64,000 nt of DNA from Patescibacteria group bacterium. Its GTDB lineage: Bacteria > Patescibacteriota > Minisyncoccia > Portnoybacterales > UBA2143. The notes under the pieces are model-generated. The model was not told the origin of the DNA. It made no database searches and was given only the letters and a program-made list of their open reading frames with translations. Location of the stretch: the NCBI GenBank assembly GCA_018830295.1, contig JAHJSM010000001.1:257980-321979 (forward strand). Direction: 5' to 3'. How positions within the stretch are numbered: position 1 is the stretch's first letter; each line of letters begins with the position of its first letter. Of the stretch, positions 1-64,000 are shown one piece after another. A program made the position numbers and the translations under genes.

Positions 1-14
1 TTGTTTTTTTTGGT

Positions 15-551
15 TTAATAAACCTCTGCTGAATTAAAAGGCCACGCCCTAATCCACGCCCTGCCAATAATATTATCCTCCGGCAAAGCCCCCCATCTTC
101 GCGAATCTGAACTGGCTTGCCTATTATCGCCCAAAACAAAATATTCGTCTTCTCCTAATTTAATTTTTGTATTGCCCGAGGTAATTCTGTCCTTAGGTAA
201 ATACAACGACTCATCCAAAACCATCCCATCTGGAAAACTTTGATTGTAAATAAAAACCAGACCGTCCTTAATCTCAACTGTTTCGCCTGGCAATCCGACA
301 ATTCTTTTAATATAATACTGCGATGGATTAAGCGGATATTTAAAAACGACTACCTCGCTCCTTTGCGGCTCGCCAAGACGATAACCAATTTCGTTAATAA
401 TTAAATAATTCCCATTGCTAAAATTCGGCTCCATAGAAGCCCCATAAACAAAAAACGGCTGAATTAAATAATAGCGAACTGGAACAATGATCGCCAAGGA
501 AATAACCACGATTTTAACAATCTCCCATGCAAAAACAAACAATTTTCTCAT
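15..551 (-). CDS. lepB: signal peptidase I
   Basis: 178-aa ORF with N-terminal TM helix, catalytic Ser in 'GASMEP' and 'GDNRQASSDSR' box typical of S26 SPase I. Confidence 0.85.
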   Translation of the reverse strand: MRKLFVFAWEIVKIVVISLAIIVPVRYYLIQPFFVYGASMEPNFSNGNYLIINEIGYRLGEPQRSEVVVFKYPLNPSQYYIKRIVGLPGETVEIKDGLVFIYNQSFPDGMVLDESLYLPKDRITSGNTKIKLGEDEYFVLGDNRQASSDSRRWGALPEDNIIGRAWIRAWPFNSAEVY

Positions 552-618
552 ATAGGGACAATTTTAACTTATTTCACAAAAAAAATCAAATCTGATATAC
601 TTAATTTAACCTTAATCC

Positions 619-1713
619 ATGAACAACCATCTTAAACAAATCAACCGACTTATTAAAAAGGATTTATTTGACGAGCGGATTAAGAAACAAAGACAAGAGA
701 AAAAAAATAAAAAACGAAATATTGTCGTCTTTTCCGCGTTTATCCTAATCGCTCTTTTCCTTTCCGCGCTTTCTTGGCAAATATTGGACGCCTCTTACGC
801 GACGAACGAGACAAAAAAAGAAATTAGCCAAAACAAACCAACCCAAACAATAAAATCTATTTTGCCCTCGCAGGTTTTTAAAAAAGAAAAACCGGAAATA
901 AACATTTTAGCGTTAGGCAGACCGGGAGATGGTTATTCCGGTGGCAATTTAACGGATACAATTATCTTAATCCATCTCAAACAAAACGAGGAATCCGACA
1001 GCGGACAAAAAGCGTTTTTAATTTCTCTTCCGCGCGACTTGTTGGTCCAAATCCCTAATAGAGGCGGATTGACCAAAATAAACGCGCTTTATAGTTTGGT
1101 CGGGATTGAATGGCTCAAAGAAAAAATTTACGAGATTACGGGACTGGCGGTTGACCATCATATTATCGTTGACCTGGCCGTCGTTGAAGAAGTAATTTCA
1201 TTAGTTGACGGATTAAATGTTTTCGTCGAGCAAGACATCAACGACCCGTATTTCCCCGGTCCTAATTACTCATATCAAACATTCAACCTCTCTGCCGGCT
1301 GGAGATATTTGAACGGCGCGACGGCCTTGAGATATATTCGCACCCGCTATACTTCGCCCAACGGCGACTTTGACCGAATGTCCCGCCAACAGCAAGTCAT
1401 TCAACTCCTCAAACAAAAAGTCCTCGCTCTTAATCCCCTTTGGGATTTCCCAACTTATGTTAAGATATTCAGTAGTTTGCAGAGCCATATTGAAACCGAC
1501 TTGGGAATTATGGAAATGAAATCATTTTGGCAAACAGCCCAAAAAATCGGCTCGGACAATATTTCCAGCATCGTCATAGATAAAAAAGAAACAGGTCTTC
1601 TGATTGGCGGGCAAGTCCCCCTCGGACAATACACCGCCTCCGTCGTCTATCCAAAGGCGGGACAGGAAAATTATGATGAAATAAAAAATTTCATCAAACA
1701 AACAATAGAATAA
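619..1713 (+). CDS. LytR-CpsA-Psr (LCP) family protein
   Basis: 364-aa ORF with N-terminal TM anchor and LCP core motifs ('LISLPRDLLVQIP', 'KINALYS', 'GDFDRMSRQQQV'). Confidence 0.8.
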   Translation: MNNHLKQINRLIKKDLFDERIKKQRQEKKNKKRNIVVFSAFILIALFLSALSWQILDASYATNETKKEISQNKPTQTIKSILPSQVFKKEKPEINILALGRPGDGYSGGNLTDTIILIHLKQNEESDSGQKAFLISLPRDLLVQIPNRGGLTKINALYSLVGIEWLKEKIYEITGLAVDHHIIVDLAVVEEVISLVDGLNVFVEQDINDPYFPGPNYSYQTFNLSAGWRYLNGATALRYIRTRYTSPNGDFDRMSRQQQVIQLLKQKVLALNPLWDFPTYVKIFSSLQSHIETDLGIMEMKSFWQTAQKIGSDNISSIVIDKKETGLLIGGQVPLGQYTASVVYPKAGQENYDEIKNFIKQTIE

Positions 1714-1751
1714 GTTTGGGGACTGTCCCCTCTTGGGGACAGTCCCCAAAC
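1714..1751. repeat. perfect 17-bp-stem hairpin GTTTGGGGACTGTCCCC-TCTT-GGGGACAGTCCCCAAAC; member of the GGGAC(A/T)GTCCC palindromic element family
   Basis: Read directly; starts at the first base after the LCP stop codon, 18 nt upstream of the pth start; no T-run follows. Confidence 0.8.
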
Positions 1752-1768
1752 TAACAAACTAAATTTTT

Positions 1769-2299
1769 ATGAAACTTATAGTCGGTCTCGGCAACCCAGG
1801 CATACAATATGAAAAAACCCGCCATAATTTTGGATGGCGGGCTGTTGATGTATTGGCGCGGGAAATGGAAGCAAGTAGTTGGAAAATAGATCTTCGGTTT
1901 AACGCTTTTGTCGCGGAATGTTTTTTGAACGGCGAAAAAATCATTTTTGCCAAACCGCAAACTTTTATGAATAACTCCGGCATCGCCGTCAAATCAATCG
2001 CCGACTATTACAAAATCTTAACAGAAGAAATTTTAATTATCCATGACGAAATTGATTTGCCTTTAGGCGAAGCGAAAATCCAAAAAAACAGAGGCGCCGC
2101 TGGACACAACGGTATCAAGTCGGTTATTGAAAAATTAAAATCAAAAGATTTCATCAGAATGCGCCTCGGCATCAAATCCGACGAACAGAAAAATTTAAAA
2201 ACAGAAGAATTTGTTCTTCAAAATTTTACCGACAAAGAGGAAAAAATTGTCCAAAAGACAATAAAAAAGGCCATCCAGATTATAAGGACAGCCTTTTAG
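1769..2299 (+). CDS. pth: peptidyl-tRNA hydrolase
   Basis: 176 aa; 'GLGNPG..Y..TRHNFG' N-terminus and His active-site context typical of Pth. Confidence 0.9.
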   Translation: MKLIVGLGNPGIQYEKTRHNFGWRAVDVLAREMEASSWKIDLRFNAFVAECFLNGEKIIFAKPQTFMNNSGIAVKSIADYYKILTEEILIIHDEIDLPLGEAKIQKNRGAAGHNGIKSVIEKLKSKDFIRMRLGIKSDEQKNLKTEEFVLQNFTDKEEKIVQKTIKKAIQIIRTAF

Positions 2300-2314
2300 G
2301 TTTTTCACAAAAAT

Positions 2315-2554
2315 TCAACCTTCTTTGCGATTTGCTATAAATATAGCAATCGCGATGATTCCGAATCCAATCAGGGAATAATATGTTCCCTTGATCAAAT
2401 TATCGGAATCTGCTTTTATTCCTATGTCTATGTCTATGAAATTATTCTCCATTCCGCCGACGCTTCCAAAAACCAAAAACGCGCCGACTATTACAAGAAT
2501 AACCACAAAAGTGTTTAACATTTCTCTTGTTGTTCTCTTTTCTCTTTTCATCAT
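2315..2554 (-). CDS. small hypothetical membrane protein
   Basis: 79-aa ORF with two hydrophobic helices; no recognisable family. Confidence 0.35.
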   Translation of the reverse strand: MMKREKRTTREMLNTFVVILVIVGAFLVFGSVGGMENNFIDIDIGIKADSDNLIKGTYYSLIGFGIIAIAIFIANRKEG

Positions 2555-2592
2555 AACAACCCCCTTGTTAAAGTTGAAAAAAATTATAATTT

Positions 2593-2723
2593 AGTATTCG
2601 CAGACCTGCCAAGGAGCGCCAGAAACTAACTTGCAAAAGCAAACCGTCTCTGAACTCTGGCCTAACTGAACGGTAGGAGGGATTGTTCAGCCGTGGCCGC
2701 TCCCCAGACAGGTCCGCGAATAC
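2593..2723. ncRNA. candidate structured ncRNA, GC-rich island closed by a 16-bp terminal helix; family unknown
   Basis: 5' AGTATTCGCAGACCTG pairs with 3' CAGGTCCGCGAATACT (15/16); inner helix GGAGCGCC/GGCCGCTCC; two CTGAAC copies versus one GTTCAG allow alternative pairings; lies in a divergent intergenic region. Confidence 0.35.
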
Positions 2724-2768
2724 TAAAGATTTTAAGGAACTATATTTAACTGTCCACATTATAACAGA

Positions 2769-3659
2769 ATGAATAAATTTGTCAAGCCCCACGCAAAATA
2801 TTACAACGCTTTTAATCTTATTGGCGGAATTGGGCCTATATCTTTCAAAAAACTGTTGGGCTATTTTAAAACAATAGAAAACGCTTGGCAAGCCGAAACA
2901 GGCGAATTTGCAAAAGCCGGGATAGGCAAATCAGCTATTGAAAATATCCGCGCGAAAAGGTCTCAAATTAATCTTGATTTTGAAATGGAAAGATTAAGTA
3001 GGGAAGGGGTTGACCTCGTCACCATCCAAGACAAAAATTATCCGAAACTACTTAAAGAAATATACGCCCCACCCGCTATGCTTTATGTTAGAGGGAAAAT
3101 CTCGTCTGAAAACAATTTGGGGTTGGGTGTTGTCGGCTCAAGAAATGTTTCTCTTTACGGAAAACAAATAACACCCCTTCTCACCGCCGAGTTAGCCCAA
3201 GCGGGATTAACTATTATCAGCGGATTGGCAAAAGGCGTAGATACATTAGCTCATCAAGCGGCGCTTAAAGTCGGCGGAAATACGATCGCCGTTTTAGGTT
3301 GCGGAGTTGACTATAAGAGTATTTACCCGTATTGTAATCGTGACTTGGCAGAAAAGATAATTCAAAGCGGAGGCGCTGTCATTAGCGAATTTCCTCTTGA
3401 AACCCAACCACTCCCTCAATACTTCCCCCAACGCAATCGCATTATTTCCGGATTAAGCAAGGGCGTTTTGGTTATTGAAGCCGCGGAAAGAAGCGGCGCT
3501 TTGATTACGGCCAGAGACGCTTTAGAACAAAACCGAGATGTTTTCGCTTTACCCGGACCAATTTTCTCCGTCAATTCTTTCGGTCCGAATAATTTAATAA
3601 AGATGGGCGCTAAACTAATTAGCCAAGCCGACGACATTCTCCAAGAATTTAATTTATGA
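2769..3659 (+). CDS. dprA: DNA processing protein DprA/Smf
   Basis: 296 aa; Rossmann-like DprA core ('GVVGSRN.S.YG', 'GLAKGVDTLAHQAAL', 'RNRIISGLS.GVLVIEA..SGALITA'). Confidence 0.85.
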   Translation: MNKFVKPHAKYYNAFNLIGGIGPISFKKLLGYFKTIENAWQAETGEFAKAGIGKSAIENIRAKRSQINLDFEMERLSREGVDLVTIQDKNYPKLLKEIYAPPAMLYVRGKISSENNLGLGVVGSRNVSLYGKQITPLLTAELAQAGLTIISGLAKGVDTLAHQAALKVGGNTIAVLGCGVDYKSIYPYCNRDLAEKIIQSGGAVISEFPLETQPLPQYFPQRNRIISGLSKGVLVIEAAERSGALITARDALEQNRDVFALPGPIFSVNSFGPNNLIKMGAKLISQADDILQEFNL

Positions 3660-5689
3660 AACTAATTATCGTAGAAAGCCCTACAAAGGCAAAAATAATT
3701 TCCAAGTTTTTAGGCAAAAACTACAAGGTCTTGTCTTCTTTTGGGCATCTCCGCGATTTGCCTAAATCAGAACTTGGCATAGACACAGAAAAAAATTTCG
3801 CGCCCAAATATATTATTCCCGTCAAAGCGCGAAAGGCGGCTAACGAATTAAAAAAAGCCGCCAAAGAAGCAGATTTAATCATTCTTGCGACTGACGAAGA
3901 CCGCGAAGGAGAAGCCATCGCTTGGCATATTCTCCAAATTTTTGAAACCGCCAAACCCAAGGCGCATCAAAGAATTGTTTTTCACGAAATAACGGAAAAA
4001 GCGATTAAGGAATCGTTGGAAAATCCGAGAGAAATTGATATTAATTTAGTCAACGCCCAACAGGCGCGGCGAATTTTAGACCGCCTCGTCGGATACGAAC
4101 TCTCGCCGTTTTTGTGGAAAAAAGTAGTCAAAGGATTGTCAGCTGGAAGAGTCCAGTCAGTCGCCGTCCGCCTCATTGTTGACCGCGAAAGGGAAATAAA
4201 AGCGTTCAAACCGGAAGAATACTGGAGCGTTGAAGCGGAATTAAAAAAGCGCGATAACCCCAATCAATTCATCGCGCATCTTATCAAAACGGGCGATAAA
4301 AAAATTCCCAAAATGGGAATAAAAAATAAAGAAGAAGCGGACGCGATTTTAAAAAACCTTGATGGAGCCGAATACAAAATCGCCGCCGTGGAACGCAAGG
4401 AATTAAAAAAACATCCCATGCCGCCATACAAAACGAGCGTCCTCCAACAAGACGCGGCGCGCAAACTTGGCTTTTCCGCCAAACAAACAATGCGAATCGC
4501 CCAACAACTATACGAAAACGGTCACATCACCTATCATAGAACCGATTCGTTTAATATCGCCGCCGAAGCGCTCGCCTCTGCGCGCGAATTTATTAAAAAC
4601 AAACTCGGCGCGAAATATCTTCCAGACGCTCCCAAATTTTACAAAACAAATAAAAAAGGCGCGCAAGAAGCGCATGAAGCAATCCGCCCAACCCATCCAA
4701 AATATGAACCGTCCGAAATTAAGCAATATCTCAATCCGACCCAATACAAATTATATAATTTAATTTGGCAAAGATTTATCGCCAGCCAAATGAATCCCGC
4801 TATTTTGGATTCCGTCTCCGTTGATATTTTAGCGGAAAAAACAAAAGGCGTCCCACATACATTCCGAGCCAACGGTTCAACAATTAAATTTGACGGCTTT
4901 TTAAGAATTTGCCCGATGAAATTTAAAGAGAATGTTCTGCCCCCGCTCACGAAAGACGAACTCTTGAAATTAATTAAACTCATTCCTTCCCAACATTTCA
5001 CCCTCCCGCCCGCCAGATACAACGACGCCTCGCTTATTAAAATTTTGGAAGAATACGACATCGGCCGCCCCTCAACTTACGCGCCGACTATTAGCACAAT
5101 TCAAGACCGCGGCTATGTTAAAAAAGATGAGCAAAAAAGATTTATCCCCGCGGAAATCGGCTTTATCGTCATAGATCTGCTCAAGGAAAACTTTTCCCAA
5201 ATTGTTGATGTTGAATTTACCGCCAAAGTGGAAAACGATTTAGATAAAATAGCCGAAGGCAAACAAGAATGGCAAACGGTTATTAAAGAATTTTACGAAC
5301 CGTTCCATAAAAACCTGCTCAAAAAATATGACGAAGTAGAAAAGAAAATTCTTGATAAACCAACCGAAAAAAAATGCCCCGAATGCGGCAGCCCGATCGT
5401 AATTAAATTAGGAAGGTTCGGCGAGTTTTACGCCTGCTCCGCCTTCCCTAAATGCAAGCACGCCGCGCCAATTATCGTGCCAACCGGCGTCAAATGCCCT
5501 GAATGCGGAAAAGGCGACATCATTGAAAGAAAAACAAGAAGAGGAAAAACATTCTACTCCTGCTCTCAATACCCCAAATGCAAATTCGCCCTCTGGGACA
5601 AACCCACCGGCGAAAAATGCCCCGAATGCGGCGCCCTCATGGTAGAAAAAGGAAAAGCAATTAAATGTTCTAATAAAGAATGTAAATAG
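3656..5689 (+). CDS. topA: DNA topoisomerase I with C-terminal zinc ribbons
   Basis: 677 aa; TOPRIM N-terminus, active-site region 'GHITYHRTDS', three CPECG zinc-ribbon motifs at the C-terminus; 4-nt overlap with dprA. Confidence 0.9.
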   Translation: MKLIIVESPTKAKIISKFLGKNYKVLSSFGHLRDLPKSELGIDTEKNFAPKYIIPVKARKAANELKKAAKEADLIILATDEDREGEAIAWHILQIFETAKPKAHQRIVFHEITEKAIKESLENPREIDINLVNAQQARRILDRLVGYELSPFLWKKVVKGLSAGRVQSVAVRLIVDREREIKAFKPEEYWSVEAELKKRDNPNQFIAHLIKTGDKKIPKMGIKNKEEADAILKNLDGAEYKIAAVERKELKKHPMPPYKTSVLQQDAARKLGFSAKQTMRIAQQLYENGHITYHRTDSFNIAAEALASAREFIKNKLGAKYLPDAPKFYKTNKKGAQEAHEAIRPTHPKYEPSEIKQYLNPTQYKLYNLIWQRFIASQMNPAILDSVSVDILAEKTKGVPHTFRANGSTIKFDGFLRICPMKFKENVLPPLTKDELLKLIKLIPSQHFTLPPARYNDASLIKILEEYDIGRPSTYAPTISTIQDRGYVKKDEQKRFIPAEIGFIVIDLLKENFSQIVDVEFTAKVENDLDKIAEGKQEWQTVIKEFYEPFHKNLLKKYDEVEKKILDKPTEKKCPECGSPIVIKLGRFGEFYACSAFPKCKHAAPIIVPTGVKCPECGKGDIIERKTRRGKTFYSCSQYPKCKFALWDKPTGEKCPECGALMVEKGKAIKCSNKECK

Positions 5690-5698
5690 AATCAAATT

Positions 5699-7183
5699 AT
5701 GGCTGATATTCAGCAAATTATTGAACAATTTAAGAAAGATAATCCATTAGAGGACTCTGATGTTATTTTGAGGGCCTACCATTTTGCCGCGGAAGCGCAT
5801 CGGGGACAGAAAAGAAAATCAGGGGACGATTATATCACCCACTGTCTCGGCGCGGCTGAAACGCTCGTTCGCTTAAGAATGGATTCAGAGACCATCGCCG
5901 CTGGATTGCTTCATGATGTTTTGGATGATACAAAGGTCACGCCAAAACAAATGGAAAAAGAATTTGGCGCGAATATTTTGAAATTGGTCAACGGGGTCTG
6001 TAAAATTGGGAAACTTAAATATCGGGGCGAGGAAAGAGCGGCGGAAAATTTAAGAAAATTGTTTTTAGCGATGGCAGAAGACATCCGAGTTATTCTGATA
6101 AAATTCGCCGATCGCCTCCATAACATTAAAACGCTTGACGCCTTGCCCGCAGAAAAACAAAAGAGAATCGCTTTAGAAACATTGGAAATTTACGCTCCTT
6201 TAGCTGATCGTTTAGGTATCGGAGAAATTAAAGGACAACTGGAAGATTATTCTTTCGCGTTCATTAATCCAAAAGAGTATCAGGAAATATCAAGTAAAGT
6301 TAAAGGGAAATACGCCGAAAACATCAAATATCTTGAGAAAACAATCCCTCTGATTAAAAAGGTCTTAAGCGAAAAAGGAATTAAGGTTGTTGAAATTCAC
6401 GCGCGCGCGAAACATTATTACAGTTTATATAAAAAACTTTTGAAATATGATATGGATTGGCACAGAGTCTACGACTTAGTCGCCCTGCGAGTGATCGTCC
6501 CCGATATTGAAAGTTGTTACGCGACTCTGGGAATTGTCCATAAAAAATGGCGACCTCTCTTTGGTCGAATTAAGGATTATATCGCTCTTCCAAAATCAAA
6601 CGGATATAAATCTATTCACACAACCATTTTTTGCGACAAGGGGAAAATCACCGAACTTCAAATCCGCACGCCTCAAATGCACGAAGAAGCGGAATATGGT
6701 ATCGCCGCCCACTGGCATTACAAAGAAAATAAGGGCCTGCTTAAAACATACATCCAGCAAAAAATTCTCAAGCAGGCGCCAAAAAAAAGAGCGATCAAAA
6801 TGGCTGAAGAACTTGTTTGGGTAAAGCAGTTGCGAGAATGGCAAAAAGAAAAATTTTCTTCGCCGCGGGAATTTTTTGACTCGCTCAAAATTGATTTTCT
6901 CAAGGACCGAATTTTCGTCTTTACGCCCAAGGGCGATGTTATTGATTTGCCCGAAGGAGCCACTTCCATAGATTTCGCCTATCAAATCCATACTGACATT
7001 GGCCATCAATGTGTCGGCGTTAAAGTTGACGGGAAATTATGCCCGCTTTCCGAACCATTAAGAAACGGACAAATGGTTGATGTTATGACCCAAAAAAACA
7101 AAAAACCAAGCCGGGACTGGCTGAGATTTGTTAAGACCAACCAAGCGAAAAGCAGTATCAACGCCTGGTATCGTAAGAATTAA
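5699..7183 (+). CDS. rel: short RelA/SpoT-homologue (HD hydrolase + synthetase + TGS; no C-terminal ZFD/ACT region)
   Basis: 494 aa; HD motif 'HRGQKRKSGDDYITH', synthetase motif 'DYIALPKSNGYKSIHTTI', TGS 'VFTPKGDVIDLPEGATSIDFAY'; ORF ends about 40 aa after the TGS domain. Confidence 0.85.
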   Translation: MADIQQIIEQFKKDNPLEDSDVILRAYHFAAEAHRGQKRKSGDDYITHCLGAAETLVRLRMDSETIAAGLLHDVLDDTKVTPKQMEKEFGANILKLVNGVCKIGKLKYRGEERAAENLRKLFLAMAEDIRVILIKFADRLHNIKTLDALPAEKQKRIALETLEIYAPLADRLGIGEIKGQLEDYSFAFINPKEYQEISSKVKGKYAENIKYLEKTIPLIKKVLSEKGIKVVEIHARAKHYYSLYKKLLKYDMDWHRVYDLVALRVIVPDIESCYATLGIVHKKWRPLFGRIKDYIALPKSNGYKSIHTTIFCDKGKITELQIRTPQMHEEAEYGIAAHWHYKENKGLLKTYIQQKILKQAPKKRAIKMAEELVWVKQLREWQKEKFSSPREFFDSLKIDFLKDRIFVFTPKGDVIDLPEGATSIDFAYQIHTDIGHQCVGVKVDGKLCPLSEPLRNGQMVDVMTQKNKKPSRDWLRFVKTNQAKSSINAWYRKN

Positions 7184-7192
7184 CAACTAACC

Positions 7193-8104
7193 CTACATCT
7201 TCACCAGATGGTCTCTCAACTTTTTCAGTTCCTTATCCCCCGCAAACTCAATACTCATATGGCCTACTTCCCCTCTTTGCGTAACGCTTACCCGGCGTCC
7301 CCAATTATCAGCAACCTCTTTTTCTATCTTCTTAAAAAACGGATTTTTAGGACCGTGACCAGTCGCAAACTTATTCGGAACCGCGAACTTTCTCGCTTTA
7401 TCTTCAATCACTCGAACGCCCCAGTCATGCTTCATCATTTCTCTAAAAAGGGGCAAGCGAGCCGACGGCTCGGCCAGCAAAAGCGCTCTTGCCCGCCCTT
7501 CTTTGGTTTTGCCGGAGGAAAGCGCGTCTTGAACTTCTTGTGGCAGAGTTAAAAGTCGGAGAAAGTTAGTAACACTCGTTCTCTGACGCCCCACCTTTTC
7601 CGCTATCTCATGATGTTTCATACCAAAATCATCCTGAAATTGCTTAAAAGCAATCGCCATTTCAATCGGATTGAGATTTTCTCTTTGAATATTTTCAACC
7701 AAAGCGATTTCCAGTTTTTGGCGCGCGGCGCTGTCGCGAATTACAACAGGAACGCTGGGCAAGCCCGCCATTTGGGCGGCGCGCCACCTTCTTTCCCCCG
7801 CTATTAATTCGTATTCTACTTTACGGCCTCTGCTTGTCGTTTTCTCAACTTTGGTGACTATCAACGGCTGAAGAATACCATGTTCTCTAATTGAATCAGC
7901 TAATTCTTTTAGCGGCTTTTCAGCAAAATCGCGTCTTGGCTGAAGAGGATTAGGACGGATTTTGTCCGTCTCCACATTAAAAATACTTTCCCTTTTTTGC
8001 TTCGCCCAGCCCGCTCTCTGCATCCGGCTTGAAGCCAAGTCGGTAATTTTTTGTTGTTTTTTAGGAATAAGCGATTGAAGCCCCCTCCCCAATGTTTTCG
8101 CCAT
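7193..8104 (-). CDS. parB: chromosome partitioning protein ParB/Spo0J
   Basis: 303 aa; ParB box 'ELIAGERRWRAAQMAGL' and HTH; downstream of parA. Confidence 0.85.
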   Translation of the reverse strand: MAKTLGRGLQSLIPKKQQKITDLASSRMQRAGWAKQKRESIFNVETDKIRPNPLQPRRDFAEKPLKELADSIREHGILQPLIVTKVEKTTSRGRKVEYELIAGERRWRAAQMAGLPSVPVVIRDSAARQKLEIALVENIQRENLNPIEMAIAFKQFQDDFGMKHHEIAEKVGRQRTSVTNFLRLLTLPQEVQDALSSGKTKEGRARALLLAEPSARLPLFREMMKHDWGVRVIEDKARKFAVPNKFATGHGPKNPFFKKIEKEVADNWGRRVSVTQRGEVGHMSIEFAGDKELKKLRDHLVKM

Positions 8105-8108
8105 AATT

Positions 8109-8873
8109 TTATTTCTCCAAACTAATTATTTCCTTGGCTAAATTTTGATAGGCCTTGGCGCCCCTGGAATTAGGAGCATATTGAAAAATTGACTGCCCAA
8201 AACTTGGCGCTTCCGCTAATTTGACGCAGCGCGGAATAATTGACTCAAAAACATGGTCATTAAAATTTCTTTCCATCTCTTTGCGGACTTGTCGCGAAAG
8301 GCGGTTGCGGCGGTCATACATCGTCAGTAAAGCGCCTTTTATTTTCAACGGGCTTTCTAAATTCTCCTGAACCAACTCAATCGTTTTAAGTAATTGCCCT
8401 AAACCTTCCAAGGCGTAATACTCACATTGAACAGGAATAATCACCTCGTCAGCCGCGACCAATCCATTGACCGTCAAAAGACCTAAACTTGGCGGGCAGT
8501 CAATCAAAATATAGTCGTAATCAGTCCTAACGCGGCGCAAAACCTCGTAAAGTTTGAACTCCCTGTTGTCCATCCCAACTAAATCTATCGTCGCTCCAGC
8601 CAAATCTGGAGAAGCGGGCAAAACATCATATCCCAAAAGATTGGTCTTGCGAATAACATCTTCCGGCGAAACCTTTCCGATTAAAGCATGATACAAACTG
8701 CTGGAAATTTTTTGCGGATTAATTCCAATTCCTGACGAGGCGTTGGCTTGAGGGTCAATATCAACCAAAAGAACATAACGCCCCAAAGACGCCAAGTATC
8801 CAGCCAAATTTACAGCCGTAGTTGACTTCCCAACCCCGCCTTTTTGATTGACTAAACTTATAATCTTCGCCAT
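8109..8873 (-). CDS. parA: chromosome partitioning ATPase ParA/Soj
   Basis: 254 aa; deviant Walker A 'NQKGGVGKSTTAVNLA'. Confidence 0.9.
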   Translation of the reverse strand: MAKIISLVNQKGGVGKSTTAVNLAGYLASLGRYVLLVDIDPQANASSGIGINPQKISSSLYHALIGKVSPEDVIRKTNLLGYDVLPASPDLAGATIDLVGMDNREFKLYEVLRRVRTDYDYILIDCPPSLGLLTVNGLVAADEVIIPVQCEYYALEGLGQLLKTIELVQENLESPLKIKGALLTMYDRRNRLSRQVRKEMERNFNDHVFESIIPRCVKLAEAPSFGQSIFQYAPNSRGAKAYQNLAKEIISLEK

Positions 8874-8940
8874 TAAATCTATTATACTCTAATCCCTTTT
8901 AATTGACAACAATCTCTTTTTAAGAGAAAATACAAACAAG

Positions 8941-9028
8941 GCCGGTGTGGCGGAATTGGCTATACGCGTGCGACTCAAAATCGTATGAACGAAAGTTCAT
9001 GTGGGTTCAACTCCCACCACCGGCACCA
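8941..9028 (+). tRNA. tRNA-Leu (anticodon CAA), class II with long variable arm, CCA encoded
   Basis: Acceptor GCCGGTG/CACCGGC; D-arm GTGGCGGAATTGGCTATACGC resembles E. coli tRNA-Leu; anticodon stem TGCGA/TCGTA with loop CTCAAAA; variable arm TGAACGAAAGTTCAT; T-arm GTGGG-TTCAACT-CCCAC; ends ACCA. Confidence 0.8.
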
Positions 9029-9033
9029 ACTTT

Positions 9034-9669
9034 TTATCCCAACATCTCCATCAAATCCTTTTTGCTAATGGGCCCGATGTGCGTGATTTTTGGCTTGGCA
9101 GAGGTTAGGTCTAAGATGGTTGAGGATTGGCTGTTTTGCAAATCACCTGCGTCCAAAAAGAGATTGGGGCGGAGATATGACTTTTCAAACGCTTTCATGA
9201 CATCTCTGGAATAAATCAAAGGCGGTTCTCTGTTAATTTTAGTTGAAGAGATAGTAATTGGTTCTTCAAAATTCTCGGCGAGAATTTGCGCGAAGGAGCA
9301 GTCGGGAATTCTGATTCCGACTGTTTTTTTATTAGCCACTAAAGTATCGGGAATAATTCCCTTTCTTGTTAAAATCGCCATCGCTGCTCCGGGCCAAATA
9401 TCCCCAAGAATTTTTTCCGTTTTTTTATCAATGTAAGCGAATTTTTTTGCCGTCTCAATATCGCGAACCATAATTGGAATTGGCTTCAACCGCGAACCAT
9501 TTTTAATTTTAAAAAGCCGCTCAACGCAAAGAGCGTCCAAAGCGTTAACCCCTAAGGCGTAAACTGTATCAGTCGGATAGACAATGCACCCGCCACGCCG
9601 CAAAACCTTGACCGCTTCATAAACGACATCCATTTCAAAATCATTCAAATTGAATTTTATAACTTTCAT
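9034..9669 (-). CDS. tsaC: L-threonylcarbamoyladenylate synthase (YrdC/Sua5 family)
   Basis: 211 aa; YrdC fold motif 'IVYPTDTVYALG'. Confidence 0.8.
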   Translation of the reverse strand: MKVIKFNLNDFEMDVVYEAVKVLRRGGCIVYPTDTVYALGVNALDALCVERLFKIKNGSRLKPIPIMVRDIETAKKFAYIDKKTEKILGDIWPGAAMAILTRKGIIPDTLVANKKTVGIRIPDCSFAQILAENFEEPITISSTKINREPPLIYSRDVMKAFEKSYLRPNLFLDAGDLQNSQSSTILDLTSAKPKITHIGPISKKDLMEMLG

Positions 9670-9765
9670 AAGTTTTTAAAAACTTGACGCGAAAGAGAAA
9701 ATATGGCAAGGTTTTAGTATAATCAATAAGTTCTTTAACTAACAAATAATAAAAGGGGGGATAAA

Positions 9766-10122
9766 ATGAGCGAAAAAAGAAAAATTATAGTGGTAGATGA
9801 CAATATCGATTTAGGAAAAATAACAAAAGAAATACTAAGTCGCATTGGAGGATACTTTGTAATATATTGCGACAGCGCGGCAAGCGCTTTATCAAAAATT
9901 CAATACGAGTTCATTCCTAATCTGGTCATTACTGACCTTCAAATGCCAATTATGAATGGATTAGAATTAACAGCAATACTAAAAGAAAAAATTCCTGATT
10001 TGCCAGTAATCATTTTAACTGGCAGACCTGGTTTAGTTCCAAAAGATAGTCCCGCTGATCTGGTCATAGAAAAACCATATCTCGTGGAACAACTTTTAGA
10101 AAAAGTTAAAAAACTAATATAA
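9766..10122 (+). CDS. receiver-only response regulator (CheY-like)
   Basis: 118 aa; 'VVDD' acidic pocket, phospho-acceptor Asp in 'VITDLQMP', conserved T/K positions; no output domain. Confidence 0.75.
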   Translation: MSEKRKIIVVDDNIDLGKITKEILSRIGGYFVIYCDSAASALSKIQYEFIPNLVITDLQMPIMNGLELTAILKEKIPDLPVIILTGRPGLVPKDSPADLVIEKPYLVEQLLEKVKKLI

Positions 10123-10163
10123 CAACCAACCAAAGCCAAGGACAACTTCCTTGGCTTTAACAT

Positions 10164-12587
10164 TTACATAACCAAATTGACCAACCTTTCTGGAATATAA
10201 ATAACTTTTTTGGGTTTCTCGCCATCGGTCCACTTTTGTATTTTCTCCCGCGACAAAGCCAATTTTTCAATTTCCTTTTCGGAAATTCCCGCTTCAACTT
10301 CTATAATATCTCTCATTTTTCCGTTAATTTGAATAATAATCTTAACATTTTTTTCTTGAATAATTTCAGCGTCATAAGACGGCCATTTCTCTAAAAAGAT
10401 ACTCTTTTTATTACTCAACCTTTCCCACAATTCCTCCGCGATATGCGGCGCGAAAGGAGAAAGCAAAAGCAAAAACTTTTTCCAAACCTCCAAAGAAACA
10501 CTACCGCTTTTTTCCGCTTCGTTGGCGAAAATCATCATCTGACTGATCGCCGTATTAAATTTGAATTCCTCAATATCTTCTGTCACTTTTTTAATTGTTT
10601 TGTGCAAAAGTTTTTCCAAATTATTATCTTTTATATTATCTATCTTGTTCCCTCTTCGCCAAACCTTTTCCAAAAACCTTTTTACGCCCATAATCCCTTT
10701 TGTATTCCACGGCTTAGCGTCTTCAAGAGGCCCCATAAACATTTCGTAAAGACGCAAAATATCAGCGCCATATTCAGCGACAATCTTATCGGGATTAACG
10801 ACATTCCCCTTTGACTTGCTCATTTTAGTCCCGTCTTCGGCGAGAATCGTCCCTTGATGCCTCAACTTCAAAAACGGCTCATTAAAATCAACCAAACCAT
10901 ATTTTTGCAAAACCTTCGCAAAAAATCTCGCGTATAAAAGATGCAAAACAGAATGCTCCGCTCCGCCAACATAAATATCAACGGGCAACCATTTTTTTAG
11001 CGCCTTTTTCCCCGCGAACTCTTTGCTGTTTTTGGGGTCAGCGTATCTTAAATAATACCAAGACGAACAAACAAAAGTATCCATTGTGTCCGACTCCCTT
11101 TTCGCCGCCGCCCCGCATTTAGGGCATTTTACATTTTGAAATTTCTTCGCGTATTTAAGAGGCGATTCGCCAGTCGGCATAAAATCAACATCTCTTGGCA
11201 ACTTCACGGGTAAATCCTTCTCGGGAACAGGAACCGCCCCGCATTTTTCGCAGTAAATAATGGGAATAGGCGCCCCCCAATATCTTTGGCGACTCACTAG
11301 CCAATCTCTTAATTTGTAGTTAACAGTTCGCCCGCCCAATTTCTTCTTTTCCAGCCAATCAACTATTTTTTCCGTCGCCTTCTCTTTGTTCAACTCATCT
11401 AAAAAGGAGGAATTAATATGCGGACCATCGCCGACAAACGCTTCTTTTCCAACATCGCCCCCCTTAAGAACTTCAACGAGCGGCAATTTATATTTTGTCG
11501 CGAACTCCCAATCCCTTTGGTCATGCGCTGGAACCGCCATCACCGCGCCCGTCCCGTAATCAGCCAAAACATAATCGGCGATAAAGACAGGAATTTCCCC
11601 ACCGTTGACGGGATTAACCGCTAAAACGCCGTCTAATTTGACGCCCGTTTTTTCCTTCGCCAAATCAGTCCTTTCCAATTCGGTTTTTTTTCGCGCCTTA
11701 ATTCTATATTTCTCAACCTCGCTCCAATTTCTAATTGACTCCCTAAATTCTCCAACCAATGGATGCTCTGGAGAAAGGACGAAATACGAACAACCGAAAA
11801 GAGTGTCGGCGCGAGTCGTGTATATCCCAATTCCTTTTTCAAGGCCAAATTTTTCACTCTTCAATGAAAATTTAACCGCCGCCCCTTCTGACCTGCCAAT
11901 CCAGTTTTTTTGTATTTGCTTGGTTGACTCGGGCCAATCAACATCATCCAACCCGCTGATTAAACCTTTTATTTTCCTCCCCTTATAATTTTGGTCTTCA
12001 ATAAAGTCTGTTATCTTAAAAAACCATTGCTCCAAATCCTTTTGAATCACAGGACTCTCGCACCTTTCGCATTTCCCCCCTTCCGCCTGCTCATTCGCCA
12101 AGACCGTCTGACATTTCTCGCACCAATTAACTCTCGCTTTCTTTTTGTAAGCCAGCCCGTTTTTATAAAAAAGAAGAAAAAACCACTGCGTCCATTTATA
12201 ATATTCCGCCTCCGACGAATTAATCTCTCTTTCCCAATCGTAAGAAAAACCAAGTGAATTTATCTGCCGCTTAAAAACGCTTATCGCTTTTTTAACGGTC
12301 TCAGCCGGATGAATTCCCATCTTAATCGCGTAATTTTCCGCCGGCAAACCAAAAGCGTCCCACCCCTGCGGATACAAAACATTATACCCTCGCATCCTTG
12401 AAAAACGCGCGTAAATATCCGTCGCCGTATACGATTCCACATGCCCCATATGCAACCCGCTCCCCGAAGGATAAGGGAACATATCCAAAACATACCTCTT
12501 CTCCTTCAGTCGGCTTTGGTAAAGCCGAACAGCCGCCCATCTCTTCCGCCACTTCCCCTCAATTTTATTTGGATTATATTTCTCCAT
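10164..12587 (-). CDS. leuS: leucyl-tRNA synthetase
   Basis: 807 aa; class I HIGH 'HMGHV' and KMSKS motifs, CP1 editing region. Confidence 0.95.
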   Translation of the reverse strand: MEKYNPNKIEGKWRKRWAAVRLYQSRLKEKRYVLDMFPYPSGSGLHMGHVESYTATDIYARFSRMRGYNVLYPQGWDAFGLPAENYAIKMGIHPAETVKKAISVFKRQINSLGFSYDWEREINSSEAEYYKWTQWFFLLFYKNGLAYKKKARVNWCEKCQTVLANEQAEGGKCERCESPVIQKDLEQWFFKITDFIEDQNYKGRKIKGLISGLDDVDWPESTKQIQKNWIGRSEGAAVKFSLKSEKFGLEKGIGIYTTRADTLFGCSYFVLSPEHPLVGEFRESIRNWSEVEKYRIKARKKTELERTDLAKEKTGVKLDGVLAVNPVNGGEIPVFIADYVLADYGTGAVMAVPAHDQRDWEFATKYKLPLVEVLKGGDVGKEAFVGDGPHINSSFLDELNKEKATEKIVDWLEKKKLGGRTVNYKLRDWLVSRQRYWGAPIPIIYCEKCGAVPVPEKDLPVKLPRDVDFMPTGESPLKYAKKFQNVKCPKCGAAAKRESDTMDTFVCSSWYYLRYADPKNSKEFAGKKALKKWLPVDIYVGGAEHSVLHLLYARFFAKVLQKYGLVDFNEPFLKLRHQGTILAEDGTKMSKSKGNVVNPDKIVAEYGADILRLYEMFMGPLEDAKPWNTKGIMGVKRFLEKVWRRGNKIDNIKDNNLEKLLHKTIKKVTEDIEEFKFNTAISQMMIFANEAEKSGSVSLEVWKKFLLLLSPFAPHIAEELWERLSNKKSIFLEKWPSYDAEIIQEKNVKIIIQINGKMRDIIEVEAGISEKEIEKLALSREKIQKWTDGEKPKKVIYIPERLVNLVM

Positions 12588-12643
12588 ATTCTTATAATAA
12601 AATAATAACCCATTTCCGGGCTATTATCAAATAAAAACAATAT

Positions 12644-12668
12644 AATTCGGCTTTACTAAAGCCGAATT
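12644..12668 (-). terminator. perfect palindrome AATTCGGCTTTACTAAAGCCGAATT abutting the tatD stop, T-rich on the minus strand afterwards
   Basis: Read directly; a near-identical palindrome recurs at 24871-24893. Confidence 0.5.
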
Positions 12669-13469
12669 TTACACCCCGAATAATTCTCTCGCGTTTTTTG
12701 TTGTTTGCGCGGCTATTTCTTCAAAACTGACGCCTTTTATTTCCGCCAATTTTTCCGCCACATATTTGACATAAAGCGGCTCATTTCTTTCTTTGCGATG
12801 CGGGACAGGGGATAAATATGGGCAGTCCGTTTCTAATAATATCTTTTCCAAAGGTATTTTTTTTATCATTTTATCATAATCCCGCGCGTAGGTGATAATT
12901 CCGTTAAAGCCCAAATGAAAACCCATTTCCAAAAACTTTTCCGCTTGCGGCAATCGTCCCATAAAGCAATGAATAACTCCCCGCAATTTTGGCGAACAAG
13001 AATGAGGACAATGAGCGCATCCAAAACTAAACATTTCCAACAATTCAATCAAGTCGTCATACGCCTTTCGGCAATGAAAAATTATGGGTTTACCCGCTTG
13101 CTGCGCTAATTCTACCTGCTGCGCCAAGACCTCTTTCTGTTTGTCTTTCGCTTCCTGGCTAATGCCATCGCCATATTCCAAACCAATCTCGCCCACCGCT
13201 ACCACTTTTGGATTTTTCAATAATTCCCCATACTTCCCTGCGTCAAAAACCTCCGCGACATGACTTGGGTGAAGCCCAACCGCGGCGTAAACCCCTTCTT
13301 TGTGTTTCTCCGCGTATTCAATCGCCCGACGGCTCGTGCTATACTGCGCCCCCGCGTTAATCATCCAAACCCCCGCCTCCAAAGCTCGTCCGATAACCGC
13401 CTCTCCGTCGTCTTTATAGGCGTTAAAATTTATGTGCGAATGCGTATCAAACAAAATTGGTTCTTTCAT
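12669..13469 (-). CDS. tatD: TatD family metal-dependent DNase/hydrolase
   Basis: 266 aa; N-terminal 'DTHSHI' metal-binding motif and TIM-barrel hydrolase pattern. Confidence 0.85.
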   Translation of the reverse strand: MKEPILFDTHSHINFNAYKDDGEAVIGRALEAGVWMINAGAQYSTSRRAIEYAEKHKEGVYAAVGLHPSHVAEVFDAGKYGELLKNPKVVAVGEIGLEYGDGISQEAKDKQKEVLAQQVELAQQAGKPIIFHCRKAYDDLIELLEMFSFGCAHCPHSCSPKLRGVIHCFMGRLPQAEKFLEMGFHLGFNGIITYARDYDKMIKKIPLEKILLETDCPYLSPVPHRKERNEPLYVKYVAEKLAEIKGVSFEEIAAQTTKNARELFGV

Positions 13470-13545
13470 AAATGTATAATCGTATTGTTAAAAATTAAGT
13501 TTTGGTATAGAATAAATCAGGCGATAGAATAAATGAATTTATAAT

Positions 13546-13899
13546 ATGAAAGACGGGAATCACTTAATCCTTGATTTGAAAAATTGCGAAAAGATAGAAA
13601 AGCTTTCAAGTAAAAAATTCGTAGAGAACTTTATTTTTGAATTGGTAAAAATCGCGGAGATGAAAGCGATCATCAAACCGAAAGTGCTGTATTATGAACA
13701 CGAAGAAAAAGAAGAAAGCGGAGTCACCGGATTTGTCATAATCGCCGACAGCCATGTGAGCATCCACACTTATCCCTTCAAAGAATCCTTGTATCTTGAC
13801 TTATTTTCCTGCAAAAAATTCAATTCTCGGAAAATAGTCAATCTCGTTCAAAAAACTTTTGAACCAAAAAAATTAACCAAAAAACTAATTAAAAGATAG
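13546..13899 (+). CDS. speH: S-adenosylmethionine decarboxylase proenzyme (pyruvoyl-dependent, small SpeH-type)
   Basis: 117 aa; 'HLILDL.NC' and 'ADSHVSIHTYP' (self-cleavage Ser) plus 'DLFSC' match class 1 AdoMetDC. Confidence 0.65.
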   Translation: MKDGNHLILDLKNCEKIEKLSSKKFVENFIFELVKIAEMKAIIKPKVLYYEHEEKEESGVTGFVIIADSHVSIHTYPFKESLYLDLFSCKKFNSRKIVNLVQKTFEPKKLTKKLIKR

Positions 13900-13907
13900 A
13901 GAATGAT

Positions 13908-15353
13908 TTACAACCGAGGGAAGAGCGCCTCGGTTTTTTTGTTTTGCTTGATTTGCTCTAAAATCTTTTCGGCCGTTCGCGGCATAAATGGTTTGAGCAA
14001 AATGGCGATTTCTTTTAGGGAAACGAGCAAATCCGAGATTACTTCATTAAACTTTTTTTCGTCGTTCTTTTGCAATTCCCATGGTTTGTTTTTTTCAACA
14101 TACTCATCGCAAACCGAAATTAATTTCCAAACCGCCTCCAACGCTTCATTAAATTTAATCTCCCCAAGCGCTTTTTTATAATTTTCTTTGGTTAATTTAA
14201 TCTCTTCTTCTATCTTATGATTTATGATTCCTGATTCCTGATTCATTTTTATTTTCTCCGCCAAGGTTAAAACCCGGCTAACCAAATTCCCCAACCCATT
14301 CGCCAAATCGGCATTGTATCTTTCTTTAAGCCGTTCGGCGCTAAAATCACCATCTTCTGTGCTGGAAAATTCTCGCAAAACATAATAACGAACAACTTCG
14401 GCTCCGTATTTTTCAACAACATCAAAAGGATTAACAACATTGCCGATTGACTTGGACATTTTTTGCCCTTCAGAAGTAAAATACCCGTGAATAAAGACCT
14501 TTTTGGGCAAAGGCAGTTCGGCCGCCAAAAGCATCGCTGGCCACAAAAGAGTATGAAATCGCAAAATGTCTTTTCCGACGCAATGGATATCAGCCGGCCA
14601 ATACCGCTCAAAATTCTTTTCATTGCCGCCATATCCAAGCGCGGAAATATAATTGCAAAGCGCCTCAAACCAGACATAAATCGTTTGCGAAGCGTCCTTT
14701 TCAACGGGAATTCCCCAAGTAAGATTTTCCTTGGGTCGAGAGATACTCACATCCTCAACCCCTTGTTTAATTAAACCCAAAATCTCTTTTTTCCTTTTTT
14801 CGGGGACAATGCCTAATTCATTTTTTTCAATCATCTCCTTTACTCTCGGAATGTATTTTGATAATTTGAAAAAATAGTTTTCTTCCTCTAAAACATCTGG
14901 TTCTTTTTTGTGTATCGGGCATTTGCCGTCAACCAAATCGCTTTGATTAAGATACGCCTCGCACCCGGCGCAATAAAGCCCCTCGTATTTTCCTTTATAA
15001 ATATCTCCTTTGCTATTCAAAATATCCCAGATTTTATAAACAGACGGCCAATGGCGTTTTGAGTCGCTTGTTCTAATAAAATCATCGTTTGATATATTCA
15101 AAACCTCTGTTAATCTCTTAAATTCAGATGTGTTCTCGTCAATAAGCGCCTGAACAGATTTCCCGGTTTTTTCAGCCGTCCTAACTATTTTTATCCCATG
15201 CTCATCCGCCCCCGTTAAAAAGAAAACATCATCCCCCAACTGACGATAATAGCGCGCCAAAACATCCGCCTGAACCATCTCCAAGGCATGTCCAATATGA
15301 GGAACCGAATTAACATAAAAAATACTGGTGGTGATATAGAATTTATTCTTCAT
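13908..15353 (-). CDS. metG: methionyl-tRNA synthetase (short form)
   Basis: 481 aa; 'HIGHAL' and 'KMSKSIGN' class I motifs, CxxC zinc knuckle. Confidence 0.9.
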   Translation of the reverse strand: MKNKFYITTSIFYVNSVPHIGHALEMVQADVLARYYRQLGDDVFFLTGADEHGIKIVRTAEKTGKSVQALIDENTSEFKRLTEVLNISNDDFIRTSDSKRHWPSVYKIWDILNSKGDIYKGKYEGLYCAGCEAYLNQSDLVDGKCPIHKKEPDVLEEENYFFKLSKYIPRVKEMIEKNELGIVPEKRKKEILGLIKQGVEDVSISRPKENLTWGIPVEKDASQTIYVWFEALCNYISALGYGGNEKNFERYWPADIHCVGKDILRFHTLLWPAMLLAAELPLPKKVFIHGYFTSEGQKMSKSIGNVVNPFDVVEKYGAEVVRYYVLREFSSTEDGDFSAERLKERYNADLANGLGNLVSRVLTLAEKIKMNQESGIINHKIEEEIKLTKENYKKALGEIKFNEALEAVWKLISVCDEYVEKNKPWELQKNDEKKFNEVISDLLVSLKEIAILLKPFMPRTAEKILEQIKQNKKTEALFPRL

Positions 15354-16206
15354 TTTTTAAACAAAAACTATCCAACGGACTGCGAATATTTTTTAATTTA
15401 TTGGTAGCCACCTTCGTATAAATTTGTGTTGTTTCTAACCTTTTATGCCCCAATAATTCTTGAATATATCTTATACTTACACCGCTTTCAAGTAAATGCG
15501 TCGCGAAACTATGCCGTAAACTATGGCAACTGACTTGCTTTTTTATGCCAGATTTTTTTAACGCGCTACTAAAAGTTTTTTGAACTGCCCGTTCCGTTAA
15601 TTTCCCTCCTCTCAAACTTTCAAAAACATAATTATTAGCTTCTTTGGTTTTGATATATTTCTCCAAAACACCCGCAACTTTTTCAGATAAAATAGTTATT
15701 CTATCTTTCGCTCCTTTGGCTTGCCTAATTCTAACTGCTCTGCCGCCAAAATCCAAATCTTGAACCTTAACATTAACAACCTCTGAAACGCGCAGCCCAG
15801 ACGAATACATTAAAGCCAATAATAATTTGTGTTTAACATTTTGAACAGTGGCTAAAATATTCGCTATTTCTTTTTTGCTTAAAACTTCCGGCAATCTCTT
15901 TGCCTTTTTGGCTCTTGGTATATTTATAAAAAATTTTCGGCGGAGAATTTTCTCAAAATAAAATTTCAACGCGCTATAGGCGGTATTTAAGGTCGAACTT
16001 GATTTTCTATTATCGGATAATTTTTCCAAATAAATTCTAATGTCCGCCGTGTTAATTGTTTTCGGATTTTTATTTGCGAATTTTAATATGTTCGTGATAT
16101 AATACAGGTAGGATTTAATAGTTTTATCGCTGAACCTCCGCAATTTCATTTCCTGCTTTAATTGCAATATTGGATTCTTGCTCGGATATTGATAATTACT
16201 GTTCAT
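15343..16206 (-). CDS. tyrosine site-specific recombinase, Xer-like (XerC/XerD family)
   Basis: 287 aa; catalytic R ('LRVSE'), 'HSLRHSFAT' box, 'LGH', Tyr in 'IYTKV'; R-to-H spacing is Xer-like, not IntI-like; overlaps the metG start by 11 nt. Confidence 0.8.
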   Translation of the reverse strand: MNSNYQYPSKNPILQLKQEMKLRRFSDKTIKSYLYYITNILKFANKNPKTINTADIRIYLEKLSDNRKSSSTLNTAYSALKFYFEKILRRKFFINIPRAKKAKRLPEVLSKKEIANILATVQNVKHKLLLALMYSSGLRVSEVVNVKVQDLDFGGRAVRIRQAKGAKDRITILSEKVAGVLEKYIKTKEANNYVFESLRGGKLTERAVQKTFSSALKKSGIKKQVSCHSLRHSFATHLLESGVSIRYIQELLGHKRLETTQIYTKVATNKLKNIRSPLDSFCLKNEE

Positions 16207-16297
16207 AGTATTGTTATGATCGGAAGTTAATGCGATTATTTTATCTCGTTTGTCAAATCAAGTCAATAAGTTCGTATATAACTTGTTATACGCAATC

Positions 16298-16748
16298 GGC
16301 ACGGGGCACTATAAAAGCAAAAATTATAAAAGGAATGATATTCTTATGAATAATATGGCTCAAAAATCAAAATATCAAATTTATCAAATAGCAAAATTTG
16401 TTATTCTTTCAGTTATAATAATTTATTTTTTGTATTTCAAGATGCATATCCCTGTAACCCTTGTTTTAATTCTCGAAATTTTACTTTTTATTAAACTTCT
16501 TCCGATTACAAAATTTGTTGAAGGAAAAATTATTAGATATTACCCAAAATATGACAACTTCAATATTTGGATAAAACGTTTAATCTTGTTAGTTTCCTGG
16601 ATTTTGATTTTTATAATTCTAAAATTTATTATTGTTAATATCATAATGATTAAAATATTGAATATACCTGTTGAACAACAGATTTATGATTTCATTAACA
16701 AAACTGCTAAATAATTTTTGCAGATAAAAAAATGACGTGCCCCGTGCC
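16298..16748. repeat. AT-rich 451-bp segment bounded by perfect 12-bp inverted repeats GGCACGGGGCAC (16298-16309) and GTGCCCCGTGCC (16737-16748)
   Basis: Read directly; the segment contains one small ORF. Confidence 0.75.
16346..16714 (+). CDS. small hydrophobic membrane protein (cassette ORF), ATG re-assigned to 16346
   Basis: About 122 aa in-frame with track ORF 16250-16714; AAGGA 11 nt upstream; very AT-rich and Ile/Leu/Lys-rich with 3-4 predicted TM helices; entirely inside the inverted-repeat-bounded segment. Confidence 0.45.
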   Translation: MNNMAQKSKYQIYQIAKFVILSVIIIYFLYFKMHIPVTLVLILEILLFIKLLPITKFVEGKIIRYYPKYDNFNIWIKRLILLVSWILIFIILKFIIVNIIMIKILNIPVEQQIYDFINKTAK

Positions 16749-16806
16749 GACTTCTCCGCTTCGCTCCGACCACGCCTTGCAGGCTCTCCTCCTTTCAGTC
16801 GTCGGG

Positions 16807-16892
16807 GCGTATAACAAGGATTATGAGGAAAATTCCTGCTGAATTTTCCCAAATTTGCTTCGCAAACTTCTCATAATCCTGATGTTATACGC
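16807..16892. repeat. 86-bp imperfect palindrome with extrahelical bases (GCGTATAACA-AGGATTATGAG ... CTCATAATCCT-GA-TGTTATACGC), nested hairpin GGAAAATTC/GAATTTTCC
   Basis: Read directly; its right end TGTTATACGCAAT (16883-16895) is a 13-bp direct repeat of 16284-16296, next to the recombinase gene. Confidence 0.7.
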
Positions 16893-16961
16893 AATTCAAA
16901 AAGCCTCTCTTTATTAATCAATTTAATAATTTTAGCAATTTATTTTTTTAACTAGACCAAT

Positions 16962-17504
16962 ATGAACGAGCTAAATCAAAAATTTACACCCTCCTTAGAA
17001 AAAATGGAAAAAGTAGAACCTCAAATCGAAACGGCAACAACCAAAAACATTAAGGATATTCAAAATTTGAATAGACTGTTGTTTGAAGAAGAGTTCGTTA
17101 AATACGACAAAACTATTAATTGTGATTGGCCATTATCTCAAGATGGGGAAGATTTTTACAAAGAAAGAGTTGAGAGCAAAAAAGGCTGCGCTTTTGTTTT
17201 AAAAATTAACGAGAAGATTGTTGGTTATCTTGCTGGAAGCTTGTCGGAAAATGAATTTTATAGAAATGTAGATAGTTTTGCTGAGTTAGATGATATGTAT
17301 ATCATAGAAGAACATAGAAGAGCTGGACATGGTAAAAAACTTTATGATGCTTTCATTGGTTGGTGTAAAGAAAACGCCGTCAAAAGAATTAAAGTACTTG
17401 TCACAGCTAGAAATACCCAAGCTATCAAATTTTATAAAACCCAAGGATTTAATGACTACAATGTCACCTTGGAATCTGATATTGACCAGTTAAATAAATT
17501 GTAA
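16962..17504 (+). CDS. GNAT family N-acetyltransferase
   Basis: 180 aa; acetyl-CoA binding motif A-like 'HRRAGHGKKLYDAF' and GNAT fold pattern. Confidence 0.8.
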   Translation: MNELNQKFTPSLEKMEKVEPQIETATTKNIKDIQNLNRLLFEEEFVKYDKTINCDWPLSQDGEDFYKERVESKKGCAFVLKINEKIVGYLAGSLSENEFYRNVDSFAELDDMYIIEEHRRAGHGKKLYDAFIGWCKENAVKRIKVLVTARNTQAIKFYKTQGFNDYNVTLESDIDQLNKL

Positions 17505-17546
17505 AAAATTATTATTAAACAAAAATAAACGCGATTTCGGTAAACT

Positions 17547-17577
17547 AAAAAACCGTCTTATAGCAAGGCGGTTTTTT
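17547..17577 (+). terminator. hairpin AAAAAACCG...CGGTTTTTT after the GNAT gene
   Basis: Short G/C core with flanking A/T run; moderate. Confidence 0.4.
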
Positions 17578-17581
17578 AGCG

Positions 17582-17651
17582 TGGAGCCAAGGGGAATCGA
17601 ACCCCTCATTTCCGAGTGTCAAGCACGGAAACCTCGCCATGAGGTGGCCCC
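17582..17651 (-). other. tRNA-like element with canonical T-arm and acceptor but non-canonical D/anticodon region; possible degenerate tRNA or att-site remnant
   Basis: Minus-strand read GGGGCCA-CC-TCATGGCGAGG-TTTCCGTGCTTGACACTCGGAAA-TG-AGGGG-TTCGATT-CCCCT-TGGCTCC-A; acceptor 7 bp with one G-U; no 4-bp D-stem can be drawn; anticodon region needs an 11-nt loop or a stem with a U-U mismatch (loop CUUGACA, anticodon UGA); no CCA. Confidence 0.3.
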
Positions 17652-17699
17652 TTAAACTCCACAGGAGCATAATATCATAAAAATAAACAAAAAGAAAAC

Positions 17700-17721
17700 C
17701 CGAGAAGTAATTCTCGGATTT
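17700..17721. terminator. hairpin CCGAGAA-GTAA-TTCTCGG with T-runs on both strands (bidirectional terminator-like), downstream of rsmI
   Basis: Read directly. Confidence 0.45.
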
Positions 17722-17803
17722 TCGGAGAACGATTGTTTCCGTGCTTGACAACTATAAGCATAACAAAGTAACAAATATTGTCAAGCCCAATTATCCACAT
17801 CGC

Positions 17804-18475
17804 CTATTTACCCTTAACCACAACCACAAACTCGCCTTTTGTTTTGTCTTTTTCAATTTTCTCAATCACTTCTTTGACTTCGCCTTTGTAAATTGTTTCA
17901 AATTTCTTTGTTATTTCTCGGCAGACGACAATTTGCCTTTCGGGCTCTAAAACACTTTCTAATTCTCGCAGCGTTTTTAAAATTCTGTGGCAGGATTCGT
18001 AGAAGACAACTGTGTGCTTTGAATTGGCGACTTCTTCAAAAAACTTTTTTCTTTTCTTTTTCACGGGCGGGAAGCCGAGGAAAACAAACTTATCCGCTGA
18101 AAAGCCGGAAACGCTTAAAGCGGCGATTAGCGCCGATGGTCCGGGGATGGGAATAACCTCCAAATCGGGCATTTGCTCAAACAAAAATTCAATTAACTTC
18201 GCGCCCGGGTCGCTAATTGAAGGCGTCCCCGCGTCCGAAATTAAAGCCAGGTCATTCCCTTCTTTTAATCGCTCTAAAATATATTCGTTTTTCTTTAATT
18301 CGCTATGCTGGTGGTAACTAACCGTCGGCTTGGAAATTTCATAACGACTCAAAAGTTTTTGAGCGACCCTCGTGTCCTCGCAAAGAATAAGAGTGACTTT
18401 TTTTAGCGTCTCAATCGCCCGAAAAGAAATGTCTTTCAGATTACCAATAGGCGTCGCGACGATGTATAGTTTCAT
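17804..18475 (-). CDS. rsmI: 16S rRNA (cytidine1402-2'-O)-methyltransferase
   Basis: 223 aa; tetrapyrrole-methylase fold, 'YIVATPIGNL.DIS.RA...L' N-terminus typical of RsmI. Confidence 0.85.
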   Translation of the reverse strand: MKLYIVATPIGNLKDISFRAIETLKKVTLILCEDTRVAQKLLSRYEISKPTVSYHQHSELKKNEYILERLKEGNDLALISDAGTPSISDPGAKLIEFLFEQMPDLEVIPIPGPSALIAALSVSGFSADKFVFLGFPPVKKKRKKFFEEVANSKHTVVFYESCHRILKTLRELESVLEPERQIVVCREITKKFETIYKGEVKEVIEKIEKDKTKGEFVVVVKGK

Positions 18476-18479
18476 AAAA

Positions 18480-19496
18480 CTAATTTCTTTTCTCCTGAAA
18501 ATCCTTCACAAATTCAGCGATCGCCGCGGTGACGGGAACTGATAAAATAATACCCAAGACGCCCGCCAATTTGGCGCCGATTAACATTACAATAATAATC
18601 ACAATCGGACTCAAGCCAACCGTTCTTTTCATAACCTGCGGAACAATGATGTAGTTTTCTATTTGATTGATAATAATAAAAAGAACGATAACCATAAGCG
18701 CTAAAATAGGCGATTGAATAAAGGCCAAAATAACCGCCGGTATCGCCGCTAAAATCGGTCCCATATACGGAATAATCTCAAACAAAGCGGCAATTAAAGC
18801 CAGAACCAAAGCGTATTTTACGCCCAAAACCGATAAACCTATATATGTCAAGACACCAACAATCAGCATTAGTAAAAGTTGTCCCCTCACCCAGCCGCCA
18901 ATTTTAATCTGAACGCGATTAGCTAAATCCGAAAGATAATGCCGATGCTCAACAGGAGTTAGAGAAACCAAAAAATTTTTAACTCCCTTCTCTTGGGTGG
19001 CTAAATAAAAAGAAATAACCAAAACGACAATCGCTGAAAAGAACCCGCCAAAAATTCCTGTAATTGTGTTAAAAACACTTGAAGTGGCTTGAGTCAGCCG
19101 CTCGCTCGCGCTGCCCAAAAAAGATTGGAAATTTCCTTCAATTTGAAATCTGCCCCACCAATCCTGAACGCTCAAACCAACCCTCTCAACAATACTGGGA
19201 AAATTAATAGCCAATTGCTTAATTTGTTCCGCCAACGGAGGAAAAATTAAAGTAATAATTAGGGACAAGAAAGAAAGAAAAAGCAGATAAATAAAAACCA
19301 CACCCAAGAGCCGGGGAATTTTATGCCGATGAAGCCAACTCACCGGGTCATTAACAGCCGCCGCGATAATCAAAGCGACAAAAATAATCGCCAAAATATC
19401 GCGAATCGTATACAAAAAAATCAACCCCAAGAGAATAATAACTGTCCTGAAAATCGTTGAAGTTGAAATATTAATTGTCCGAGAATCGTTAAGCAT
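18480..19496 (-). CDS. AI-2E family transporter (UPF0118/PerM-like permease)
   Basis: 338 aa; about 8 TM helices, C-terminal 'IPY.GP' region typical of the family. Confidence 0.7.
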   Translation of the reverse strand: MLNDSRTINISTSTIFRTVIILLGLIFLYTIRDILAIIFVALIIAAAVNDPVSWLHRHKIPRLLGVVFIYLLFLSFLSLIITLIFPPLAEQIKQLAINFPSIVERVGLSVQDWWGRFQIEGNFQSFLGSASERLTQATSSVFNTITGIFGGFFSAIVVLVISFYLATQEKGVKNFLVSLTPVEHRHYLSDLANRVQIKIGGWVRGQLLLMLIVGVLTYIGLSVLGVKYALVLALIAALFEIIPYMGPILAAIPAVILAFIQSPILALMVIVLFIIINQIENYIIVPQVMKRTVGLSPIVIIIVMLIGAKLAGVLGIILSVPVTAAIAEFVKDFQEKRN

Positions 19497-20771
19497 TTAT
19501 ATTTTTAATATTTTCTCAAACTTATCCTTATCCTTAAACGGTCCGATCATCGCCAGATTTAATTTCTCCGGCTTGAAAATATCTTGCGCGACTCTTTGAA
19601 TGTCATCAACCGTCACTGCCTCCATTTTAGCGAACTTTTGGTCTAGAGTCAAAATTTTTCCAGTCAAAAGTTCCTGAAAAGCGGCAAAAGACGCCCGCTC
19701 ATCAGACGACTCCATCCCAATTAAAGAAGAGCCCCGAATATAGTCCTTCGCTTTTCTTAACTCCGCTTGACTGATTTTTGTCGTAGCGATTTTTTTGTAT
19801 TCATCCAAAATCGTTTTGATCGCCCTCTCCACTTTTTGATTATCAACCCCTGCGTGCGTGGACAAAAACCCTGTGTCAGTATCGCTATCAACGCCCGTCC
19901 CAACATAATACGCCAAGCCCTGTTTTTCTCTAACAGAAATCCACAAGCGAGAGCTCATATTGCCTCCCAAAATTACGCCAAGTAAACTTAAAGCGTACTT
20001 ATCTGGATGAAAAATATTATATCCACGAACCCCTAAATGTAAATGCGTTTGATCCGTTTTTTTGTAATAAACAAGCGATTGCGGTTTATCTTGTTTTTCT
20101 ACAACCGGCAGCTTTCCCACAACCGCCTTATGATTGATTTTCCCAAAACATTTCGCAATCTTCTTAACCGCCTCATCACCATCAATATTGCCCGCGACCG
20201 CGACAATCGTGTTTCGCGAAGAATAGTGGTCTTTAAGATATTGGGCAAATTGCGCTCTTTGAACGCTTTTAATCGTTTCTTCCTCGCCAATAATCCTCCA
20301 ACCCGCCGGCTGATCGCCGTATAAAAGATTTGTCCAAAGGTCATAAACATGACGCGTTGGAGTATCCAAATACATATTTAATTCCTGCAGAATCGTTCCT
20401 CTCTCTTTTTTAATTTCTTTCTCTTCTATTTTTGAATTCAAATAGATATCAGAAACCCAATTCAAAGCCAAATCAAAATGACTCGCGTCAACTTTCGCCC
20501 AATAGCCGGTATATTCCTCCGATGTAAAGGCGTTATACTGTCCGCCAATTTTGTCCAGCGGCTCAATCAATTTCAAAGTGCTCGGATATTTTTTGGTCCC
20601 CTTAAAAAACATATGCTCTAAAAAATGAGAAATCCCGTTAATGTCCTTCGTCTCGTATTTAGACCCCGTCCCCACCAAAACCAAAACAGCTGCCGTTTTG
20701 GTATTTTTAGACGGGACAGTAATAATCCTCAATCCGTTTTTAAGAGTAGTTTTTTTATAATGATTTTTCAT
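19497..20771 (-). CDS. M16 family zinc peptidase (insulinase-like)
   Basis: 424 aa; inverted zinc motif 'HFLEHMFFKGT'. Confidence 0.8.
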   Translation of the reverse strand: MKNHYKKTTLKNGLRIITVPSKNTKTAAVLVLVGTGSKYETKDINGISHFLEHMFFKGTKKYPSTLKLIEPLDKIGGQYNAFTSEEYTGYWAKVDASHFDLALNWVSDIYLNSKIEEKEIKKERGTILQELNMYLDTPTRHVYDLWTNLLYGDQPAGWRIIGEEETIKSVQRAQFAQYLKDHYSSRNTIVAVAGNIDGDEAVKKIAKCFGKINHKAVVGKLPVVEKQDKPQSLVYYKKTDQTHLHLGVRGYNIFHPDKYALSLLGVILGGNMSSRLWISVREKQGLAYYVGTGVDSDTDTGFLSTHAGVDNQKVERAIKTILDEYKKIATTKISQAELRKAKDYIRGSSLIGMESSDERASFAAFQELLTGKILTLDQKFAKMEAVTVDDIQRVAQDIFKPEKLNLAMIGPFKDKDKFEKILKI

Positions 20772-20772
20772 A

Positions 20773-22071
20773 TCACAACCTCTCCCTAAAATAATCTTCC
20801 AACTCGCTTATCTTAATTCTCTCTTGTTTCATTGTGTCGCGGTCGCGGACTGTCGCATCGTTTTGTTCTAAACTGTCAAAATCAACCGTAATACAATAAA
20901 GCGTCCCAATTTCGTCCTGACGGCGGTATCGCTTGCCAATGTTTCCATTATCGTCAAACTCGCAGACATAATTTTGTTTGAGTTGAGCATAAACCTCTCT
21001 CGCTTTTTTAACAAGTTCTGGTTTGTTTCTTAATAAAGGAAAAACCGCAATTTTAACAGGAGCCATCTTTTTATTAAACTTCATCACTGTTCTCGTCCCG
21101 CCCTCGGTTTCCTCTTCCGTATATGCCTCCGCCAAAATAGCGAGCAAAGTCCTATCTACGCCAAAAGTCGGCTCAATTACATGAGAAATAAATCTTTTTT
21201 GGTCTTTATCGTCAAAATAAGTCAAATCCTTCCCTGAATTTTTTTGATGATTAGATAAATCAAAATCAGTCCGATAAGCAAGACCCCACAACTCGTCCTG
21301 ACCAAAAGGAAATTCATATTCTATATCAATCGTCTTTTTAGAATAATGCGCCCTTTCGCCGTCTGGGATATCCATGTCATGCGCTTTTTTTCTATCCAGC
21401 CCGACAAAATCCATAAATTTATACATTTCGCCAAGCCATTTGTTAAAGACCTTTTTCCAATCCGCTTCGGGGGAAATAAAAAACTCTATTTCCATTTGCT
21501 CAAATTCAAGCGTGCGAAAAATAAAGTTGCCCATTGTCATTTCATTCCGAAACGCTTTTCCTGATTGCCCGATTCCAAAAGGTATTTTCTTGTTTGTGGA
21601 ATCCAAAATATTTTTGTAATTAACAAAAATAGCTTGCGCTGTTTCAGGCCTCAAATATGTTTTAACGCCCTCTTTTTCAACCGGGCCGATAACCGTCTCA
21701 AACATCCCGCTAAAAAATTTTTCTTCCGTAAAACCGCCTCCGCATTCCGGACACTTGGACGCGTCCTTTAATTTATCGGGCCTAAATCTTTTGTGGCATT
21801 TTTTGCACTCAACCAAAGGGTCTTTGAACTTTTCCGTATGACCGCTCGCCTCCCAAATTTTAGGACTCATCAAAATCCCGCCATCCAACCCAACCATATC
21901 TTCTCTGTCTTGAATAAAATATTTCCACCACGCCTGCTTAATATTATTTTTCAACTCCGTTCCTAATGGCCCGTAATCGTAAGTATTGGCCAGCCCGCCA
22001 TAAATATCCGAACCAGGATAAACAAATCCCCTTCGCTTGCATAAAGAAACAATTTTTTCCATGGTAATCAT
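20773..22071 (-). CDS. glyQS: glycyl-tRNA synthetase (alpha2 type)
   Basis: 432 aa; class II motifs, zinc-knuckle insertion 'CKKCHKRFR...CPECGG', C-terminal anticodon-binding domain. Confidence 0.9.
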   Translation of the reverse strand: MITMEKIVSLCKRRGFVYPGSDIYGGLANTYDYGPLGTELKNNIKQAWWKYFIQDREDMVGLDGGILMSPKIWEASGHTEKFKDPLVECKKCHKRFRPDKLKDASKCPECGGGFTEEKFFSGMFETVIGPVEKEGVKTYLRPETAQAIFVNYKNILDSTNKKIPFGIGQSGKAFRNEMTMGNFIFRTLEFEQMEIEFFISPEADWKKVFNKWLGEMYKFMDFVGLDRKKAHDMDIPDGERAHYSKKTIDIEYEFPFGQDELWGLAYRTDFDLSNHQKNSGKDLTYFDDKDQKRFISHVIEPTFGVDRTLLAILAEAYTEEETEGGTRTVMKFNKKMAPVKIAVFPLLRNKPELVKKAREVYAQLKQNYVCEFDDNGNIGKRYRRQDEIGTLYCITVDFDSLEQNDATVRDRDTMKQERIKISELEDYFRERL

Positions 22072-22075
22072 AAAA

Positions 22076-23950
22076 TTATTTTATAACCGTCCCTTCTTTG
22101 CGATCTATCTCCGGCTCATCGGGTAAATCGGTGTCAATTTCATCGTCTTCTTCGGTCAACTCCAATCCCGCGAAATTGTCCTGAACGATAACTTTTGATT
22201 GCCCAATTAACTCAACCAAACTGCCTAAATGCGCCAAACTTGGAGTAATAGAAATCTGAAAAGCCGCTTGCTCAACTGGAGACAAAATACCCGTTGCCGA
22301 AGACATATTTCCGACATTCCAAACCAATTTTCCTGTTTGCGGACTGTATTTCAAATTAGCGCTTGACGGACTAAAATTATTCAGCCACTTAACATGAGGC
22401 GGCAAATACGCCTCCACAACGACTTGGCTTAAATCATTGCCCGCGTTGGTTAATTGCCATTTAAGCGTATAAGTCGTTTCTTGTCCAACTTTAGGCGGAA
22501 TCGGACCGCTATTAGAAATCAAATCATCGTAATAATATCCGCGCGCCTGAACGGATAACTGGCTCGCCACTTTGGTCACCAATTCGCTTTGCCCAGCAAT
22601 CTGAATATCTCCCAAAGAAAGAGGTGTTTCCGAAGAATCAATTTTGACCGTGTTAATAATCTCAAAATTCTTGTCGTCGTACTTGAAGACCGGCAGAGAA
22701 TCTTTCACTTTAAGCGAAAATTCAATCACGCCCTCTTGACGCGAAGCAAGATATTCTAAGGCGGGCAAGTTACTCGCGTTCCATGTAATTGTTTGATTTT
22801 CTCCGTTAAAAGACCCTTTATCGCCGATACTTAATTCCGCGAAATCCAAGACCGCGCCTTCTAATTTTGAAGTAATATTAACATTTCTAATGCCGACATC
22901 TGTTGTATTCTGATAAATGATTTGATAATCCAAATCCTCGCCCGCTCGCGCGATATAGTCAGTTTTTTCGTTTAATTTTTGGCTAACAAATAAAGGAGAA
23001 ACAGAAATCTGAAGAGCGTCCGTCGTTTCAGCGTAAGGAACAAATTCGCCATCTTTCAGTAACCCCAACCGCGCTTCAAAAAGCTTGACTTCTCCTTCTT
23101 CTCCTTGGATATCACCCCTAACCGAAATTTTGCCCTGTTCGCCAGATATTAGTTTTTCCAACGACCAAATTTTATCCTCTTCCGAAGGAGACGGGACCGA
23201 CGATTGAAAATTAAATCCCGACGGATATTCAATCTGAATTTGAAGGTCATCAAAAGCGACTTCCGCTTGGTTTGAATAAATTAAAGAAAAATCAAAAAAT
23301 TGCCCGCTGACCAATTTATCGGGCAAATCAAAACTAACCATCAAAGGAACGGAAACAATGACCGATGTAAAACTCGCCTCGTTGAAAAAAAGAGAACTAA
23401 TCCTGCCTGGATAATAATTTAATTCCGCGCGAGCGGCTTTATTCTCTCCCTTTAATCCTATAAGCCGCGCCGGCAATTCAATCTGATTTTCCCCGCCCGC
23501 CGCTAAATTGGGCAAATTGATATTTTCAATTAAATCCTCGCCGCTTAAATGAACCGAGTTTTCTGGATAATAGAATATAAGTTCTATGTCTTTTAATTCC
23601 AATTTTGTATTGTTTTTGTATCTTACAAAATATTTTACTTCATCTCCGCTCACAACGCTTTCGGGGCCTCTGATTTCAAAATCAACTTCATTTTTATCAA
23701 AAGAAAACAACCCTCGCCAAAATAAAAATCCCATAGCGACCAAAAAAACAGCCACAGCCGCGATGCCGCTCATTTTTAAATATTTCTTGCGCTTAGCCGA
23801 TAATTCTTCTCTTTCCTTTATTTCCTCCCATTCTTCCGATTGGACCTTCTCTCGTTCTTTTTCCGACTGAAATTCCTCCGGAAATTCCAGCCGCTCCTCA
23901 AATTCCGCCTCCGGCTTATATATTTTCCTCTTCAGTTCATCTAACTTCAT
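22076..23950 (-). CDS. hypothetical membrane-anchored protein with acidic N-terminal cytoplasmic segment and large repetitive beta-rich ectodomain
   Basis: 624 aa; single TM (~res 60-80); repeated ~110-aa modules; acidic C-terminal tail. Confidence 0.55.
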   Translation of the reverse strand: MKLDELKRKIYKPEAEFEERLEFPEEFQSEKEREKVQSEEWEEIKEREELSAKRKKYLKMSGIAAVAVFLVAMGFLFWRGLFSFDKNEVDFEIRGPESVVSGDEVKYFVRYKNNTKLELKDIELIFYYPENSVHLSGEDLIENINLPNLAAGGENQIELPARLIGLKGENKAARAELNYYPGRISSLFFNEASFTSVIVSVPLMVSFDLPDKLVSGQFFDFSLIYSNQAEVAFDDLQIQIEYPSGFNFQSSVPSPSEEDKIWSLEKLISGEQGKISVRGDIQGEEGEVKLFEARLGLLKDGEFVPYAETTDALQISVSPLFVSQKLNEKTDYIARAGEDLDYQIIYQNTTDVGIRNVNITSKLEGAVLDFAELSIGDKGSFNGENQTITWNASNLPALEYLASRQEGVIEFSLKVKDSLPVFKYDDKNFEIINTVKIDSSETPLSLGDIQIAGQSELVTKVASQLSVQARGYYYDDLISNSGPIPPKVGQETTYTLKWQLTNAGNDLSQVVVEAYLPPHVKWLNNFSPSSANLKYSPQTGKLVWNVGNMSSATGILSPVEQAAFQISITPSLAHLGSLVELIGQSKVIVQDNFAGLELTEEDDEIDTDLPDEPEIDRKEGTVIK

Positions 23951-23955
23951 GGTGT

Positions 23956-24495
23956 CTATTCTACCAAAGAAACCGCCTTTTGTAAAAAAACGCGCGAATT
24001 AATTTCTTCATTCAAAAGCGATTGAACAAAATCAACCGCGTCCGTCCGCTCTTCGCCATAGCCCAAAAAATTCAAAAGTTCGTCCTCAAAATTTTTGACA
24101 ACAGATGCCAAATCGTAATTTTTTTGGTCCAATTGCCGCAAAGAAGATAAAAAAAGTTCCCAAATCCTTTCGTCCTTTTCGGGGCCAGAAACAAGTTTAT
24201 CAGCCAATTCGGACAAATAGTAGGCAGCCGCCAAAGCAGACAAATCGCCATGAAGAAGAGGATAACTCTCAATCGTTTCCGCGCCCGTAATAATATCAAA
24301 ACCCCTCCCCGGCGCGACCATTAAATGGCTCCGCAAAAAAAGTTCCAAATGCCCCCTCAATTTTGATTGGTTTTTCCGAATCGACTTCGCCTTAACCAAA
24401 ATCTTTCCAAAATCCTGCGTATAAACAGTTAAAAGGCGATCAAAATCGCCCAAATCCCTCCTTCGGATAACAACCCCTTCCGTTTTATAAAGCAT
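23956..24495 (-). CDS. recO: DNA repair protein RecO (start re-assigned to internal Met)
   Basis: RecO N-terminal OB-fold 'MLYKTEGVVIRRRDLGDFDRLLTVYT'; the 37-aa N-terminal extension in track ORF 23956-24606 is probably not translated. Confidence 0.75.
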   Translation of the reverse strand: MLYKTEGVVIRRRDLGDFDRLLTVYTQDFGKILVKAKSIRKNQSKLRGHLELFLRSHLMVAPGRGFDIITGAETIESYPLLHGDLSALAAAYYLSELADKLVSGPEKDERIWELFLSSLRQLDQKNYDLASVVKNFEDELLNFLGYGEERTDAVDFVQSLLNEEINSRVFLQKAVSLVE

Positions 24496-24617
24496 AAAAA
24501 TTATTGTGACATCCGATGTCGCAATTAGTTCATCATACAAATAAATTATAGCACAAATCCCCGACAAAAAAAAGACGGCCACTTTTTGTCGTGGCCGCCG
24601 AAACAAAATTACTCCTT

Positions 24618-24812
24618 TTAACTAAATAATATCATGAAAAAAAGCAAACTCCAAGCTAAAATAAGACATACAATTGACAATGCTCTTGCCTCAGAAGATA
24701 CCCTATATTCCCCAGCATCAAAGAATTTCCATGTTTTAAAGTACAAAACAATTCCAATGATTGAAAATATCACTGAAAGCGTTATAGGTATCACAGTCCA
24801 ATTCCAATTCAT
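24618..24812 (-). CDS. small hypothetical membrane protein
   Basis: 64 aa, two hydrophobic helices; weak. Confidence 0.3.
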   Translation of the reverse strand: MNWNWTVIPITLSVIFSIIGIVLYFKTWKFFDAGEYRVSSEARALSIVCLILAWSLLFFMILFS

Positions 24813-24847
24813 ATCGCCCTCCTTTATAATCCTTTTTGGTTTTTTAT

Positions 24848-27748
24848 TCAGTTGTTAAGGTAATTACCCCATTCGGCTTTACCAAAGCCGAATTTTAATT
24901 TCTTAATCCCCAGCCAAATTTTTTCTCCGTTAATAATCGTTTCTTTTTCTACAAGAAAGACCTCTTTTCTTTTTTGGGCTAATTCTATTTTCTCCGCGGA
25001 GGTTTCTTCTTTGATTTCGGAAGCGTGTTTTTGAATTAGTTTTGATAAAGAAGCGTCCGCTGTGTATCGCAGATAGATTCTTTGGCCCGGCTTTAGCCCT
25101 CCGTCTTTTCTCATTCCTTGGATAAAGCGGATTAGATCCCTGATTATTCCTTCGGCTCTTAATTCAGCTGTGATTTTCGTGTCAATTTTAATTTCTTTGC
25201 CTAAAATAACTTTTTTGACATTAATTTCGTCTTTAATTAAATCTATCATTTCTACATCTTTCGCCATTTGCTCGTTATTAATTGCTAATTCGCCTAGTGG
25301 CTGCCTGACTTTAATTCCCGCCGCCGCTCTTTGCGCCAGCGCGGCCGCCGCTATTTGCCTAACTTGCGACATTTTCTCTTCTAATTTTTTATCAATCAAT
25401 TTTTTGTTTACTTTTGGATAATCATCAAAATGAACCGATTGCTTCCCGTTTAATTTCTGATAAACCTCTTCCGCGATAAAAGGCGTAAAGGGAGCGGACA
25501 GCTTAGCAAAAGTCAGCAAAACAAAAGAGTAGGTCTCTTCCGCTTCTTTTTTTTCTTGAGCGTTGGATGGTTTTTGAAGCCGTCTTCGCGAGCGCCTCAC
25601 GAACCAATTGGAAAAATCATCCAAAAATTCGTCTATCAAACGGGACGCTTTCGTTAATTCGTACTGGTCCATCCATTCGGTCATTTCCAAAACAACCGAG
25701 TTAAGCCGAGAGACAATCCACCTGTCCAAAACATTTTTTGGTTTGACGGATTTGGGCGCCTTAAAATTTTTGGCGGTGTATGTTTTGAAAAAAATGAGGG
25801 AATTCCAAAAAGTCAAAATCGTTCGGCGGAATATTTCGGCGACCCTTTGCTCGGAGAAAATATAGTCCTCGCCTATGGGCGTGCTTGAAAGCAAGAAATA
25901 TCTCAAAGCGTCAGCGCCATATTTATTAAAAATGATTTCTGGCGCGGCATAATTTCCTAATTTCTTTGAAAGTTTCGTTCCGTCTTCGCCTAAAACAAGC
26001 CCGTTAACCACAACATTTCTAAAAGCCGGCTTGTCTTTGCCCAACCCGCGATCTTTCAAAGTTAACGCCGTCGCCAAAACAAGCAAAGAGTAAAACCAGC
26101 CCCGCGTTTGGTCCATTCCCTCGGCGATAAAATCGGCTGGAAATGTTTCTTCGACCAATTTTTTATTCTCAAACGGATAATGCCATTGCGCGTAAGGCAT
26201 GGAGCCCGACTCAAACCAACAATCAAAAACTTCTGGCGTCCTCTCCATCCGCCCGCCGCACTTTTGGCATTTGATAAAAATAGCGTCTATAATTGGACGA
26301 TGCAAGTCATCCGTTTTTTTGCCTGACAATTTTTCCAATTCCTTAACGCTTCCGACGCATTTTTGCTCACCGCACTTTTTACACTGCCAAATTGGCAAAG
26401 GCGCCCCCCAAAATCTGTTTCTTGAAATAGACCAATCACGCGCATCTTTTATCCAATTACCAAAGCGACCTTCTTTTAAATGCCCAGGAACCCATCTCGT
26501 TTTTTTGTTATTAGCAACCAATTCTTTTTTGAATTTCGTAACCGCCACATACCAACTATCAATTGAATGGTAAATAAGAGGGCTGTTGCAACGCCAGCAA
26601 TGAGGATAACTGTGGACTATTTTCTCTGCCTTAAAAAGCAAGCCCCTTTTTCTTAAATCATCTTTAATATCTTGGTTCGCTTTTTTGATAAATTTGCCTT
26701 CGCCCGGAATGCCCAAATCGCGAATAATCTTGCCTTCTTCATCAACTGTCACTATAGTCGGCAACTTCTCTTTTTTGCCCAAAGCCGCATCGTCTTCGCC
26801 AAAAGCGGGCGCAATATGAACCATCCCCGTCCCGTCATCAACAGAAACGAAATCGCCCGCCACAACTCGATAAGCGGACTCATTTGTCTTCATTAGATAA
26901 AACGGCTCGTATTCTTTTCCGACTAAATCTTTTCCAAAAAATTCTTCTTTGATCTTATATTTTTGCGCGTCTAAAACTTCCAGCCGTTCTTTGGCTAAAA
27001 TATATTTCTCGCCGTTTAGAGTGACCTTAACATATTTGATTTTCACCCCAACGGCGACGGCCATATTCGCCGACAAAGTCCAAGGCGTCGTCGTCCAAAC
27101 AAGCAGATATGTTTTTTTCTCGTCCTTTAAAGGGAATTTAACAAAAACCGATTCATCTTCAATGTCCTGATAAACATCAGGTTGATTTAATTCAAAATTA
27201 GACAAAGGCGTTCCACATCGCGGGCAATAGGGCGTTACCCGATAATCTTTGTAAACCAATCCATCATCCCATAACTGCTTAAAAACCCACCAGACCGACT
27301 CAATATATTCATTATCCAGAGTCGCGTACGCTTGCGAATAATCAGACCATCTTCCTACCCGCCGCAAAGTCCCTTGCCAATCAGAAGTACACCGAAAAAC
27401 CGATTTACGGCAGGCCTGATTAAATTTCTTAATCCCCATCCCCTCAATTTCCCTCTTATTTTTCAGCCCGAGTTCTTTTTCAATCAAATTTTCCACCGGC
27501 AATCCGTGGCAATCCCAACCAACCCGCCAAGGAACCTGTCTGCCTTTCATTGTCCAATACCGCAAGACCGTGTCTTTGATCGCGCTCGTCAAAATATGCC
27601 CGTAATGAGGAAGACCAGACGCGAAAGGAGGGCCGTCGTAAAAACTAAAAAACCGCTTGCCTTTCTTTTGGGCAATCAATTTGGCAAAAACATCTCCCTG
27701 CCGCCAAAACTTCAATATTCTTTTTTCCATCTTAGGTATCTGGTCCAT
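24848..27748 (-). CDS. ileS: isoleucyl-tRNA synthetase
   Basis: 966 aa; 'PFASGLPHYGHIL' HIGH region, 'KLSKKLGN' KMSKS-type motif, CP1 editing domain, zinc-binding Cys clusters. Confidence 0.95.
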   Translation of the reverse strand: MDQIPKMEKRILKFWRQGDVFAKLIAQKKGKRFFSFYDGPPFASGLPHYGHILTSAIKDTVLRYWTMKGRQVPWRVGWDCHGLPVENLIEKELGLKNKREIEGMGIKKFNQACRKSVFRCTSDWQGTLRRVGRWSDYSQAYATLDNEYIESVWWVFKQLWDDGLVYKDYRVTPYCPRCGTPLSNFELNQPDVYQDIEDESVFVKFPLKDEKKTYLLVWTTTPWTLSANMAVAVGVKIKYVKVTLNGEKYILAKERLEVLDAQKYKIKEEFFGKDLVGKEYEPFYLMKTNESAYRVVAGDFVSVDDGTGMVHIAPAFGEDDAALGKKEKLPTIVTVDEEGKIIRDLGIPGEGKFIKKANQDIKDDLRKRGLLFKAEKIVHSYPHCWRCNSPLIYHSIDSWYVAVTKFKKELVANNKKTRWVPGHLKEGRFGNWIKDARDWSISRNRFWGAPLPIWQCKKCGEQKCVGSVKELEKLSGKKTDDLHRPIIDAIFIKCQKCGGRMERTPEVFDCWFESGSMPYAQWHYPFENKKLVEETFPADFIAEGMDQTRGWFYSLLVLATALTLKDRGLGKDKPAFRNVVVNGLVLGEDGTKLSKKLGNYAAPEIIFNKYGADALRYFLLSSTPIGEDYIFSEQRVAEIFRRTILTFWNSLIFFKTYTAKNFKAPKSVKPKNVLDRWIVSRLNSVVLEMTEWMDQYELTKASRLIDEFLDDFSNWFVRRSRRRLQKPSNAQEKKEAEETYSFVLLTFAKLSAPFTPFIAEEVYQKLNGKQSVHFDDYPKVNKKLIDKKLEEKMSQVRQIAAAALAQRAAAGIKVRQPLGELAINNEQMAKDVEMIDLIKDEINVKKVILGKEIKIDTKITAELRAEGIIRDLIRFIQGMRKDGGLKPGQRIYLRYTADASLSKLIQKHASEIKEETSAEKIELAQKRKEVFLVEKETIINGEKIWLGIKKLKFGFGKAEWGNYLNN

Positions 27749-27758
27749 AATTATAAAA

Positions 27759-29297
27759 TTACATTTTCTCTGGCGCTTTGATGCCCATTAAGTCCAATGT
27801 GTTTTTTAAAACAATCTTCGTCGCTTTAACTAAACAAATTCTTGCTTGGCTCAACTCCTTATTTTCATCATCCAAAACGCGGCATTTTTCATAAAATCTA
27901 TGAAAGGCGTTCGCCAATTCCATAGAATATTGAGGCAACCGCTGAACCTGATAATCCTTCGCTATATCCTCAACAATTTCAGGAAATTTAATTAAATGGC
28001 GAATAAGATTTAACTCTTCCAGATGAGTTAACTTCATCAGGGACAGTCCCCGAAAATCAGGGACAGTCCCCGATTTCGCTAAAATTCCGCAGATTCTCGC
28101 GTGGGCATATTGGACATAAAAGACGGGGTTTTTGTTTGATTGTTCCCGCGCCAAATCCATATCAAAATTCAAATGGGTATCGGGAGATTTTTGCAAAAAG
28201 AAAAATCGCGTCGCATCCGCGCCAACCTTTTCAATCAACTCGTCCATTTCCACATAGACCCCCGCCCGTTTTGACATTCTCTTTTTCTCGCCTTTTTCTA
28301 AAATTGTAACGAACTGCAAAAGAACCGTTTCCAATTTTCCTTTATGTCCGATCGCTTCCACCCCCGCCGCTAATCCCGCAACATCACCATGGTGGTCGGC
28401 TCCCCAAACATTAATTACCCGAGTAAATTTCTTCTCGTTGAATTTGCGCCAATGAAAAGCGATATCGCCCGCCAAGTATGTTTTGTTTCCGTCTTTCTTG
28501 ACCAAAACCCTATCTCTTGTGTCGCCGAGTTCAGACGACTTGAACCATCGCGCGCCGTCCTTTTCGTAAAAAAATCCTTTCTTTTCCAAAAAATCCAAAA
28601 CCTCATCCACCAAACCAGATTGATAAATCTCTGACTCCAAAGCCCATTCGTCATATTTAATCCCCAATTTATCTGTCGTCTTGCGGATTAAATTTTCAAT
28701 AATATATTTCGCCGCCGCTTTCCCTGCCTCACGCGCGTCTTTTCCTTTATTTTTTTTATTTAGTTCGTCAATATATCCCCCCTTATAAACCGCTTCGCTA
28801 TCTTTCAAAACAGAATGTCCCAAGGCCTCAATCTGCATTCCATGGTCATTGACATAATACGCCCTTTCAACATTAAATCCGGACTTGCTCAAAACGCCCG
28901 CCAAAACATCCCCAAAGGGCCCGCCCCTTCCGTTCGCCACTGTCAAAGGTCCTGTCGGATTGGCGGAAACAAACTCAACCTGAACTTTTTCGCCCTTACC
29001 AACGCCGATTTCTCCGTAACGAGCGCCTTTTTTAATAATCTCCGCCAGTTCATCTAATAATATTTTTTTTGACAAAGTAAAATTAATAAAACCAGGACCC
29101 GCTACCTCCACTTTTTCAAAAGCGGGATGAACTTCCAATTTCGCGACAATTTTTCGCGCGTCAACCTTCATCCGCAAAGCGACATTTGTGGAATAGTCCC
29201 CAAAATCAGAATTACCCGGCCGCTCCAAAAACGCCTCACCCCCAACAACCCCCTCAATAATTTTCTTAACTTCATCTCTGATCATATCTTCTATCAT
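27759..29297 (-). CDS. argS: arginyl-tRNA synthetase
   Basis: 512 aa; 'ANPTGPLTVANGRG' HIGH-equivalent, C-terminal DALR anticodon-binding domain 'YVQYAHARI'. Confidence 0.9.
   Translation of the reverse strand: MIEDMIRDEVKKIIEGVVGGEAFLERPGNSDFGDYSTNVALRMKVDARKIVAKLEVHPAFEKVEVAGPGFINFTLSKKILLDELAEIIKKGARYGEIGVGKGEKVQVEFVSANPTGPLTVANGRGGPFGDVLAGVLSKSGFNVERAYYVNDHGMQIEALGHSVLKDSEAVYKGGYIDELNKKNKGKDAREAGKAAAKYIIENLIRKTTDKLGIKYDEWALESEIYQSGLVDEVLDFLEKKGFFYEKDGARWFKSSELGDTRDRVLVKKDGNKTYLAGDIAFHWRKFNEKKFTRVINVWGADHHGDVAGLAAGVEAIGHKGKLETVLLQFVTILEKGEKKRMSKRAGVYVEMDELIEKVGADATRFFFLQKSPDTHLNFDMDLAREQSNKNPVFYVQYAHARICGILAKSGTVPDFRGLSLMKLTHLEELNLIRHLIKFPEIVEDIAKDYQVQRLPQYSMELANAFHRFYEKCRVLDDENKELSQARICLVKATKIVLKNTLDLMGIKAPEKM
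28036..28073. repeat. tandem direct repeat 2 x ATCAGGGACAGTCCCCGA (AA spacer) inside argS coding sequence
   Basis: Read directly; encodes 'SGTVPD' and 'RGLSLM' using the two copies in different frames. Confidence 0.8.
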
Positions 29298-29348
29298 ATC
29301 CCATTATTAAGATTTGTTCAATAAACCAAAAAGATATACAATTAAAAC

Positions 29349-29798
29349 ATGCCGACTCTCGCTATTAACCCACGAGCCAGATATGATTATGAAATTTTAG
29401 ACACCTACGAGGCTGGAGTGGTTTTAATTGGACAAGAAGTTAAAGCGATTAAAAGAGGAAGCATCAGTTTAAAAGGCGCTTATGTCGCCATTAGAAATAA
29501 CGAGGCGTGGCTCATCAACGCGCAGGTCTCTCCCTACCAGCCCAAAAATACACCCGCCGATTATGACTCAACCCGTTCTCGAAAATTGCTTCTTCATAAA
29601 AGCGAAATTAAAGAGTTAATCGGCAAGACAAAACAAAAGGGCTTGACTTTAACGCCCATCCGCGTTTATACTAAACAAAATCAGATTAAACTGGAATTCG
29701 GCTTGGGTCGCGGGAAAAGAAAATCCGACAAGCGGGAAAAAATTAAAAAGAGAGAAACACAAAGAAAAATCAACCGCGCGCTGAAGGAATGGTTTTAA
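29349..29798 (+). CDS. smpB: SsrA-binding protein
   Basis: 149 aa; SmpB fold pattern with basic C-terminal tail. Confidence 0.9.
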   Translation: MPTLAINPRARYDYEILDTYEAGVVLIGQEVKAIKRGSISLKGAYVAIRNNEAWLINAQVSPYQPKNTPADYDSTRSRKLLLHKSEIKELIGKTKQKGLTLTPIRVYTKQNQIKLEFGLGRGKRKSDKREKIKKRETQRKINRALKEWF

Positions 29799-29802
29799 AA
29801 AA

Positions 29803-30220
29803 GGGGATGATTGGCTTCGATGAAAGTCAATTTCTTAATAAGCAAGACGAGTTTAATCGAACACTCGTTAAAGATCGATTAAGATAATAAATGTCAATTT
29901 ATTTTCAAAGGCAAGGAACGCGGTAGCTTCGCTATTTAGCGCTCCGAACCTGGCTTTAGCTGTCGCCTAAATAATTAGTCAACAGCCGTTCAAACCTTTG
30001 ATTCCTGATAGAGGGATTTGAATGTCATTTTTCAGGATAAGCGGACAAAATTATCTCGCTTTGACCGCCGACAACTTAGGGGTAAGAATTAGAAATTTTT
30101 TGTTTAGTTTTAAGTTTTTAATTCTTTAGTTCGCTTTTGGCGAACAAATTAAACTAATCTAATCTTGTAGAATTATTAAGAATCAACTTTTAGACGCGGG
30201 TTCAATTCCCGCCATCTCCA
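29803..30220 (+). ncRNA. ssrA: tmRNA (transfer-messenger RNA)
   Basis: Starts GGGGATGATTGGCTTCGA 5 nt after the smpB stop; ends with tRNA-like GACGCGGGTTCAATTCCCGCCATCTCCA (acceptor GGGGATG/CATCTCC, CCA not encoded); internal tag ORF ends ...CTGGCTTTAGCTGTCGCCTAA (L-A-L-A-V-A-stop). Confidence 0.8.
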
Positions 30221-30245
30221 CTCGGTAAAAAGCAAAATAAAAACT

Positions 30246-30779
30246 ATTTACTACAAAAAAACTTACAAACCATTTGTCAGAAGGCCTCGCCTTAATCATC
30301 AGATAAGGGTAAGTCCTATCCGATTAATTGACGAGAAAGGGAATAATCTTGACATCGTCAAAACGGGGGAGGCGTTAAAAATGGCCCTTGAAAAAGGGCT
30401 TGATTTAATTGAAATCGCGCCCAGCGCGCAGCCGCCCGTTTGCCGCATTATGGATTTTGGCAAATACCAATACCAAAAAACGCAAGTAGAAAAGAAACAA
30501 AAAACAAAGCAGGTAAAAACAGACATCAAGGGAGTTAGAATTAGTTTGGGCATTAGCAAGCATGACGCGGAATTCAAAGCCAAGCAGGCGGAAAAATTTC
30601 TCTCGCGAGGACATAAGGTTAGAATAGAAATGATCTTGCGCGGCAGAGAAAAGGGAATGTTTGAAATAGCCCAAAGCAAAATGAAAGAATTTATTGAAAC
30701 AATCCCGATAGAAATTAAAATTGAGCAAGGAGCAAGAAGACAACAAAGGGGTTTGGGGATGGTAATTACTAAGGAATAA
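30246..30779 (+). CDS. infC: translation initiation factor IF-3, proposed non-AUG (AUU) start
   Basis: Track ORF starts at internal Met (30381), but the in-frame upstream sequence 'RRPRLNHQIRVSPIRLIDEKGNNLDIV' is the conserved IF3 N-terminus (cf. E. coli 'ARPNRINGEIRAQEVRL'); no in-frame ATG; first in-frame candidates are ATT 30246 / ATA 30237; infC-rpmI-rplT order conserved. Confidence 0.6.
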   Translation: MYYKKTYKPFVRRPRLNHQIRVSPIRLIDEKGNNLDIVKTGEALKMALEKGLDLIEIAPSAQPPVCRIMDFGKYQYQKTQVEKKQKTKQVKTDIKGVRISLGISKHDAEFKAKQAEKFLSRGHKVRIEMILRGREKGMFEIAQSKMKEFIETIPIEIKIEQGARRQQRGLGMVITKE

Positions 30780-30790
30780 GTCTAACAATT

Positions 30791-30988
30791 ATGACTAAAT
30801 TTAAAACAAGAAAAGCGTTATTAAAAAGAATAAAAATTACCGGTAGCGGAAAGTTTATGAAAAGACCGACTCACCAGGACCATCTGAACTCAAAAGAATC
30901 CGGCAATAAAACCCGAAGCAAAAGAAAAGCGACCGGGGTCTCTTCTGATAATAGGAAAGTTATAAAAGAAATATTCTCAAATATTTAA
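30791..30988 (+). CDS. rpmI: 50S ribosomal protein L35
   Basis: 65 aa; 'MTKFKTRKALLKRIKITGSGK' typical L35. Confidence 0.9.
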   Translation: MTKFKTRKALLKRIKITGSGKFMKRPTHQDHLNSKESGNKTRSKRKATGVSSDNRKVIKEIFSNI

Positions 30989-31003
30989 TTAGCATATAAA
31001 ACT

Positions 31004-31351
31004 ATGACACGAGTAAAAAGAGGAATAATGGCCAACAAGCGCCGCAAAAATATCCTTAAATTGGCGAAAGGGTTTAAGTGGGGCAGAAATGTAAAATATA
31101 AATTAGCCAAAGACGCGCTTAAACACGCGTGGACTTACGCTTATCGCGACCGTAAAGTGAGAAAGCGGGATTTTCGCCGCCTCTGGCAAATAAAAATCAA
31201 CGCCGCCGTCCGCCAGCAAGGCGTCACATACAGCCGTTTTATTGAGATATTAAAAAAGGCCAAGATTGAATTAGACAGAAAAATCTTGGCAAACTTAGCC
31301 GAAAAAAAACCAACAATCTTCGCGAAGATTGTTGAGAAGATAAAGGGATAA
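31004..31351 (+). CDS. rplT: 50S ribosomal protein L20
   Basis: 115 aa; 'MTRVKRG..ANKRRKNILKLAKGF' typical L20. Confidence 0.9.
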   Translation: MTRVKRGIMANKRRKNILKLAKGFKWGRNVKYKLAKDALKHAWTYAYRDRKVRKRDFRRLWQIKINAAVRQQGVTYSRFIEILKKAKIELDRKILANLAEKKPTIFAKIVEKIKG

Positions 31352-31353
31352 AA

Positions 31354-32286
31354 TTATATCTCCACGACAAACAGGTCTAAAGCGGTGAGGATGCCTGCGC
31401 GGCCTGTTTTTGTTTTTGTTTCAATTTCCAAGAGGCGGCGGTAGATTGTTCGCAAATGATCTAAACTAAAATTCGCCGCTTGTTGGGCCGTCTTTCTGGC
31501 GACAAAAGGATGCAACCCGCTCTTTGCCGCCAACGATGGAAAAGGAATTCCCTTTTCCATTAAGTCCTTGATTTTAAGCAAATTCCTGATCTGGTAAACA
31601 AACATGGAAAATAAATAATTTTCGTTGACCCCCTGATTAAGATGCTGGTGTAAAAGACGCAAGGCGTCTTTTTTGTTTCTCGCCGCCAAGGCGTCAATCG
31701 CCGCAAAAATATTAAGGTCTGCCTCCGACTTGACCATCAAGACCACGTCTTCTTTAGTAATAGAGTCGTTTTTTTTGTATCCGACCAGCTTACCGATTTC
31801 GTTGCTCATCTGCCAAAGGTCGCCCCCAACACGAAAAGAAAGCTCGCTCACTGCCCCGCTATCAACAACGCCTCCGTTTTTGGAAACTTCTTTTTTTATC
31901 CAATTCGTCAGCCCAGCCCCCTTGAGCGGAAGAAACTCTTCAAACATATTAACTTTTTTCTTCAAAACAGACGCCGCCAATTTCCCTTCTTGAAACAAAA
32001 CCGCGATTATGTCTTGGTTATTCTTAATCTTGTTTTTCTTGGCGTACTCAAAAAAATCTTTTTGAAAATCTTTCTCTTTAATAACATTTTCCAAAATAAT
32101 CAGTTTTTTTTCACTAAACATTGAAACCGCCTCAATTATATTTTTAACTTCGCCAAAGTCAAAATTCTTCTCGTCAAAACGCGCGAAACTCAACCCGCTC
32201 TGATGCTTGTTTTTGTATCCCGAAACAATCTCTTTTAATTTTTGTCTAAGGCGATATGTATCCTCGCCATAAAGTAAAATAATCAT
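31354..32286 (-). CDS. holA: DNA polymerase III delta subunit
   Basis: 310 aa; N-terminal 'ILLYGEDTY' clamp-loader delta pattern. Confidence 0.7.
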   Translation of the reverse strand: MIILLYGEDTYRLRQKLKEIVSGYKNKHQSGLSFARFDEKNFDFGEVKNIIEAVSMFSEKKLIILENVIKEKDFQKDFFEYAKKNKIKNNQDIIAVLFQEGKLAASVLKKKVNMFEEFLPLKGAGLTNWIKKEVSKNGGVVDSGAVSELSFRVGGDLWQMSNEIGKLVGYKKNDSITKEDVVLMVKSEADLNIFAAIDALAARNKKDALRLLHQHLNQGVNENYLFSMFVYQIRNLLKIKDLMEKGIPFPSLAAKSGLHPFVARKTAQQAANFSLDHLRTIYRRLLEIETKTKTGRAGILTALDLFVVEI

Positions 32287-32394
32287 AGATATAGATTATA
32301 AATTAAAACGCCAACACAATCAATCTATTGTACCCATCAGGCGCATACAAAATATTGATTTATTTTATATTTCTGTGTAATAGGTGCGCATTTT

Positions 32395-32520
32395 CCCGAC
32401 CACTTTTTACTTGGCGATTTTTCAATTTGATAAAAAAGGTCTGACATTGCAAGTAGAGACATTTCCGAAGGTCTCGCTTGAAAGGTCGGACCTTTTTTAA
32501 AATAACAATTTTTTAATCAC
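32395..32520. repeat. direct repeat copy A (CCCGACCACTTTT...AATTTGATAAAAAAGGTCTGAC...TTTTTAATCAC) with a 45-bp internal insertion relative to copy B
   Basis: Read directly; about 85% identical to 34141-34221 excluding the insertion. Confidence 0.65.
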
Positions 32521-32524
32521 CTAA

Positions 32525-32881
32525 CTAAATATCAAAATGTTTTTTCAAATAATCTTTTATCTGTTTAATAATTTTTACATCCGCTATGCCAATTTTATTA
32601 ATAAATCTTAAATAATCAAAAGAGCAAACATTGTAAACCTTAATAATTGAATCGCTAATTAATTTATTATCATTGTTTTTGGTAATTAAAATATCATCCG
32701 CCATCTTGTTCTTTAAATTTGAAGTCAACGGAACAACCGTAATTAAGTTCGTTTTTCTAATTTGTTTTTCGCTTTCAATAATAACAGCAGGGCGTTTGCC
32801 TTGATATTCGTATCCAAAACTTGGATCAAAATTAACTAAAAATATCTCTCCTTGTTTAAGTAGTTTTTTGTCTATGCTCAT
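32525..32881 (-). CDS. MazF/PemK-family endoribonuclease toxin-like protein
   Basis: 118 aa; 'GEIFLVNFDPSFGYEYQGKRPAVII...VVPLTS' matches the PemK/MazF SH3-like barrel signature. Confidence 0.75.
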   Translation of the reverse strand: MSIDKKLLKQGEIFLVNFDPSFGYEYQGKRPAVIIESEKQIRKTNLITVVPLTSNLKNKMADDILITKNNDNKLISDSIIKVYNVCSFDYLRFINKIGIADVKIIKQIKDYLKKHFDI

Positions 32882-33633
32882 AAATTTTCGTAATATTCAA
32901 CCTCTTTCTTTGAGATTAGACCCAAATCTTTCAAAACATCATTCGCCCCAGTTTGAATAAAGTCAGACAATTCGTCTGGCTTTTTTAGGACATCCACCAC
33001 CAAACCATTAATAAGATGCTCCGTATAATCGTTTTCGTGAATATAAATCGGAGGATAGTCGCGGCTTGATTCTGATAATAAGACGACCTGTTTGTTTTGT
33101 TTATCAAAAAACAATTTTTTAATATTGGCGCAACCATCAATAATTGAAACTACGTAATCACCGCTTTTCGCTCTTTCTCTTTTTTTATCCACCAAAACCA
33201 AGTCGCCCTCTTCTATGCTTTTTCCCTCCTCGGATACTTTAGCCCGATTCATAGAATCTCCCACCGCCCGCAGAACAAAAATATCTTTGACCCTTTTCGC
33301 GAGAGAACGACCAATAATGCCGATTGAAACTTTAACAAACTCGCTCGCTGGAATATCATCGGCGAAAGAAAGCGCCTGCCCGCAATTAGCGTCGCCTAAA
33401 ATAGGAAGCGAAATCAATCCGTCTTTTTGATTAACTCCGGATTTGGTCTTTACTATTTTATCTCCCTCCGCGTTCACCAAAAGCAAGCCCGCCTCAATCA
33501 ATTTGCCGAGATGATGTTTAATCTTTTGAGGGCTGCCCTTCTCTCCAATTAATTCGCCAATCCGACGCAAAGTCAAATCAGCCAAATTATTATCTTCCGC
33601 CAAACCTAAAATTTTTTGTTGAATTTTGTGCAT
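32878..33633 (-). CDS. lexA: LexA-like repressor (winged HTH + S24 peptidase) with C-terminal extension
   Basis: 251 aa; N-terminal LexA DNA-binding domain, cleavage-site-like 'LGDANCGQALS', S24 Ser-Lys dyad ('GDSMN' ... 'NIKKL'); about 37 extra C-terminal residues; 4-nt overlap with the mazF-like gene. Confidence 0.75.
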   Translation of the reverse strand: MHKIQQKILGLAEDNNLADLTLRRIGELIGEKGSPQKIKHHLGKLIEAGLLLVNAEGDKIVKTKSGVNQKDGLISLPILGDANCGQALSFADDIPASEFVKVSIGIIGRSLAKRVKDIFVLRAVGDSMNRAKVSEEGKSIEEGDLVLVDKKRERAKSGDYVVSIIDGCANIKKLFFDKQNKQVVLLSESSRDYPPIYIHENDYTEHLINGLVVDVLKKPDELSDFIQTGANDVLKDLGLISKKEVEYYENL

Positions 33634-33870
33634 AATTAAATTCTACACCCATTCTTATCCCCAGTCAAGTAAATCTTGACACAAGGTAAGCGTTGACAAA
33701 GAAATTAATTTGGAGTAAACTAAAATATAAGCCTAAAAATAAAACAGGGTCAACGCTAAATGGTCGAACCCTGTTTGAGAATATGTTAGGTCGATTCCTA
33801 GACATATTAACCTTAATTAACAGGATAACACATTTTCAATTTTTGGGAAAATAATATTGAGATTACTAAT

Positions 33871-34077
33871 ATGAATAAATATTATGTTAATAGAAACGCG
33901 CAAGCGAACGGAGATCACGAAGTACATAAATTTGGTTGCCGATTTATGCCTAATCCAGAAAACAGACAGTATCTTGGTGAATTCGCAACATGTCGCAGCG
34001 CAGTTGCAGAAGCAAAAAAACATTATCGACAATCAAATGGATGTTATTATTGCTCTAACGCATGCCATACACAATAG
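33871..34077 (+). CDS. small Cys-rich protein (putative zinc-binding), divergent from lexA
   Basis: 68 aa; Cys pattern C..C...CYYC..AC; followed by a good intrinsic terminator; the overlapping opposite-strand ORF is less plausible. Confidence 0.45.
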   Translation: MNKYYVNRNAQANGDHEVHKFGCRFMPNPENRQYLGEFATCRSAVAEAKKHYRQSNGCYYCSNACHTQ

Positions 34078-34091
34078 TTAAAGGTGTGTCA

Positions 34092-34127
34092 CCCCTGTCG
34101 CGCTTTGTGTGACGGGGGTATTTTTTT
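34092..34127 (+). terminator. intrinsic terminator CCCCTGTC-loop-GACGGGGG + TATTTTTTT
   Basis: 8-bp stem with one G-U, T-run follows. Confidence 0.55.
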
Positions 34128-34140
34128 GGCAAAAAGGCTC

Positions 34141-34221
34141 CCGACCACTTTTCTCTTTGCAATTTTTTAATTTGATAAAAAAGGTCTGACCTTTTTAAAT
34201 TGGCGGCTTTTTAATCACTTT
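34141..34221. repeat. direct repeat copy B (CCCGACCACTTTTCTCTTTGCAATTTTTTAATTTGATAAAAAAGGTCTGACCTTTTT...TTTTTAATCAC)
   Basis: Read directly; partner of 32395-32520. Confidence 0.65.
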
Positions 34222-34310
34222 CTGTTCATGGGGACAGTCCCCCGTCTGCGGGGGCTGCCCCCATCATCTGCTTTTCTAAAAAGTTCCTGACACCTTTTTA
34301 CTTTATAATA

Positions 34311-34919
34311 TTATATACTTTTTAATACTTTAACTTTTTCTTTATTTATAAAAACAGCATAACCTTTCAATTGCTTCGCTAATTCTTCCTTTGTCTGATG
34401 AATGGGGATGCGTTGCATCTCAAACTTTATCTGACATAAAAAAAATAATAAAAATTGTTTTAACCGACTTTCGCTACCTTTAATATTTTTGAATTTTTCT
34501 TCAAATTCTTCAGGACTAAAATATCCTATTTCAGATCTATGTCCTACAAAATTATGCCTCCATGCAGAAATATAATCTATGTCTTCTTGAATTTTTTTTA
34601 TCTCAACATTAAACCAACTTTTTAAATCTTTATTTGGTATATTTTTAACAATATACCACACATTAAAAACACTATTATTTTTATCAAACAATTTCCAAAG
34701 TTGAAGAATAGCATAATTCTCTAATGCAACATGCGAAAATGAAGTAATTGCATTATATTCTTTTCTCTTAGATGCGCGCTTATAGCGATAATCTCTCATT
34801 TTATCTCGAATCATACTCGAATGAAAAGCCTGCATAATAAGTTCATGCGCTTCTTTGTATATTCTAACTGGGTTATTTGTAATTAAATCGATCTTATTCT
34901 TTAGATTTTTGTTTTGCAT
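34311..34919 (-). CDS. hypothetical protein, possible HEPN-like partner of the R-M enzyme
   Basis: 202 aa; 4-nt gap from upstream R-M gene (operon); 'RHNFVGH' fits an R-x(4-6)-H HEPN-type motif, a weak call. Confidence 0.4.
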   Translation of the reverse strand: MQNKNLKNKIDLITNNPVRIYKEAHELIMQAFHSSMIRDKMRDYRYKRASKRKEYNAITSFSHVALENYAILQLWKLFDKNNSVFNVWYIVKNIPNKDLKSWFNVEIKKIQEDIDYISAWRHNFVGHRSEIGYFSPEEFEEKFKNIKGSESRLKQFLLFFLCQIKFEMQRIPIHQTKEELAKQLKGYAVFINKEKVKVLKSI

Positions 34920-34922
34920 AGT

Positions 34923-37640
34923 TTAATTCTCCACAATTCTAACTTCCTCTTCTGTTAACCCATATAATTTATAAACTTTTTGGTTTATAATCTCATCAAT
35001 TTTTTGTATTTCTAATTCTGTTTCTTCGTATTCTTTGTCGTCCATAATTGGATGGAGTTTTTGGAGTTCTTCGCTTAGTTTTAACATTTTGTCGGCTAAT
35101 TTTACTAATTCGTTGTGTTTGGCTTTTTCTTTTTTGTCGGAAAAATCAATTTTGTAAATCGGAATTTGCGAGGTATAGATTTTTTTAAATCTTAAAAAAC
35201 CGCCGCTTACATGTGTATCTTCAAATCTTTGTTTAAAATAAAAATCTATCAGTTTAGAGTTAATGATAGCCAAAATATATTTTAAGTCATAATCAAGCCC
35301 AATGGGCTGAATAGAATAAAGCGTGTTGACCGAATAATAACCCTCATCGTCAAAAACAGCTTCTGGAAACTTTGAAATATCCCTTAACAAAATTTTTGGC
35401 TTTTCAAAATAACTTTCTGCGCACAAATTGGCATATTCCCCCTTGTTTTTATCTATCAAACTTTTGTCGTATCTGACATATTTACCATCCCATTTAAGCC
35501 AATATCTATGACAATCCCTGCCTGCCAATAATTTTTTGCAAGTATCATCAACTTTTTCGTTAACAATTAATTTGCTTCTTATGTTCCCCGTATGAATTGT
35601 CTCTTTAATTTCCGCAACTTCTCCTAATCGCAACGATTTTTTTTCAATTTTTTCAAAAAAATCTGGCTCTGTTTTAACAGTCAAATTTTTGTCTCGGCTT
35701 TTATTAATTTTATCTTGGTCAATTAGCACCTCGCCAGCATAAAGATTGGTTTCTTTTTCTATTTTGTATCCCTTAATTTTATGTCCTGAATTATTTTTGT
35801 CTTTTTGTAAAATAATGACATAGGGATAGGTGGACGCGTCCTTAAAAACCAGTAAATTAGAAACATCAACAATAGAAATAATTTTGCAGTTGTCTAAAAT
35901 ATATTCCCTTAATTTTTTTCCGTAATCAGCAATGGCGTATTTGTTGGAAGTAATAAATCCCAAATACCCGCCCTCTTTTAATAATTTAATGGACTGCTCA
36001 AAAAACAATTGATAAATGTCATATTGTCCAGCGGCTGAACAGTATTGTGCATCAAAATATTTTTTATCTTTTGTCTCTAAGTCCCTGTTTCTAATATACG
36101 GCGGGTTGCCGATGATTACATCAAAGCCGCCTTTTTTGAGGACATCGGGGAATTTTTCTTGCCAGTTGAACGGTCTTTTTTCTTTCCATTTTTTACCGAA
36201 ATATTTTTTGAGTTCTTTCTCCGTGCCTGAAATTAAAGAATTTCCGCGTTTAATATTGTAAGATAAATCCGGCAAAAGTTCGCGGAATTCCAGCGCCTTA
36301 ATCAATAAGTTGAGTTGGGCGATTTCAATCGCCTCCTCGTCTAAATCAACGCCATATATGTTTGAATTTAAAATAGAAATTTTGCGGATGTAATTAACTT
36401 CCGGCTTCGCTTCAATTTGATTATTTACTCTCTTGATGTGGCTATCCAAAACCTCAAACGCTTTAATTAGAAAAGACCCCGAGCCGCAAGCCGGGTCAAG
36501 AATTTTAATTTTCACCGCCTCATGCCCCGGCTTGTCTTTCAGCACTTCGCCTAATGTGTTTTTGATAATGTAATCAACAATGTAGCGAGGGGTATAATAA
36601 ATGCCTTGCGATTTTCTTTTACTATTCTTCTTTTCCTTTTTTTCCAGTTGAATCTTGCTTAAATATTGCTCGTAGACGCTACCTAAAATATCGGCGTTAA
36701 TTGACGCGAAATTATAGCGAATGCCTTTTTTGTTTTTATAAAATTCTCTAATTACTTCCGCTAAAAAATCGTCTTGATATTCCAAAATATCGCAAGTGTG
36801 CTCATCAAATAATTTACTATCGTAGATCTTCCGATAATACCCGAATAATTCCTTAATTTTCTGCCACAAAAAATCTGTTTTGTCTTGATTGTTTTCCCAG
36901 TTCCTAATCGCTTCGCGCAATTTTTGGTCTTCAATCCCCCTGTCCTCGGTGGTTCTGATAAAGATAAATCTGTTAAGCAGTTTTTGAACGCTCTCAATGA
37001 TTTGTTGGTTGCTAAATTTTTTGTCGTCGTTCCACCCTCTCAACTTATCAAATAAAATCCTTCTCCACTTTATTAAGTCGCTCGCTAATTGCTTATCAAC
37101 TGGCTCCCTTTTTGGTTTTTTGAAGTTCTCTTCGGCGTATTTATTCAACTCGCCTTTTTCAATGGACTCTTTGGATAGCCACCACAACCTCTTGTCGGTC
37201 AGATAATCTTTATATGGAATTTCAAAAAGCAAACTTTGCTCAATGTTTGGCTCGTCCCATTCTGCGTTAAAAACCTTGATTGACTCAAAATCCGTTAGAA
37301 TCGCCCAAGAAATACTTTTATGCCAAGCATACATTACCGCCTGCTCCGACCATTTTTCCTCGCGCAAATCAACTTCTATCTTTTTGGCTTCCACGAAAAA
37401 TTTTATTACTCCGTCAACATTAAAGGCGTAATCAACTCTTTTGCCGGAAACCTGTTTTTCGGAAATAACTTCATTTTTGGAAAAACTATTATAAACATCC
37501 CAGCCCAAAGATTGAAAAAGAGGCAAGATAAAATCCTTGCAAGTCATTGACTCGTTATATTTCTTGCGTTGCGCGGCAGTCAGCACTTCATATCTGCCTA
37601 TCAATTTTTCTATTTGTTTGACACCTTCTTGCTTATCCAT
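34923..37640 (-). CDS. Type IIG restriction-modification enzyme (MmeI-like: N-terminal PD-ExK nuclease + N6-adenine MTase + TRD in one chain)
   Basis: 905 aa; N-terminal nuclease motif 'RVDYAF...FFVEAKK', MTase motif I 'DPACGSGSFL' and motif IV 'GNPPYI', C-terminal target-recognition region. Confidence 0.75.
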   Translation of the reverse strand: MDKQEGVKQIEKLIGRYEVLTAAQRKKYNESMTCKDFILPLFQSLGWDVYNSFSKNEVISEKQVSGKRVDYAFNVDGVIKFFVEAKKIEVDLREEKWSEQAVMYAWHKSISWAILTDFESIKVFNAEWDEPNIEQSLLFEIPYKDYLTDKRLWWLSKESIEKGELNKYAEENFKKPKREPVDKQLASDLIKWRRILFDKLRGWNDDKKFSNQQIIESVQKLLNRFIFIRTTEDRGIEDQKLREAIRNWENNQDKTDFLWQKIKELFGYYRKIYDSKLFDEHTCDILEYQDDFLAEVIREFYKNKKGIRYNFASINADILGSVYEQYLSKIQLEKKEKKNSKRKSQGIYYTPRYIVDYIIKNTLGEVLKDKPGHEAVKIKILDPACGSGSFLIKAFEVLDSHIKRVNNQIEAKPEVNYIRKISILNSNIYGVDLDEEAIEIAQLNLLIKALEFRELLPDLSYNIKRGNSLISGTEKELKKYFGKKWKEKRPFNWQEKFPDVLKKGGFDVIIGNPPYIRNRDLETKDKKYFDAQYCSAAGQYDIYQLFFEQSIKLLKEGGYLGFITSNKYAIADYGKKLREYILDNCKIISIVDVSNLLVFKDASTYPYVIILQKDKNNSGHKIKGYKIEKETNLYAGEVLIDQDKINKSRDKNLTVKTEPDFFEKIEKKSLRLGEVAEIKETIHTGNIRSKLIVNEKVDDTCKKLLAGRDCHRYWLKWDGKYVRYDKSLIDKNKGEYANLCAESYFEKPKILLRDISKFPEAVFDDEGYYSVNTLYSIQPIGLDYDLKYILAIINSKLIDFYFKQRFEDTHVSGGFLRFKKIYTSQIPIYKIDFSDKKEKAKHNELVKLADKMLKLSEELQKLHPIMDDKEYEETELEIQKIDEIINQKVYKLYGLTEEEVRIVEN

Positions 37641-37765
37641 AGTTAATCTTAACGAGGTTCGACCTACGAGCGCGACCTTAAGAAATGTCGCTACTCTTTA
37701 TGTCAAACCTCTTTGCTTACCATCCCATCCCCCTCATTTTACCCCAACCGACAAGACAAATCAAT

Positions 37766-37800
37766 CAAAAAACCCGCTTGGGGGGCGGGCAAAAAATACC
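37766..37800 (-). terminator. hairpin CCCGC-TTGGGGG-GCGGG flanked by A/T runs (bidirectional)
   Basis: Read directly, downstream of the 348-aa gene. Confidence 0.45.
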
Positions 37801-37813
37801 AGCTAAAACTAAA

Positions 37814-38860
37814 CTATTCCCAATTCACTTCCTGCCCCGGCTCCACAATTTCTATCCATGTCTGTCCCGGGACGAAAGGAATTTCTTCGCCGCTATTTTT
37901 ATCTAAAAAATATAATTTGCTGGACGGATCGCTCGCGTCTTTTTCCCAAAAACAAGGAATAACTTCGCCGTTTTGATAAACAACGCATTCACCCTCGCCC
38001 TCAATATCCAAATCATTATAATCAGGTCCCTCAATCTGCCGAGAAAAAGCCCGCATCACCACAACATTTTTAGCAGCAATCTGCTGGTTATTACTTCTGT
38101 CCATCTCCTTCTCCCCCGCCCGCCAACGCGAATACAAATTAGTCCCCGAATCATATTGATACAACACATCATAAGGATAAGCATACCCAATCTTTAACAC
38201 GCCATCTGTTCGGCTATCGGATAGCCGAACGGGCGTTTCTTGAAAAAGGTATCCCTTAAAATTATTTTCCAAACGATAACCCATTTTTTGAGAACTGCTC
38301 ATCATTCTTTCCATTGAAGTAAATCCGTTGTGCGGCTTGGGGATTTCGTTTTTACGGAAAAAAACATTATACGCGTCTTTTAAGGCATCAATGTTATCCA
38401 TTACTCCCGCATCCAATTGGTCCAAAGCGAAATGCGAACCTCCCCAATGAACCAAAATAGCGTCCAACCCGAGCGCCAAGGGAATAAAATCGTGGCGCGC
38501 GCTTCGCAAAGAGCCAATCTCGTCAGGCGATTCACAGAGATAAACAGCGATAAGGCGAGTAATACTACCTGTGATAACAGGCATTTCTAAAACCAAATCG
38601 GCTTGCGAAAGGCCTGTCAAAGGTCGCGCCACCGGGTCATTCGCCATCACCACCGCAAAAGGACGCCTTTGATAATTTTGACAAGATAACCCGCTTAAGG
38701 GGCTAAATCCCTCTCCCGCTAATTCCGCCCGCTCTGTTAGATTATTGGATTGCCTCTCTATCTCAATCGTCCGCCCGCTTAACTGCCAAACAAAAATAAG
38801 CCCCAAAAGGGCTAAACAAAAAATCGCTATAAATAAAACATATTTATTCTTCGCAAACAT
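37814..38860 (-). CDS. hypothetical exported protein (DUF3048-like)
   Basis: 348 aa; signal-anchor N-terminus; 'RPFAVVMANDP' region reminiscent of DUF3048/YerB proteins (from memory, unverified). Confidence 0.5.
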   Translation of the reverse strand: MFAKNKYVLFIAIFCLALLGLIFVWQLSGRTIEIERQSNNLTERAELAGEGFSPLSGLSCQNYQRRPFAVVMANDPVARPLTGLSQADLVLEMPVITGSITRLIAVYLCESPDEIGSLRSARHDFIPLALGLDAILVHWGGSHFALDQLDAGVMDNIDALKDAYNVFFRKNEIPKPHNGFTSMERMMSSSQKMGYRLENNFKGYLFQETPVRLSDSRTDGVLKIGYAYPYDVLYQYDSGTNLYSRWRAGEKEMDRSNNQQIAAKNVVVMRAFSRQIEGPDYNDLDIEGEGECVVYQNGEVIPCFWEKDASDPSSKLYFLDKNSGEEIPFVPGQTWIEIVEPGQEVNWE

Positions 38861-38869
38861 AGATTATTT

Positions 38870-39307
38870 TTACCCCTGCTTCTTCTTTAATATCATCTTC
38901 GCTTTCTGAATAATCTCGTCTGGCGTAAAATGGGCCTTAATTAAATAATCATCAGCTCCCAGACGAATCCCTCTCTCAACCTCTCCTTGTTGCCCTAAAT
39001 TGCTTAAAATAATGATCGCAATCCCGTCCATTTGACGATTTTCCTTGACCTGTTTCAAAACCTCAAAGCCATCTATCCCCGGTAGGACCAAATCCAGTAA
39101 AATCAATTGAGGCATTTGTTCTTTTATTTTTTTAAGCGCTTCCTCTCCATTCACCGCGAACGAAACATTAAACCCTGTATTTTCTAATTTGCGGACCAAA
39201 AGCTCCCTCAAAAACTTGTCGTCTTCAACAATAAGAACTGATATTCCCTTCCCTCCGTTATTTTGCTCTTGATCGTCTTGATTGTAATTCTCTAAATGAT
39301 TGGTCAT
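38870..39307 (-). CDS. receiver-only response regulator
   Basis: 145 aa; 'LIVEDD', phospho-acceptor 'LILLDLVLPG'; no output domain. Confidence 0.75.
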   Translation of the reverse strand: MTNHLENYNQDDQEQNNGGKGISVLIVEDDKFLRELLVRKLENTGFNVSFAVNGEEALKKIKEQMPQLILLDLVLPGIDGFEVLKQVKENRQMDGIAIIILSNLGQQGEVERGIRLGADDYLIKAHFTPDEIIQKAKMILKKKQG

Positions 39308-39327
39308 AATAAAGGTCTCCTTTTTTG

Positions 39328-39693
39328 TTATTTTAAATATTTTTCTATTTTACTAGCCACTTCCTGCGGATTAAAGTCGGTCTTAATGAGCCAATCAACA
39401 GCCCCTAATTTTTTAATTCTGCTTAATTCCACGGGTTGACCTGAATTAGAAATGATAATAACTGGAATATTTTTCAACTTATCGTCCTGATTTAATTCTT
39501 CCATTACCTCAAAACCTCCCTTTTTGGGCATAACAATGTCAAGCAAAATCAAATCTGGCAGTTCCTCTTTGATTTTGTCTATCCCCTCCTGCCCGTCCAT
39601 AGCGGTAATAACCTCATAACCATCCTGAATTAACTTCTCTTTTAGAAGTTCAAGCAAAATCCTTTCGTCCTCAATAATAATAATTTTTTTCAT
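39328..39693 (-). CDS. receiver-only response regulator
   Basis: 121 aa; 'IIEDE', 'LILLDIVMPK'. Confidence 0.75.
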   Translation of the reverse strand: MKKIIIIEDERILLELLKEKLIQDGYEVITAMDGQEGIDKIKEELPDLILLDIVMPKKGGFEVMEELNQDDKLKNIPVIIISNSGQPVELSRIKKLGAVDWLIKTDFNPQEVASKIEKYLK

Positions 39694-39710
39694 ATAAGTT
39701 TATTAATTAA

Positions 39711-40907
39711 TTACAATTTTGAATTAAGAGGAATAGTAAAGTAGAAAGCAGTTCCCTCATTTTCCTTGCTTTCAAACCAAATCTTGCCGTTATGCGCGTT
39801 AATAATGTTCTTGCAAATAAATAAGCCCAACCCAGTTCCTTCTGTTTCCATTTTAACGACATTATTCGCTCTGAAAAACTTCGTAAAAATACGCGACTGT
39901 TGTTCTTTCGGAATTCCCACCCCGGTATCTTTAATCATTACCTTCGCGCTAATTTTATCATATCCGATTGAAATTGTCACCTTGCCGCCTGGGTCAGTAA
40001 ATCTAATCGCGTTGTCTAATAAATTTTGGAACACCAGCTCCATTTTTTTCCTGTCTGCCTTAACTTCTTTTGATGAGCCATCTTTTAGTTCATTGAAAAC
40101 AATTTCGATATCCCTTTTTTTGGCTATTCCACCTAAAATAGCGATATTTTTTCGCGCGATATCTTCCAAAAAAAGAAGAGACGGCTCATAAATAAAGCGG
40201 CCTTCTTCAATATGCGCCACATTTAACAAATCGTTAATTAAAAGAATCATCCTTTCGTTGCTTTGATATCCTCTTTCTAAAAAGTCAATTTGTTCTTTTG
40301 AAAGTTTGCCGACATCTCCGTCCAAAAGCATCCGCAAAATCCACTTGATCGCCGAAAGAGGCGTTCTCAATTGATGCGCCGCGATAGAAACAAATTCCGT
40401 CTTCATATGGCTGATTTCTTCCTCGCGAGTAATATCCTGAAAAACAACCATAAGACCAACCTCTTCTCCCGCGACCACAACGGGAGTGATTGAAACATAA
40501 AAATATCTTTTCAATAAGCCATCTAATGTTAATTCGTATCTTCTCCCCGTCCATTCTATTTCCCCTCCCAACGCGCGATAAAGTTTATCTAAATTGGGAT
40601 ATCCAGAAATCTCGTTTATTGTTTTGTTTAAAACATTTTTTTCTTTTAATTCTAAGACCTTTTCGGCGACGGGATTAACCAAAGTAATTTTTTTTTCTTT
40701 ATCAAAGACGATCAGGCCGTCCGCTAAACTAATCAAAGCTGCCCTTGTTTTGTTTTTTTCTTCCTCAAACTTTTTTTCTGCCTCTTTCGTTTTTTCTAAT
40801 GTTTTAATTAGAGTCACTTTCGCTTTTTCTAATTCATCGCATTTTTTTAGAATCTTTTCTTCCAGATCCTTTAGTTTCTTCTTTGAATTGTTTTCTTTTT
40901 GTAGCAT
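39711..40907 (-). CDS. cytoplasmic sensor histidine kinase (coiled-coil + PAS + HisKA + HATPase_c)
   Basis: 398 aa; H-box 'SIAAHQLRTPLSAI', N/G1/G2 boxes ('NLLDNAIRFT', 'DTGVGI', 'GTGLGL'); no TM segment. Confidence 0.8.
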   Translation of the reverse strand: MLQKENNSKKKLKDLEEKILKKCDELEKAKVTLIKTLEKTKEAEKKFEEEKNKTRAALISLADGLIVFDKEKKITLVNPVAEKVLELKEKNVLNKTINEISGYPNLDKLYRALGGEIEWTGRRYELTLDGLLKRYFYVSITPVVVAGEEVGLMVVFQDITREEEISHMKTEFVSIAAHQLRTPLSAIKWILRMLLDGDVGKLSKEQIDFLERGYQSNERMILLINDLLNVAHIEEGRFIYEPSLLFLEDIARKNIAILGGIAKKRDIEIVFNELKDGSSKEVKADRKKMELVFQNLLDNAIRFTDPGGKVTISIGYDKISAKVMIKDTGVGIPKEQQSRIFTKFFRANNVVKMETEGTGLGLFICKNIINAHNGKIWFESKENEGTAFYFTIPLNSKL

Positions 40908-40920
40908 ATAATTTAAAATA

Positions 40921-41787
40921 TTATACCATAGGAATCCTATCTATTAAACTTTTAAATCCCCAGCCCTCTAATAATGCCTCAATCTTTTCAAGATTAAATT
41001 TCCCAAAACGGCATTTTTCTAAATCAAAATCAATCGAAATATCTTTTTTAATTTCTGACAAACGGCGGCTAAAAAACGCTTCATCTTTGTATTCCAGCAA
41101 TCTCGCTTTTAATTTCGGGTTTAAGTCGCTCCCTCCTAAATTATGATAAAGATTTTCAAGCGAGTCAAATTTTTGAATTAACCCGACCGCCGTTTTTTCT
41201 CCAATGCCAGGCACACCTGGAATATTATCCGAAGAATCACCCTTTAGGCCTCTAAAATCAACCAATTGAGACGGGACCAAACCGTACCGCTCTTTGATCA
41301 TCTCTTCGTCATAAACGACCGTATCCTTAATACCTTTTTTGAGAGTGTAAATTTCTGTTTGACCATTCGCCAACTGAAGCAAATCAAGGTCGCCGCTCAC
41401 GATAATGTTTCTTACTTTTTTGTCTTTCGTTTTTTGGATAATTGTTCCAATTAGGTCGTCCGCTTCAAAACCTTTTTGTTCAAAAATGGGAATAGACAAA
41501 GAAGTAACCAACTCTTTAACCAAAGGAATTTGGTCATAAAACTCTTGCGGCTGTTTAACTCGTTTGGCTTTATACTCTTTATATTCCAAATCGCGAAAAG
41601 TCGGACCCGCCAAATCAAAAGCAACCGCCAAATAATCAGGCGCCAATTCCTTAATCACCCGAAAAAGAATGCTCGCGAACCCATAAACAGCGTTAACCAA
41701 CTTACCTTCCTTTGTCTTAAAAGGAGGCAAAGCATGATAAGCCCGATGAATCAAAGCATTCCCGTCAATAATTACAAATTTTCTCAT
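40921..41787 (-). CDS. 5'-3' exonuclease (Pol I N-terminal/FEN-like, stand-alone)
   Basis: 288 aa; 'IIDGNALIHRAYHA' and acidic metal-binding clusters of the 53EXO family. Confidence 0.8.
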   Translation of the reverse strand: MRKFVIIDGNALIHRAYHALPPFKTKEGKLVNAVYGFASILFRVIKELAPDYLAVAFDLAGPTFRDLEYKEYKAKRVKQPQEFYDQIPLVKELVTSLSIPIFEQKGFEADDLIGTIIQKTKDKKVRNIIVSGDLDLLQLANGQTEIYTLKKGIKDTVVYDEEMIKERYGLVPSQLVDFRGLKGDSSDNIPGVPGIGEKTAVGLIQKFDSLENLYHNLGGSDLNPKLKARLLEYKDEAFFSRRLSEIKKDISIDFDLEKCRFGKFNLEKIEALLEGWGFKSLIDRIPMV

Positions 41788-42218
41788 AAAATTATTTTCC
41801 TCTTATCCTCCCCCAAATGCTCAAACTTAATCCGCGGGGCGTTTTTTAATATTTTTTTCGCTCTTTCCGCCCATTCAATCACGATGATATTTTGGGGATT
41901 TTCCGCGATTTCCTTAAATCCTAAATCTATTAAATCATCCGCCTGAACGCGATAACAGTCAATATGATAAAGACAGCGAACGGTTTTTGGTATTTTATAT
42001 TTTTTTAAAATTACAAAGGTTGGACTGGTGATTTTTCCTTTTATTCCCAACCCCTTTGCCGTTCCCTGAATAAACGATGTCTTCCCGCTTCCTAAATCTC
42101 CTTCCATCCCAATAATTAAAGCGCCCTCGCTTTTTGTCTTCAGAATTTCTTCCGCCAAAATTTTCCCCAACCTCTTCGTCTCCGCCGCGCTATGAGTAAT
42201 AATTTCTTTGCTCTTCAT
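41784..42218 (-). CDS. tsaE: tRNA threonylcarbamoyladenosine biosynthesis ATPase TsaE
   Basis: 144 aa; P-loop 'GDLGSGKTSFIQG'. Confidence 0.8.
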   Translation of the reverse strand: MKSKEIITHSAAETKRLGKILAEEILKTKSEGALIIGMEGDLGSGKTSFIQGTAKGLGIKGKITSPTFVILKKYKIPKTVRCLYHIDCYRVQADDLIDLGFKEIAENPQNIIVIEWAERAKKILKNAPRIKFEHLGEDKRKIIL

Positions 42219-42272
42219 TTTTTAAGTATAGCATATTTGACCCAAAACCAAAAAAAAGATAAAATAAGAAAC

Positions 42273-45266
42273 ATGACTTCAAATATTTCTCAAGAAAACA
42301 CATTAGTAGAAAAAATGGATGTTATTAGGCGGCAAGCCGAAGAAAAAAGAGCGGAAGATTTGGCTAAAAAACTTAATCTTCCTTATGTTAATTTAAACAT
42401 CACGCCAATTGATTCGCAAGACCTACTTATTATCCCAAAAGAAAAAGCCAAAGAAGGAATAATGGTTGTTATGAAAAAAGCCGGACGCGTTCTTCAAATC
42501 GCCGTTCAGGACCCTGAAAATACGAGAACGATTCAAGTTATAGAAGAACTTAAAAAACAAAATTTTGATTGTCATCTATTTGTTGTTTCTTTGACTGGAC
42601 TTAAAAAAGCATGGAATCGTTATGAACTCATACCTCAAGAAACCACCGATCTTCGAGGGCTCCTTATTATCCAACAACAAGAATTAAACAAATTTGAAAA
42701 ATCACTTGAAACAATTCAAGATCTGAAAAAAGCAGTTCATGATTTATCTACGACTCAGCTTTTAGCAATTTTAATCGCCGGCGCTATAAAAATGAAAGCG
42801 TCTGACATTCACTTTGAGCCCTCCAAAGACAACACTAAATTAAGATACCGCATTGACGGAATACTCCAAAATATTACTGATTTTCCGACAGAAAATTACC
42901 TTTCTCTTTTATTTAGAATTAAAACATTGTCAGATATGCTCTTGAATGTTCATGATATCAGCCAAGATGGACGATTTTCAGTTAGAATCTCTGATGACGA
43001 TAAAATAATCAAAATCATTGATTTGAGAATTTCCGTTTTGCCGAGCGGATATGGAGAAAGCGTCGTAATACGGCTTTTGGGATCGTCAGCCGTAGAGTTA
43101 AGCATAAGTGATGTTGGTATCAGACCAGAATTATTCGAAACAGTTAAAAGTCAAATTACCCGTCCGCACGGAATGGTTTTAACCACAGGACCGACTGGCT
43201 CGGGAAAAACAACCACCCTCTACGCCTGCCTTAATTATATTAATAAGCCAGGCAACAAAATCATCACCGTTGAAGACCCGATTGAATACCGCCTCGCGGG
43301 AATTACTCAAACCCAAATCAACAAACGCAAAGGACAGGACTTTACCCAAGCGCTCAAGGCGGTTGTTCGCCAAGACCCAGACGCTTTAATGGTCGGAGAA
43401 ATCAGAGATAACGAAAGCGCGGAAATTGCCATTCGCTTCGCTTTAACGGGGCATTTGGTTTTTTCCACGCTTCACACTAATGACGCCGCCGGCGCTATCC
43501 CGCGACTGATAGATATGGGCGTCAAACCATCCTTTGTTCCTGCGGCGGTTAATTTGATTATCGGCCAGCGACTGGTCAGAAAACTTTGCCCTAAATGCAA
43601 AGAGCCCTACAAGCCGACTTCTGAAGAAATAGAAATAACTAAAAAAATATTTTCTCTAATTTCTCCAAGGTCTGGCATAGATATTCCTAAAAAAATAACG
43701 ACATTTTATAAGTCCGTCGGATGCCGCGCGTGCCATGGTTTGGGATATAAGGGACGACTCGGAGTTTTTGAATTTTTCACCATTAGCGACACAATTGAAA
43801 AACTAATTATTGAAAAAGCCACCTCGCTTGAATTAAACGCCAAGGCGATGGAAGAAGGAATGGTAACTCTCATGCAAGACGCGATGCTCCGCGTAGTTGA
43901 AGGAATAACAACTATTGAAGAAATACAACGAGTTATTGGTTCGCCTCAATATATTGAACAACTTTATGGCAAAGCAATTATGTCGATGTTGACCAGGGCG
44001 CTGGTTATTAGTAAAAAAGCCGACGATTGGGCGAAAGAACTAAATTTAGACAGGAAAAAAATACAAGCAAAAATTGATCAAGTTAAAATGGAAGAATTGG
44101 TTGAATGGTTATCAGCGGCCGCTCTGCAATTGAACGCCTCTGACATCCACATGGAGGCCGATGAAAATGTTTTCAGGATTCGATTGAGAGTAGACGGTGT
44201 TCTTGAAGAAGTGGCGGAAATCCAAAAAGAATTATTCCTGCCAATGGTGGCTGAAATCAAAGAATTGGCGGGAATGCAAATATCCGTCCATAAAAGAGCG
44301 CAAGACGGTCGATTTAAAATAGAATACCCCGATGGAAAATCGTATGACACTCGGGTCTCGGTTATCCCAAGCGGTTATGGAGAGTCCGTTATTATCCGCC
44401 TCCTTAAATCCGATGTCTCTGTTTTATCATTAAAAGAAATCGGGTTTAGAGAAGAACAATTAGAAACGATTGAAAAAATCATCAAATCGCCTAACGGTAT
44501 TGTTTTTGTCACCGGACCGACCAGCGCCGGCAAAACAACGACTCTTTATTCAATTCTCTCGCGACTTAACCGTCCTGAAGTAAAAATCTTCACCATTGAA
44601 GACCCGATTGAATACCGCTTGAGCGGCGTCATTCAAACGCAAGTAAGCGTTGAAGAGGGATACACTTTTCTTGAGGCCTTAAGAGCGTTATTAAGACAGA
44701 ACCCGAATATTATTATGCTTGGAGAAACAAGAGACGCTGAAACGGCTCAAGCGGCTATTCAGGCATCTTTAACGGGACACTTGGTTTTAACTACTCTCCA
44801 TACCAACAGCGCTGTTGAAACAATCCAACGGCTGGTAAACCTTGGTATTAAGCCAACCGATGTTGGATCTTCTTTAAGGGCAGCCATCGCCCAGCGGCTA
44901 GTCAAAAAACTTTGCCAAAAATGCAAAAAACCAACTAAAATTTCTCCTGAAATTATGGCAAAAGTTGAAGCAGAGATTAAAGCAATGCCCGCTTCTTATA
45001 GGAATAAAATTAAAGAAATTAAACTATATCAACCAGGACAATGCGATGAATGTAATCAAAAGGGGTATAAAGGACAAGTCGTTTTGTTTGAAATTTTAGA
45101 CGCCGATGAAGAAATAAGAGAGAAAATCATTTCTTTAGCCAGCGCCGCCGAAATAGAAGAAGCAGCCAAAAGCAAAGGGATGCTAACTCTCTACCAAGAC
45201 GGTCTCTTGAAGGCGTTAGAAGGTTTAATTACTTATGAGGACTTAGAACGAACCGTCGGGGAATAA
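42273..45266 (+). CDS. tandem-duplicated type IV pilus / type II secretion assembly ATPase (two complete PilB/GspE modules in one chain)
   Basis: Start re-assigned to Met28 of track ORF 42192-45266 to avoid overlap with tsaE; each half has an N1E-like domain, Walker A ('GPTGSGKTTTLYA' / 'GPTSAGKTTTLYS'), Walker B, His box ('GHLVFSTLHTNDA' / 'GHLVLTTLHTNSA') and a tetracysteine zinc motif ('CPKCK...CRACHG' / 'CQKCKK...CDECNQ'). Confidence 0.8.
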   Translation: MTSNISQENTLVEKMDVIRRQAEEKRAEDLAKKLNLPYVNLNITPIDSQDLLIIPKEKAKEGIMVVMKKAGRVLQIAVQDPENTRTIQVIEELKKQNFDCHLFVVSLTGLKKAWNRYELIPQETTDLRGLLIIQQQELNKFEKSLETIQDLKKAVHDLSTTQLLAILIAGAIKMKASDIHFEPSKDNTKLRYRIDGILQNITDFPTENYLSLLFRIKTLSDMLLNVHDISQDGRFSVRISDDDKIIKIIDLRISVLPSGYGESVVIRLLGSSAVELSISDVGIRPELFETVKSQITRPHGMVLTTGPTGSGKTTTLYACLNYINKPGNKIITVEDPIEYRLAGITQTQINKRKGQDFTQALKAVVRQDPDALMVGEIRDNESAEIAIRFALTGHLVFSTLHTNDAAGAIPRLIDMGVKPSFVPAAVNLIIGQRLVRKLCPKCKEPYKPTSEEIEITKKIFSLISPRSGIDIPKKITTFYKSVGCRACHGLGYKGRLGVFEFFTISDTIEKLIIEKATSLELNAKAMEEGMVTLMQDAMLRVVEGITTIEEIQRVIGSPQYIEQLYGKAIMSMLTRALVISKKADDWAKELNLDRKKIQAKIDQVKMEELVEWLSAAALQLNASDIHMEADENVFRIRLRVDGVLEEVAEIQKELFLPMVAEIKELAGMQISVHKRAQDGRFKIEYPDGKSYDTRVSVIPSGYGESVIIRLLKSDVSVLSLKEIGFREEQLETIEKIIKSPNGIVFVTGPTSAGKTTTLYSILSRLNRPEVKIFTIEDPIEYRLSGVIQTQVSVEEGYTFLEALRALLRQNPNIIMLGETRDAETAQAAIQASLTGHLVLTTLHTNSAVETIQRLVNLGIKPTDVGSSLRAAIAQRLVKKLCQKCKKPTKISPEIMAKVEAEIKAMPASYRNKIKEIKLYQPGQCDECNQKGYKGQVVLFEILDADEEIREKIISLASAAEIEEAAKSKGMLTLYQDGLLKALEGLITYEDLERTVGE

Positions 45267-45269
45267 AAA

Positions 45270-45435
45270 TAGCCCCCATTAGTCCGCGGGCAAAGCTCCC
45301 TGCCTGAGAACAGAGAGAAAGATTCTTCCGAGGAGCGCTTCAGTCGGAACCAAGGCGTCCAAAATCTAAGAGAAAATCCCAAAGAGTTCTATAGTAATAT
45401 AAAACTCTATTACCCGCAGACTAAAAAGGGCTATC
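45270..45435. ncRNA. candidate structured RNA closed by a long-range helix (ATAGCCC..TTAGTCCGCGGG with CCCGCAGACTAA..GGGCTAT); family unknown
   Basis: 19 of 20 positions pair across about 120 nt; internal local hairpins (AGAGTT...AACTCT); GC-richer than flanks; between the PilB-like gene and ruvB. Confidence 0.3.
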
Positions 45436-45491
45436 TAAAGACCTCCCTTAGGAGGCCTATATTGCCCGTATCATATCAGGTTAAGTAATCT

Positions 45492-46520
45492 TTGTCAAGT
45501 ATTTTTATGCTCACTTCACCAACACAAACAACAGAAGACAAGTATTTAGACGCAGCTTTACGGCCGCGCGTTTTTGAGGACTATGTTGGACAGGAAAAAA
45601 TCAAGAACAACTTGAGCGTTCTAATTGAGGCGGCGCAAAAAAGAGAAGAAGCGATTGAACACATCCTATTATACGGCAGTTCTGGCTTGGGGAAAACTAC
45701 CTTGGCGCATATCATCGCTCGAAAGATGGGCGGCAACATAAAAATCACCTCCGGACCAGCAATTGAAAAAGTTGGCGATCTTGCTTCTATTCTAACAAAT
45801 TTGCAGGATAATGACATCCTTTTCATTGATGAGTGCCACCGCCTCAATAAAACCATTGAGGAGACGCTTTATTCAGCGATGGAAGATTTCGCTTTGGACA
45901 TCATTATCGGCAAAGGCCCGTCAGCGCGAACACTCCAATTGGAACTGCCTCGCTTTACTCTTATTGGCGCAACGACAAGAATTGGATTGATTTCATCTCC
46001 CCTGCGAGGAAGATTTGGCGCTACTTATCGCTTGAATTTTTACGAACAAGAGGACATAGAGAGTATTATCGCTCATTCAGCGAAAATACTCAAGATAGAG
46101 ATAGATTGCGATAAGGCGCTCAAGATTATCGCCAACGCGGCGCGCCGAACTCCTCGCGTGGCAAACCGCCTTTTGAAAAGGGTCCGGGATTACAGCCAAG
46201 TCAGAGGCGACGGAATTATTAACAAGCAAACCGCCAAAGAAGCGCTGGCAATGCTGGAAATAGACCAATACGGGCTTGAACCAGCAGACCGTCATCTCTT
46301 GGAAGTCATTATCACAAAATTCAACGGCGGCCCCGTCGGCATCAAAGCCCTGACCGCTTCTAGCAACGAAGAAGCCGAAACCATCGCCGATGTCCACGAA
46401 CCATACCTCCTCCAAACCGGCTTCCTCGCCCGCACCCCCCGCGGCCGAGTCGCAACCAAACTCGCCTACGACCACCTCGGAATTAAATGCGAAGAAGAAG
46501 AAAACAAACTGCGTTTTTAA
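45492..46520 (+). CDS. ruvB: Holliday junction branch-migration ATPase RuvB
   Basis: 342 aa; 'LLYGSSGLGKTTLAHIIA' Walker A and sensor motifs; track start is TTG at 45492, alternative ATG at 45507. Confidence 0.9.
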   Translation: MSSIFMLTSPTQTTEDKYLDAALRPRVFEDYVGQEKIKNNLSVLIEAAQKREEAIEHILLYGSSGLGKTTLAHIIARKMGGNIKITSGPAIEKVGDLASILTNLQDNDILFIDECHRLNKTIEETLYSAMEDFALDIIIGKGPSARTLQLELPRFTLIGATTRIGLISSPLRGRFGATYRLNFYEQEDIESIIAHSAKILKIEIDCDKALKIIANAARRTPRVANRLLKRVRDYSQVRGDGIINKQTAKEALAMLEIDQYGLEPADRHLLEVIITKFNGGPVGIKALTASSNEEAETIADVHEPYLLQTGFLARTPRGRVATKLAYDHLGIKCEEEENKLRF

Positions 46521-46799
46521 TTATTGATAAATGCGGTGTGTTTCGATTAAATAGAAACGAACCGTATTTTTGTCTATAAACCTAAAAACAATTCTATATC
46601 TATAGCCAACAGAAAATGACCAATATTTCTCAACTTTTTTCCTAAATTTTCCAGAAAGTTTATGGGTTTTTAGTCGTTTATCAAAAGGATTTTGGAGAAA
46701 AATATCTTCTTTTTCTCCTGCCAAATTTTTAATTTTATCTGGCAATTTTTTATAGTTTCTAATAAACTTAGAACTATAGAATATTTTTAATTTTGACAT
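46521..46799 (-). CDS. RelE/ParE-family type II toxin
   Basis: 92 aa; C-terminal 'YRIVFRFIDKNTVRFYLIETHRIY' pattern of RelE/ParE toxins; downstream of an RHH antitoxin gene. Confidence 0.65.
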   Translation of the reverse strand: MSKLKIFYSSKFIRNYKKLPDKIKNLAGEKEDIFLQNPFDKRLKTHKLSGKFRKKVEKYWSFSVGYRYRIVFRFIDKNTVRFYLIETHRIYQ

Positions 46800-46873
46800 C
46801 TTTAGTTTACCTATAACCCACCGATGATTTTTATAGATATAATTATTTATTAATAACCTTTATTTTATTTTAA

Positions 46874-47092
46874 TTATCTTAAATCTTTTAGAGAACGCAA
46901 AACCACGCCCTTGCCGGCGTCAAATTCTTTGTCCATTTCTTCCAATTCAGCCAAGAGATTACTCTCTTCTTCGTAGTCGCGCAAAATAGAGCGAAAAAAT
47001 TCGCTGATACTGGCATACTTACCCTTTTTGACCTCCCGCCTGACCATTTTAGCCGTCGCGGCAGGCAAAGAAATATTGATGATATTGCGCAT
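46874..47092 (-). CDS. RHH-type antitoxin (ParD/CopG-like)
   Basis: 72 aa; N-terminal beta-strand 'NISLPAATAKMVRREV' then helices; inverted repeat TGTAATA-ATCTG-TATTACA (47125-47143) just upstream as a likely operator. Confidence 0.6.
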   Translation of the reverse strand: MRNIINISLPAATAKMVRREVKKGKYASISEFFRSILRDYEEESNLLAELEEMDKEFDAGKGVVLRSLKDLR

Positions 47093-47165
47093 AGTTTTAT
47101 TTTTATTTATTATTATTATTTTGCTGTAATAATCTGTATTACAATCTTATCAAACGCGAAAATTC

Positions 47166-48818
47166 TTGTCAAGTATTATGTTTAAAAATAAATTCAAAAT
47201 AAAAATCTTCTTTTCTGTTTGTCTTGTTTTTGTTTTCTGTCTCCCTTCTCTCGCCAGCGCTGGCGATGTTGTGATTAACGAAATTATGGTCGGTCAAACT
47301 GGCGCGGCTAAAAATGAATTTATTGAATTATACAATTCTACTGAAAACAACATTGATTTGACAGAATACAAGTTAAAAAAGAAAACAAAGAGCGGCGCTG
47401 AAAGCAATTTAGTTAGTTCGTCCAAATTTATCGGTATAATACCCGCGCGCGGGTATTTTTTAATCGCCCATCCTGATTACAAAAATACAATCAACGCCGA
47501 CCTCGCCTATTCGGGCTCCTCGTATTCTATCGCAAGCGACAATACCATTATTCTCTATAACAAAGAAGATACCGTTGTTGATAAGGTTGGCTATGGTGAA
47601 GAAGTTGTTGATTTTGAGAATCAAGCCGCCCCTAATCCAGAAAACAACCAAAGTATAGAGCGGCAACCAGTCGGATATGATTCAAACAACAATAGCGCTG
47701 ATTTTGTTATTCAAAGCACGCCCAATCCGCAAAACTCGGGCGGACAAGAAGAGATAGGGACAGTCCCCGCAACAGGGACTGTCCCTATCTCTTCCGCCGT
47801 CCCCACTCCCGTCGTTAACAATCCCCCTATTGCCAATGCCGGGTCGGATATGGTCGCTCTAATTGGACAGGAAATACTATTTGACGGCTCCCTGTCTTCT
47901 GACCCCGATAATGACGAGTTGTCGTATTTTTGGAACTTTGGCGATGGCGCGACCGACACTGAACAATTATCCAAACATACTTATCTTTATCCGGGACAAT
48001 ATATCGCAAGTTTGCTCGTTAACGACGGAGAATTTTCCGATTTGGCTCTTGTGAGCATTAATATCTACAATCAATCAGTTATTATCAGCGAATTTATGCC
48101 CGCTCCCGAAGAAGGAGACGCGGAAAATGAATGGATCGAATTATTTAACCAAAGCGACCAAATCGCTAATTTAACAAATTGGCAATTAGACGACCAAGAA
48201 GGCGGAAGTTCGCCTTTTGTTTTTCCAGCAAACAGTTTCATTGCGCCTAATCAATTTCTGGTTTTAATCAGGCCGATTACAAAAATCGCCCTCAATAACG
48301 ACAATGACCAAGTCCGCCTTATTTACCCCGACGGCTCTTTAGCCGCCGAAGTTGGATATTTAGCGGAAAAGAAAGAAGGGTTTTCAATCGCTTTTGACGG
48401 CTCTGAATATTTTTGGACAAAAACCCCCACGCCCGGTTCGCCTAATATTATTACCTCTAACAACCTAAACGCAAAAGAAGAAAATCTATCCGCCAACAAT
48501 CCCGACCCTATCGCCCAACAAGCCCAAAATACGCCAGAAAACATAGTCGCGGTTAATCTCAATCAAAGCGAGAGTTTTTCCGCCCTAAACGCGCCTGCGG
48601 AAAATGTCGGAAGCATAGAAAACAAAAAAACAGTTCTTTCGGAAACAGTCAACCCCCAAAACCAAACCGCATCTCTCGCCCAATCCGCCCAACCAAACCA
48701 AAAATCAACCTTAATTCTAATCATCTCAATCATAATCTCCACCGCCCTCCTCGCCAGTTGGGGATTGATTATGCTGTCAAAGAGAAAATCACTTAATAAT
48801 ATTACGCATAATGAATAA
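47166..48818 (+). CDS. lamin-tail-domain (LTD) surface protein with signal peptide, central PKD-like domain and C-terminal TM anchor
   Basis: 550 aa; two LTD-like modules ('VVINEIM...NEFIELYN', 'VIISEFMP...NEWIELFN'), PKD-like 'DPDNDELSYFWNFGDGATDTE', C-terminal hydrophobic anchor + 'SKRK'; probable true start ATG 47178. Confidence 0.75.
   Translation: MSSIMFKNKFKIKIFFSVCLVFVFCLPSLASAGDVVINEIMVGQTGAAKNEFIELYNSTENNIDLTEYKLKKKTKSGAESNLVSSSKFIGIIPARGYFLIAHPDYKNTINADLAYSGSSYSIASDNTIILYNKEDTVVDKVGYGEEVVDFENQAAPNPENNQSIERQPVGYDSNNNSADFVIQSTPNPQNSGGQEEIGTVPATGTVPISSAVPTPVVNNPPIANAGSDMVALIGQEILFDGSLSSDPDNDELSYFWNFGDGATDTEQLSKHTYLYPGQYIASLLVNDGEFSDLALVSINIYNQSVIISEFMPAPEEGDAENEWIELFNQSDQIANLTNWQLDDQEGGSSPFVFPANSFIAPNQFLVLIRPITKIALNNDNDQVRLIYPDGSLAAEVGYLAEKKEGFSIAFDGSEYFWTKTPTPGSPNIITSNNLNAKEENLSANNPDPIAQQAQNTPENIVAVNLNQSESFSALNAPAENVGSIENKKTVLSETVNPQNQTASLAQSAQPNQKSTLILIISIIISTALLASWGLIMLSKRKSLNNITHNE
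47753..47791. repeat. inverted repeat AGATAGGGACAGTCCC-CGCAACA-GGGACTGTCCCTATCT inside the LTD gene (in-frame, encodes IGTVPATGTVPIS)
   Basis: Read directly; arms match the intergenic copy at 55448-55488. Confidence 0.8.
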
Positions 48819-49539
48819 AAATGAAATTATAACGCAGAATGCTGTAAAATATGTTAAAGAAAATTCAAAAAAGATAATACAAGAAATTGTTGGCGATAAA
48901 GCATCTTTTGGTAAAAATAAACTTTTTTCTGTTTCTGTTTTTATGGCTGGTTCACCCGGCGCGGGGAAAACAGAAATGTCCAAAAAATCAATAGAAATTA
49001 TTGAACATGATCCCAACGCTAAAGCATACGAAAAAATCACTAGAATAGACCCCGATGATATCAGAGAAAAATTACCACTATATAACGGAAGAAATTCCGA
49101 CTTGTTCCAAGCCGCTTGCTCTGTAGCTGTTGATAAAATTCACGATTATGTTCTTAAAAATAATTTTGATTTTCTTTTAGACGGGACTTTCTCTAATTAC
49201 AATAAGGTAAGAGAAAATATCTACAGATCTATCAAAAGGAAACGGCTTATTTTTATTTACTATGTTTACCAAGACCCAGTAATCGCATGGGGTTTTACTA
49301 AAAAAAGAGAACAAATAGACGGAAGACATATCCCAAAAGAAGCTTTTATAGAACACTTTTTTAACGCGAAAGAAAATGTAAGTAAAATTAAAAAAGAATT
49401 TAAAGATTTAGTAAAAATCCGCGTCATAGAAAGAAACCTCAAAACTGACTATTCAAAAATTGGACTTGATGTTGATATTGATAATTATATTAAAATCGGA
49501 TATACTAAAGAAGAATTAAATAAATTGTTATTATGGTAG
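48811..49539 (+). CDS. zeta-toxin-like P-loop kinase (AAA domain) protein
   Basis: 242 aa; Walker A 'GSPGAGKTE', 'LLDGTFSNY'; overlaps the LTD gene end by 8 nt; family call tentative. Confidence 0.45.
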   Translation: MNKNEIITQNAVKYVKENSKKIIQEIVGDKASFGKNKLFSVSVFMAGSPGAGKTEMSKKSIEIIEHDPNAKAYEKITRIDPDDIREKLPLYNGRNSDLFQAACSVAVDKIHDYVLKNNFDFLLDGTFSNYNKVRENIYRSIKRKRLIFIYYVYQDPVIAWGFTKKREQIDGRHIPKEAFIEHFFNAKENVSKIKKEFKDLVKIRVIERNLKTDYSKIGLDVDIDNYIKIGYTKEELNKLLLW

Positions 49540-49751
49540 ATTATATTAAAAAACTGTTAAAAAACTGTTATAAATTTGGCAGAAAAGAAAAAGACACAAA
49601 GCCGCATTATGGTTCTTTTTACGCTTTCTCTAACTATTCTCCAGAAAGACAAAAAGAAATATTAACGCAAGCCGCCAAAGAAGCCAACAAAGAGCAAAGA
49701 GATTTGATAAACAGATACGATAAAACAATAAAGCCGATCCAAAAAGATTAA
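49533..49751 (+). CDS. small hypothetical protein
   Basis: 72 aa; 7-nt overlap with upstream gene; a terminator follows. Confidence 0.35.
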   Translation: MVDYIKKLLKNCYKFGRKEKDTKPHYGSFYAFSNYSPERQKEILTQAAKEANKEQRDLINRYDKTIKPIQKD

Positions 49752-49777
49752 ACTTTAATACGCTGATAATAAAAAGA

Positions 49778-49806
49778 CCTGAATAGTAATATTATTCAGG
49801 TTTTTT
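49778..49806 (+). terminator. intrinsic terminator CCTGAATA-loop-TATTCAGG + TTTTTT (coordinates approximate)
   Basis: 8-bp stem and U-run. Confidence 0.6.
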
Positions 49807-49817
49807 ATCCTTTCCCA

Positions 49818-49847
49818 TTGACACCTCCTCTCTCGCGATAGTATTAT
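49818..49847 (+). promoter_or_regulatory. sigma70-like promoter TTGACA-18-TATTAT ending about 6 nt before the yebC ATG (near-leaderless)
   Basis: Read directly. Confidence 0.4.
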
Positions 49848-49853
49848 GTAGGC

Positions 49854-50393
49854 ATGAGCGGACATAGTCATTTCTCAACTATTAAACATAAGAAGGGAGC
49901 GACTGATGTGAAGCGGGGCAAGATTTTTAGCAAGATGTCCCGTCTGATTAGCATTGCCGCGAGAGAGAAAGGGAGCGACCCAGAAATGAACCCTCGCTTG
50001 CGCATGGCGATTGACGCCGCGCGCAAAGAAAATATGCCCAAAGAAAATATTGAACGAGCAATTAAAAAGGGCTCGGGAGAAATTGAGGGAGCAAGAATGG
50101 AAGAAATTACTTACGAAGCATACGGTCCTTCAGGCGTGGCAATTATTATAGAAATTATTACCGACAACAAAAACCGAACGATTGCCGAGATTAGACACGC
50201 CTTAAAACAACATGACGGAAAACTCGCCGAAGGCGGAAGCGTTCTCTATCTTTTTAATAAAAAAGAAAACGAATGGGAACCCAAATATCCTTTGGAAATA
50301 ACTGACCAAAAAACCGTCAGCCAATTGGAAAAACTCTTTGAAGCGTTAGAAGAAAACGATGATGTGCAGGAAGTTTACAGTAATTTAAAGTAA
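49854..50393 (+). CDS. yebC: YebC/PmpR-family protein (short)
   Basis: 179 aa; 'GHSHFSTIKHKKGATDVKRGKIF', 'DPEMNPRLRMAID', 'YEAYGPSGVAIIIE..TDNKNRT'. Confidence 0.7.
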   Translation: MSGHSHFSTIKHKKGATDVKRGKIFSKMSRLISIAAREKGSDPEMNPRLRMAIDAARKENMPKENIERAIKKGSGEIEGARMEEITYEAYGPSGVAIIIEIITDNKNRTIAEIRHALKQHDGKLAEGGSVLYLFNKKENEWEPKYPLEITDQKTVSQLEKLFEALEENDDVQEVYSNLK

Positions 50394-50395
50394 TT

Positions 50396-50869
50396 ATGAT
50401 TATTATCGGCATTGACCCAGGAACAGCCATTACTGGATATGGAATTATAAAGAGCGAATTCGGCCGACTGGAAATGATTGACTATGGATGTATCCGAACC
50501 GAAACGTCTTTATCGACAGCCGAACGACTTAAAGAAACAGACCTTCAGTTTGTTAAGTTAATTAATGAATATCAGCCCGAAAAAGTGGCCGTTGAAGATA
50601 TTTTCTTTTTTAAAAATGCTAAGACCATCATTAAAGTAAGTCAGGCGCGAGGGGTAATTCTTTTCAGGGCGTCAAAAATGATGCTCCCTATTTTCGAACA
50701 CACGCCCCTTCAAGTCAAACAAGCTGTTACAGGATATGGTCGAGCCGACAAAAACCAAGTCCAGCAAATGGTCAAAAATATTCTTAAATTAAAAGAAATC
50801 CCTAAGCCCGACGACGCCGCCGACGCCTTAGCTATAGCCATCTGCTGCGCAAATACAAATAGTTTCTAA
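50396..50869 (+). CDS. ruvC: Holliday junction resolvase RuvC
   Basis: 157 aa; 'IIGIDPGTAITGYGI' RNase H-like fold with catalytic acidic residues. Confidence 0.9.
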   Translation: MIIIGIDPGTAITGYGIIKSEFGRLEMIDYGCIRTETSLSTAERLKETDLQFVKLINEYQPEKVAVEDIFFFKNAKTIIKVSQARGVILFRASKMMLPIFEHTPLQVKQAVTGYGRADKNQVQQMVKNILKLKEIPKPDDAADALAIAICCANTNSF

Positions 50870-50873
50870 TTTT

Positions 50874-51542
50874 ATGTCTTTTATCACCCAATACATGGTC
50901 AGCCAAGGAGTTCCTCAAGAGACGGTCATCCTTCTTTTGATGCTCCCGATTGTCGCGACGGTTATCGCTTTCGCGCGCCAAATTATCGGTATCAAGGGGT
51001 TTGGTATTTATACTCCCTTGATTCTCTCCTTCGCTTTTTTAAGCACCGGCCTCAAATATGGTTTGGCTTTTTTTGTGGCCATTCTTTTAGTCGGCACTGT
51101 CACAAGATATCTTGTTAAAAAAAGCCGTTTGCGTCTCCTCTATTTACCTCGCATCGCGATTGTTTTGTCTTCTGTCGCTTTGGCGATTTTAACTATTTTT
51201 TGGTTGGGGGCGTATACTGAAAAAACCGGACTAATATCGTCTTCTGTTTTCGCCATCTTAATTATGATTACTTTGGTTGAAAAATTTGTCTCCGCCCAAA
51301 TAGAAAGAGGAGCGAGAAAAGCGGTTATTCTAACATCTGAAACGCTCATTCTTTCTATTGTCTGCTATTGGGTCGCCAGTTGGCTCTGGCTGCAAAACAC
51401 AGTTTTCGCTTATCCTGTTTTGGTTTTTTTCGCGGCGATTATCATAAACATATTTCTCGGAAAATGGACTGGCTTGCGTTTTTATGAATATTTCCGCTTT
51501 AGAGAGTTAATTAAATATGTTGAATCCTCTCGGAAAAAGTAA
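50874..51542 (+). CDS. polytopic (about 7 TM) membrane protein, first gene of an ATP-grasp operon
   Basis: 222 aa; 6-7 hydrophobic helices; 26-nt overlap with the next gene. Confidence 0.55.
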   Translation: MSFITQYMVSQGVPQETVILLLMLPIVATVIAFARQIIGIKGFGIYTPLILSFAFLSTGLKYGLAFFVAILLVGTVTRYLVKKSRLRLLYLPRIAIVLSSVALAILTIFWLGAYTEKTGLISSSVFAILIMITLVEKFVSAQIERGARKAVILTSETLILSIVCYWVASWLWLQNTVFAYPVLVFFAAIIINIFLGKWTGLRFYEYFRFRELIKYVESSRKK

Positions 51543-52839
51543 GCATATCCTGGGCTTAAACGCCCGCAACTTGACTTACCTTCGGCCCTCTAATAATTTG
51601 AGGGCTGTTCGTATTGCGGACAATAAACTCACGACAAAGAGAATTCTCAAAAAAGCGGGCTTGCCCGTTCCTGAAACATTTTCGGTCGTCCGCCAAATTA
51701 AGGATTTGAGGGACTTTGACTGGGCGGCTCTTCCATCATCGTTTGTTCTTAAACCAAACCAAGGTCTGGGCGGCGAAGGTATTTTGATTGTTTACGGAAG
51801 AAAAAAGAAATTCCCTTATTCGTGGGTCAAGGCGGACCGAAGTCAATTAGACAACAGGGATTTAGAAAGCCACGCCTTAAATATTTTAGAGGGAACTTTT
51901 TCGCGAACAGGATTGCCCGACATCGCCTTTTTTGAGGAAAGAGTTAAACTTCTCAAACTTCTTAAGCCATATTCTTATCGCGGCATCCCGGATATAAGAA
52001 TTATCGTCTATAATTCCGTTCCCATTATGGCGGAAATGCGTTTACCGACAAGGGAATCCGGCGGAAAAGCGAATCTTCATTTAGGGGGAGTTGGCGTCGG
52101 AATAGATATGGGCGCGGGCGTTACAACCACAGCTATCCATCGAGACCGTCTGATTGAATACGCGCCAGGAACAAGGTTGCCCTTAAGCGGAATTCAAATC
52201 CCTGATTGGAAGGATGTCTTACGGCTGGCAATTCATGCTCAGGAGGTAACTAAAATTGGTTTTCTTGGAATAGATATTGCCCTTGACCGAGAAAAGGGTC
52301 CTGTTGTCTTAGAGCTCAATGTCCGCCCTGGATTATCTATTCAATTAGCCAATATGTCGCCGCTTAATGAACGGCTTAAAAGAGTCAAGGGCTTGAAAAT
52401 TAAAAACGCGAGCAAGGGCGTCAAAATAGCCCAAGATCTTTTCGGCGGCGATGTGGAAGAAGGACTTGAAGAAATTTCAGGTCGCAAAGTCATCGGCATC
52501 AACGAACCGATTGAAATTCTTGACGCGCGAAAAAACAAATACCCAACCATGGCGAAAATTGACACGGGAGCGTACCGAACAACTATTTGCAAGAATTTAG
52601 CCGAACAATTAGGCGTTATGAGCCAGATTGTTGGATATAAAAAAGTAAGAAGTGTTTTAGGCGCCGCGGAAAGGCCCATTATTAATCTTTCTTTTATTTT
52701 AGACAAACGGTTAGTCGCCGCCGAGGCGTTCGTCGCCGACCGTTCGGAAATGAAATACGACATTATTATCGGCCGTCGCGACCTGAAAAGATTTTTGGTT
52801 GACCCCGCGAAAAATGTTTTTATGAGAGGACAAAAATGA
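51517..52839 (+). CDS. ATP-grasp (RimK/alpha-L-glutamate-ligase-like) fused to a C-terminal retropepsin-like aspartic peptidase domain
   Basis: 440 aa; N-terminal ATP-grasp core, C-terminal 'AKIDTGAYRTT' (D-T-G-A) and 'DIIIGRRDL' matching the clan AA 'zinc-protease-like'/retropepsin family. Confidence 0.65.
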   Translation: MLNPLGKSKHILGLNARNLTYLRPSNNLRAVRIADNKLTTKRILKKAGLPVPETFSVVRQIKDLRDFDWAALPSSFVLKPNQGLGGEGILIVYGRKKKFPYSWVKADRSQLDNRDLESHALNILEGTFSRTGLPDIAFFEERVKLLKLLKPYSYRGIPDIRIIVYNSVPIMAEMRLPTRESGGKANLHLGGVGVGIDMGAGVTTTAIHRDRLIEYAPGTRLPLSGIQIPDWKDVLRLAIHAQEVTKIGFLGIDIALDREKGPVVLELNVRPGLSIQLANMSPLNERLKRVKGLKIKNASKGVKIAQDLFGGDVEEGLEEISGRKVIGINEPIEILDARKNKYPTMAKIDTGAYRTTICKNLAEQLGVMSQIVGYKKVRSVLGAAERPIINLSFILDKRLVAAEAFVADRSEMKYDIIIGRRDLKRFLVDPAKNVFMRGQK

Positions 52840-54359
52840 TTATTAAAGACCTTCAAACATTAAAAGAATTTTTTAACCAGCATCAGCCGCTCATTTTTGG
52901 GGCGGGCGTTTACGCTTTTGACCGACTGGGGATGGAAAAAATTATTCCTGATTACCGGATTATCGCCTTGCGGCATAGTTTGGACACAAAATTAATTGAA
53001 GAAGATGTTAAAATCCTCTCTTTGGAAAAGGGTATGGGAACAAAGCACATCCAAGAGGCGCGCAACGCCACGACCGTTATTAGCAGAATTCCAAAAACAA
53101 AAGAATATATCGAAAAAATCGCCACCAAAAACCCAAACCAACTCGGACCTTTTGTTCTTGTTTATAAACCATCTAAAAAAATGGAGGAAACTTGCGAAAA
53201 AAACGGCTGGAAATTAATAGCCAATCCTTTTGGTTTTGGGAAAGAACTTTTGGAGAATAAAATTAAGTTTAGAGAAATTCTTCAAGAAATTGGCATCCCT
53301 GTTCCATCGGGCAAAATCGCTTCCATTGATAAACTTCACTATGGTCATTTAATCAATAAATACGGCCTGCCTTTTGTGATTCAGCACCCAACAAGAGGCG
53401 GAGGCAAAGGAACTTTTTTTATCAATAACCGCGCCGACTTTGAGAAAGCAATTGAAAATTTAGAGAGCGTCTGGAACGAAGACGACGAACAAAAAGTTAA
53501 AGAGGCGGACGAAGTCGTTGTCGCAAAATTTATTGACGGCCCTTCGCCAAGCATCGCCGGATGCGTGACTAAATATGGTATTTTAACAACATCTCTCCAG
53601 TATCAGGTTTTGGATATTCCCGAACTCTACAACCCAGAAAAAGGCTCTGGGCTTTTTTGCGGGCACGATTGGACAAGCTCGCATTTTTCGGAATCAGTTT
53701 CAAAACAAGCGTTTGAGTATACGGAAAAGATTGGGGAATATTTCAAAAAACTTGGCTATCAGGGAATTTTTGGCTTGGATTTTGTTTTAAATAAAAAAAC
53801 CGACAAACTTTATGTCGTTGAATGCAACCCGCGACTCGTTGGGACGCTTCCAACGGTTAATATGGCGCAACTCCTGAATAACGAAGTTCCTATTCTTGCT
53901 TGCCATGTTTTGGAATTTTTAGGCGTTGACTATCAAATAGACATTGAAGCGGTCAACCAATCAATGCGTCAAGAAAAAAGAGGCGCCCATATGTTTGTCC
54001 GCAACTTAACCGGCCGCTGGGCAAAAAACCATCGTCAACTAAAAGCGGGTGTTTATAAACTAACAAAAGAAAATTCTTTGAAATATTTGAGGCCGGGCTA
54101 TGATTTATGCCACTTAGAAAACAATGAAGAGTTTTTATTAGCGGACGGCGTTCCGTTAAAAAAATCTCATTTCAGTCCCAATCGCCGCCTCTGTCGCGTC
54201 TTAACTCTTAACTCGTTATTAGACGAGACAGATTACAAAAAATTAAACCCCTGGGCAACGCAAGTAGCCCAAACCGTTTACGGGGCGTTCCAAATAAAAC
54301 CGGTCCGTTTCGTTAAAATTAAAAAATTCTTCGCCCCTAACTTCTTAGCAAAGGGCTAA
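52836..54359 (+). CDS. second ATP-grasp superfamily ligase with pre-ATP-grasp N-domain
   Basis: 507 aa; 'HPTRGGGKGTFF' phosphate-binding loop, 'LYVVECNPRL' C-terminal ATP-grasp motif; 4-nt overlap with the previous gene. Confidence 0.6.
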   Translation: MIIKDLQTLKEFFNQHQPLIFGAGVYAFDRLGMEKIIPDYRIIALRHSLDTKLIEEDVKILSLEKGMGTKHIQEARNATTVISRIPKTKEYIEKIATKNPNQLGPFVLVYKPSKKMEETCEKNGWKLIANPFGFGKELLENKIKFREILQEIGIPVPSGKIASIDKLHYGHLINKYGLPFVIQHPTRGGGKGTFFINNRADFEKAIENLESVWNEDDEQKVKEADEVVVAKFIDGPSPSIAGCVTKYGILTTSLQYQVLDIPELYNPEKGSGLFCGHDWTSSHFSESVSKQAFEYTEKIGEYFKKLGYQGIFGLDFVLNKKTDKLYVVECNPRLVGTLPTVNMAQLLNNEVPILACHVLEFLGVDYQIDIEAVNQSMRQEKRGAHMFVRNLTGRWAKNHRQLKAGVYKLTKENSLKYLRPGYDLCHLENNEEFLLADGVPLKKSHFSPNRRLCRVLTLNSLLDETDYKKLNPWATQVAQTVYGAFQIKPVRFVKIKKFFAPNFLAKG

Positions 54360-55423
54360 GCGTCACTCTTTATCACAACTACATCGCCGTCTTGCGCGAT
54401 ATATTCCTTCCCTTCTGTTTTAATAAGCCCCTTTTCGCGGGCTTTTTCGTATCCGCCCGCTTCAAGTAAATCCTGCCAGTTAATTACATCAGCCCTAATA
54501 AACCGTTCTTCAAAATCACTATGGATTACGCCCGCCGCCTCTCGGATTGTTTTTCCTTTTTTAAGCGTCCAAGCGCGCGTCTCGTCCTCGCCAGTCGTTA
54601 AAAAAGTTATTAAATTAAGCAATTGATACGATTCCCTGATAAGGGCGTTGATTTGCGGTTCTTTCTCTAACCCTAAAGATATTCTTTCCTCTCCGCTAAA
54701 ATCAATCGCCTCCAATTCTATTAAAGTATCCATTGTCAAAAAACGCCATTCATTCTTTTTAAATAAATCCTTAATATTTTCTGGAATTTCATCCGCGCCT
54801 CCGTTTAATAAATACAACCTCGGCTTCATTGTTAAAAATTGATGACTGTTTAATATTTTCGCTTCCTCTTCTTCCCAGTTTTGGTCAATTAAAACAAGTC
54901 CTTTTTCTAAAAAATCGCGCGCTTTTTTTAAAACACCGCCTTCTTTCTCTGCCTCTTTATCGTTCGCTCTGATTTTCTTTTCCAGCCCAAAAATGATTTT
55001 ATCCGCCATCGCCAAGTCCTTCAACGCCATTTCTGTGTCTAAAATTTCTTTATCGTCCAAAACATTAATTTCCGTTTGGGTGTTAATAATTTTTTCGTTT
55101 TTAAAACATCGCAGAATGTATAAAATCGCGTCCGTTTCTTTAATGTTCGCCAAAAATTTATTGCCCAGACCTTCCCCTTGGCTCGCTCCTTTAACTAATC
55201 CGGCGATATCAATAAATTCCATCGTCGCATAAACTTTTTTCGCGGAGCCGCTCAACGCGGCGAGTTTTTCAACCCTCTCATCGGGAACCTTAACCACACC
55301 CACATTCGGGTCAATTGTGCAAAATGGATAATTGGCGCAATCCACCTGTTTTTTTGTAATCGCTTGAAATAAAGTTGATTTCCCCACATTAGGCAAACCA
55401 ACAATTCCAACTGATAGAGACAT
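54356..55423 (-). CDS. ychF: ribosome-binding ATPase YchF
   Basis: 355 aa; 'GIVGLPNVGKSTLF', C-terminal TGS domain. Confidence 0.9.
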   Translation of the reverse strand: MSLSVGIVGLPNVGKSTLFQAITKKQVDCANYPFCTIDPNVGVVKVPDERVEKLAALSGSAKKVYATMEFIDIAGLVKGASQGEGLGNKFLANIKETDAILYILRCFKNEKIINTQTEINVLDDKEILDTEMALKDLAMADKIIFGLEKKIRANDKEAEKEGGVLKKARDFLEKGLVLIDQNWEEEEAKILNSHQFLTMKPRLYLLNGGADEIPENIKDLFKKNEWRFLTMDTLIELEAIDFSGEERISLGLEKEPQINALIRESYQLLNLITFLTTGEDETRAWTLKKGKTIREAAGVIHSDFEERFIRADVINWQDLLEAGGYEKAREKGLIKTEGKEYIAQDGDVVVIKSDA

Positions 55424-55447
55424 ATCCCCAATATACCATCAAAATAT

Positions 55448-55488
55448 AGATAAGGACAGTCCCTCGCCGCGAGGGACTGTCCCTATCT
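55448..55488. repeat. inverted repeat AGATAAGGACAGTCCCTCG-CCG-CGAGGGACTGTCCCTATCT (GGGAC(A/T)GTCCC family) in the ychF 5' region
   Basis: Read directly; one mismatch between arms. Confidence 0.8.
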
Positions 55489-55586
55489 TTCTCTATTTTT
55501 TTATTAATTTAATTGTTGCATTTATTTTGTTTAATTGTTGCATTTTGCAACAATTATTCTGACAGAAATAAAAAACCGCGCTTCCC

Positions 55587-55620
55587 GAGAGGACACCCCT
55601 CGCGGCGAGGGGTGTCCTCG
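55587..55620. repeat. variant palindrome GAGAGGACACCCCTCG-CGG-CGAGGGGTGTCCTCG
   Basis: Read directly; same architecture as 55448-55488 with core ACACCCC in place of ACAGTCCC. Confidence 0.7.
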
Positions 55621-55640
55621 TATTGGAGAAACAAATAAAA

Positions 55641-55688
55641 AAACCGATGGTTGTTTTGGTTTTTATGCCCAACCATCGGTTTATTTTT
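55641..55688. terminator. bidirectional intrinsic terminator AAACCGATGGTTG-loop-CAACCATCGGTTT with A-run before and T-run after
   Basis: 13-bp stem; the minus-strand reading gives the U-run downstream of the 108-aa gene. Confidence 0.6.
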
Positions 55689-55702
55689 CGCGCTATGCGC
55701 CG

Positions 55703-56029
55703 TTATTCTGTTTTGTAAAGCAAAACGAGACCGACCTTATCAAGCCCGTGAATAGCAAAATCAATGATTCTATCCTCTCGCTCGGGATAATCTTTCTTCC
55801 ACTGAGCATATCCTTCTCTTAATAATCTGTGGCTATGTCTATATATCGTCATTATTCCCAAGCCATCATCCTTATAAAGTCTTTCTTGTTTTTCTTGCGG
55901 TTTTTGTAATTCTGTATTCGCTGTTTTGGTTGTGTCAAGATAAAATGTAGCCACAACAATTATACCCAATATAGCTGAAACAACCGCTGCCCCAACAAAT
56001 CCATACGCTACTACTGTTTTTGCCTTCAT
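55703..56029 (-). CDS. small membrane-anchored hypothetical protein
   Basis: 108 aa; N-terminal TM helix; terminator downstream. Confidence 0.45.
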   Translation of the reverse strand: MKAKTVVAYGFVGAAVVSAILGIIVVATFYLDTTKTANTELQKPQEKQERLYKDDGLGIMTIYRHSHRLLREGYAQWKKDYPEREDRIIDFAIHGLDKVGLVLLYKTE

Positions 56030-56147
56030 ATCCCCCTCCTTTTTCTTTTTATATTTTTATGTTAAAAATACCACTCCCAAATTAGCACGAAAACCAAAAC
56101 TTGTCAATAAAATTGGGTAATGTTGGCAGGAACGCCAAAAGAAATTA

Positions 56148-56224
56148 AAGGTCAGACCTTTCAAAACAACATTATCGCGATTGCTTATTATTTAGTGACA
56201 AACTGATAGAAAGGTCTGACCTTG
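56148..56224. promoter_or_regulatory. two copies of the palindrome AAAGGTC(A/T)GACCTTT about 60 bp apart in a divergent promoter region (candidate operator pair)
   Basis: 56148-56162 and 56209-56224 read directly; the same palindrome recurs at 32432-32498 and 34178-34197. Confidence 0.4.
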
Positions 56225-56248
56225 ATTTCTTAATTGAATTTCTTAAAA

Positions 56249-56276
56249 TTGACAGCAATTTATGGTTTGATATACT
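56249..56276 (+). promoter_or_regulatory. sigma70-like promoter TTGACA-16-TATACT, 9 nt upstream of the PBP1A start codon
   Basis: Read directly. Confidence 0.45.
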
Positions 56277-56285
56277 TGAATTGTA

Positions 56286-58760
56286 ATGCGAAAGAAGAAG
56301 AGGAAAATTATTAGGGCTCTTTTTAGATTTGCCGTTTTTTGCGGGGTTTTTTTCGTTTTGGGAGTTGTTGGGATTTTCGCCTATTTTGCCAAAGACCTGC
56401 CCGACCCGTCTAAAATGGAGGAGCGGCAGATTGTTGAGTCAACGAAAATTTACGACCGAACGGGAGAAGTAATACTTTATGATATTCACGGAGAGGAAAA
56501 AAGAACAATTATTCCTTTCGAAGAAATTCCCCAATTCGTCAAAGACGCGACAGTTGCGATTGAAGATGATAATTTTTACCATCATTTTGGCGTTGATTGG
56601 AAAGGAATTTTGCGCGCGGCCTGGGCGAATTTAAATAAAAATAAAATCTCTCAAGGCGGTTCCACAATCACCCAGCAATTTATTAAAAACGCCTACTTGG
56701 GTGGCCCCATGGCGGAAAGAACTTATCCGCGAAAAATAAAGGAAGTTGTTTTGGCGGTGGAATTAGAAAGCAAATATACAAAAGACGAAATTTTGGGATT
56801 TTATTTAAACCAAGTCCCCTACGGCTCAAACGCTTACGGAGTTGAATCGGCGAGCCAAACATTCCTTAATAAATCAGCGCGAGATATAACGCTGGCGGAA
56901 GCGGCGATTTTAGCCGCCCTAACCCAAGCGCCCAGTTATTATTCCCCTTACGGCTCACACCCGGAAGAACTTAAAAACAGACAGGAATATGTTTTAGACC
57001 GAATGGTTAAATTCAACTATATCACCGAGGAGCAGGCGAAAATAGCAAAAGAAGAAAAAATAGAATATGTTGGGCGATTAGACCTTAAAGCGCATCATTT
57101 TGTCGCGATGGTTGAAGAATATTTAGAAGAAAAATACAGCGGAACTTATGCCGATATTAATAAGGCGGGCTTAAAGGTTCACACTACTTTAGACTGGGAT
57201 CTCCAACAATTAGCCGAAGAAGTCGTCAACGAAGGAGCTCTGGAAAATGAGAAAAGATACAACGCCGATAACGCCGCTTTAGTGGCGCTTGATCCAAAAA
57301 CTGGACAGGTTCTCGCTCTGGTCGGCTCAAAAAACTACGCCGAAGACCAATTTAATGTCGCCACTAGCCCTTACCGACAGCCCGGCTCTTCTTTTAAGCC
57401 GTTCGCTTACGCCGCCGCTTTCCAAAAGGGATTTAATCCTGAAAGTATTTTATTTGATCTGCCGACCAGTTTTGGCAAATTCGGACCAGGAGAAGGGACG
57501 GAATACGCGCCAAACAATTATGACTTAAAATTCAGAGGGCCGCTCACGATGAGGCAGGCGCTCGCCCAATCCATCAACCTTCCCGCCGTTAAAACACTTT
57601 ACCTTGCCGGCGTCAGCGAAACGATCAACTTAGCGCAAGATATGGGAATTACGACCCTTAAAGACAGAAAGCAATATGGCTTGTCTTTGGTTTTGGGGGG
57701 CGGCGAGGTTAAACTTATAGACGAAACCGCCGCTTATGGCGTTTTCGCCGCCGAAGGGGTTAGACATCAAACAAACTTTATTCTTAAAATAGAGGACGCG
57801 GAAGGAAATATTTTAGAAGAATACAAGGACAAAGCGACAAATGTTTTAGAGCAACAAATCGCCCTTCAAATTACTGACATTCTCTCGGACGAAGCGGCGC
57901 GCGCGCCCATGTTCGGCGCCAAATCAAATCTTTATACCGCAGACCTACCAACCGCCGCCAAAACAGGCACAACCCAGGACTACACGGACGGATGGACAAT
58001 CGGATACACCCCACGATTAGTCGTTGGCGTCTGGGCGGGAAACAACGATTTTACGGAAAAAATGAAAAAAGGCGCGGCCGGTCTCTATGTCGCCGCCCCG
58101 ATTTGGAATGAGTTTATAACAAAAGCGCATGAGACACAAAACATAGAAGTAGAAAATTTTACGGCGCCTAAACCAATCACGAGTAGCGCGATTCCTATGC
58201 TCAACGGGGAAATCGCGTATAATAATAAAGTTAAAATTGATAAAATTTCCAAAAAATTAGCCACAAATTTAACTCCTCCTGATTTAATTGAAGAACATAT
58301 TTATCAAGAAGTTCATTGCGTCCTTTATTACACCAACAAATCCGCCGAAGACCCTCAATTCCAAAATTGGGAAGGACCTGTTTTAGAATGGGCGAGAAAT
58401 CAACCCTGCGCTAAAGGCGTTTGTTATAACCAAAATCCCCCGACTCAATCTGACGACATTCATACAATAGAAAACCAGCCGAAAATAAAAATCACTTCGC
58501 CCGAGCAAAACGATTTAATTAGCCAGTCGGTTTTAACTATCCAAGCCGAAGCCGAAGCGTCTTTAGGGATTAAACAAACCGACTTCTTTTTTAATAACCA
58601 ATTAATCGGTTCTGACACAATTAAGCCATACTCCGTCAATTTCAACATTCTCCCCTATCTAACTAATTCCTCCACCCAAACAATCAAGGTCCGCGCCTAC
58701 GACACCGTCCTCAACAGACAAGAAGACGAGATAGAGATAAAGACGGTTTTTACGCCTTGA
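56286..58760 (+). CDS. mrcA: penicillin-binding protein 1A (bifunctional GT51 transglycosylase/transpeptidase)
   Basis: 824 aa; GT51 motifs 'EDDNFYHHFGVD', 'GGSTITQQF'; transpeptidase 'SSFKP', 'KTGTT'. Confidence 0.9.
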   Translation: MRKKKRKIIRALFRFAVFCGVFFVLGVVGIFAYFAKDLPDPSKMEERQIVESTKIYDRTGEVILYDIHGEEKRTIIPFEEIPQFVKDATVAIEDDNFYHHFGVDWKGILRAAWANLNKNKISQGGSTITQQFIKNAYLGGPMAERTYPRKIKEVVLAVELESKYTKDEILGFYLNQVPYGSNAYGVESASQTFLNKSARDITLAEAAILAALTQAPSYYSPYGSHPEELKNRQEYVLDRMVKFNYITEEQAKIAKEEKIEYVGRLDLKAHHFVAMVEEYLEEKYSGTYADINKAGLKVHTTLDWDLQQLAEEVVNEGALENEKRYNADNAALVALDPKTGQVLALVGSKNYAEDQFNVATSPYRQPGSSFKPFAYAAAFQKGFNPESILFDLPTSFGKFGPGEGTEYAPNNYDLKFRGPLTMRQALAQSINLPAVKTLYLAGVSETINLAQDMGITTLKDRKQYGLSLVLGGGEVKLIDETAAYGVFAAEGVRHQTNFILKIEDAEGNILEEYKDKATNVLEQQIALQITDILSDEAARAPMFGAKSNLYTADLPTAAKTGTTQDYTDGWTIGYTPRLVVGVWAGNNDFTEKMKKGAAGLYVAAPIWNEFITKAHETQNIEVENFTAPKPITSSAIPMLNGEIAYNNKVKIDKISKKLATNLTPPDLIEEHIYQEVHCVLYYTNKSAEDPQFQNWEGPVLEWARNQPCAKGVCYNQNPPTQSDDIHTIENQPKIKITSPEQNDLISQSVLTIQAEAEASLGIKQTDFFFNNQLIGSDTIKPYSVNFNILPYLTNSSTQTIKVRAYDTVLNRQEDEIEIKTVFTP

Positions 58761-59850
58761 TTGGCATTATAACATAAGTATAGCTAATATCTCCAAAGGG
58801 TCTGACTACTACTGGTTTTGTGTCGGCATTTAGTCCTATAATTACTTTGTCGCTGAAAATATTATTTAACCCATCTAAGAAATAGCGGGAATTTAATATT
58901 ATATCCAAACCCTTTCCTTCAATTTTCGCTTCTAATTGCGACTTGTTTTCTCCAATATCTCCGCTCTTCGCGGAAACCTCTATTATTGATTTGTCGGGCT
59001 TGATTGAAAAATTAATATTATTATTTTTCTCGCTAAACAAACTGGCGATTTTAATATTATTAATTAATTCTGCCTTATTAACCACAACCTGGGTTATAAA
59101 TTTATTTGGGATAATCTGTTGATAATCTGGGTATTGACCATCTATTAACCTGGAGATAATTTGAACATCGCCTAAATCAAATAAAACCTGATTATGAGAC
59201 AAAATAATATCCACATCAATATCATCTTCCCCTAAAATCCTAATCAACTCTTGAACTGTTTTTTGGGGGATAATAATAAACTGCTTGTTTAATTTTTTAT
59301 CATTAATTTCAATGTTTTTTTCAGCCAAACGAAAACTATCAGTCGCGGCTAATTTAATTGAATTATTATTAAATTCCATATAAACGCCTGATATTTCTGG
59401 ACGCGATTCAGAAAAAGAAACCATATCCACAACTTGCGCGAAATTATTTTTCAAAACACTTCCTTTTATTTTTATTAAAGGACTGTCGGTAATTTTAGGA
59501 ATAATTGGAAAATCATCAGAACTTAAGCCATTAATAACTGACTTATAATTCTCGCATTTAACCTCTAATTGGTTATTTTTTGTTTTAAGTAATATTTTTT
59601 TATTAGGCAAGTTATTCACAAAACTGCTAATTAATTTAGCCGGCACGGTAATACTGCCCTCTTTTTCAATCTTCCCGCTTAACCAGCAATTAATCCCTAT
59701 TTCTAAATTAGTTGAAGATATTTTTAGTTTATTTTTTTCGGTGGATAAAAGTATATTATTTAAAATAGGTAAAGTTAAACTTCTGCCTATAATTCTTTCG
59801 GCGATATTTAAAACCTTTTTAAAATTTTCTTGAAGACAAATTAATTGCAT
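58750..59850 (-). CDS. dnaN: DNA polymerase III beta sliding clamp
   Basis: 366 aa; three-domain beta-clamp pattern, immediately downstream of dnaA. Confidence 0.85.
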   Translation of the reverse strand: MQLICLQENFKKVLNIAERIIGRSLTLPILNNILLSTEKNKLKISSTNLEIGINCWLSGKIEKEGSITVPAKLISSFVNNLPNKKILLKTKNNQLEVKCENYKSVINGLSSDDFPIIPKITDSPLIKIKGSVLKNNFAQVVDMVSFSESRPEISGVYMEFNNNSIKLAATDSFRLAEKNIEINDKKLNKQFIIIPQKTVQELIRILGEDDIDVDIILSHNQVLFDLGDVQIISRLIDGQYPDYQQIIPNKFITQVVVNKAELINNIKIASLFSEKNNNINFSIKPDKSIIEVSAKSGDIGENKSQLEAKIEGKGLDIILNSRYFLDGLNNIFSDKVIIGLNADTKPVVVRPFGDISYTYVIMPIKA

Positions 59851-59930
59851 ATTTTTTAGTTTATTTTTTTATTTAACAACTCTTATAATTATTATAATTT
59901 AATTAAATTTATAATCATTATCATTAGGAC

Positions 59931-60033
59931 TGTGGAAAACTGGATAACTTATTTTTTTGGCTTGTTTATTATATTTATTAAGTAATTTTTATTGAATAAT
60001 TTGTGGATATTATGATATTTATTATGTGGATAA
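59931..60033. promoter_or_regulatory. DnaA-box cluster in the dnaA-dnaN spacer (oriC candidate): TGTGGAAAA 59931, TGGATAACT 59941, TGTGGATAT 60002, TGTGGATAA 60025
   Basis: Matches to TTATCCACA/TGTGGATAA consensus read directly in an extremely AT-rich 187-bp spacer. Confidence 0.6.
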
Positions 60034-60037
60034 AATG

Positions 60038-61396
60038 TTAATTATATAGCCGTTCTTTGATTAAATCTATCTCCTGTTGAAAAGACGAATTATTTTTTAA
60101 TGCATTGTCTATTTTTTGGCAAGCATACATTACGGTTGTGTGGTCGCGACCGCCGACTTTTTCACCAATAAAAGGATAAGACCCGCTTAATTCTTTTCTA
60201 ATTAAATACATACTAATTTGGCGTGGTTGGACTAATTCTTTTTTTCTTGAACGGTTAATTAAATCACTAATATTAATATCATAAAATTCAGCCACTGTTT
60301 TAATTATATTTTTATAATTTGTTGTTTTTTGAGGGGGGTTAATAATTTGAGAAAGTATTTTAGAAGCGCCTTCTAGTGTAGGAATAGTGTTATTTAATTG
60401 AGAATAAGCGATGACGCGGTTAAGCGCCCCTTCTAATTCTCTAATATTTCTTTGGACATTTGTGGCGATATAAGTTAAAACATCTTCGGAAATTTTAAAT
60501 TCCTTCTCTTTTGTTTTGTTTTTTAAAATAGCTATTCTTGTTTCTAAATCAGGATAACTAATATCAGCGATCATTCCTCCTTCAAAACGCGAACGAAGCC
60601 GATCTTCTAATGTGGAAATCGCGCTTGGTTGTCTATCGGAAGTAATAATAATTTGCTTGTTTTTCTGATAAAGATAATTAAATGTATGAAAAAATTCTTC
60701 TTGAGTTTTTTCTTTGCCGGCGATAAACTGAATATCATCCATAATTAAAACATCTATTTTGCGATATTTATCTTTAAAACTATCCATCCCCTTTTTTCTA
60801 ATAGCATTAATTAATTCGTTGGTAAATTTTTCAGAACTTAAGTATTTTACTTTTTTAGGCGGATTTTTTTTTATTAAATGATTTCCAATTGCCTGCATAA
60901 GGTGGGTTTTACCTAACCCTACTCCTCCATAGACAAAAAGGGGGTTATAGAGTGTTCCAAGATTTTTAGTAATTGCTCTACCCGCCGCTTGGGCTAATTC
61001 ATTAAAAGAACCAATAACAAAATTATCAAAAGTATATTTAGGATTTAAGTTTGTTTCTTTATTAATAGAAAACTCTTGAAAATTAAGTTGGCTTCCGATT
61101 GAATCGGGAATTCGAATCGTTTCGTTTTTAGAATCGTCGTTTATCTGTTTTGCTTTGCCGATAATAAAATTAACCTCTTTAATGTCGGTTGAATTATCGC
61201 GAAGAATTTTTAAAATAAGTTTATTATACTTATTTTCCAGCCACTCTTTGGTAAATCCATTTGGCGCGCTCACAGTAATTAACCCTTCTTTTTGGGAATC
61301 AATCTTGGTGTCTCTAAACCAAGTAATAAAACTTGCTTTAGAAATATTTAATTCAACCTCGCCTAAGACGGTTTGCCAGAGTTCTTTTAAGTTCAT
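60038..61396 (-). CDS. dnaA: chromosomal replication initiator DnaA
   Basis: 452 aa; AAA+ 'LFVYGGVGLGKTHLMQAIGN', C-terminal DNA-binding domain IV. Confidence 0.95.
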   Translation of the reverse strand: MNLKELWQTVLGEVELNISKASFITWFRDTKIDSQKEGLITVSAPNGFTKEWLENKYNKLILKILRDNSTDIKEVNFIIGKAKQINDDSKNETIRIPDSIGSQLNFQEFSINKETNLNPKYTFDNFVIGSFNELAQAAGRAITKNLGTLYNPLFVYGGVGLGKTHLMQAIGNHLIKKNPPKKVKYLSSEKFTNELINAIRKKGMDSFKDKYRKIDVLIMDDIQFIAGKEKTQEEFFHTFNYLYQKNKQIIITSDRQPSAISTLEDRLRSRFEGGMIADISYPDLETRIAILKNKTKEKEFKISEDVLTYIATNVQRNIRELEGALNRVIAYSQLNNTIPTLEGASKILSQIINPPQKTTNYKNIIKTVAEFYDINISDLINRSRKKELVQPRQISMYLIRKELSGSYPFIGEKVGGRDHTTVMYACQKIDNALKNNSSFQQEIDLIKERLYN

Positions 61397-61490
61397 AATG
61401 ATTATAAAATAATTTAAACTTATTATAGCACAAGCAAGAAATTTATAAAATACAAAAAAAGATGATTTTGTTAATAATATGTTAATAATA

Positions 61491-61557
61491 TGTGGAAAAG
61501 TTTATTGTTGGATTTATCTATTGTATTTGACTATGCCTGTTTGAGGTGTTATCCTAA
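61491..61557. promoter_or_regulatory. DnaA-box-like sites upstream of dnaA (TGTGGAAAA 61491; TTATCCTAA 61549) plus tandem ATGTTAATAAT repeat; also the rpmH promoter region
   Basis: Read directly. Confidence 0.4.
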
Positions 61558-61568
61558 ATTAAAAAAAT

Positions 61569-61703
61569 ATGTCTATTACTTATCAACCAAAAAAGAATAA
61601 AAGAAAGAAAACAAGCGGGTTTAGAAAAAGAATGTCCACACAAATGGGCAAGAAAGTTTTGTCTAATAGAAGAGGAAAAAAGAGAAAAAAACTAACCGCG
61701 TAA
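61569..61703 (+). CDS. rpmH: 50S ribosomal protein L34
   Basis: 44 aa '[44 protein letters not shown]'; not in the ORF track (too short); classic rpmH-rnpA order. Confidence 0.85.
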
Positions 61704-61715
61704 TTAATTCGGCGC

Positions 61716-62054
61716 ATGTTACCCAAAGAACATAAACTAAAAAAGAAAAACGATTTTAAGGCAGTATTTAACAACGGAAGATATTGTCAGAAGAGTTTTA
61801 TTAAATTAAAATTTGCGAAAAACAACCTTCAAAAAAATCGCTTTGGGTTTATTGTGGGATTAAAAGTATCTAAAAAAGCGGTGGAAAGAAACCAAATTAA
61901 ACGGCGACTAGAAGAAATAACGCGGCTAATTTTTAATGAATTAAAGCAAGGGTTTGATGTTGTAGTTATGGTTGACCCCGTAATTAAAGAAAAAATATAC
62001 AGCGAGATTAAAGAAGAATTAGTAGGATTATATAAAAAAGTTATATGGAAATAA
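61716..62054 (+). CDS. rnpA: RNase P protein component
   Basis: 112 aa; basic 'RLKKKNDFKAVF' RnpA motif. Confidence 0.85.
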   Translation: MLPKEHKLKKKNDFKAVFNNGRYCQKSFIKLKFAKNNLQKNRFGFIVGLKVSKKAVERNQIKRRLEEITRLIFNELKQGFDVVVMVDPVIKEKIYSEIKEELVGLYKKVIWK

Positions 62055-62746
62055 TAGTAAAAATATTTGATCAAGTTCTTTATCTTCCTTTATTAAACGC
62101 CTTAATTTGGATATATAACATCCTTCCTTTTCGCGATTTAGGAATAGCGATTGTTATTTTAACTATTATCATCCGCTTTATTCTCTATCCTCTTTCTAAA
62201 AAAGCCATCCAGTCGCAAAAAGCGATGGCTAAGCTGCAGCCAGACATTAAAGAGGTTCAGAAAAAATTTAAAGACAAAGAAGAGCAAGCGAAACAGATGA
62301 TGCTTTTGTATAAAAAGCATAAAATTAATCCAGCGGCTGGTTGTTTGCCTATTTTAGTTCAATTCCCAGTTTTAATCGCGTTATACAGAGTTTTTTTCAC
62401 AGGTCTTAATCTTGAAAACATGAATAATCTTTACGGATTTATTCAAAAACCAGAAACGCTTAACTTTATGTTTTTAGGACTAATTGACCTTTCTCAAAGA
62501 AGTATTTTTTTAGCTCTTTTGGCAGGCGGACTACAGTTTGTTCAATCAAAGATGATTATGCCGCAAAAAAGCGTTGGGCAAAAAAGTAAGGGTTCAGATA
62601 TGGCTTCTATGATGGGCCAGCAAATGATGTATTTTATGCCCATCATCACTGTTTTTATCGCTTGGAGATTGCCAGCCGCCCTTCCTCTTTATTGGGTAGT
62701 GATTACTCTTTTCGGAATTATCCAACAACATTTTACAAAAACATGA
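62045..62746 (+). CDS. yidC: membrane protein insertase YidC (short form)
   Basis: 233 aa; conserved 5-TM core ('LPILVQFPVLIALY', C-terminal 'LPLYWVV'). Confidence 0.85.
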   Translation: MEIIVKIFDQVLYLPLLNALIWIYNILPFRDLGIAIVILTIIIRFILYPLSKKAIQSQKAMAKLQPDIKEVQKKFKDKEEQAKQMMLLYKKHKINPAAGCLPILVQFPVLIALYRVFFTGLNLENMNNLYGFIQKPETLNFMFLGLIDLSQRSIFLALLAGGLQFVQSKMIMPQKSVGQKSKGSDMASMMGQQMMYFMPIITVFIAWRLPAALPLYWVVITLFGIIQQHFTKT

Positions 62747-63201
62747 CAAACACAAACAATATTATCAAAGAAACAGTGGAGGAATTGTTGAGAAAAATGA
62801 GTTTTGAGGGCGAGGTTGATATTGATTCTTTTAATAAGGATGATGTTTTAGCGAACATTCAAACCAAACAAGCGGGATATTTAATCGGGCAGTCGGGGGC
62901 CAATTTGGATGCTTTGCAATTTTTAGCGAGGATTGTCGTAAACAAGAGAAACGAAGAGCCAATTCATTTTATTTTAGATGTTAATTCTTATCGCAAAAGC
63001 AGAATAGAATCATTAAGGGATTTGGCTAATAATATCGCCCAAAAAACATTATCAGACCAGGTGTCGGTCACTCTCCGCCCAATGCCCGCTTACGAGAGAA
63101 GGATTATTCATTTGGTTCTGGCTGAAAATTTGGATATTAGCACGGAAAGCGTTGGCGAAGGCGCGGAAAGAAGAATTGTTGTAAAACCCGCGAATTATTA
63201 A
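62743..63201 (+). CDS. jag: Jag/KhpB RNA-binding protein (KH + R3H), start re-assigned to ATG overlapping the yidC stop (ATGA)
   Basis: C-terminal R3H 'YERRIIHLVL'; conserved rnpA-yidC-jag synteny. Confidence 0.75.
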   Translation: MTNTNNIIKETVEELLRKMSFEGEVDIDSFNKDDVLANIQTKQAGYLIGQSGANLDALQFLARIVVNKRNEEPIHFILDVNSYRKSRIESLRDLANNIAQKTLSDQVSVTLRPMPAYERRIIHLVLAENLDISTESVGEGAERRIVVKPANY

Positions 63202-63214
63202 GAACATAGAACAT

Positions 63215-63484
63215 ATGCTTATTAACGCTAAAAAAATTATTGGAAATAAAGTTTTTAGCCAAAACGGTTCTTCTTTGGGCAGAGTTACTGATTTTCAAGT
63301 GGATGTCTCCGGACAGAATATTGTTAAATATTTCGTTTCAGGGGACTTTTTTAATTTAATCAAAGAGCCGTTAATTATCGACGCTAGTCAAATTATTGAG
63401 ATCAAAAAAGACAGAATTATAGTTGAAGACGCGGCTATTCCAGAGAAAGAAAAAGCGCCTTCTGTGGTTGAGTATGCTAAGTAG
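63215..63484 (+). CDS. small hypothetical protein (PRC-barrel-like?)
   Basis: 89 aa; weak similarity pattern only. Confidence 0.35.
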   Translation: MLINAKKIIGNKVFSQNGSSLGRVTDFQVDVSGQNIVKYFVSGDFFNLIKEPLIIDASQIIEIKKDRIIVEDAAIPEKEKAPSVVEYAK

Positions 63485-64000
63485 AAAAATAGCTTACAAC
63501 ACGATTATTTCGGCGGGGGCTAGGATTATTGGACTAGCTCTTTCTTTAATAACGGTTGGTTTAATTGCTCGTTATTTAGGACAAGTTCAGTTTGGCTATT
63601 ACGCGACCATTTTGGCTTTCCTTTATTTTTTTAATGTTTTGGCGGATTTAGGGCTTTATTCGGTTTGTTTGAGGGATATTTCTAGAATTGGAGCAGATGA
63701 GAAGAAAATAGTCAGCAACGCTTTTTCGTTGCGATTTTTTGCCGGCTTGTTTTTTTTAGGACTTGCTCCTGTGGTTGTTTATTTTTTTCCTTATCCTGAA
63801 CAGGTTAAAATTGGGGTTTTAATCGGGGCAATTGGTTTCTGGGCTCTTTCAAATCAACAGGTTTTAGTGGGTGTTTTCCAAAAACATTTAAAAATGGATC
63901 GGATTATCGCGGGTGAATTGCTTGGGCGGCTGACACAGTTGGGGTTGGTCGTTTTTTTTATTTGGCGCGATTTTGGCTTTTTGCCGATTGTCGCCGCTTT
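63474..64000 (+). CDS. polysaccharide/lipid-II flippase-like polytopic membrane protein (Wzx/MurJ/MATE-like), 5' partial (continues beyond window)
   Basis: ATG 63474 overlaps the previous stop; open to the window end; multiple TM helices with 'AFSLRF' motif region. Confidence 0.55.
   Translation, partial: MLSRKIAYNTIISAGARIIGLALSLITVGLIARYLGQVQFGYYATILAFLYFFNVLADLGLYSVCLRDISRIGADEKKIVSNAFSLRFFAGLFFLGLAPVVVYFFPYPEQVKIGVLIGAIGFWALSNQQVLVGVFQKHLKMDRIIAGELLGRLTQLGLVVFFIWRDFGFLPIVAA

What the first reader, a model, noticed from the sequence alone, without database searches (positions are those of the whole stretch)
50874..54359. 7TM membrane protein + ATP-grasp-retropepsin fusion + second ATP-grasp: a predicted ribosome-independent peptide-ligase/tagging system
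Three genes with 26-nt and 4-nt overlaps follow yebC-ruvC. They encode a ~7-helix membrane protein; a RimK/alpha-L-glutamate-ligase-like ATP-grasp enzyme fused to a retropepsin-like aspartic peptidase domain (D-T-G-A motif 'AKIDTGA', 'IIIGRRDL'); and a second ATP-grasp ligase with a pre-ATP-grasp domain. Comparative-genomics surveys have noted linkages of RimK-like ATP-grasp ligases with 7TM proteins and retropepsin-like peptidases. They predicted these systems make or trim peptide tags or polymers at the membrane, but I am not aware of any experimental characterisation. The fused ligase-peptidase plus second ligase arrangement here is a compact variant in what looks like a reduced genome, so whatever it makes is probably important to the organism.
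Basis: partly seen in the sequence, partly recalled or inferred. Interest (0 to 1): 0.7.

Follow-up and report, generated by a model that had tools for sequence, protein, structure and literature searches.

The report
Compact CPR version of Rlo ligase–peptidase system
Three tightly packed genes in a tiny-genome (Patescibacteria) bacterium encode a membrane protein, an ATP-dependent peptide ligase fused to a retrovirus-type protease, and a second ligase; this is a stripped-down, previously undescribed variant of the Rlo cell-envelope stress system recently studied in Pseudomonas, and its chemical product is still unknown.

Summary
The three ORFs (50874-51542, 51517-52839, 52836-54359, + strand) overlap by 26 and 4 nt and follow yebC-ruvC. 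They encode a 7TM_transglut membrane protein, an RloC-type ATP-grasp fused to a retropepsin domain, and a three-domain ATP-grasp of the biotin-carboxylase/PurK/amino-acid-ligase class.

The linkage is no longer uncharacterised: it is homologous to rloABC of P. aeruginosa (mBio 2025). There RloA cleaves poly-Glu, and loss of RloB or RloC suppresses loss of the RloA proteases.

The window carries a Patescibacteria variant. The 7TM protein lacks the transglutaminase domain, and the peptidase is fused to the cytoplasmic ligase instead of being secreted. The catalytic residues and RloA's poly-Glu-binding residues are conserved in 80/80 loci.

- At least 583 GTDB species genomes encode a relative.
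- The 7TM-fusion gene pair is adjacent in 78/80 loci.
- The window's second ATP-grasp is present in only 25/80. Elsewhere the slot holds 1-4 RimK-like ligases, with or without Mur-ligase-like, MATCAP, YdjC, GT4 or GNAT genes.
- Fusion proteins elsewhere (7TM+ligase; ligase+retropepsin+second ATP-grasp) support a physical complex.

Most likely it is a membrane-docked machine that builds and trims an acidic peptide for the envelope. It is a new variant of a known kind, of moderate interest.

The parts
50874..51542 (+). 7TM membrane protein. It is homologous to the C-terminal 7TM half of RloB and has no transglutaminase domain.
   Evidence: PF14402 99.5 bits. NF052267 RloB is matched only at profile positions 311-507/508. 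Seven hydrophobic segments, a basic C-terminal tail and many invariant polar residues (E16, R35, Q36, Y46, P48, R78, Y90, P92, R93, E136, K137, Q142, E156, R202, E205, R208) in 121 homologues. Adjacent to the fusion gene in 78/80 loci. Fused to the ligase in P0490, P0504 and P0510.
51517..52839 (+). Ligase-peptidase fusion gene (440 aa). Its start overlaps the end of the 7TM gene by 26 nt.
   Evidence: The exact protein is P0001, named 'RimK/LysX family protein [Patescibacteria group bacterium]'.
51565..52389 (+). RloC-type ATP-grasp domain (residues 17-291).
   Evidence: PF14397 218 bits. TIGR02291 274 bits over 9-314/317, which is below the 314 cut-off. K79, E140, E141, R161, N186, D253, E266 and N268 are invariant in 80/80 loci. 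The motifs DIR...NLHxGG and GxDI...ELNxxPGL align to solved RimK structures.
52441..52482 (+). Conserved Glu-rich linker (residues 309-322, FGGDVEEGLEEISG; family consensus FGGE[IV]EEE.E[ED].SG).
   Evidence: a mean of 5.6 acidic residues out of 11 across the 81 aligned sequences (80 loci plus the window). A role as pseudo-substrate or self-cleavage site is inference only.
52489..52815 (+). Retropepsin-like aspartic peptidase domain (residues 325-433). Catalytic D349-T-G-A lies at 52561-52572.
   Evidence: PF05618 30.7 bits. A profile of this domain hits the RloA crystal structures 9g59 (E 1.3e-7) and 9g58 (1.3e-6), then Ddi1 (4.5e-5) and the EIAV and HTLV proteases. D349, G351, A352 and R409 are conserved in 80/80 loci, T/S350 in 80/80, K/R347 in 80/80 and R386 in 79/80.
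52836..54359 (+). Second ATP-grasp enzyme (507 aa): pre-ATP-grasp domain (about residues 1-130), ATP-grasp core (about 140-340) and a C-terminal domain (about 350-507). Its start overlaps the fusion gene by 4 nt.
49818..49847 (+). Best promoter-like site (11/12), directly upstream of yebC. It suggests one transcription unit: yebC-ruvC-7TM-fusion-second ATP-grasp.
   Evidence: The intergenic gaps are 2 nt, 4 nt, -26 nt and -4 nt. This is a consensus match only.
49854..50869 (+). yebC and ruvC, the conserved upstream neighbours.
   Evidence: Pfam. ruvC lies upstream in 69/80 loci and yebC in 64/80.
56286..58760 (+). Class-A penicillin-binding protein (transglycosylase + transpeptidase + Big_7), a conserved downstream neighbour. 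This is context and not shown to be part of the system.
   Evidence: Pfam. Downstream in 55/80 loci. In seven loci ruvA follows it directly.

Best explanation
This is a Patescibacteria-lineage, minimal variant of the Rlo (RloB-RloC-RloA) type of system. A cytoplasmic RloC-family ATP-grasp amidoligase is docked on the cytoplasmic face of a 7TM protein. It uses ATP to build an alpha-linked, probably glutamate-rich acidic peptide, either as a free chain or on a carrier or substrate.

The retropepsin domain fused to the ligase dimerises and cuts that acidic chain, which would set its length or release it. The second ATP-grasp enzyme adds a further, different residue (priming, capping or branching). 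In other lineages that step is done by 1-4 RimK-like ligases, sometimes with Mur-ligase-like enzymes. The 7TM protein passes the product to, or couples it with, the cell envelope.

Shown here: the homology, the conserved catalytic and acidic-substrate-binding residues, the gene linkage and the fusion architectures.
Inferred: the identity of the polymer, the order of steps, export by the 7TM protein, and the envelope target.
For: Homology to Rlo:
- The ligase matches PF14397 at 218 bits and TIGR02291 at 274 bits. Its nearest standalone relatives (38-45% identity) pass the TIGR02291 cut-off.
- The 7TM protein matches the C-terminal half of the RloB model.
- The peptidase-domain profile has the RloA crystal structures as its best solved relatives.

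Active enzymes:
- The ATP-grasp core residues are essentially invariant and the D-[TS]-G-A motif is present in 80/80 species-level loci.

Acidic substrate:
- RloA residues shown by mutagenesis to bind poly-Glu (K46, R114, R137) align to K347, R386 and R409. The 23-residue R-to-R spacing is the same, and the residues are kept in 80/80 (K or R), 79/80 and 80/80 loci.
- RloA and RimB cleave poly-Glu, and RimK makes poly-alpha-Glu.

Physical and functional coupling:
- The 7TM gene is adjacent in 78/80 loci and overlaps the fusion by 26 nt here.
- Fusion proteins elsewhere join 7TM+ligase (P0490, P0504, P0510) and ligase+retropepsin+second ATP-grasp (P0375), confirmed by Pfam.
- An extra ATP-grasp gene lies downstream in 76/80 loci.
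- When a MATCAP metallopeptidase is fused, the retropepsin D[TS]G motif is lost in 33/37 proteins. Without MATCAP it is kept in 40/49. This suggests a peptidase activity is required and is replaceable.

Genetics in P. aeruginosa:
- Deleting rloB or rloC suppresses the triple rloA deletion. This fits RloB/RloC making something that the protease must process.

Envelope link:
- Rlo phenotypes include hypo-osmotic sensitivity, beta-lactam sensitivity and cell-shape defects.
- A Shewanella RloB-homologue mutant hyper-vesiculates.
- A class-A PBP is a conserved neighbour in 55/80 loci.
Against: - No product or substrate is known for any member of this family, RloC included.
- The ligase falls below the TIGR02291 equivalog cut-off (274 vs 314 bits).
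- The peptidase here is cytoplasmic (fused, no signal peptide), unlike secreted RloA. The Pseudomonas model of periplasmic processing therefore cannot transfer directly.
- The 7TM protein lacks the transglutaminase domain.
- The AF2 model of the fusion was poor (pLDDT 52), so the retropepsin fold and dimer rest on sequence profiles alone.
- Synteny with the PBP may only reflect conserved housekeeping gene order in CPR genomes.
- The second ATP-grasp is structurally as close to carboxylases (biotin carboxylase, PurK) as to peptide ligases.
- No Glu-rich candidate substrate or precursor-peptide gene is present in the window.
Confidence: 0.6

Rival explanations
1. Peptidoglycan-precursor tailoring. 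The ATP-grasp ligases (and the Mur-ligase-like enzymes in related loci) add side-chain or cross-bridge amino acids to the cytoplasmic or lipid-linked muropeptide. The 7TM protein scaffolds them at the membrane next to the class-A PBP.
For: A class-A PBP lies downstream in 55/80 loci, and the 7TM-to-PBP block is embedded in yebC-ruvC...ruvA. Related loci carry Mur-ligase-like, YdjC (sugar deacetylase) and GT4 genes. Both window ligases hit the archaeal pseudomurein ATP-grasp model weakly. Rlo mutants have cell-wall-type phenotypes. From general knowledge: ATP-grasp enzymes such as Ddl and D-aspartate ligase act on peptidoglycan precursors.
Against: An endopeptidase that keeps RloA's poly-Glu-binding residues, or a fused MATCAP carboxypeptidase, is not expected in a simple precursor-tailoring pathway. 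Synteny with the PBP could be housekeeping gene order. The Ddl-type model hits are far below their cut-offs.
Confidence: 0.15
2. A free storage or osmolyte polymer, cyanophycin-like or poly-amino-acid. The ligases build it and the peptidase mobilises it, with no envelope target. The 7TM protein acts only as an anchor or exporter.
For: The ligase's N-terminal half hits cyanophycin synthetase weakly (PDB 7wac E 0.004; TIGR02068 5.8e-7). Related loci pair ATP-grasp and Mur-ligase-like genes, like the G and M domains of cyanophycin synthetase. Lormand et al. discuss poly-alpha-Glu as an osmolyte reservoir.
Against: The cyanophycin synthetase model scores 27.9 against a cut-off of 850. The window itself has no Mur-ligase-like gene. 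The obligate pairing with a 7TM protein whose polar intramembrane residues are heavily conserved argues for a membrane-linked step.
Confidence: 0.12
3. A RimK/RimB-type ribosome modifier. [quoted passage not shown]
For: The peptidase is cytoplasmic and physically joined to the ligase, which resembles the RimB-RimK complex. The catalytic motifs align to solved RimK structures.
Against: The RimK family model scores 49.7 against a cut-off of 143.4, and the RimB model 17.9 against 200. The RloC-type model scores 274. The invariant pairing with, and occasional fusion to, a 7TM protein has no counterpart in Rim. S6 is not in the window, so its C-terminus could not be checked.
Confidence: 0.07
4. The three genes are neighbours by chance or conserved synteny and do not act together.
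For: They lie in a block of housekeeping genes (yebC, ruvC, ychF, PBP, dnaN) whose order is conserved in these genomes.
Against: The coding regions overlap. The 7TM-fusion pair is adjacent in 78/80 loci. Fusion proteins join 7TM to the ligase and the ligase-retropepsin to the second ATP-grasp. The homologous genes in Pseudomonas show epistasis.
Confidence: 0.03

Closest known systems
RloABC operon of Pseudomonas aeruginosa (Lormand et al., mBio 2025, PMC12239564)
   Same: The same three protein families are linked in one operon: a 7TM_transglut membrane protein, a PF14397/TIGR02291-type ATP-grasp and a PF05618 retropepsin-like peptidase. The catalytic DTGA motif and the poly-Glu-binding Lys/Arg residues of RloA are conserved.
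   Different: The 7TM protein lacks the periplasmic inactive transglutaminase domain. The peptidase has no signal peptide and is fused to the C-terminus of the cytoplasmic ligase. There is an extra three-domain ATP-grasp gene. The host is Patescibacteria, whereas that paper reports 96% of RloB hits in Proteobacteria. The ligase, RloA and RloB models all score below their NCBIfam cut-offs.
RimK-RimB (with or without RimA) ribosomal protein S6 glutamylation system (PMC11957791)
   Same: An ATP-grasp alpha-L-glutamate-ligase-type core is paired with a cytoplasmic retropepsin-like endopeptidase that is physically associated with the ligase. The logic is opposing add and trim activities.
   Different: The ligase belongs to the RloC subfamily and not the RimK subfamily. 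The system is obligately paired with a 7TM membrane protein. There is no evidence for S6 as substrate, and additional ligases are present.
Amidoligase gene neighbourhoods predicted by comparative genomics (Iyer, Abhiman, Burroughs and Aravind 2009, Mol Biosyst; source of the Pfam families ATPgrasp_ST and 7TM_transglut)
   Same: The association of an ATP-grasp, a 7TM protein and a peptidase, predicted to make or modify peptides or surface polymers.
   Different: I could not read that paper (not held), so I cannot say whether the CPR fused form, the swap to MATCAP or the variable ligase array were described there.
Eukaryotic tubulin tail code (TTL/TTLL ATP-grasp ligases versus MATCAP/CCP carboxypeptidases)
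   Same: In sister lineages the same ligase is fused to a MATCAP-family metallopeptidase. This is an ATP-grasp 'writer' joined to a C-terminal 'eraser', as in tubulin tyrosination and glutamylation.
   Different: This is an analogy of logic only. The window protein carries a retropepsin, not MATCAP, and no protein substrate is known.
Three-domain ATP-grasp ligases and carboxylases (biotin carboxylase, PurK, PylC, BesA, PGM1, BacD)
   Different: Identity is only 10-17%. All family models score below their cut-offs. There is a distinct roughly 150-residue C-terminal region with the invariant motifs CGHDW and SPNRRLCR. No biotin carrier or carboxyltransferase partner is present.

Membership tests
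Rlo system (RloA/RloB/RloC) | RloC-type ATP-grasp ligase (PF14397; NCBIfam TIGR02291 equivalog) | tested here: inconclusive
   PF14397 scores 218 bits against a cut-off of 31.4, so it is met. TIGR02291 scores 274.2 bits over 9-314/317 of the model, which is below the 314.2 cut-off. Standalone relatives at 38-45% identity pass the cut-off.
Rlo system (RloA/RloB/RloC) | RloB: seven TM helices fused to a periplasmic inactive transglutaminase domain | tested here: not met
   The 7TM part is present (PF14402 99.5 bits). The protein is only 222 aa and matches RloB model positions 311-507/508 alone, at 72 bits against a cut-off of 900.
Rlo system (RloA/RloB/RloC) | RloA: standalone secreted (signal-peptide) retropepsin-like peptidase | tested here: not met
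   The domain is homologous (best PDB hits are RloA 9g59 and 9g58). However, it is fused C-terminally to the ATP-grasp with no signal peptide or TM segment. RloA models score 22-27 bits against cut-offs of 210-280.
Rlo system (RloA/RloB/RloC) | The three families are encoded together in one operon | tested here: met
   The ORFs overlap here. The 7TM gene is adjacent to the ligase-retropepsin gene in 78/80 loci.
Rlo system (RloA/RloB/RloC) | Peptidase binds and cleaves poly-Glu through K46, R114 and R137 | tested here: inconclusive
   The aligned residues K347, R386 and R409 are conserved. Activity cannot be tested with these tools.
Rlo system (RloA/RloB/RloC) | Role in hypo-osmotic stress tolerance, cell shape and beta-lactam tolerance | not testable with these tools
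   This is a phenotype known only for P. aeruginosa.
RimK/RimB | RimK-family alpha-L-glutamate ligase (TIGR00768) | tested here: not met
   49.7 bits against a cut-off of 143.4.
RimK/RimB | RimB equivalog peptidase (NF052261) | tested here: not met
   17.9 bits against a cut-off of 200.
RimK/RimB | Substrate is ribosomal protein S6 with an acidic C-terminus | not testable with these tools
The rest of the genome is not available here.
Retropepsin-like aspartic peptidases (clan AA; PF05618) | Catalytic D-[TS]-G-A motif and a C-terminal G-[RK]-[RK]-[DN] motif | tested here: met
   AKIDTGA at residues 346-352 and IIIGRRDL at 416-423. D349, G351 and A352 are conserved in 80/80 loci and G419 in 80/80.
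Retropepsin-like aspartic peptidases (clan AA; PF05618) | Retropepsin fold | tested here: inconclusive
   PF05618 scores 30.7 bits against a cut-off of 27. The profile hits RloA (E 1.3e-7), Ddi1 (4.5e-5) and the EIAV and HTLV proteases. The AF2 model of the fusion was poor (pLDDT 52; the domain region scored about 55-73).
Retropepsin-like aspartic peptidases (clan AA; PF05618) | Active as a homodimer, each chain giving one Asp | not testable with these tools
   There is a single DTG per chain, so a dimer is implied by the family's chemistry. No multimer modelling was available.
ATP-grasp superfamily (second enzyme, 52836-54359) | ATP-grasp fold with a pre-ATP-grasp domain, a nucleotide-binding Lys and the Mg-binding D/E-E-N residues | tested here: met
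Biotin carboxylase / PRK06524 'biotin carboxylase-like' | Score above the family cut-off, and a biotin-carrier or carboxyltransferase partner | tested here: not met
   PRK06524 scores 153.5 against 684 and accC 25 against 626. No such partners are among the neighbours.
Cyanophycin synthetase | ATP-grasp G domain plus Mur-ligase-like M domain; TIGR02068 | tested here: not met
   27.9 bits against a cut-off of 850. There is no Mur-ligase-like gene in the window, although some related loci have one.

The most novel reading that the evidence does not exclude
Patescibacteria carry a self-contained 'write-and-cut' peptide machine. It would combine a membrane-docked polypeptide joining an RloC-type ligase to an active retropepsin with a lineage-variable set of further ATP-grasp ligases. 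Together these would assemble defined-length acidic hetero-oligopeptides without ribosomes and hand them through the 7TM protein to the cell wall or cell surface. That would be a so far unknown envelope polymer or modification in these episymbiotic, reduced-genome bacteria. The conserved Glu-rich linker would serve as a built-in pseudo-substrate or self-processing site.
Probability: 0.15. Interest if true: 0.8.

Novelty: new variant of a known kind. Interest (0 to 1): 0.5.

Why it matters
The Rlo system matters for osmotic tolerance, antibiotic tolerance, biofilm formation and cell shape in Pseudomonas, but its product is unknown. The Patescibacteria version is the same machine reduced to essentials:
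- no transglutaminase domain;
- the peptidase is fused to the ligase;
- all catalytic and poly-Glu-binding residues are retained.

It occurs in at least 583 species with very small genomes, embedded among housekeeping genes. This has three consequences:
1. The core function needs only the 7TM module, the ligase and a peptidase.
2. The natural fusions (7TM+ligase; ligase+peptidase+second ligase; the swap to MATCAP with a dead retropepsin) predict who binds whom.
3. The single-chain enzyme is a convenient target for finding the product in vitro.

It may also point to an undescribed envelope component in CPR bacteria, whose cell-surface biology underlies their episymbiotic lifestyle.

Tried and rejected
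- **AF2 model of the fusion protein.** Built from a 25-sequence, low-diversity alignment; pLDDT was 52. It was too poor for fold search, so it was not used. The retropepsin assignment rests on profile searches instead.
- **Fold search of the second ATP-grasp against afdb50.** The library was unavailable.
- **Iyer et al. 2009.** The paper is not held, so the original prediction could not be read.
- **Extra system parts elsewhere in the window.** I searched for RimK-like ligases, Mur-ligase-like, MATCAP, YdjC, GT4 and GNAT genes and found none.
- **S6 and encoded poly-Glu/Asp stretches in the window.** None found, so no candidate substrate.
- **Apparent in-frame fusions in the loci.** Eight of the 80 loci gave over-long read-throughs, seven of which appeared to join the ligase-retropepsin to RimK-like ligases. 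All were artefacts of reading through a stop codon and the claim is withdrawn. They are separate, closely spaced genes.
- **Antisense 171-aa ORF (52341-52856, - strand).** It lies inside the fusion gene and is treated as spurious.

Full report
**1. The observation**

The + strand carries three ORFs at exactly the reported coordinates:
- 50874-51542 (222 aa)
- 51517-52839 (440 aa)
- 52836-54359 (507 aa)

They overlap by 26 and 4 nt. They follow yebC (49854-50393) and ruvC (50396-50869) with gaps of 2 and 4 nt. The 3' end overlaps convergent ychF by 4 nt. The best promoter-like site in the region (11/12) lies just upstream of yebC, so all five genes may form one transcription unit. This is a consensus match only. 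Identical proteins are on record from a 'Patescibacteria group bacterium' on a 744,622-bp contig.

**2. Domain assignments**

*ORF1 (7TM protein).*
- It matches PF14402 7TM_transglut (99.5 bits).
- In NCBIfam it matches only the C-terminal half (positions 311-507 of 508) of RloB, the 'osmotic stress tolerance membrane protein'. It therefore lacks the inactive transglutaminase domain.
- It has seven hydrophobic segments and a basic C-terminal tail.
- About 60 positions, many of them charged or polar, are at least 97% conserved in 121 homologues. That is more than a passive anchor would need.

*ORF2 (ligase-peptidase fusion), ligase half.*
- Residues 17-291 match PF14397 ATPgrasp_ST (218 bits).
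- They also match TIGR02291 'alpha-L-glutamate ligase-like protein' (274 bits over nearly the full model, just under the 314 cut-off).
- The RimK family model scores only 49.7 bits.
- The closest standalone relatives (about 315-324 aa, 38-45% identity) do pass the TIGR02291 cut-off.

*ORF2, peptidase half.*
- The C-terminal 110 residues pass PF05618. That family's name, 'ATP-dependent zinc protease', is a misnomer: Lormand et al. classify its members as retropepsin-like aspartic peptidases.
- A profile of this domain finds as its best solved relatives 9g59 and 9g58 (E 1.3e-7 and 1.3e-6). These are the RloA crystal structures.
- The next hits are the Ddi1 retropepsin domain (4.5e-5) and the EIAV and HTLV proteases.

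*ORF3 (second ATP-grasp).*
- It models confidently (pLDDT 92.3, pTM 0.91) as pre-ATP-grasp domain + ATP-grasp + C-terminal domain.
- All family-specific models score far below their cut-offs.
- Its class is clear. Its substrate is not.

**3. Conservation of the chemistry**

Across the 80 species-level loci:

| Element | Residues | Conservation |
|---|---|---|
| ATP-grasp core of the fusion | K79, E140, E141, R161, N186, D253, E266, N268 | invariant in 80/80 |
| ATP-grasp core, position 188 | H188 | H in 37, Q in 41 |
| Peptidase catalytic motif | D349, G351, A352 | 80/80 |
| Peptidase catalytic motif | T/S350 | 80/80 |

Lormand et al. showed by mutagenesis that RloA binds poly-Glu through K46, R114 and R137. 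Using the HMMER alignments to 9g58 (construct numbering = RloA numbering minus 20), these correspond to K347, R386 and R409 of the window protein. The 23-residue spacing between the two arginines is the same. These residues are kept in 80/80 (K or R), 79/80 and 80/80 loci. The mapping is my inference from the printed alignments.

A Glu-rich linker (FGGE[IV]EEE.E[ED].SG; window residues 309-322) directly precedes the peptidase domain and is conserved. It could be a pseudo-substrate or a self-processing site. That is a hypothesis only.

**4. Co-conservation**

All of the best 80 encode the full-length fusion at 47-87% identity. They come from Patescibacteria/Parcubacteria lineages such as Moranbacteria, Paceibacteria and Portnoybacteria. 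Several third-party MAG titles give other taxa but show the same synteny.

| Neighbour of the fusion gene | Loci (of 80) | Source |
|---|---|---|
| 7TM gene immediately upstream | 78 (the other two are contig edges) | |
| ruvC upstream | 69 | |
| yebC upstream | 64 | |
| Class-A PBP a few kb downstream | 55 | |
| The window's second ATP-grasp | 25 | |
| Any additional ATP-grasp downstream | 76 (two of the four exceptions are contig ends) | |

Where the window's second ATP-grasp is absent, the same slot holds 1-4 tandem RimK-like or GSH-synthetase-like ATP-grasp genes (55 loci). These are often accompanied by Mur-ligase-like, YdjC, GT4, GNAT or MATCAP (DUF1704) genes. Even close relatives of the window (71-76% identity) have made this swap.

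The fixed core is therefore 7TM + ligase-retropepsin, and the extra ligase module is interchangeable. None of the accessory families occurs elsewhere in the 64-kb window.

**5. Fusion architectures elsewhere**

Among the 150 best cluster representatives from the exhaustive search:
- 48 are the ligase alone.
- About 44 are ligase + retropepsin.
- About 37 are ligase + retropepsin + MATCAP (about 800 aa).
- 5 are 7TM + ligase. P0490, P0504 and P0510 are confirmed by Pfam.
- P0375 (926 aa) is ligase + retropepsin + a second ATP-grasp of the window's type, in the window's gene order.
- P0384, from a Patescibacteria MAG, is similar by my own HMM.
- P0363 adds a YdjC domain.

The D[TS]G motif is retained in 40/49 retropepsin domains without MATCAP but lost in 33/37 with MATCAP. 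This implies that a peptidase activity is required but replaceable, and that the retropepsin domain also has a structural role.

Apparent in-frame ligase-RimK-like fusions in seven of the loci, among eight over-long read-throughs, were artefacts of reading through a stop codon and are not claimed.

**6. What is known**

- The linkage was predicted by Iyer et al. 2009. I know this paper only from citations; it is not held.
- The linkage was characterised in 2025 as rloABC of P. aeruginosa:
  - RloA proteases are secreted retropepsins that cleave runs of at least 8 Glu.
  - The triple rloA mutant is hypo-osmotically sensitive, beta-lactam sensitive, biofilm-defective and misshapen.
  - Deleting rloB or rloC suppresses these defects.
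  - The product of RloB/RloC is unknown.
- That paper reports RloB as 96% proteobacterial and does not mention Patescibacteria or fused forms.
- RimK/RimB is the cytoplasmic cousin acting on ribosomal protein S6.
- A Shewanella RloB-homologue mutant hyper-vesiculates.

**7. Mechanism proposed**

Shown: homology, intact active sites, conserved residues that bind acidic substrates, obligate pairing with the 7TM protein, and the fusion architectures.

Inferred:
- The ligase sits on the cytoplasmic tail of the 7TM protein. The N-out, C-in topology is the same as in RloB, and in the natural fusions the 7TM domain is N-terminal to the ligase.
- It polymerises or attaches alpha-linked acidic residues.
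- The fused retropepsin, as a dimer, trims or releases the chain.
- The second ATP-grasp adds a different residue.
- The 7TM protein passes the product to the envelope.

Because the peptidase here is cytoplasmic, trimming must happen before export. In this respect the system resembles RimK-RimB more than RloA.

**8. Rivals**

The rivals I considered are peptidoglycan-precursor tailoring, a free storage or osmolyte polymer, and S6 modification. They are listed with their evidence in the rival explanations.

The PBP synteny is suggestive but may be housekeeping gene order. In seven loci ruvA directly follows the PBP, so the whole 7TM-to-PBP block lies inside yebC-ruvC...ruvA.

**9. Verdict**

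- This is a new, widespread, compact variant of a known but biochemically unsolved system.
- Interest is moderate. It is not a new category. It is, however, a useful minimal model, and the fusion and replacement patterns make the question of what Rlo makes more directly testable.

Noticed in passing
window 48811-49751 and 46874-47092: A Zeta_toxin-family kinase gene (PF06414, 116.7 bits) is followed by an overlapping 72-aa ORF with no Pfam match. A separate RHH/CopG antitoxin-like 72-aa ORF lies on the minus strand at 46874-47092. The order toxin-then-small-ORF is unusual for epsilon/zeta modules.
   Followed up: no
window 47166-48818: A 550-aa protein with two lamin-tail domains flanking a PKD domain and a C-terminal hydrophobic anchor. 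It is probably a cell-surface protein.
   Followed up: no
window 49854-50393: YebC is only 179 aa. Its second/third-domain Pfam match covers just positions 1-56 of 160. In many related loci the similarity to it also ends near residue 135.
   Followed up: no
window 55448-55488: A 19-bp-stem, GC-rich inverted repeat that reads as a terminator on both strands. It lies just upstream of the ychF start, in the 55.4-56.3 kb gap.
   Followed up: no
window 29803-30223 and 8941-9028: tmRNA (128 bits; tag peptide ending ...APNLALAVA) and tRNA-Leu(CAA). These are the only Rfam or ARAGORN hits in the window.
   Followed up: no
window 16000-18000, 32000-36000, 58000-62000: Stretches of markedly lower G+C (0.30-0.34, against about 0.40 elsewhere). 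They may be islands or AT-rich genes.
   Followed up: no
L026, L030, L036, L039, L041, L045, L070 (about 9.7-14.6 kb in locus coordinates): ruvA directly follows the class-A PBP. The block 7TM-ligases-PBP is therefore embedded in the classical yebC-ruvC...ruvA cluster in Moranbacteria-type genomes. ruvA is not in the window.
   Followed up: partly
P0371, P0362 and about 35 further representatives; L024:4800-5918; L031:10104-11501: MATCAP/DUF1704 metallopeptidases are fused or adjacent to the ligase-retropepsin. In the fused forms the retropepsin has usually lost its D[TS]G motif (33/37). This looks like peptidase replacement with the dead domain retained.
   Followed up: partly
L030, L032, L035, L036, L063, L074, L076 and others (record titles): Third-party MAG titles such as 'Bdellovibrionales', 'Gammaproteobacteria', 'Bathyarchaeia', 'Pacearchaeota' and 'Saccharibacteria' are attached to contigs with the same Patescibacteria-type synteny at 45-60% identity. 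The labels look unreliable.
   Followed up: no
L043:9481-11370 (cluster c7; five loci): A roughly 620-aa protein with an HExxH motif (AHEIEGH) and no Pfam match recurs between the ligases and the PBP. It may be another metallopeptidase of this neighbourhood.
   Followed up: no
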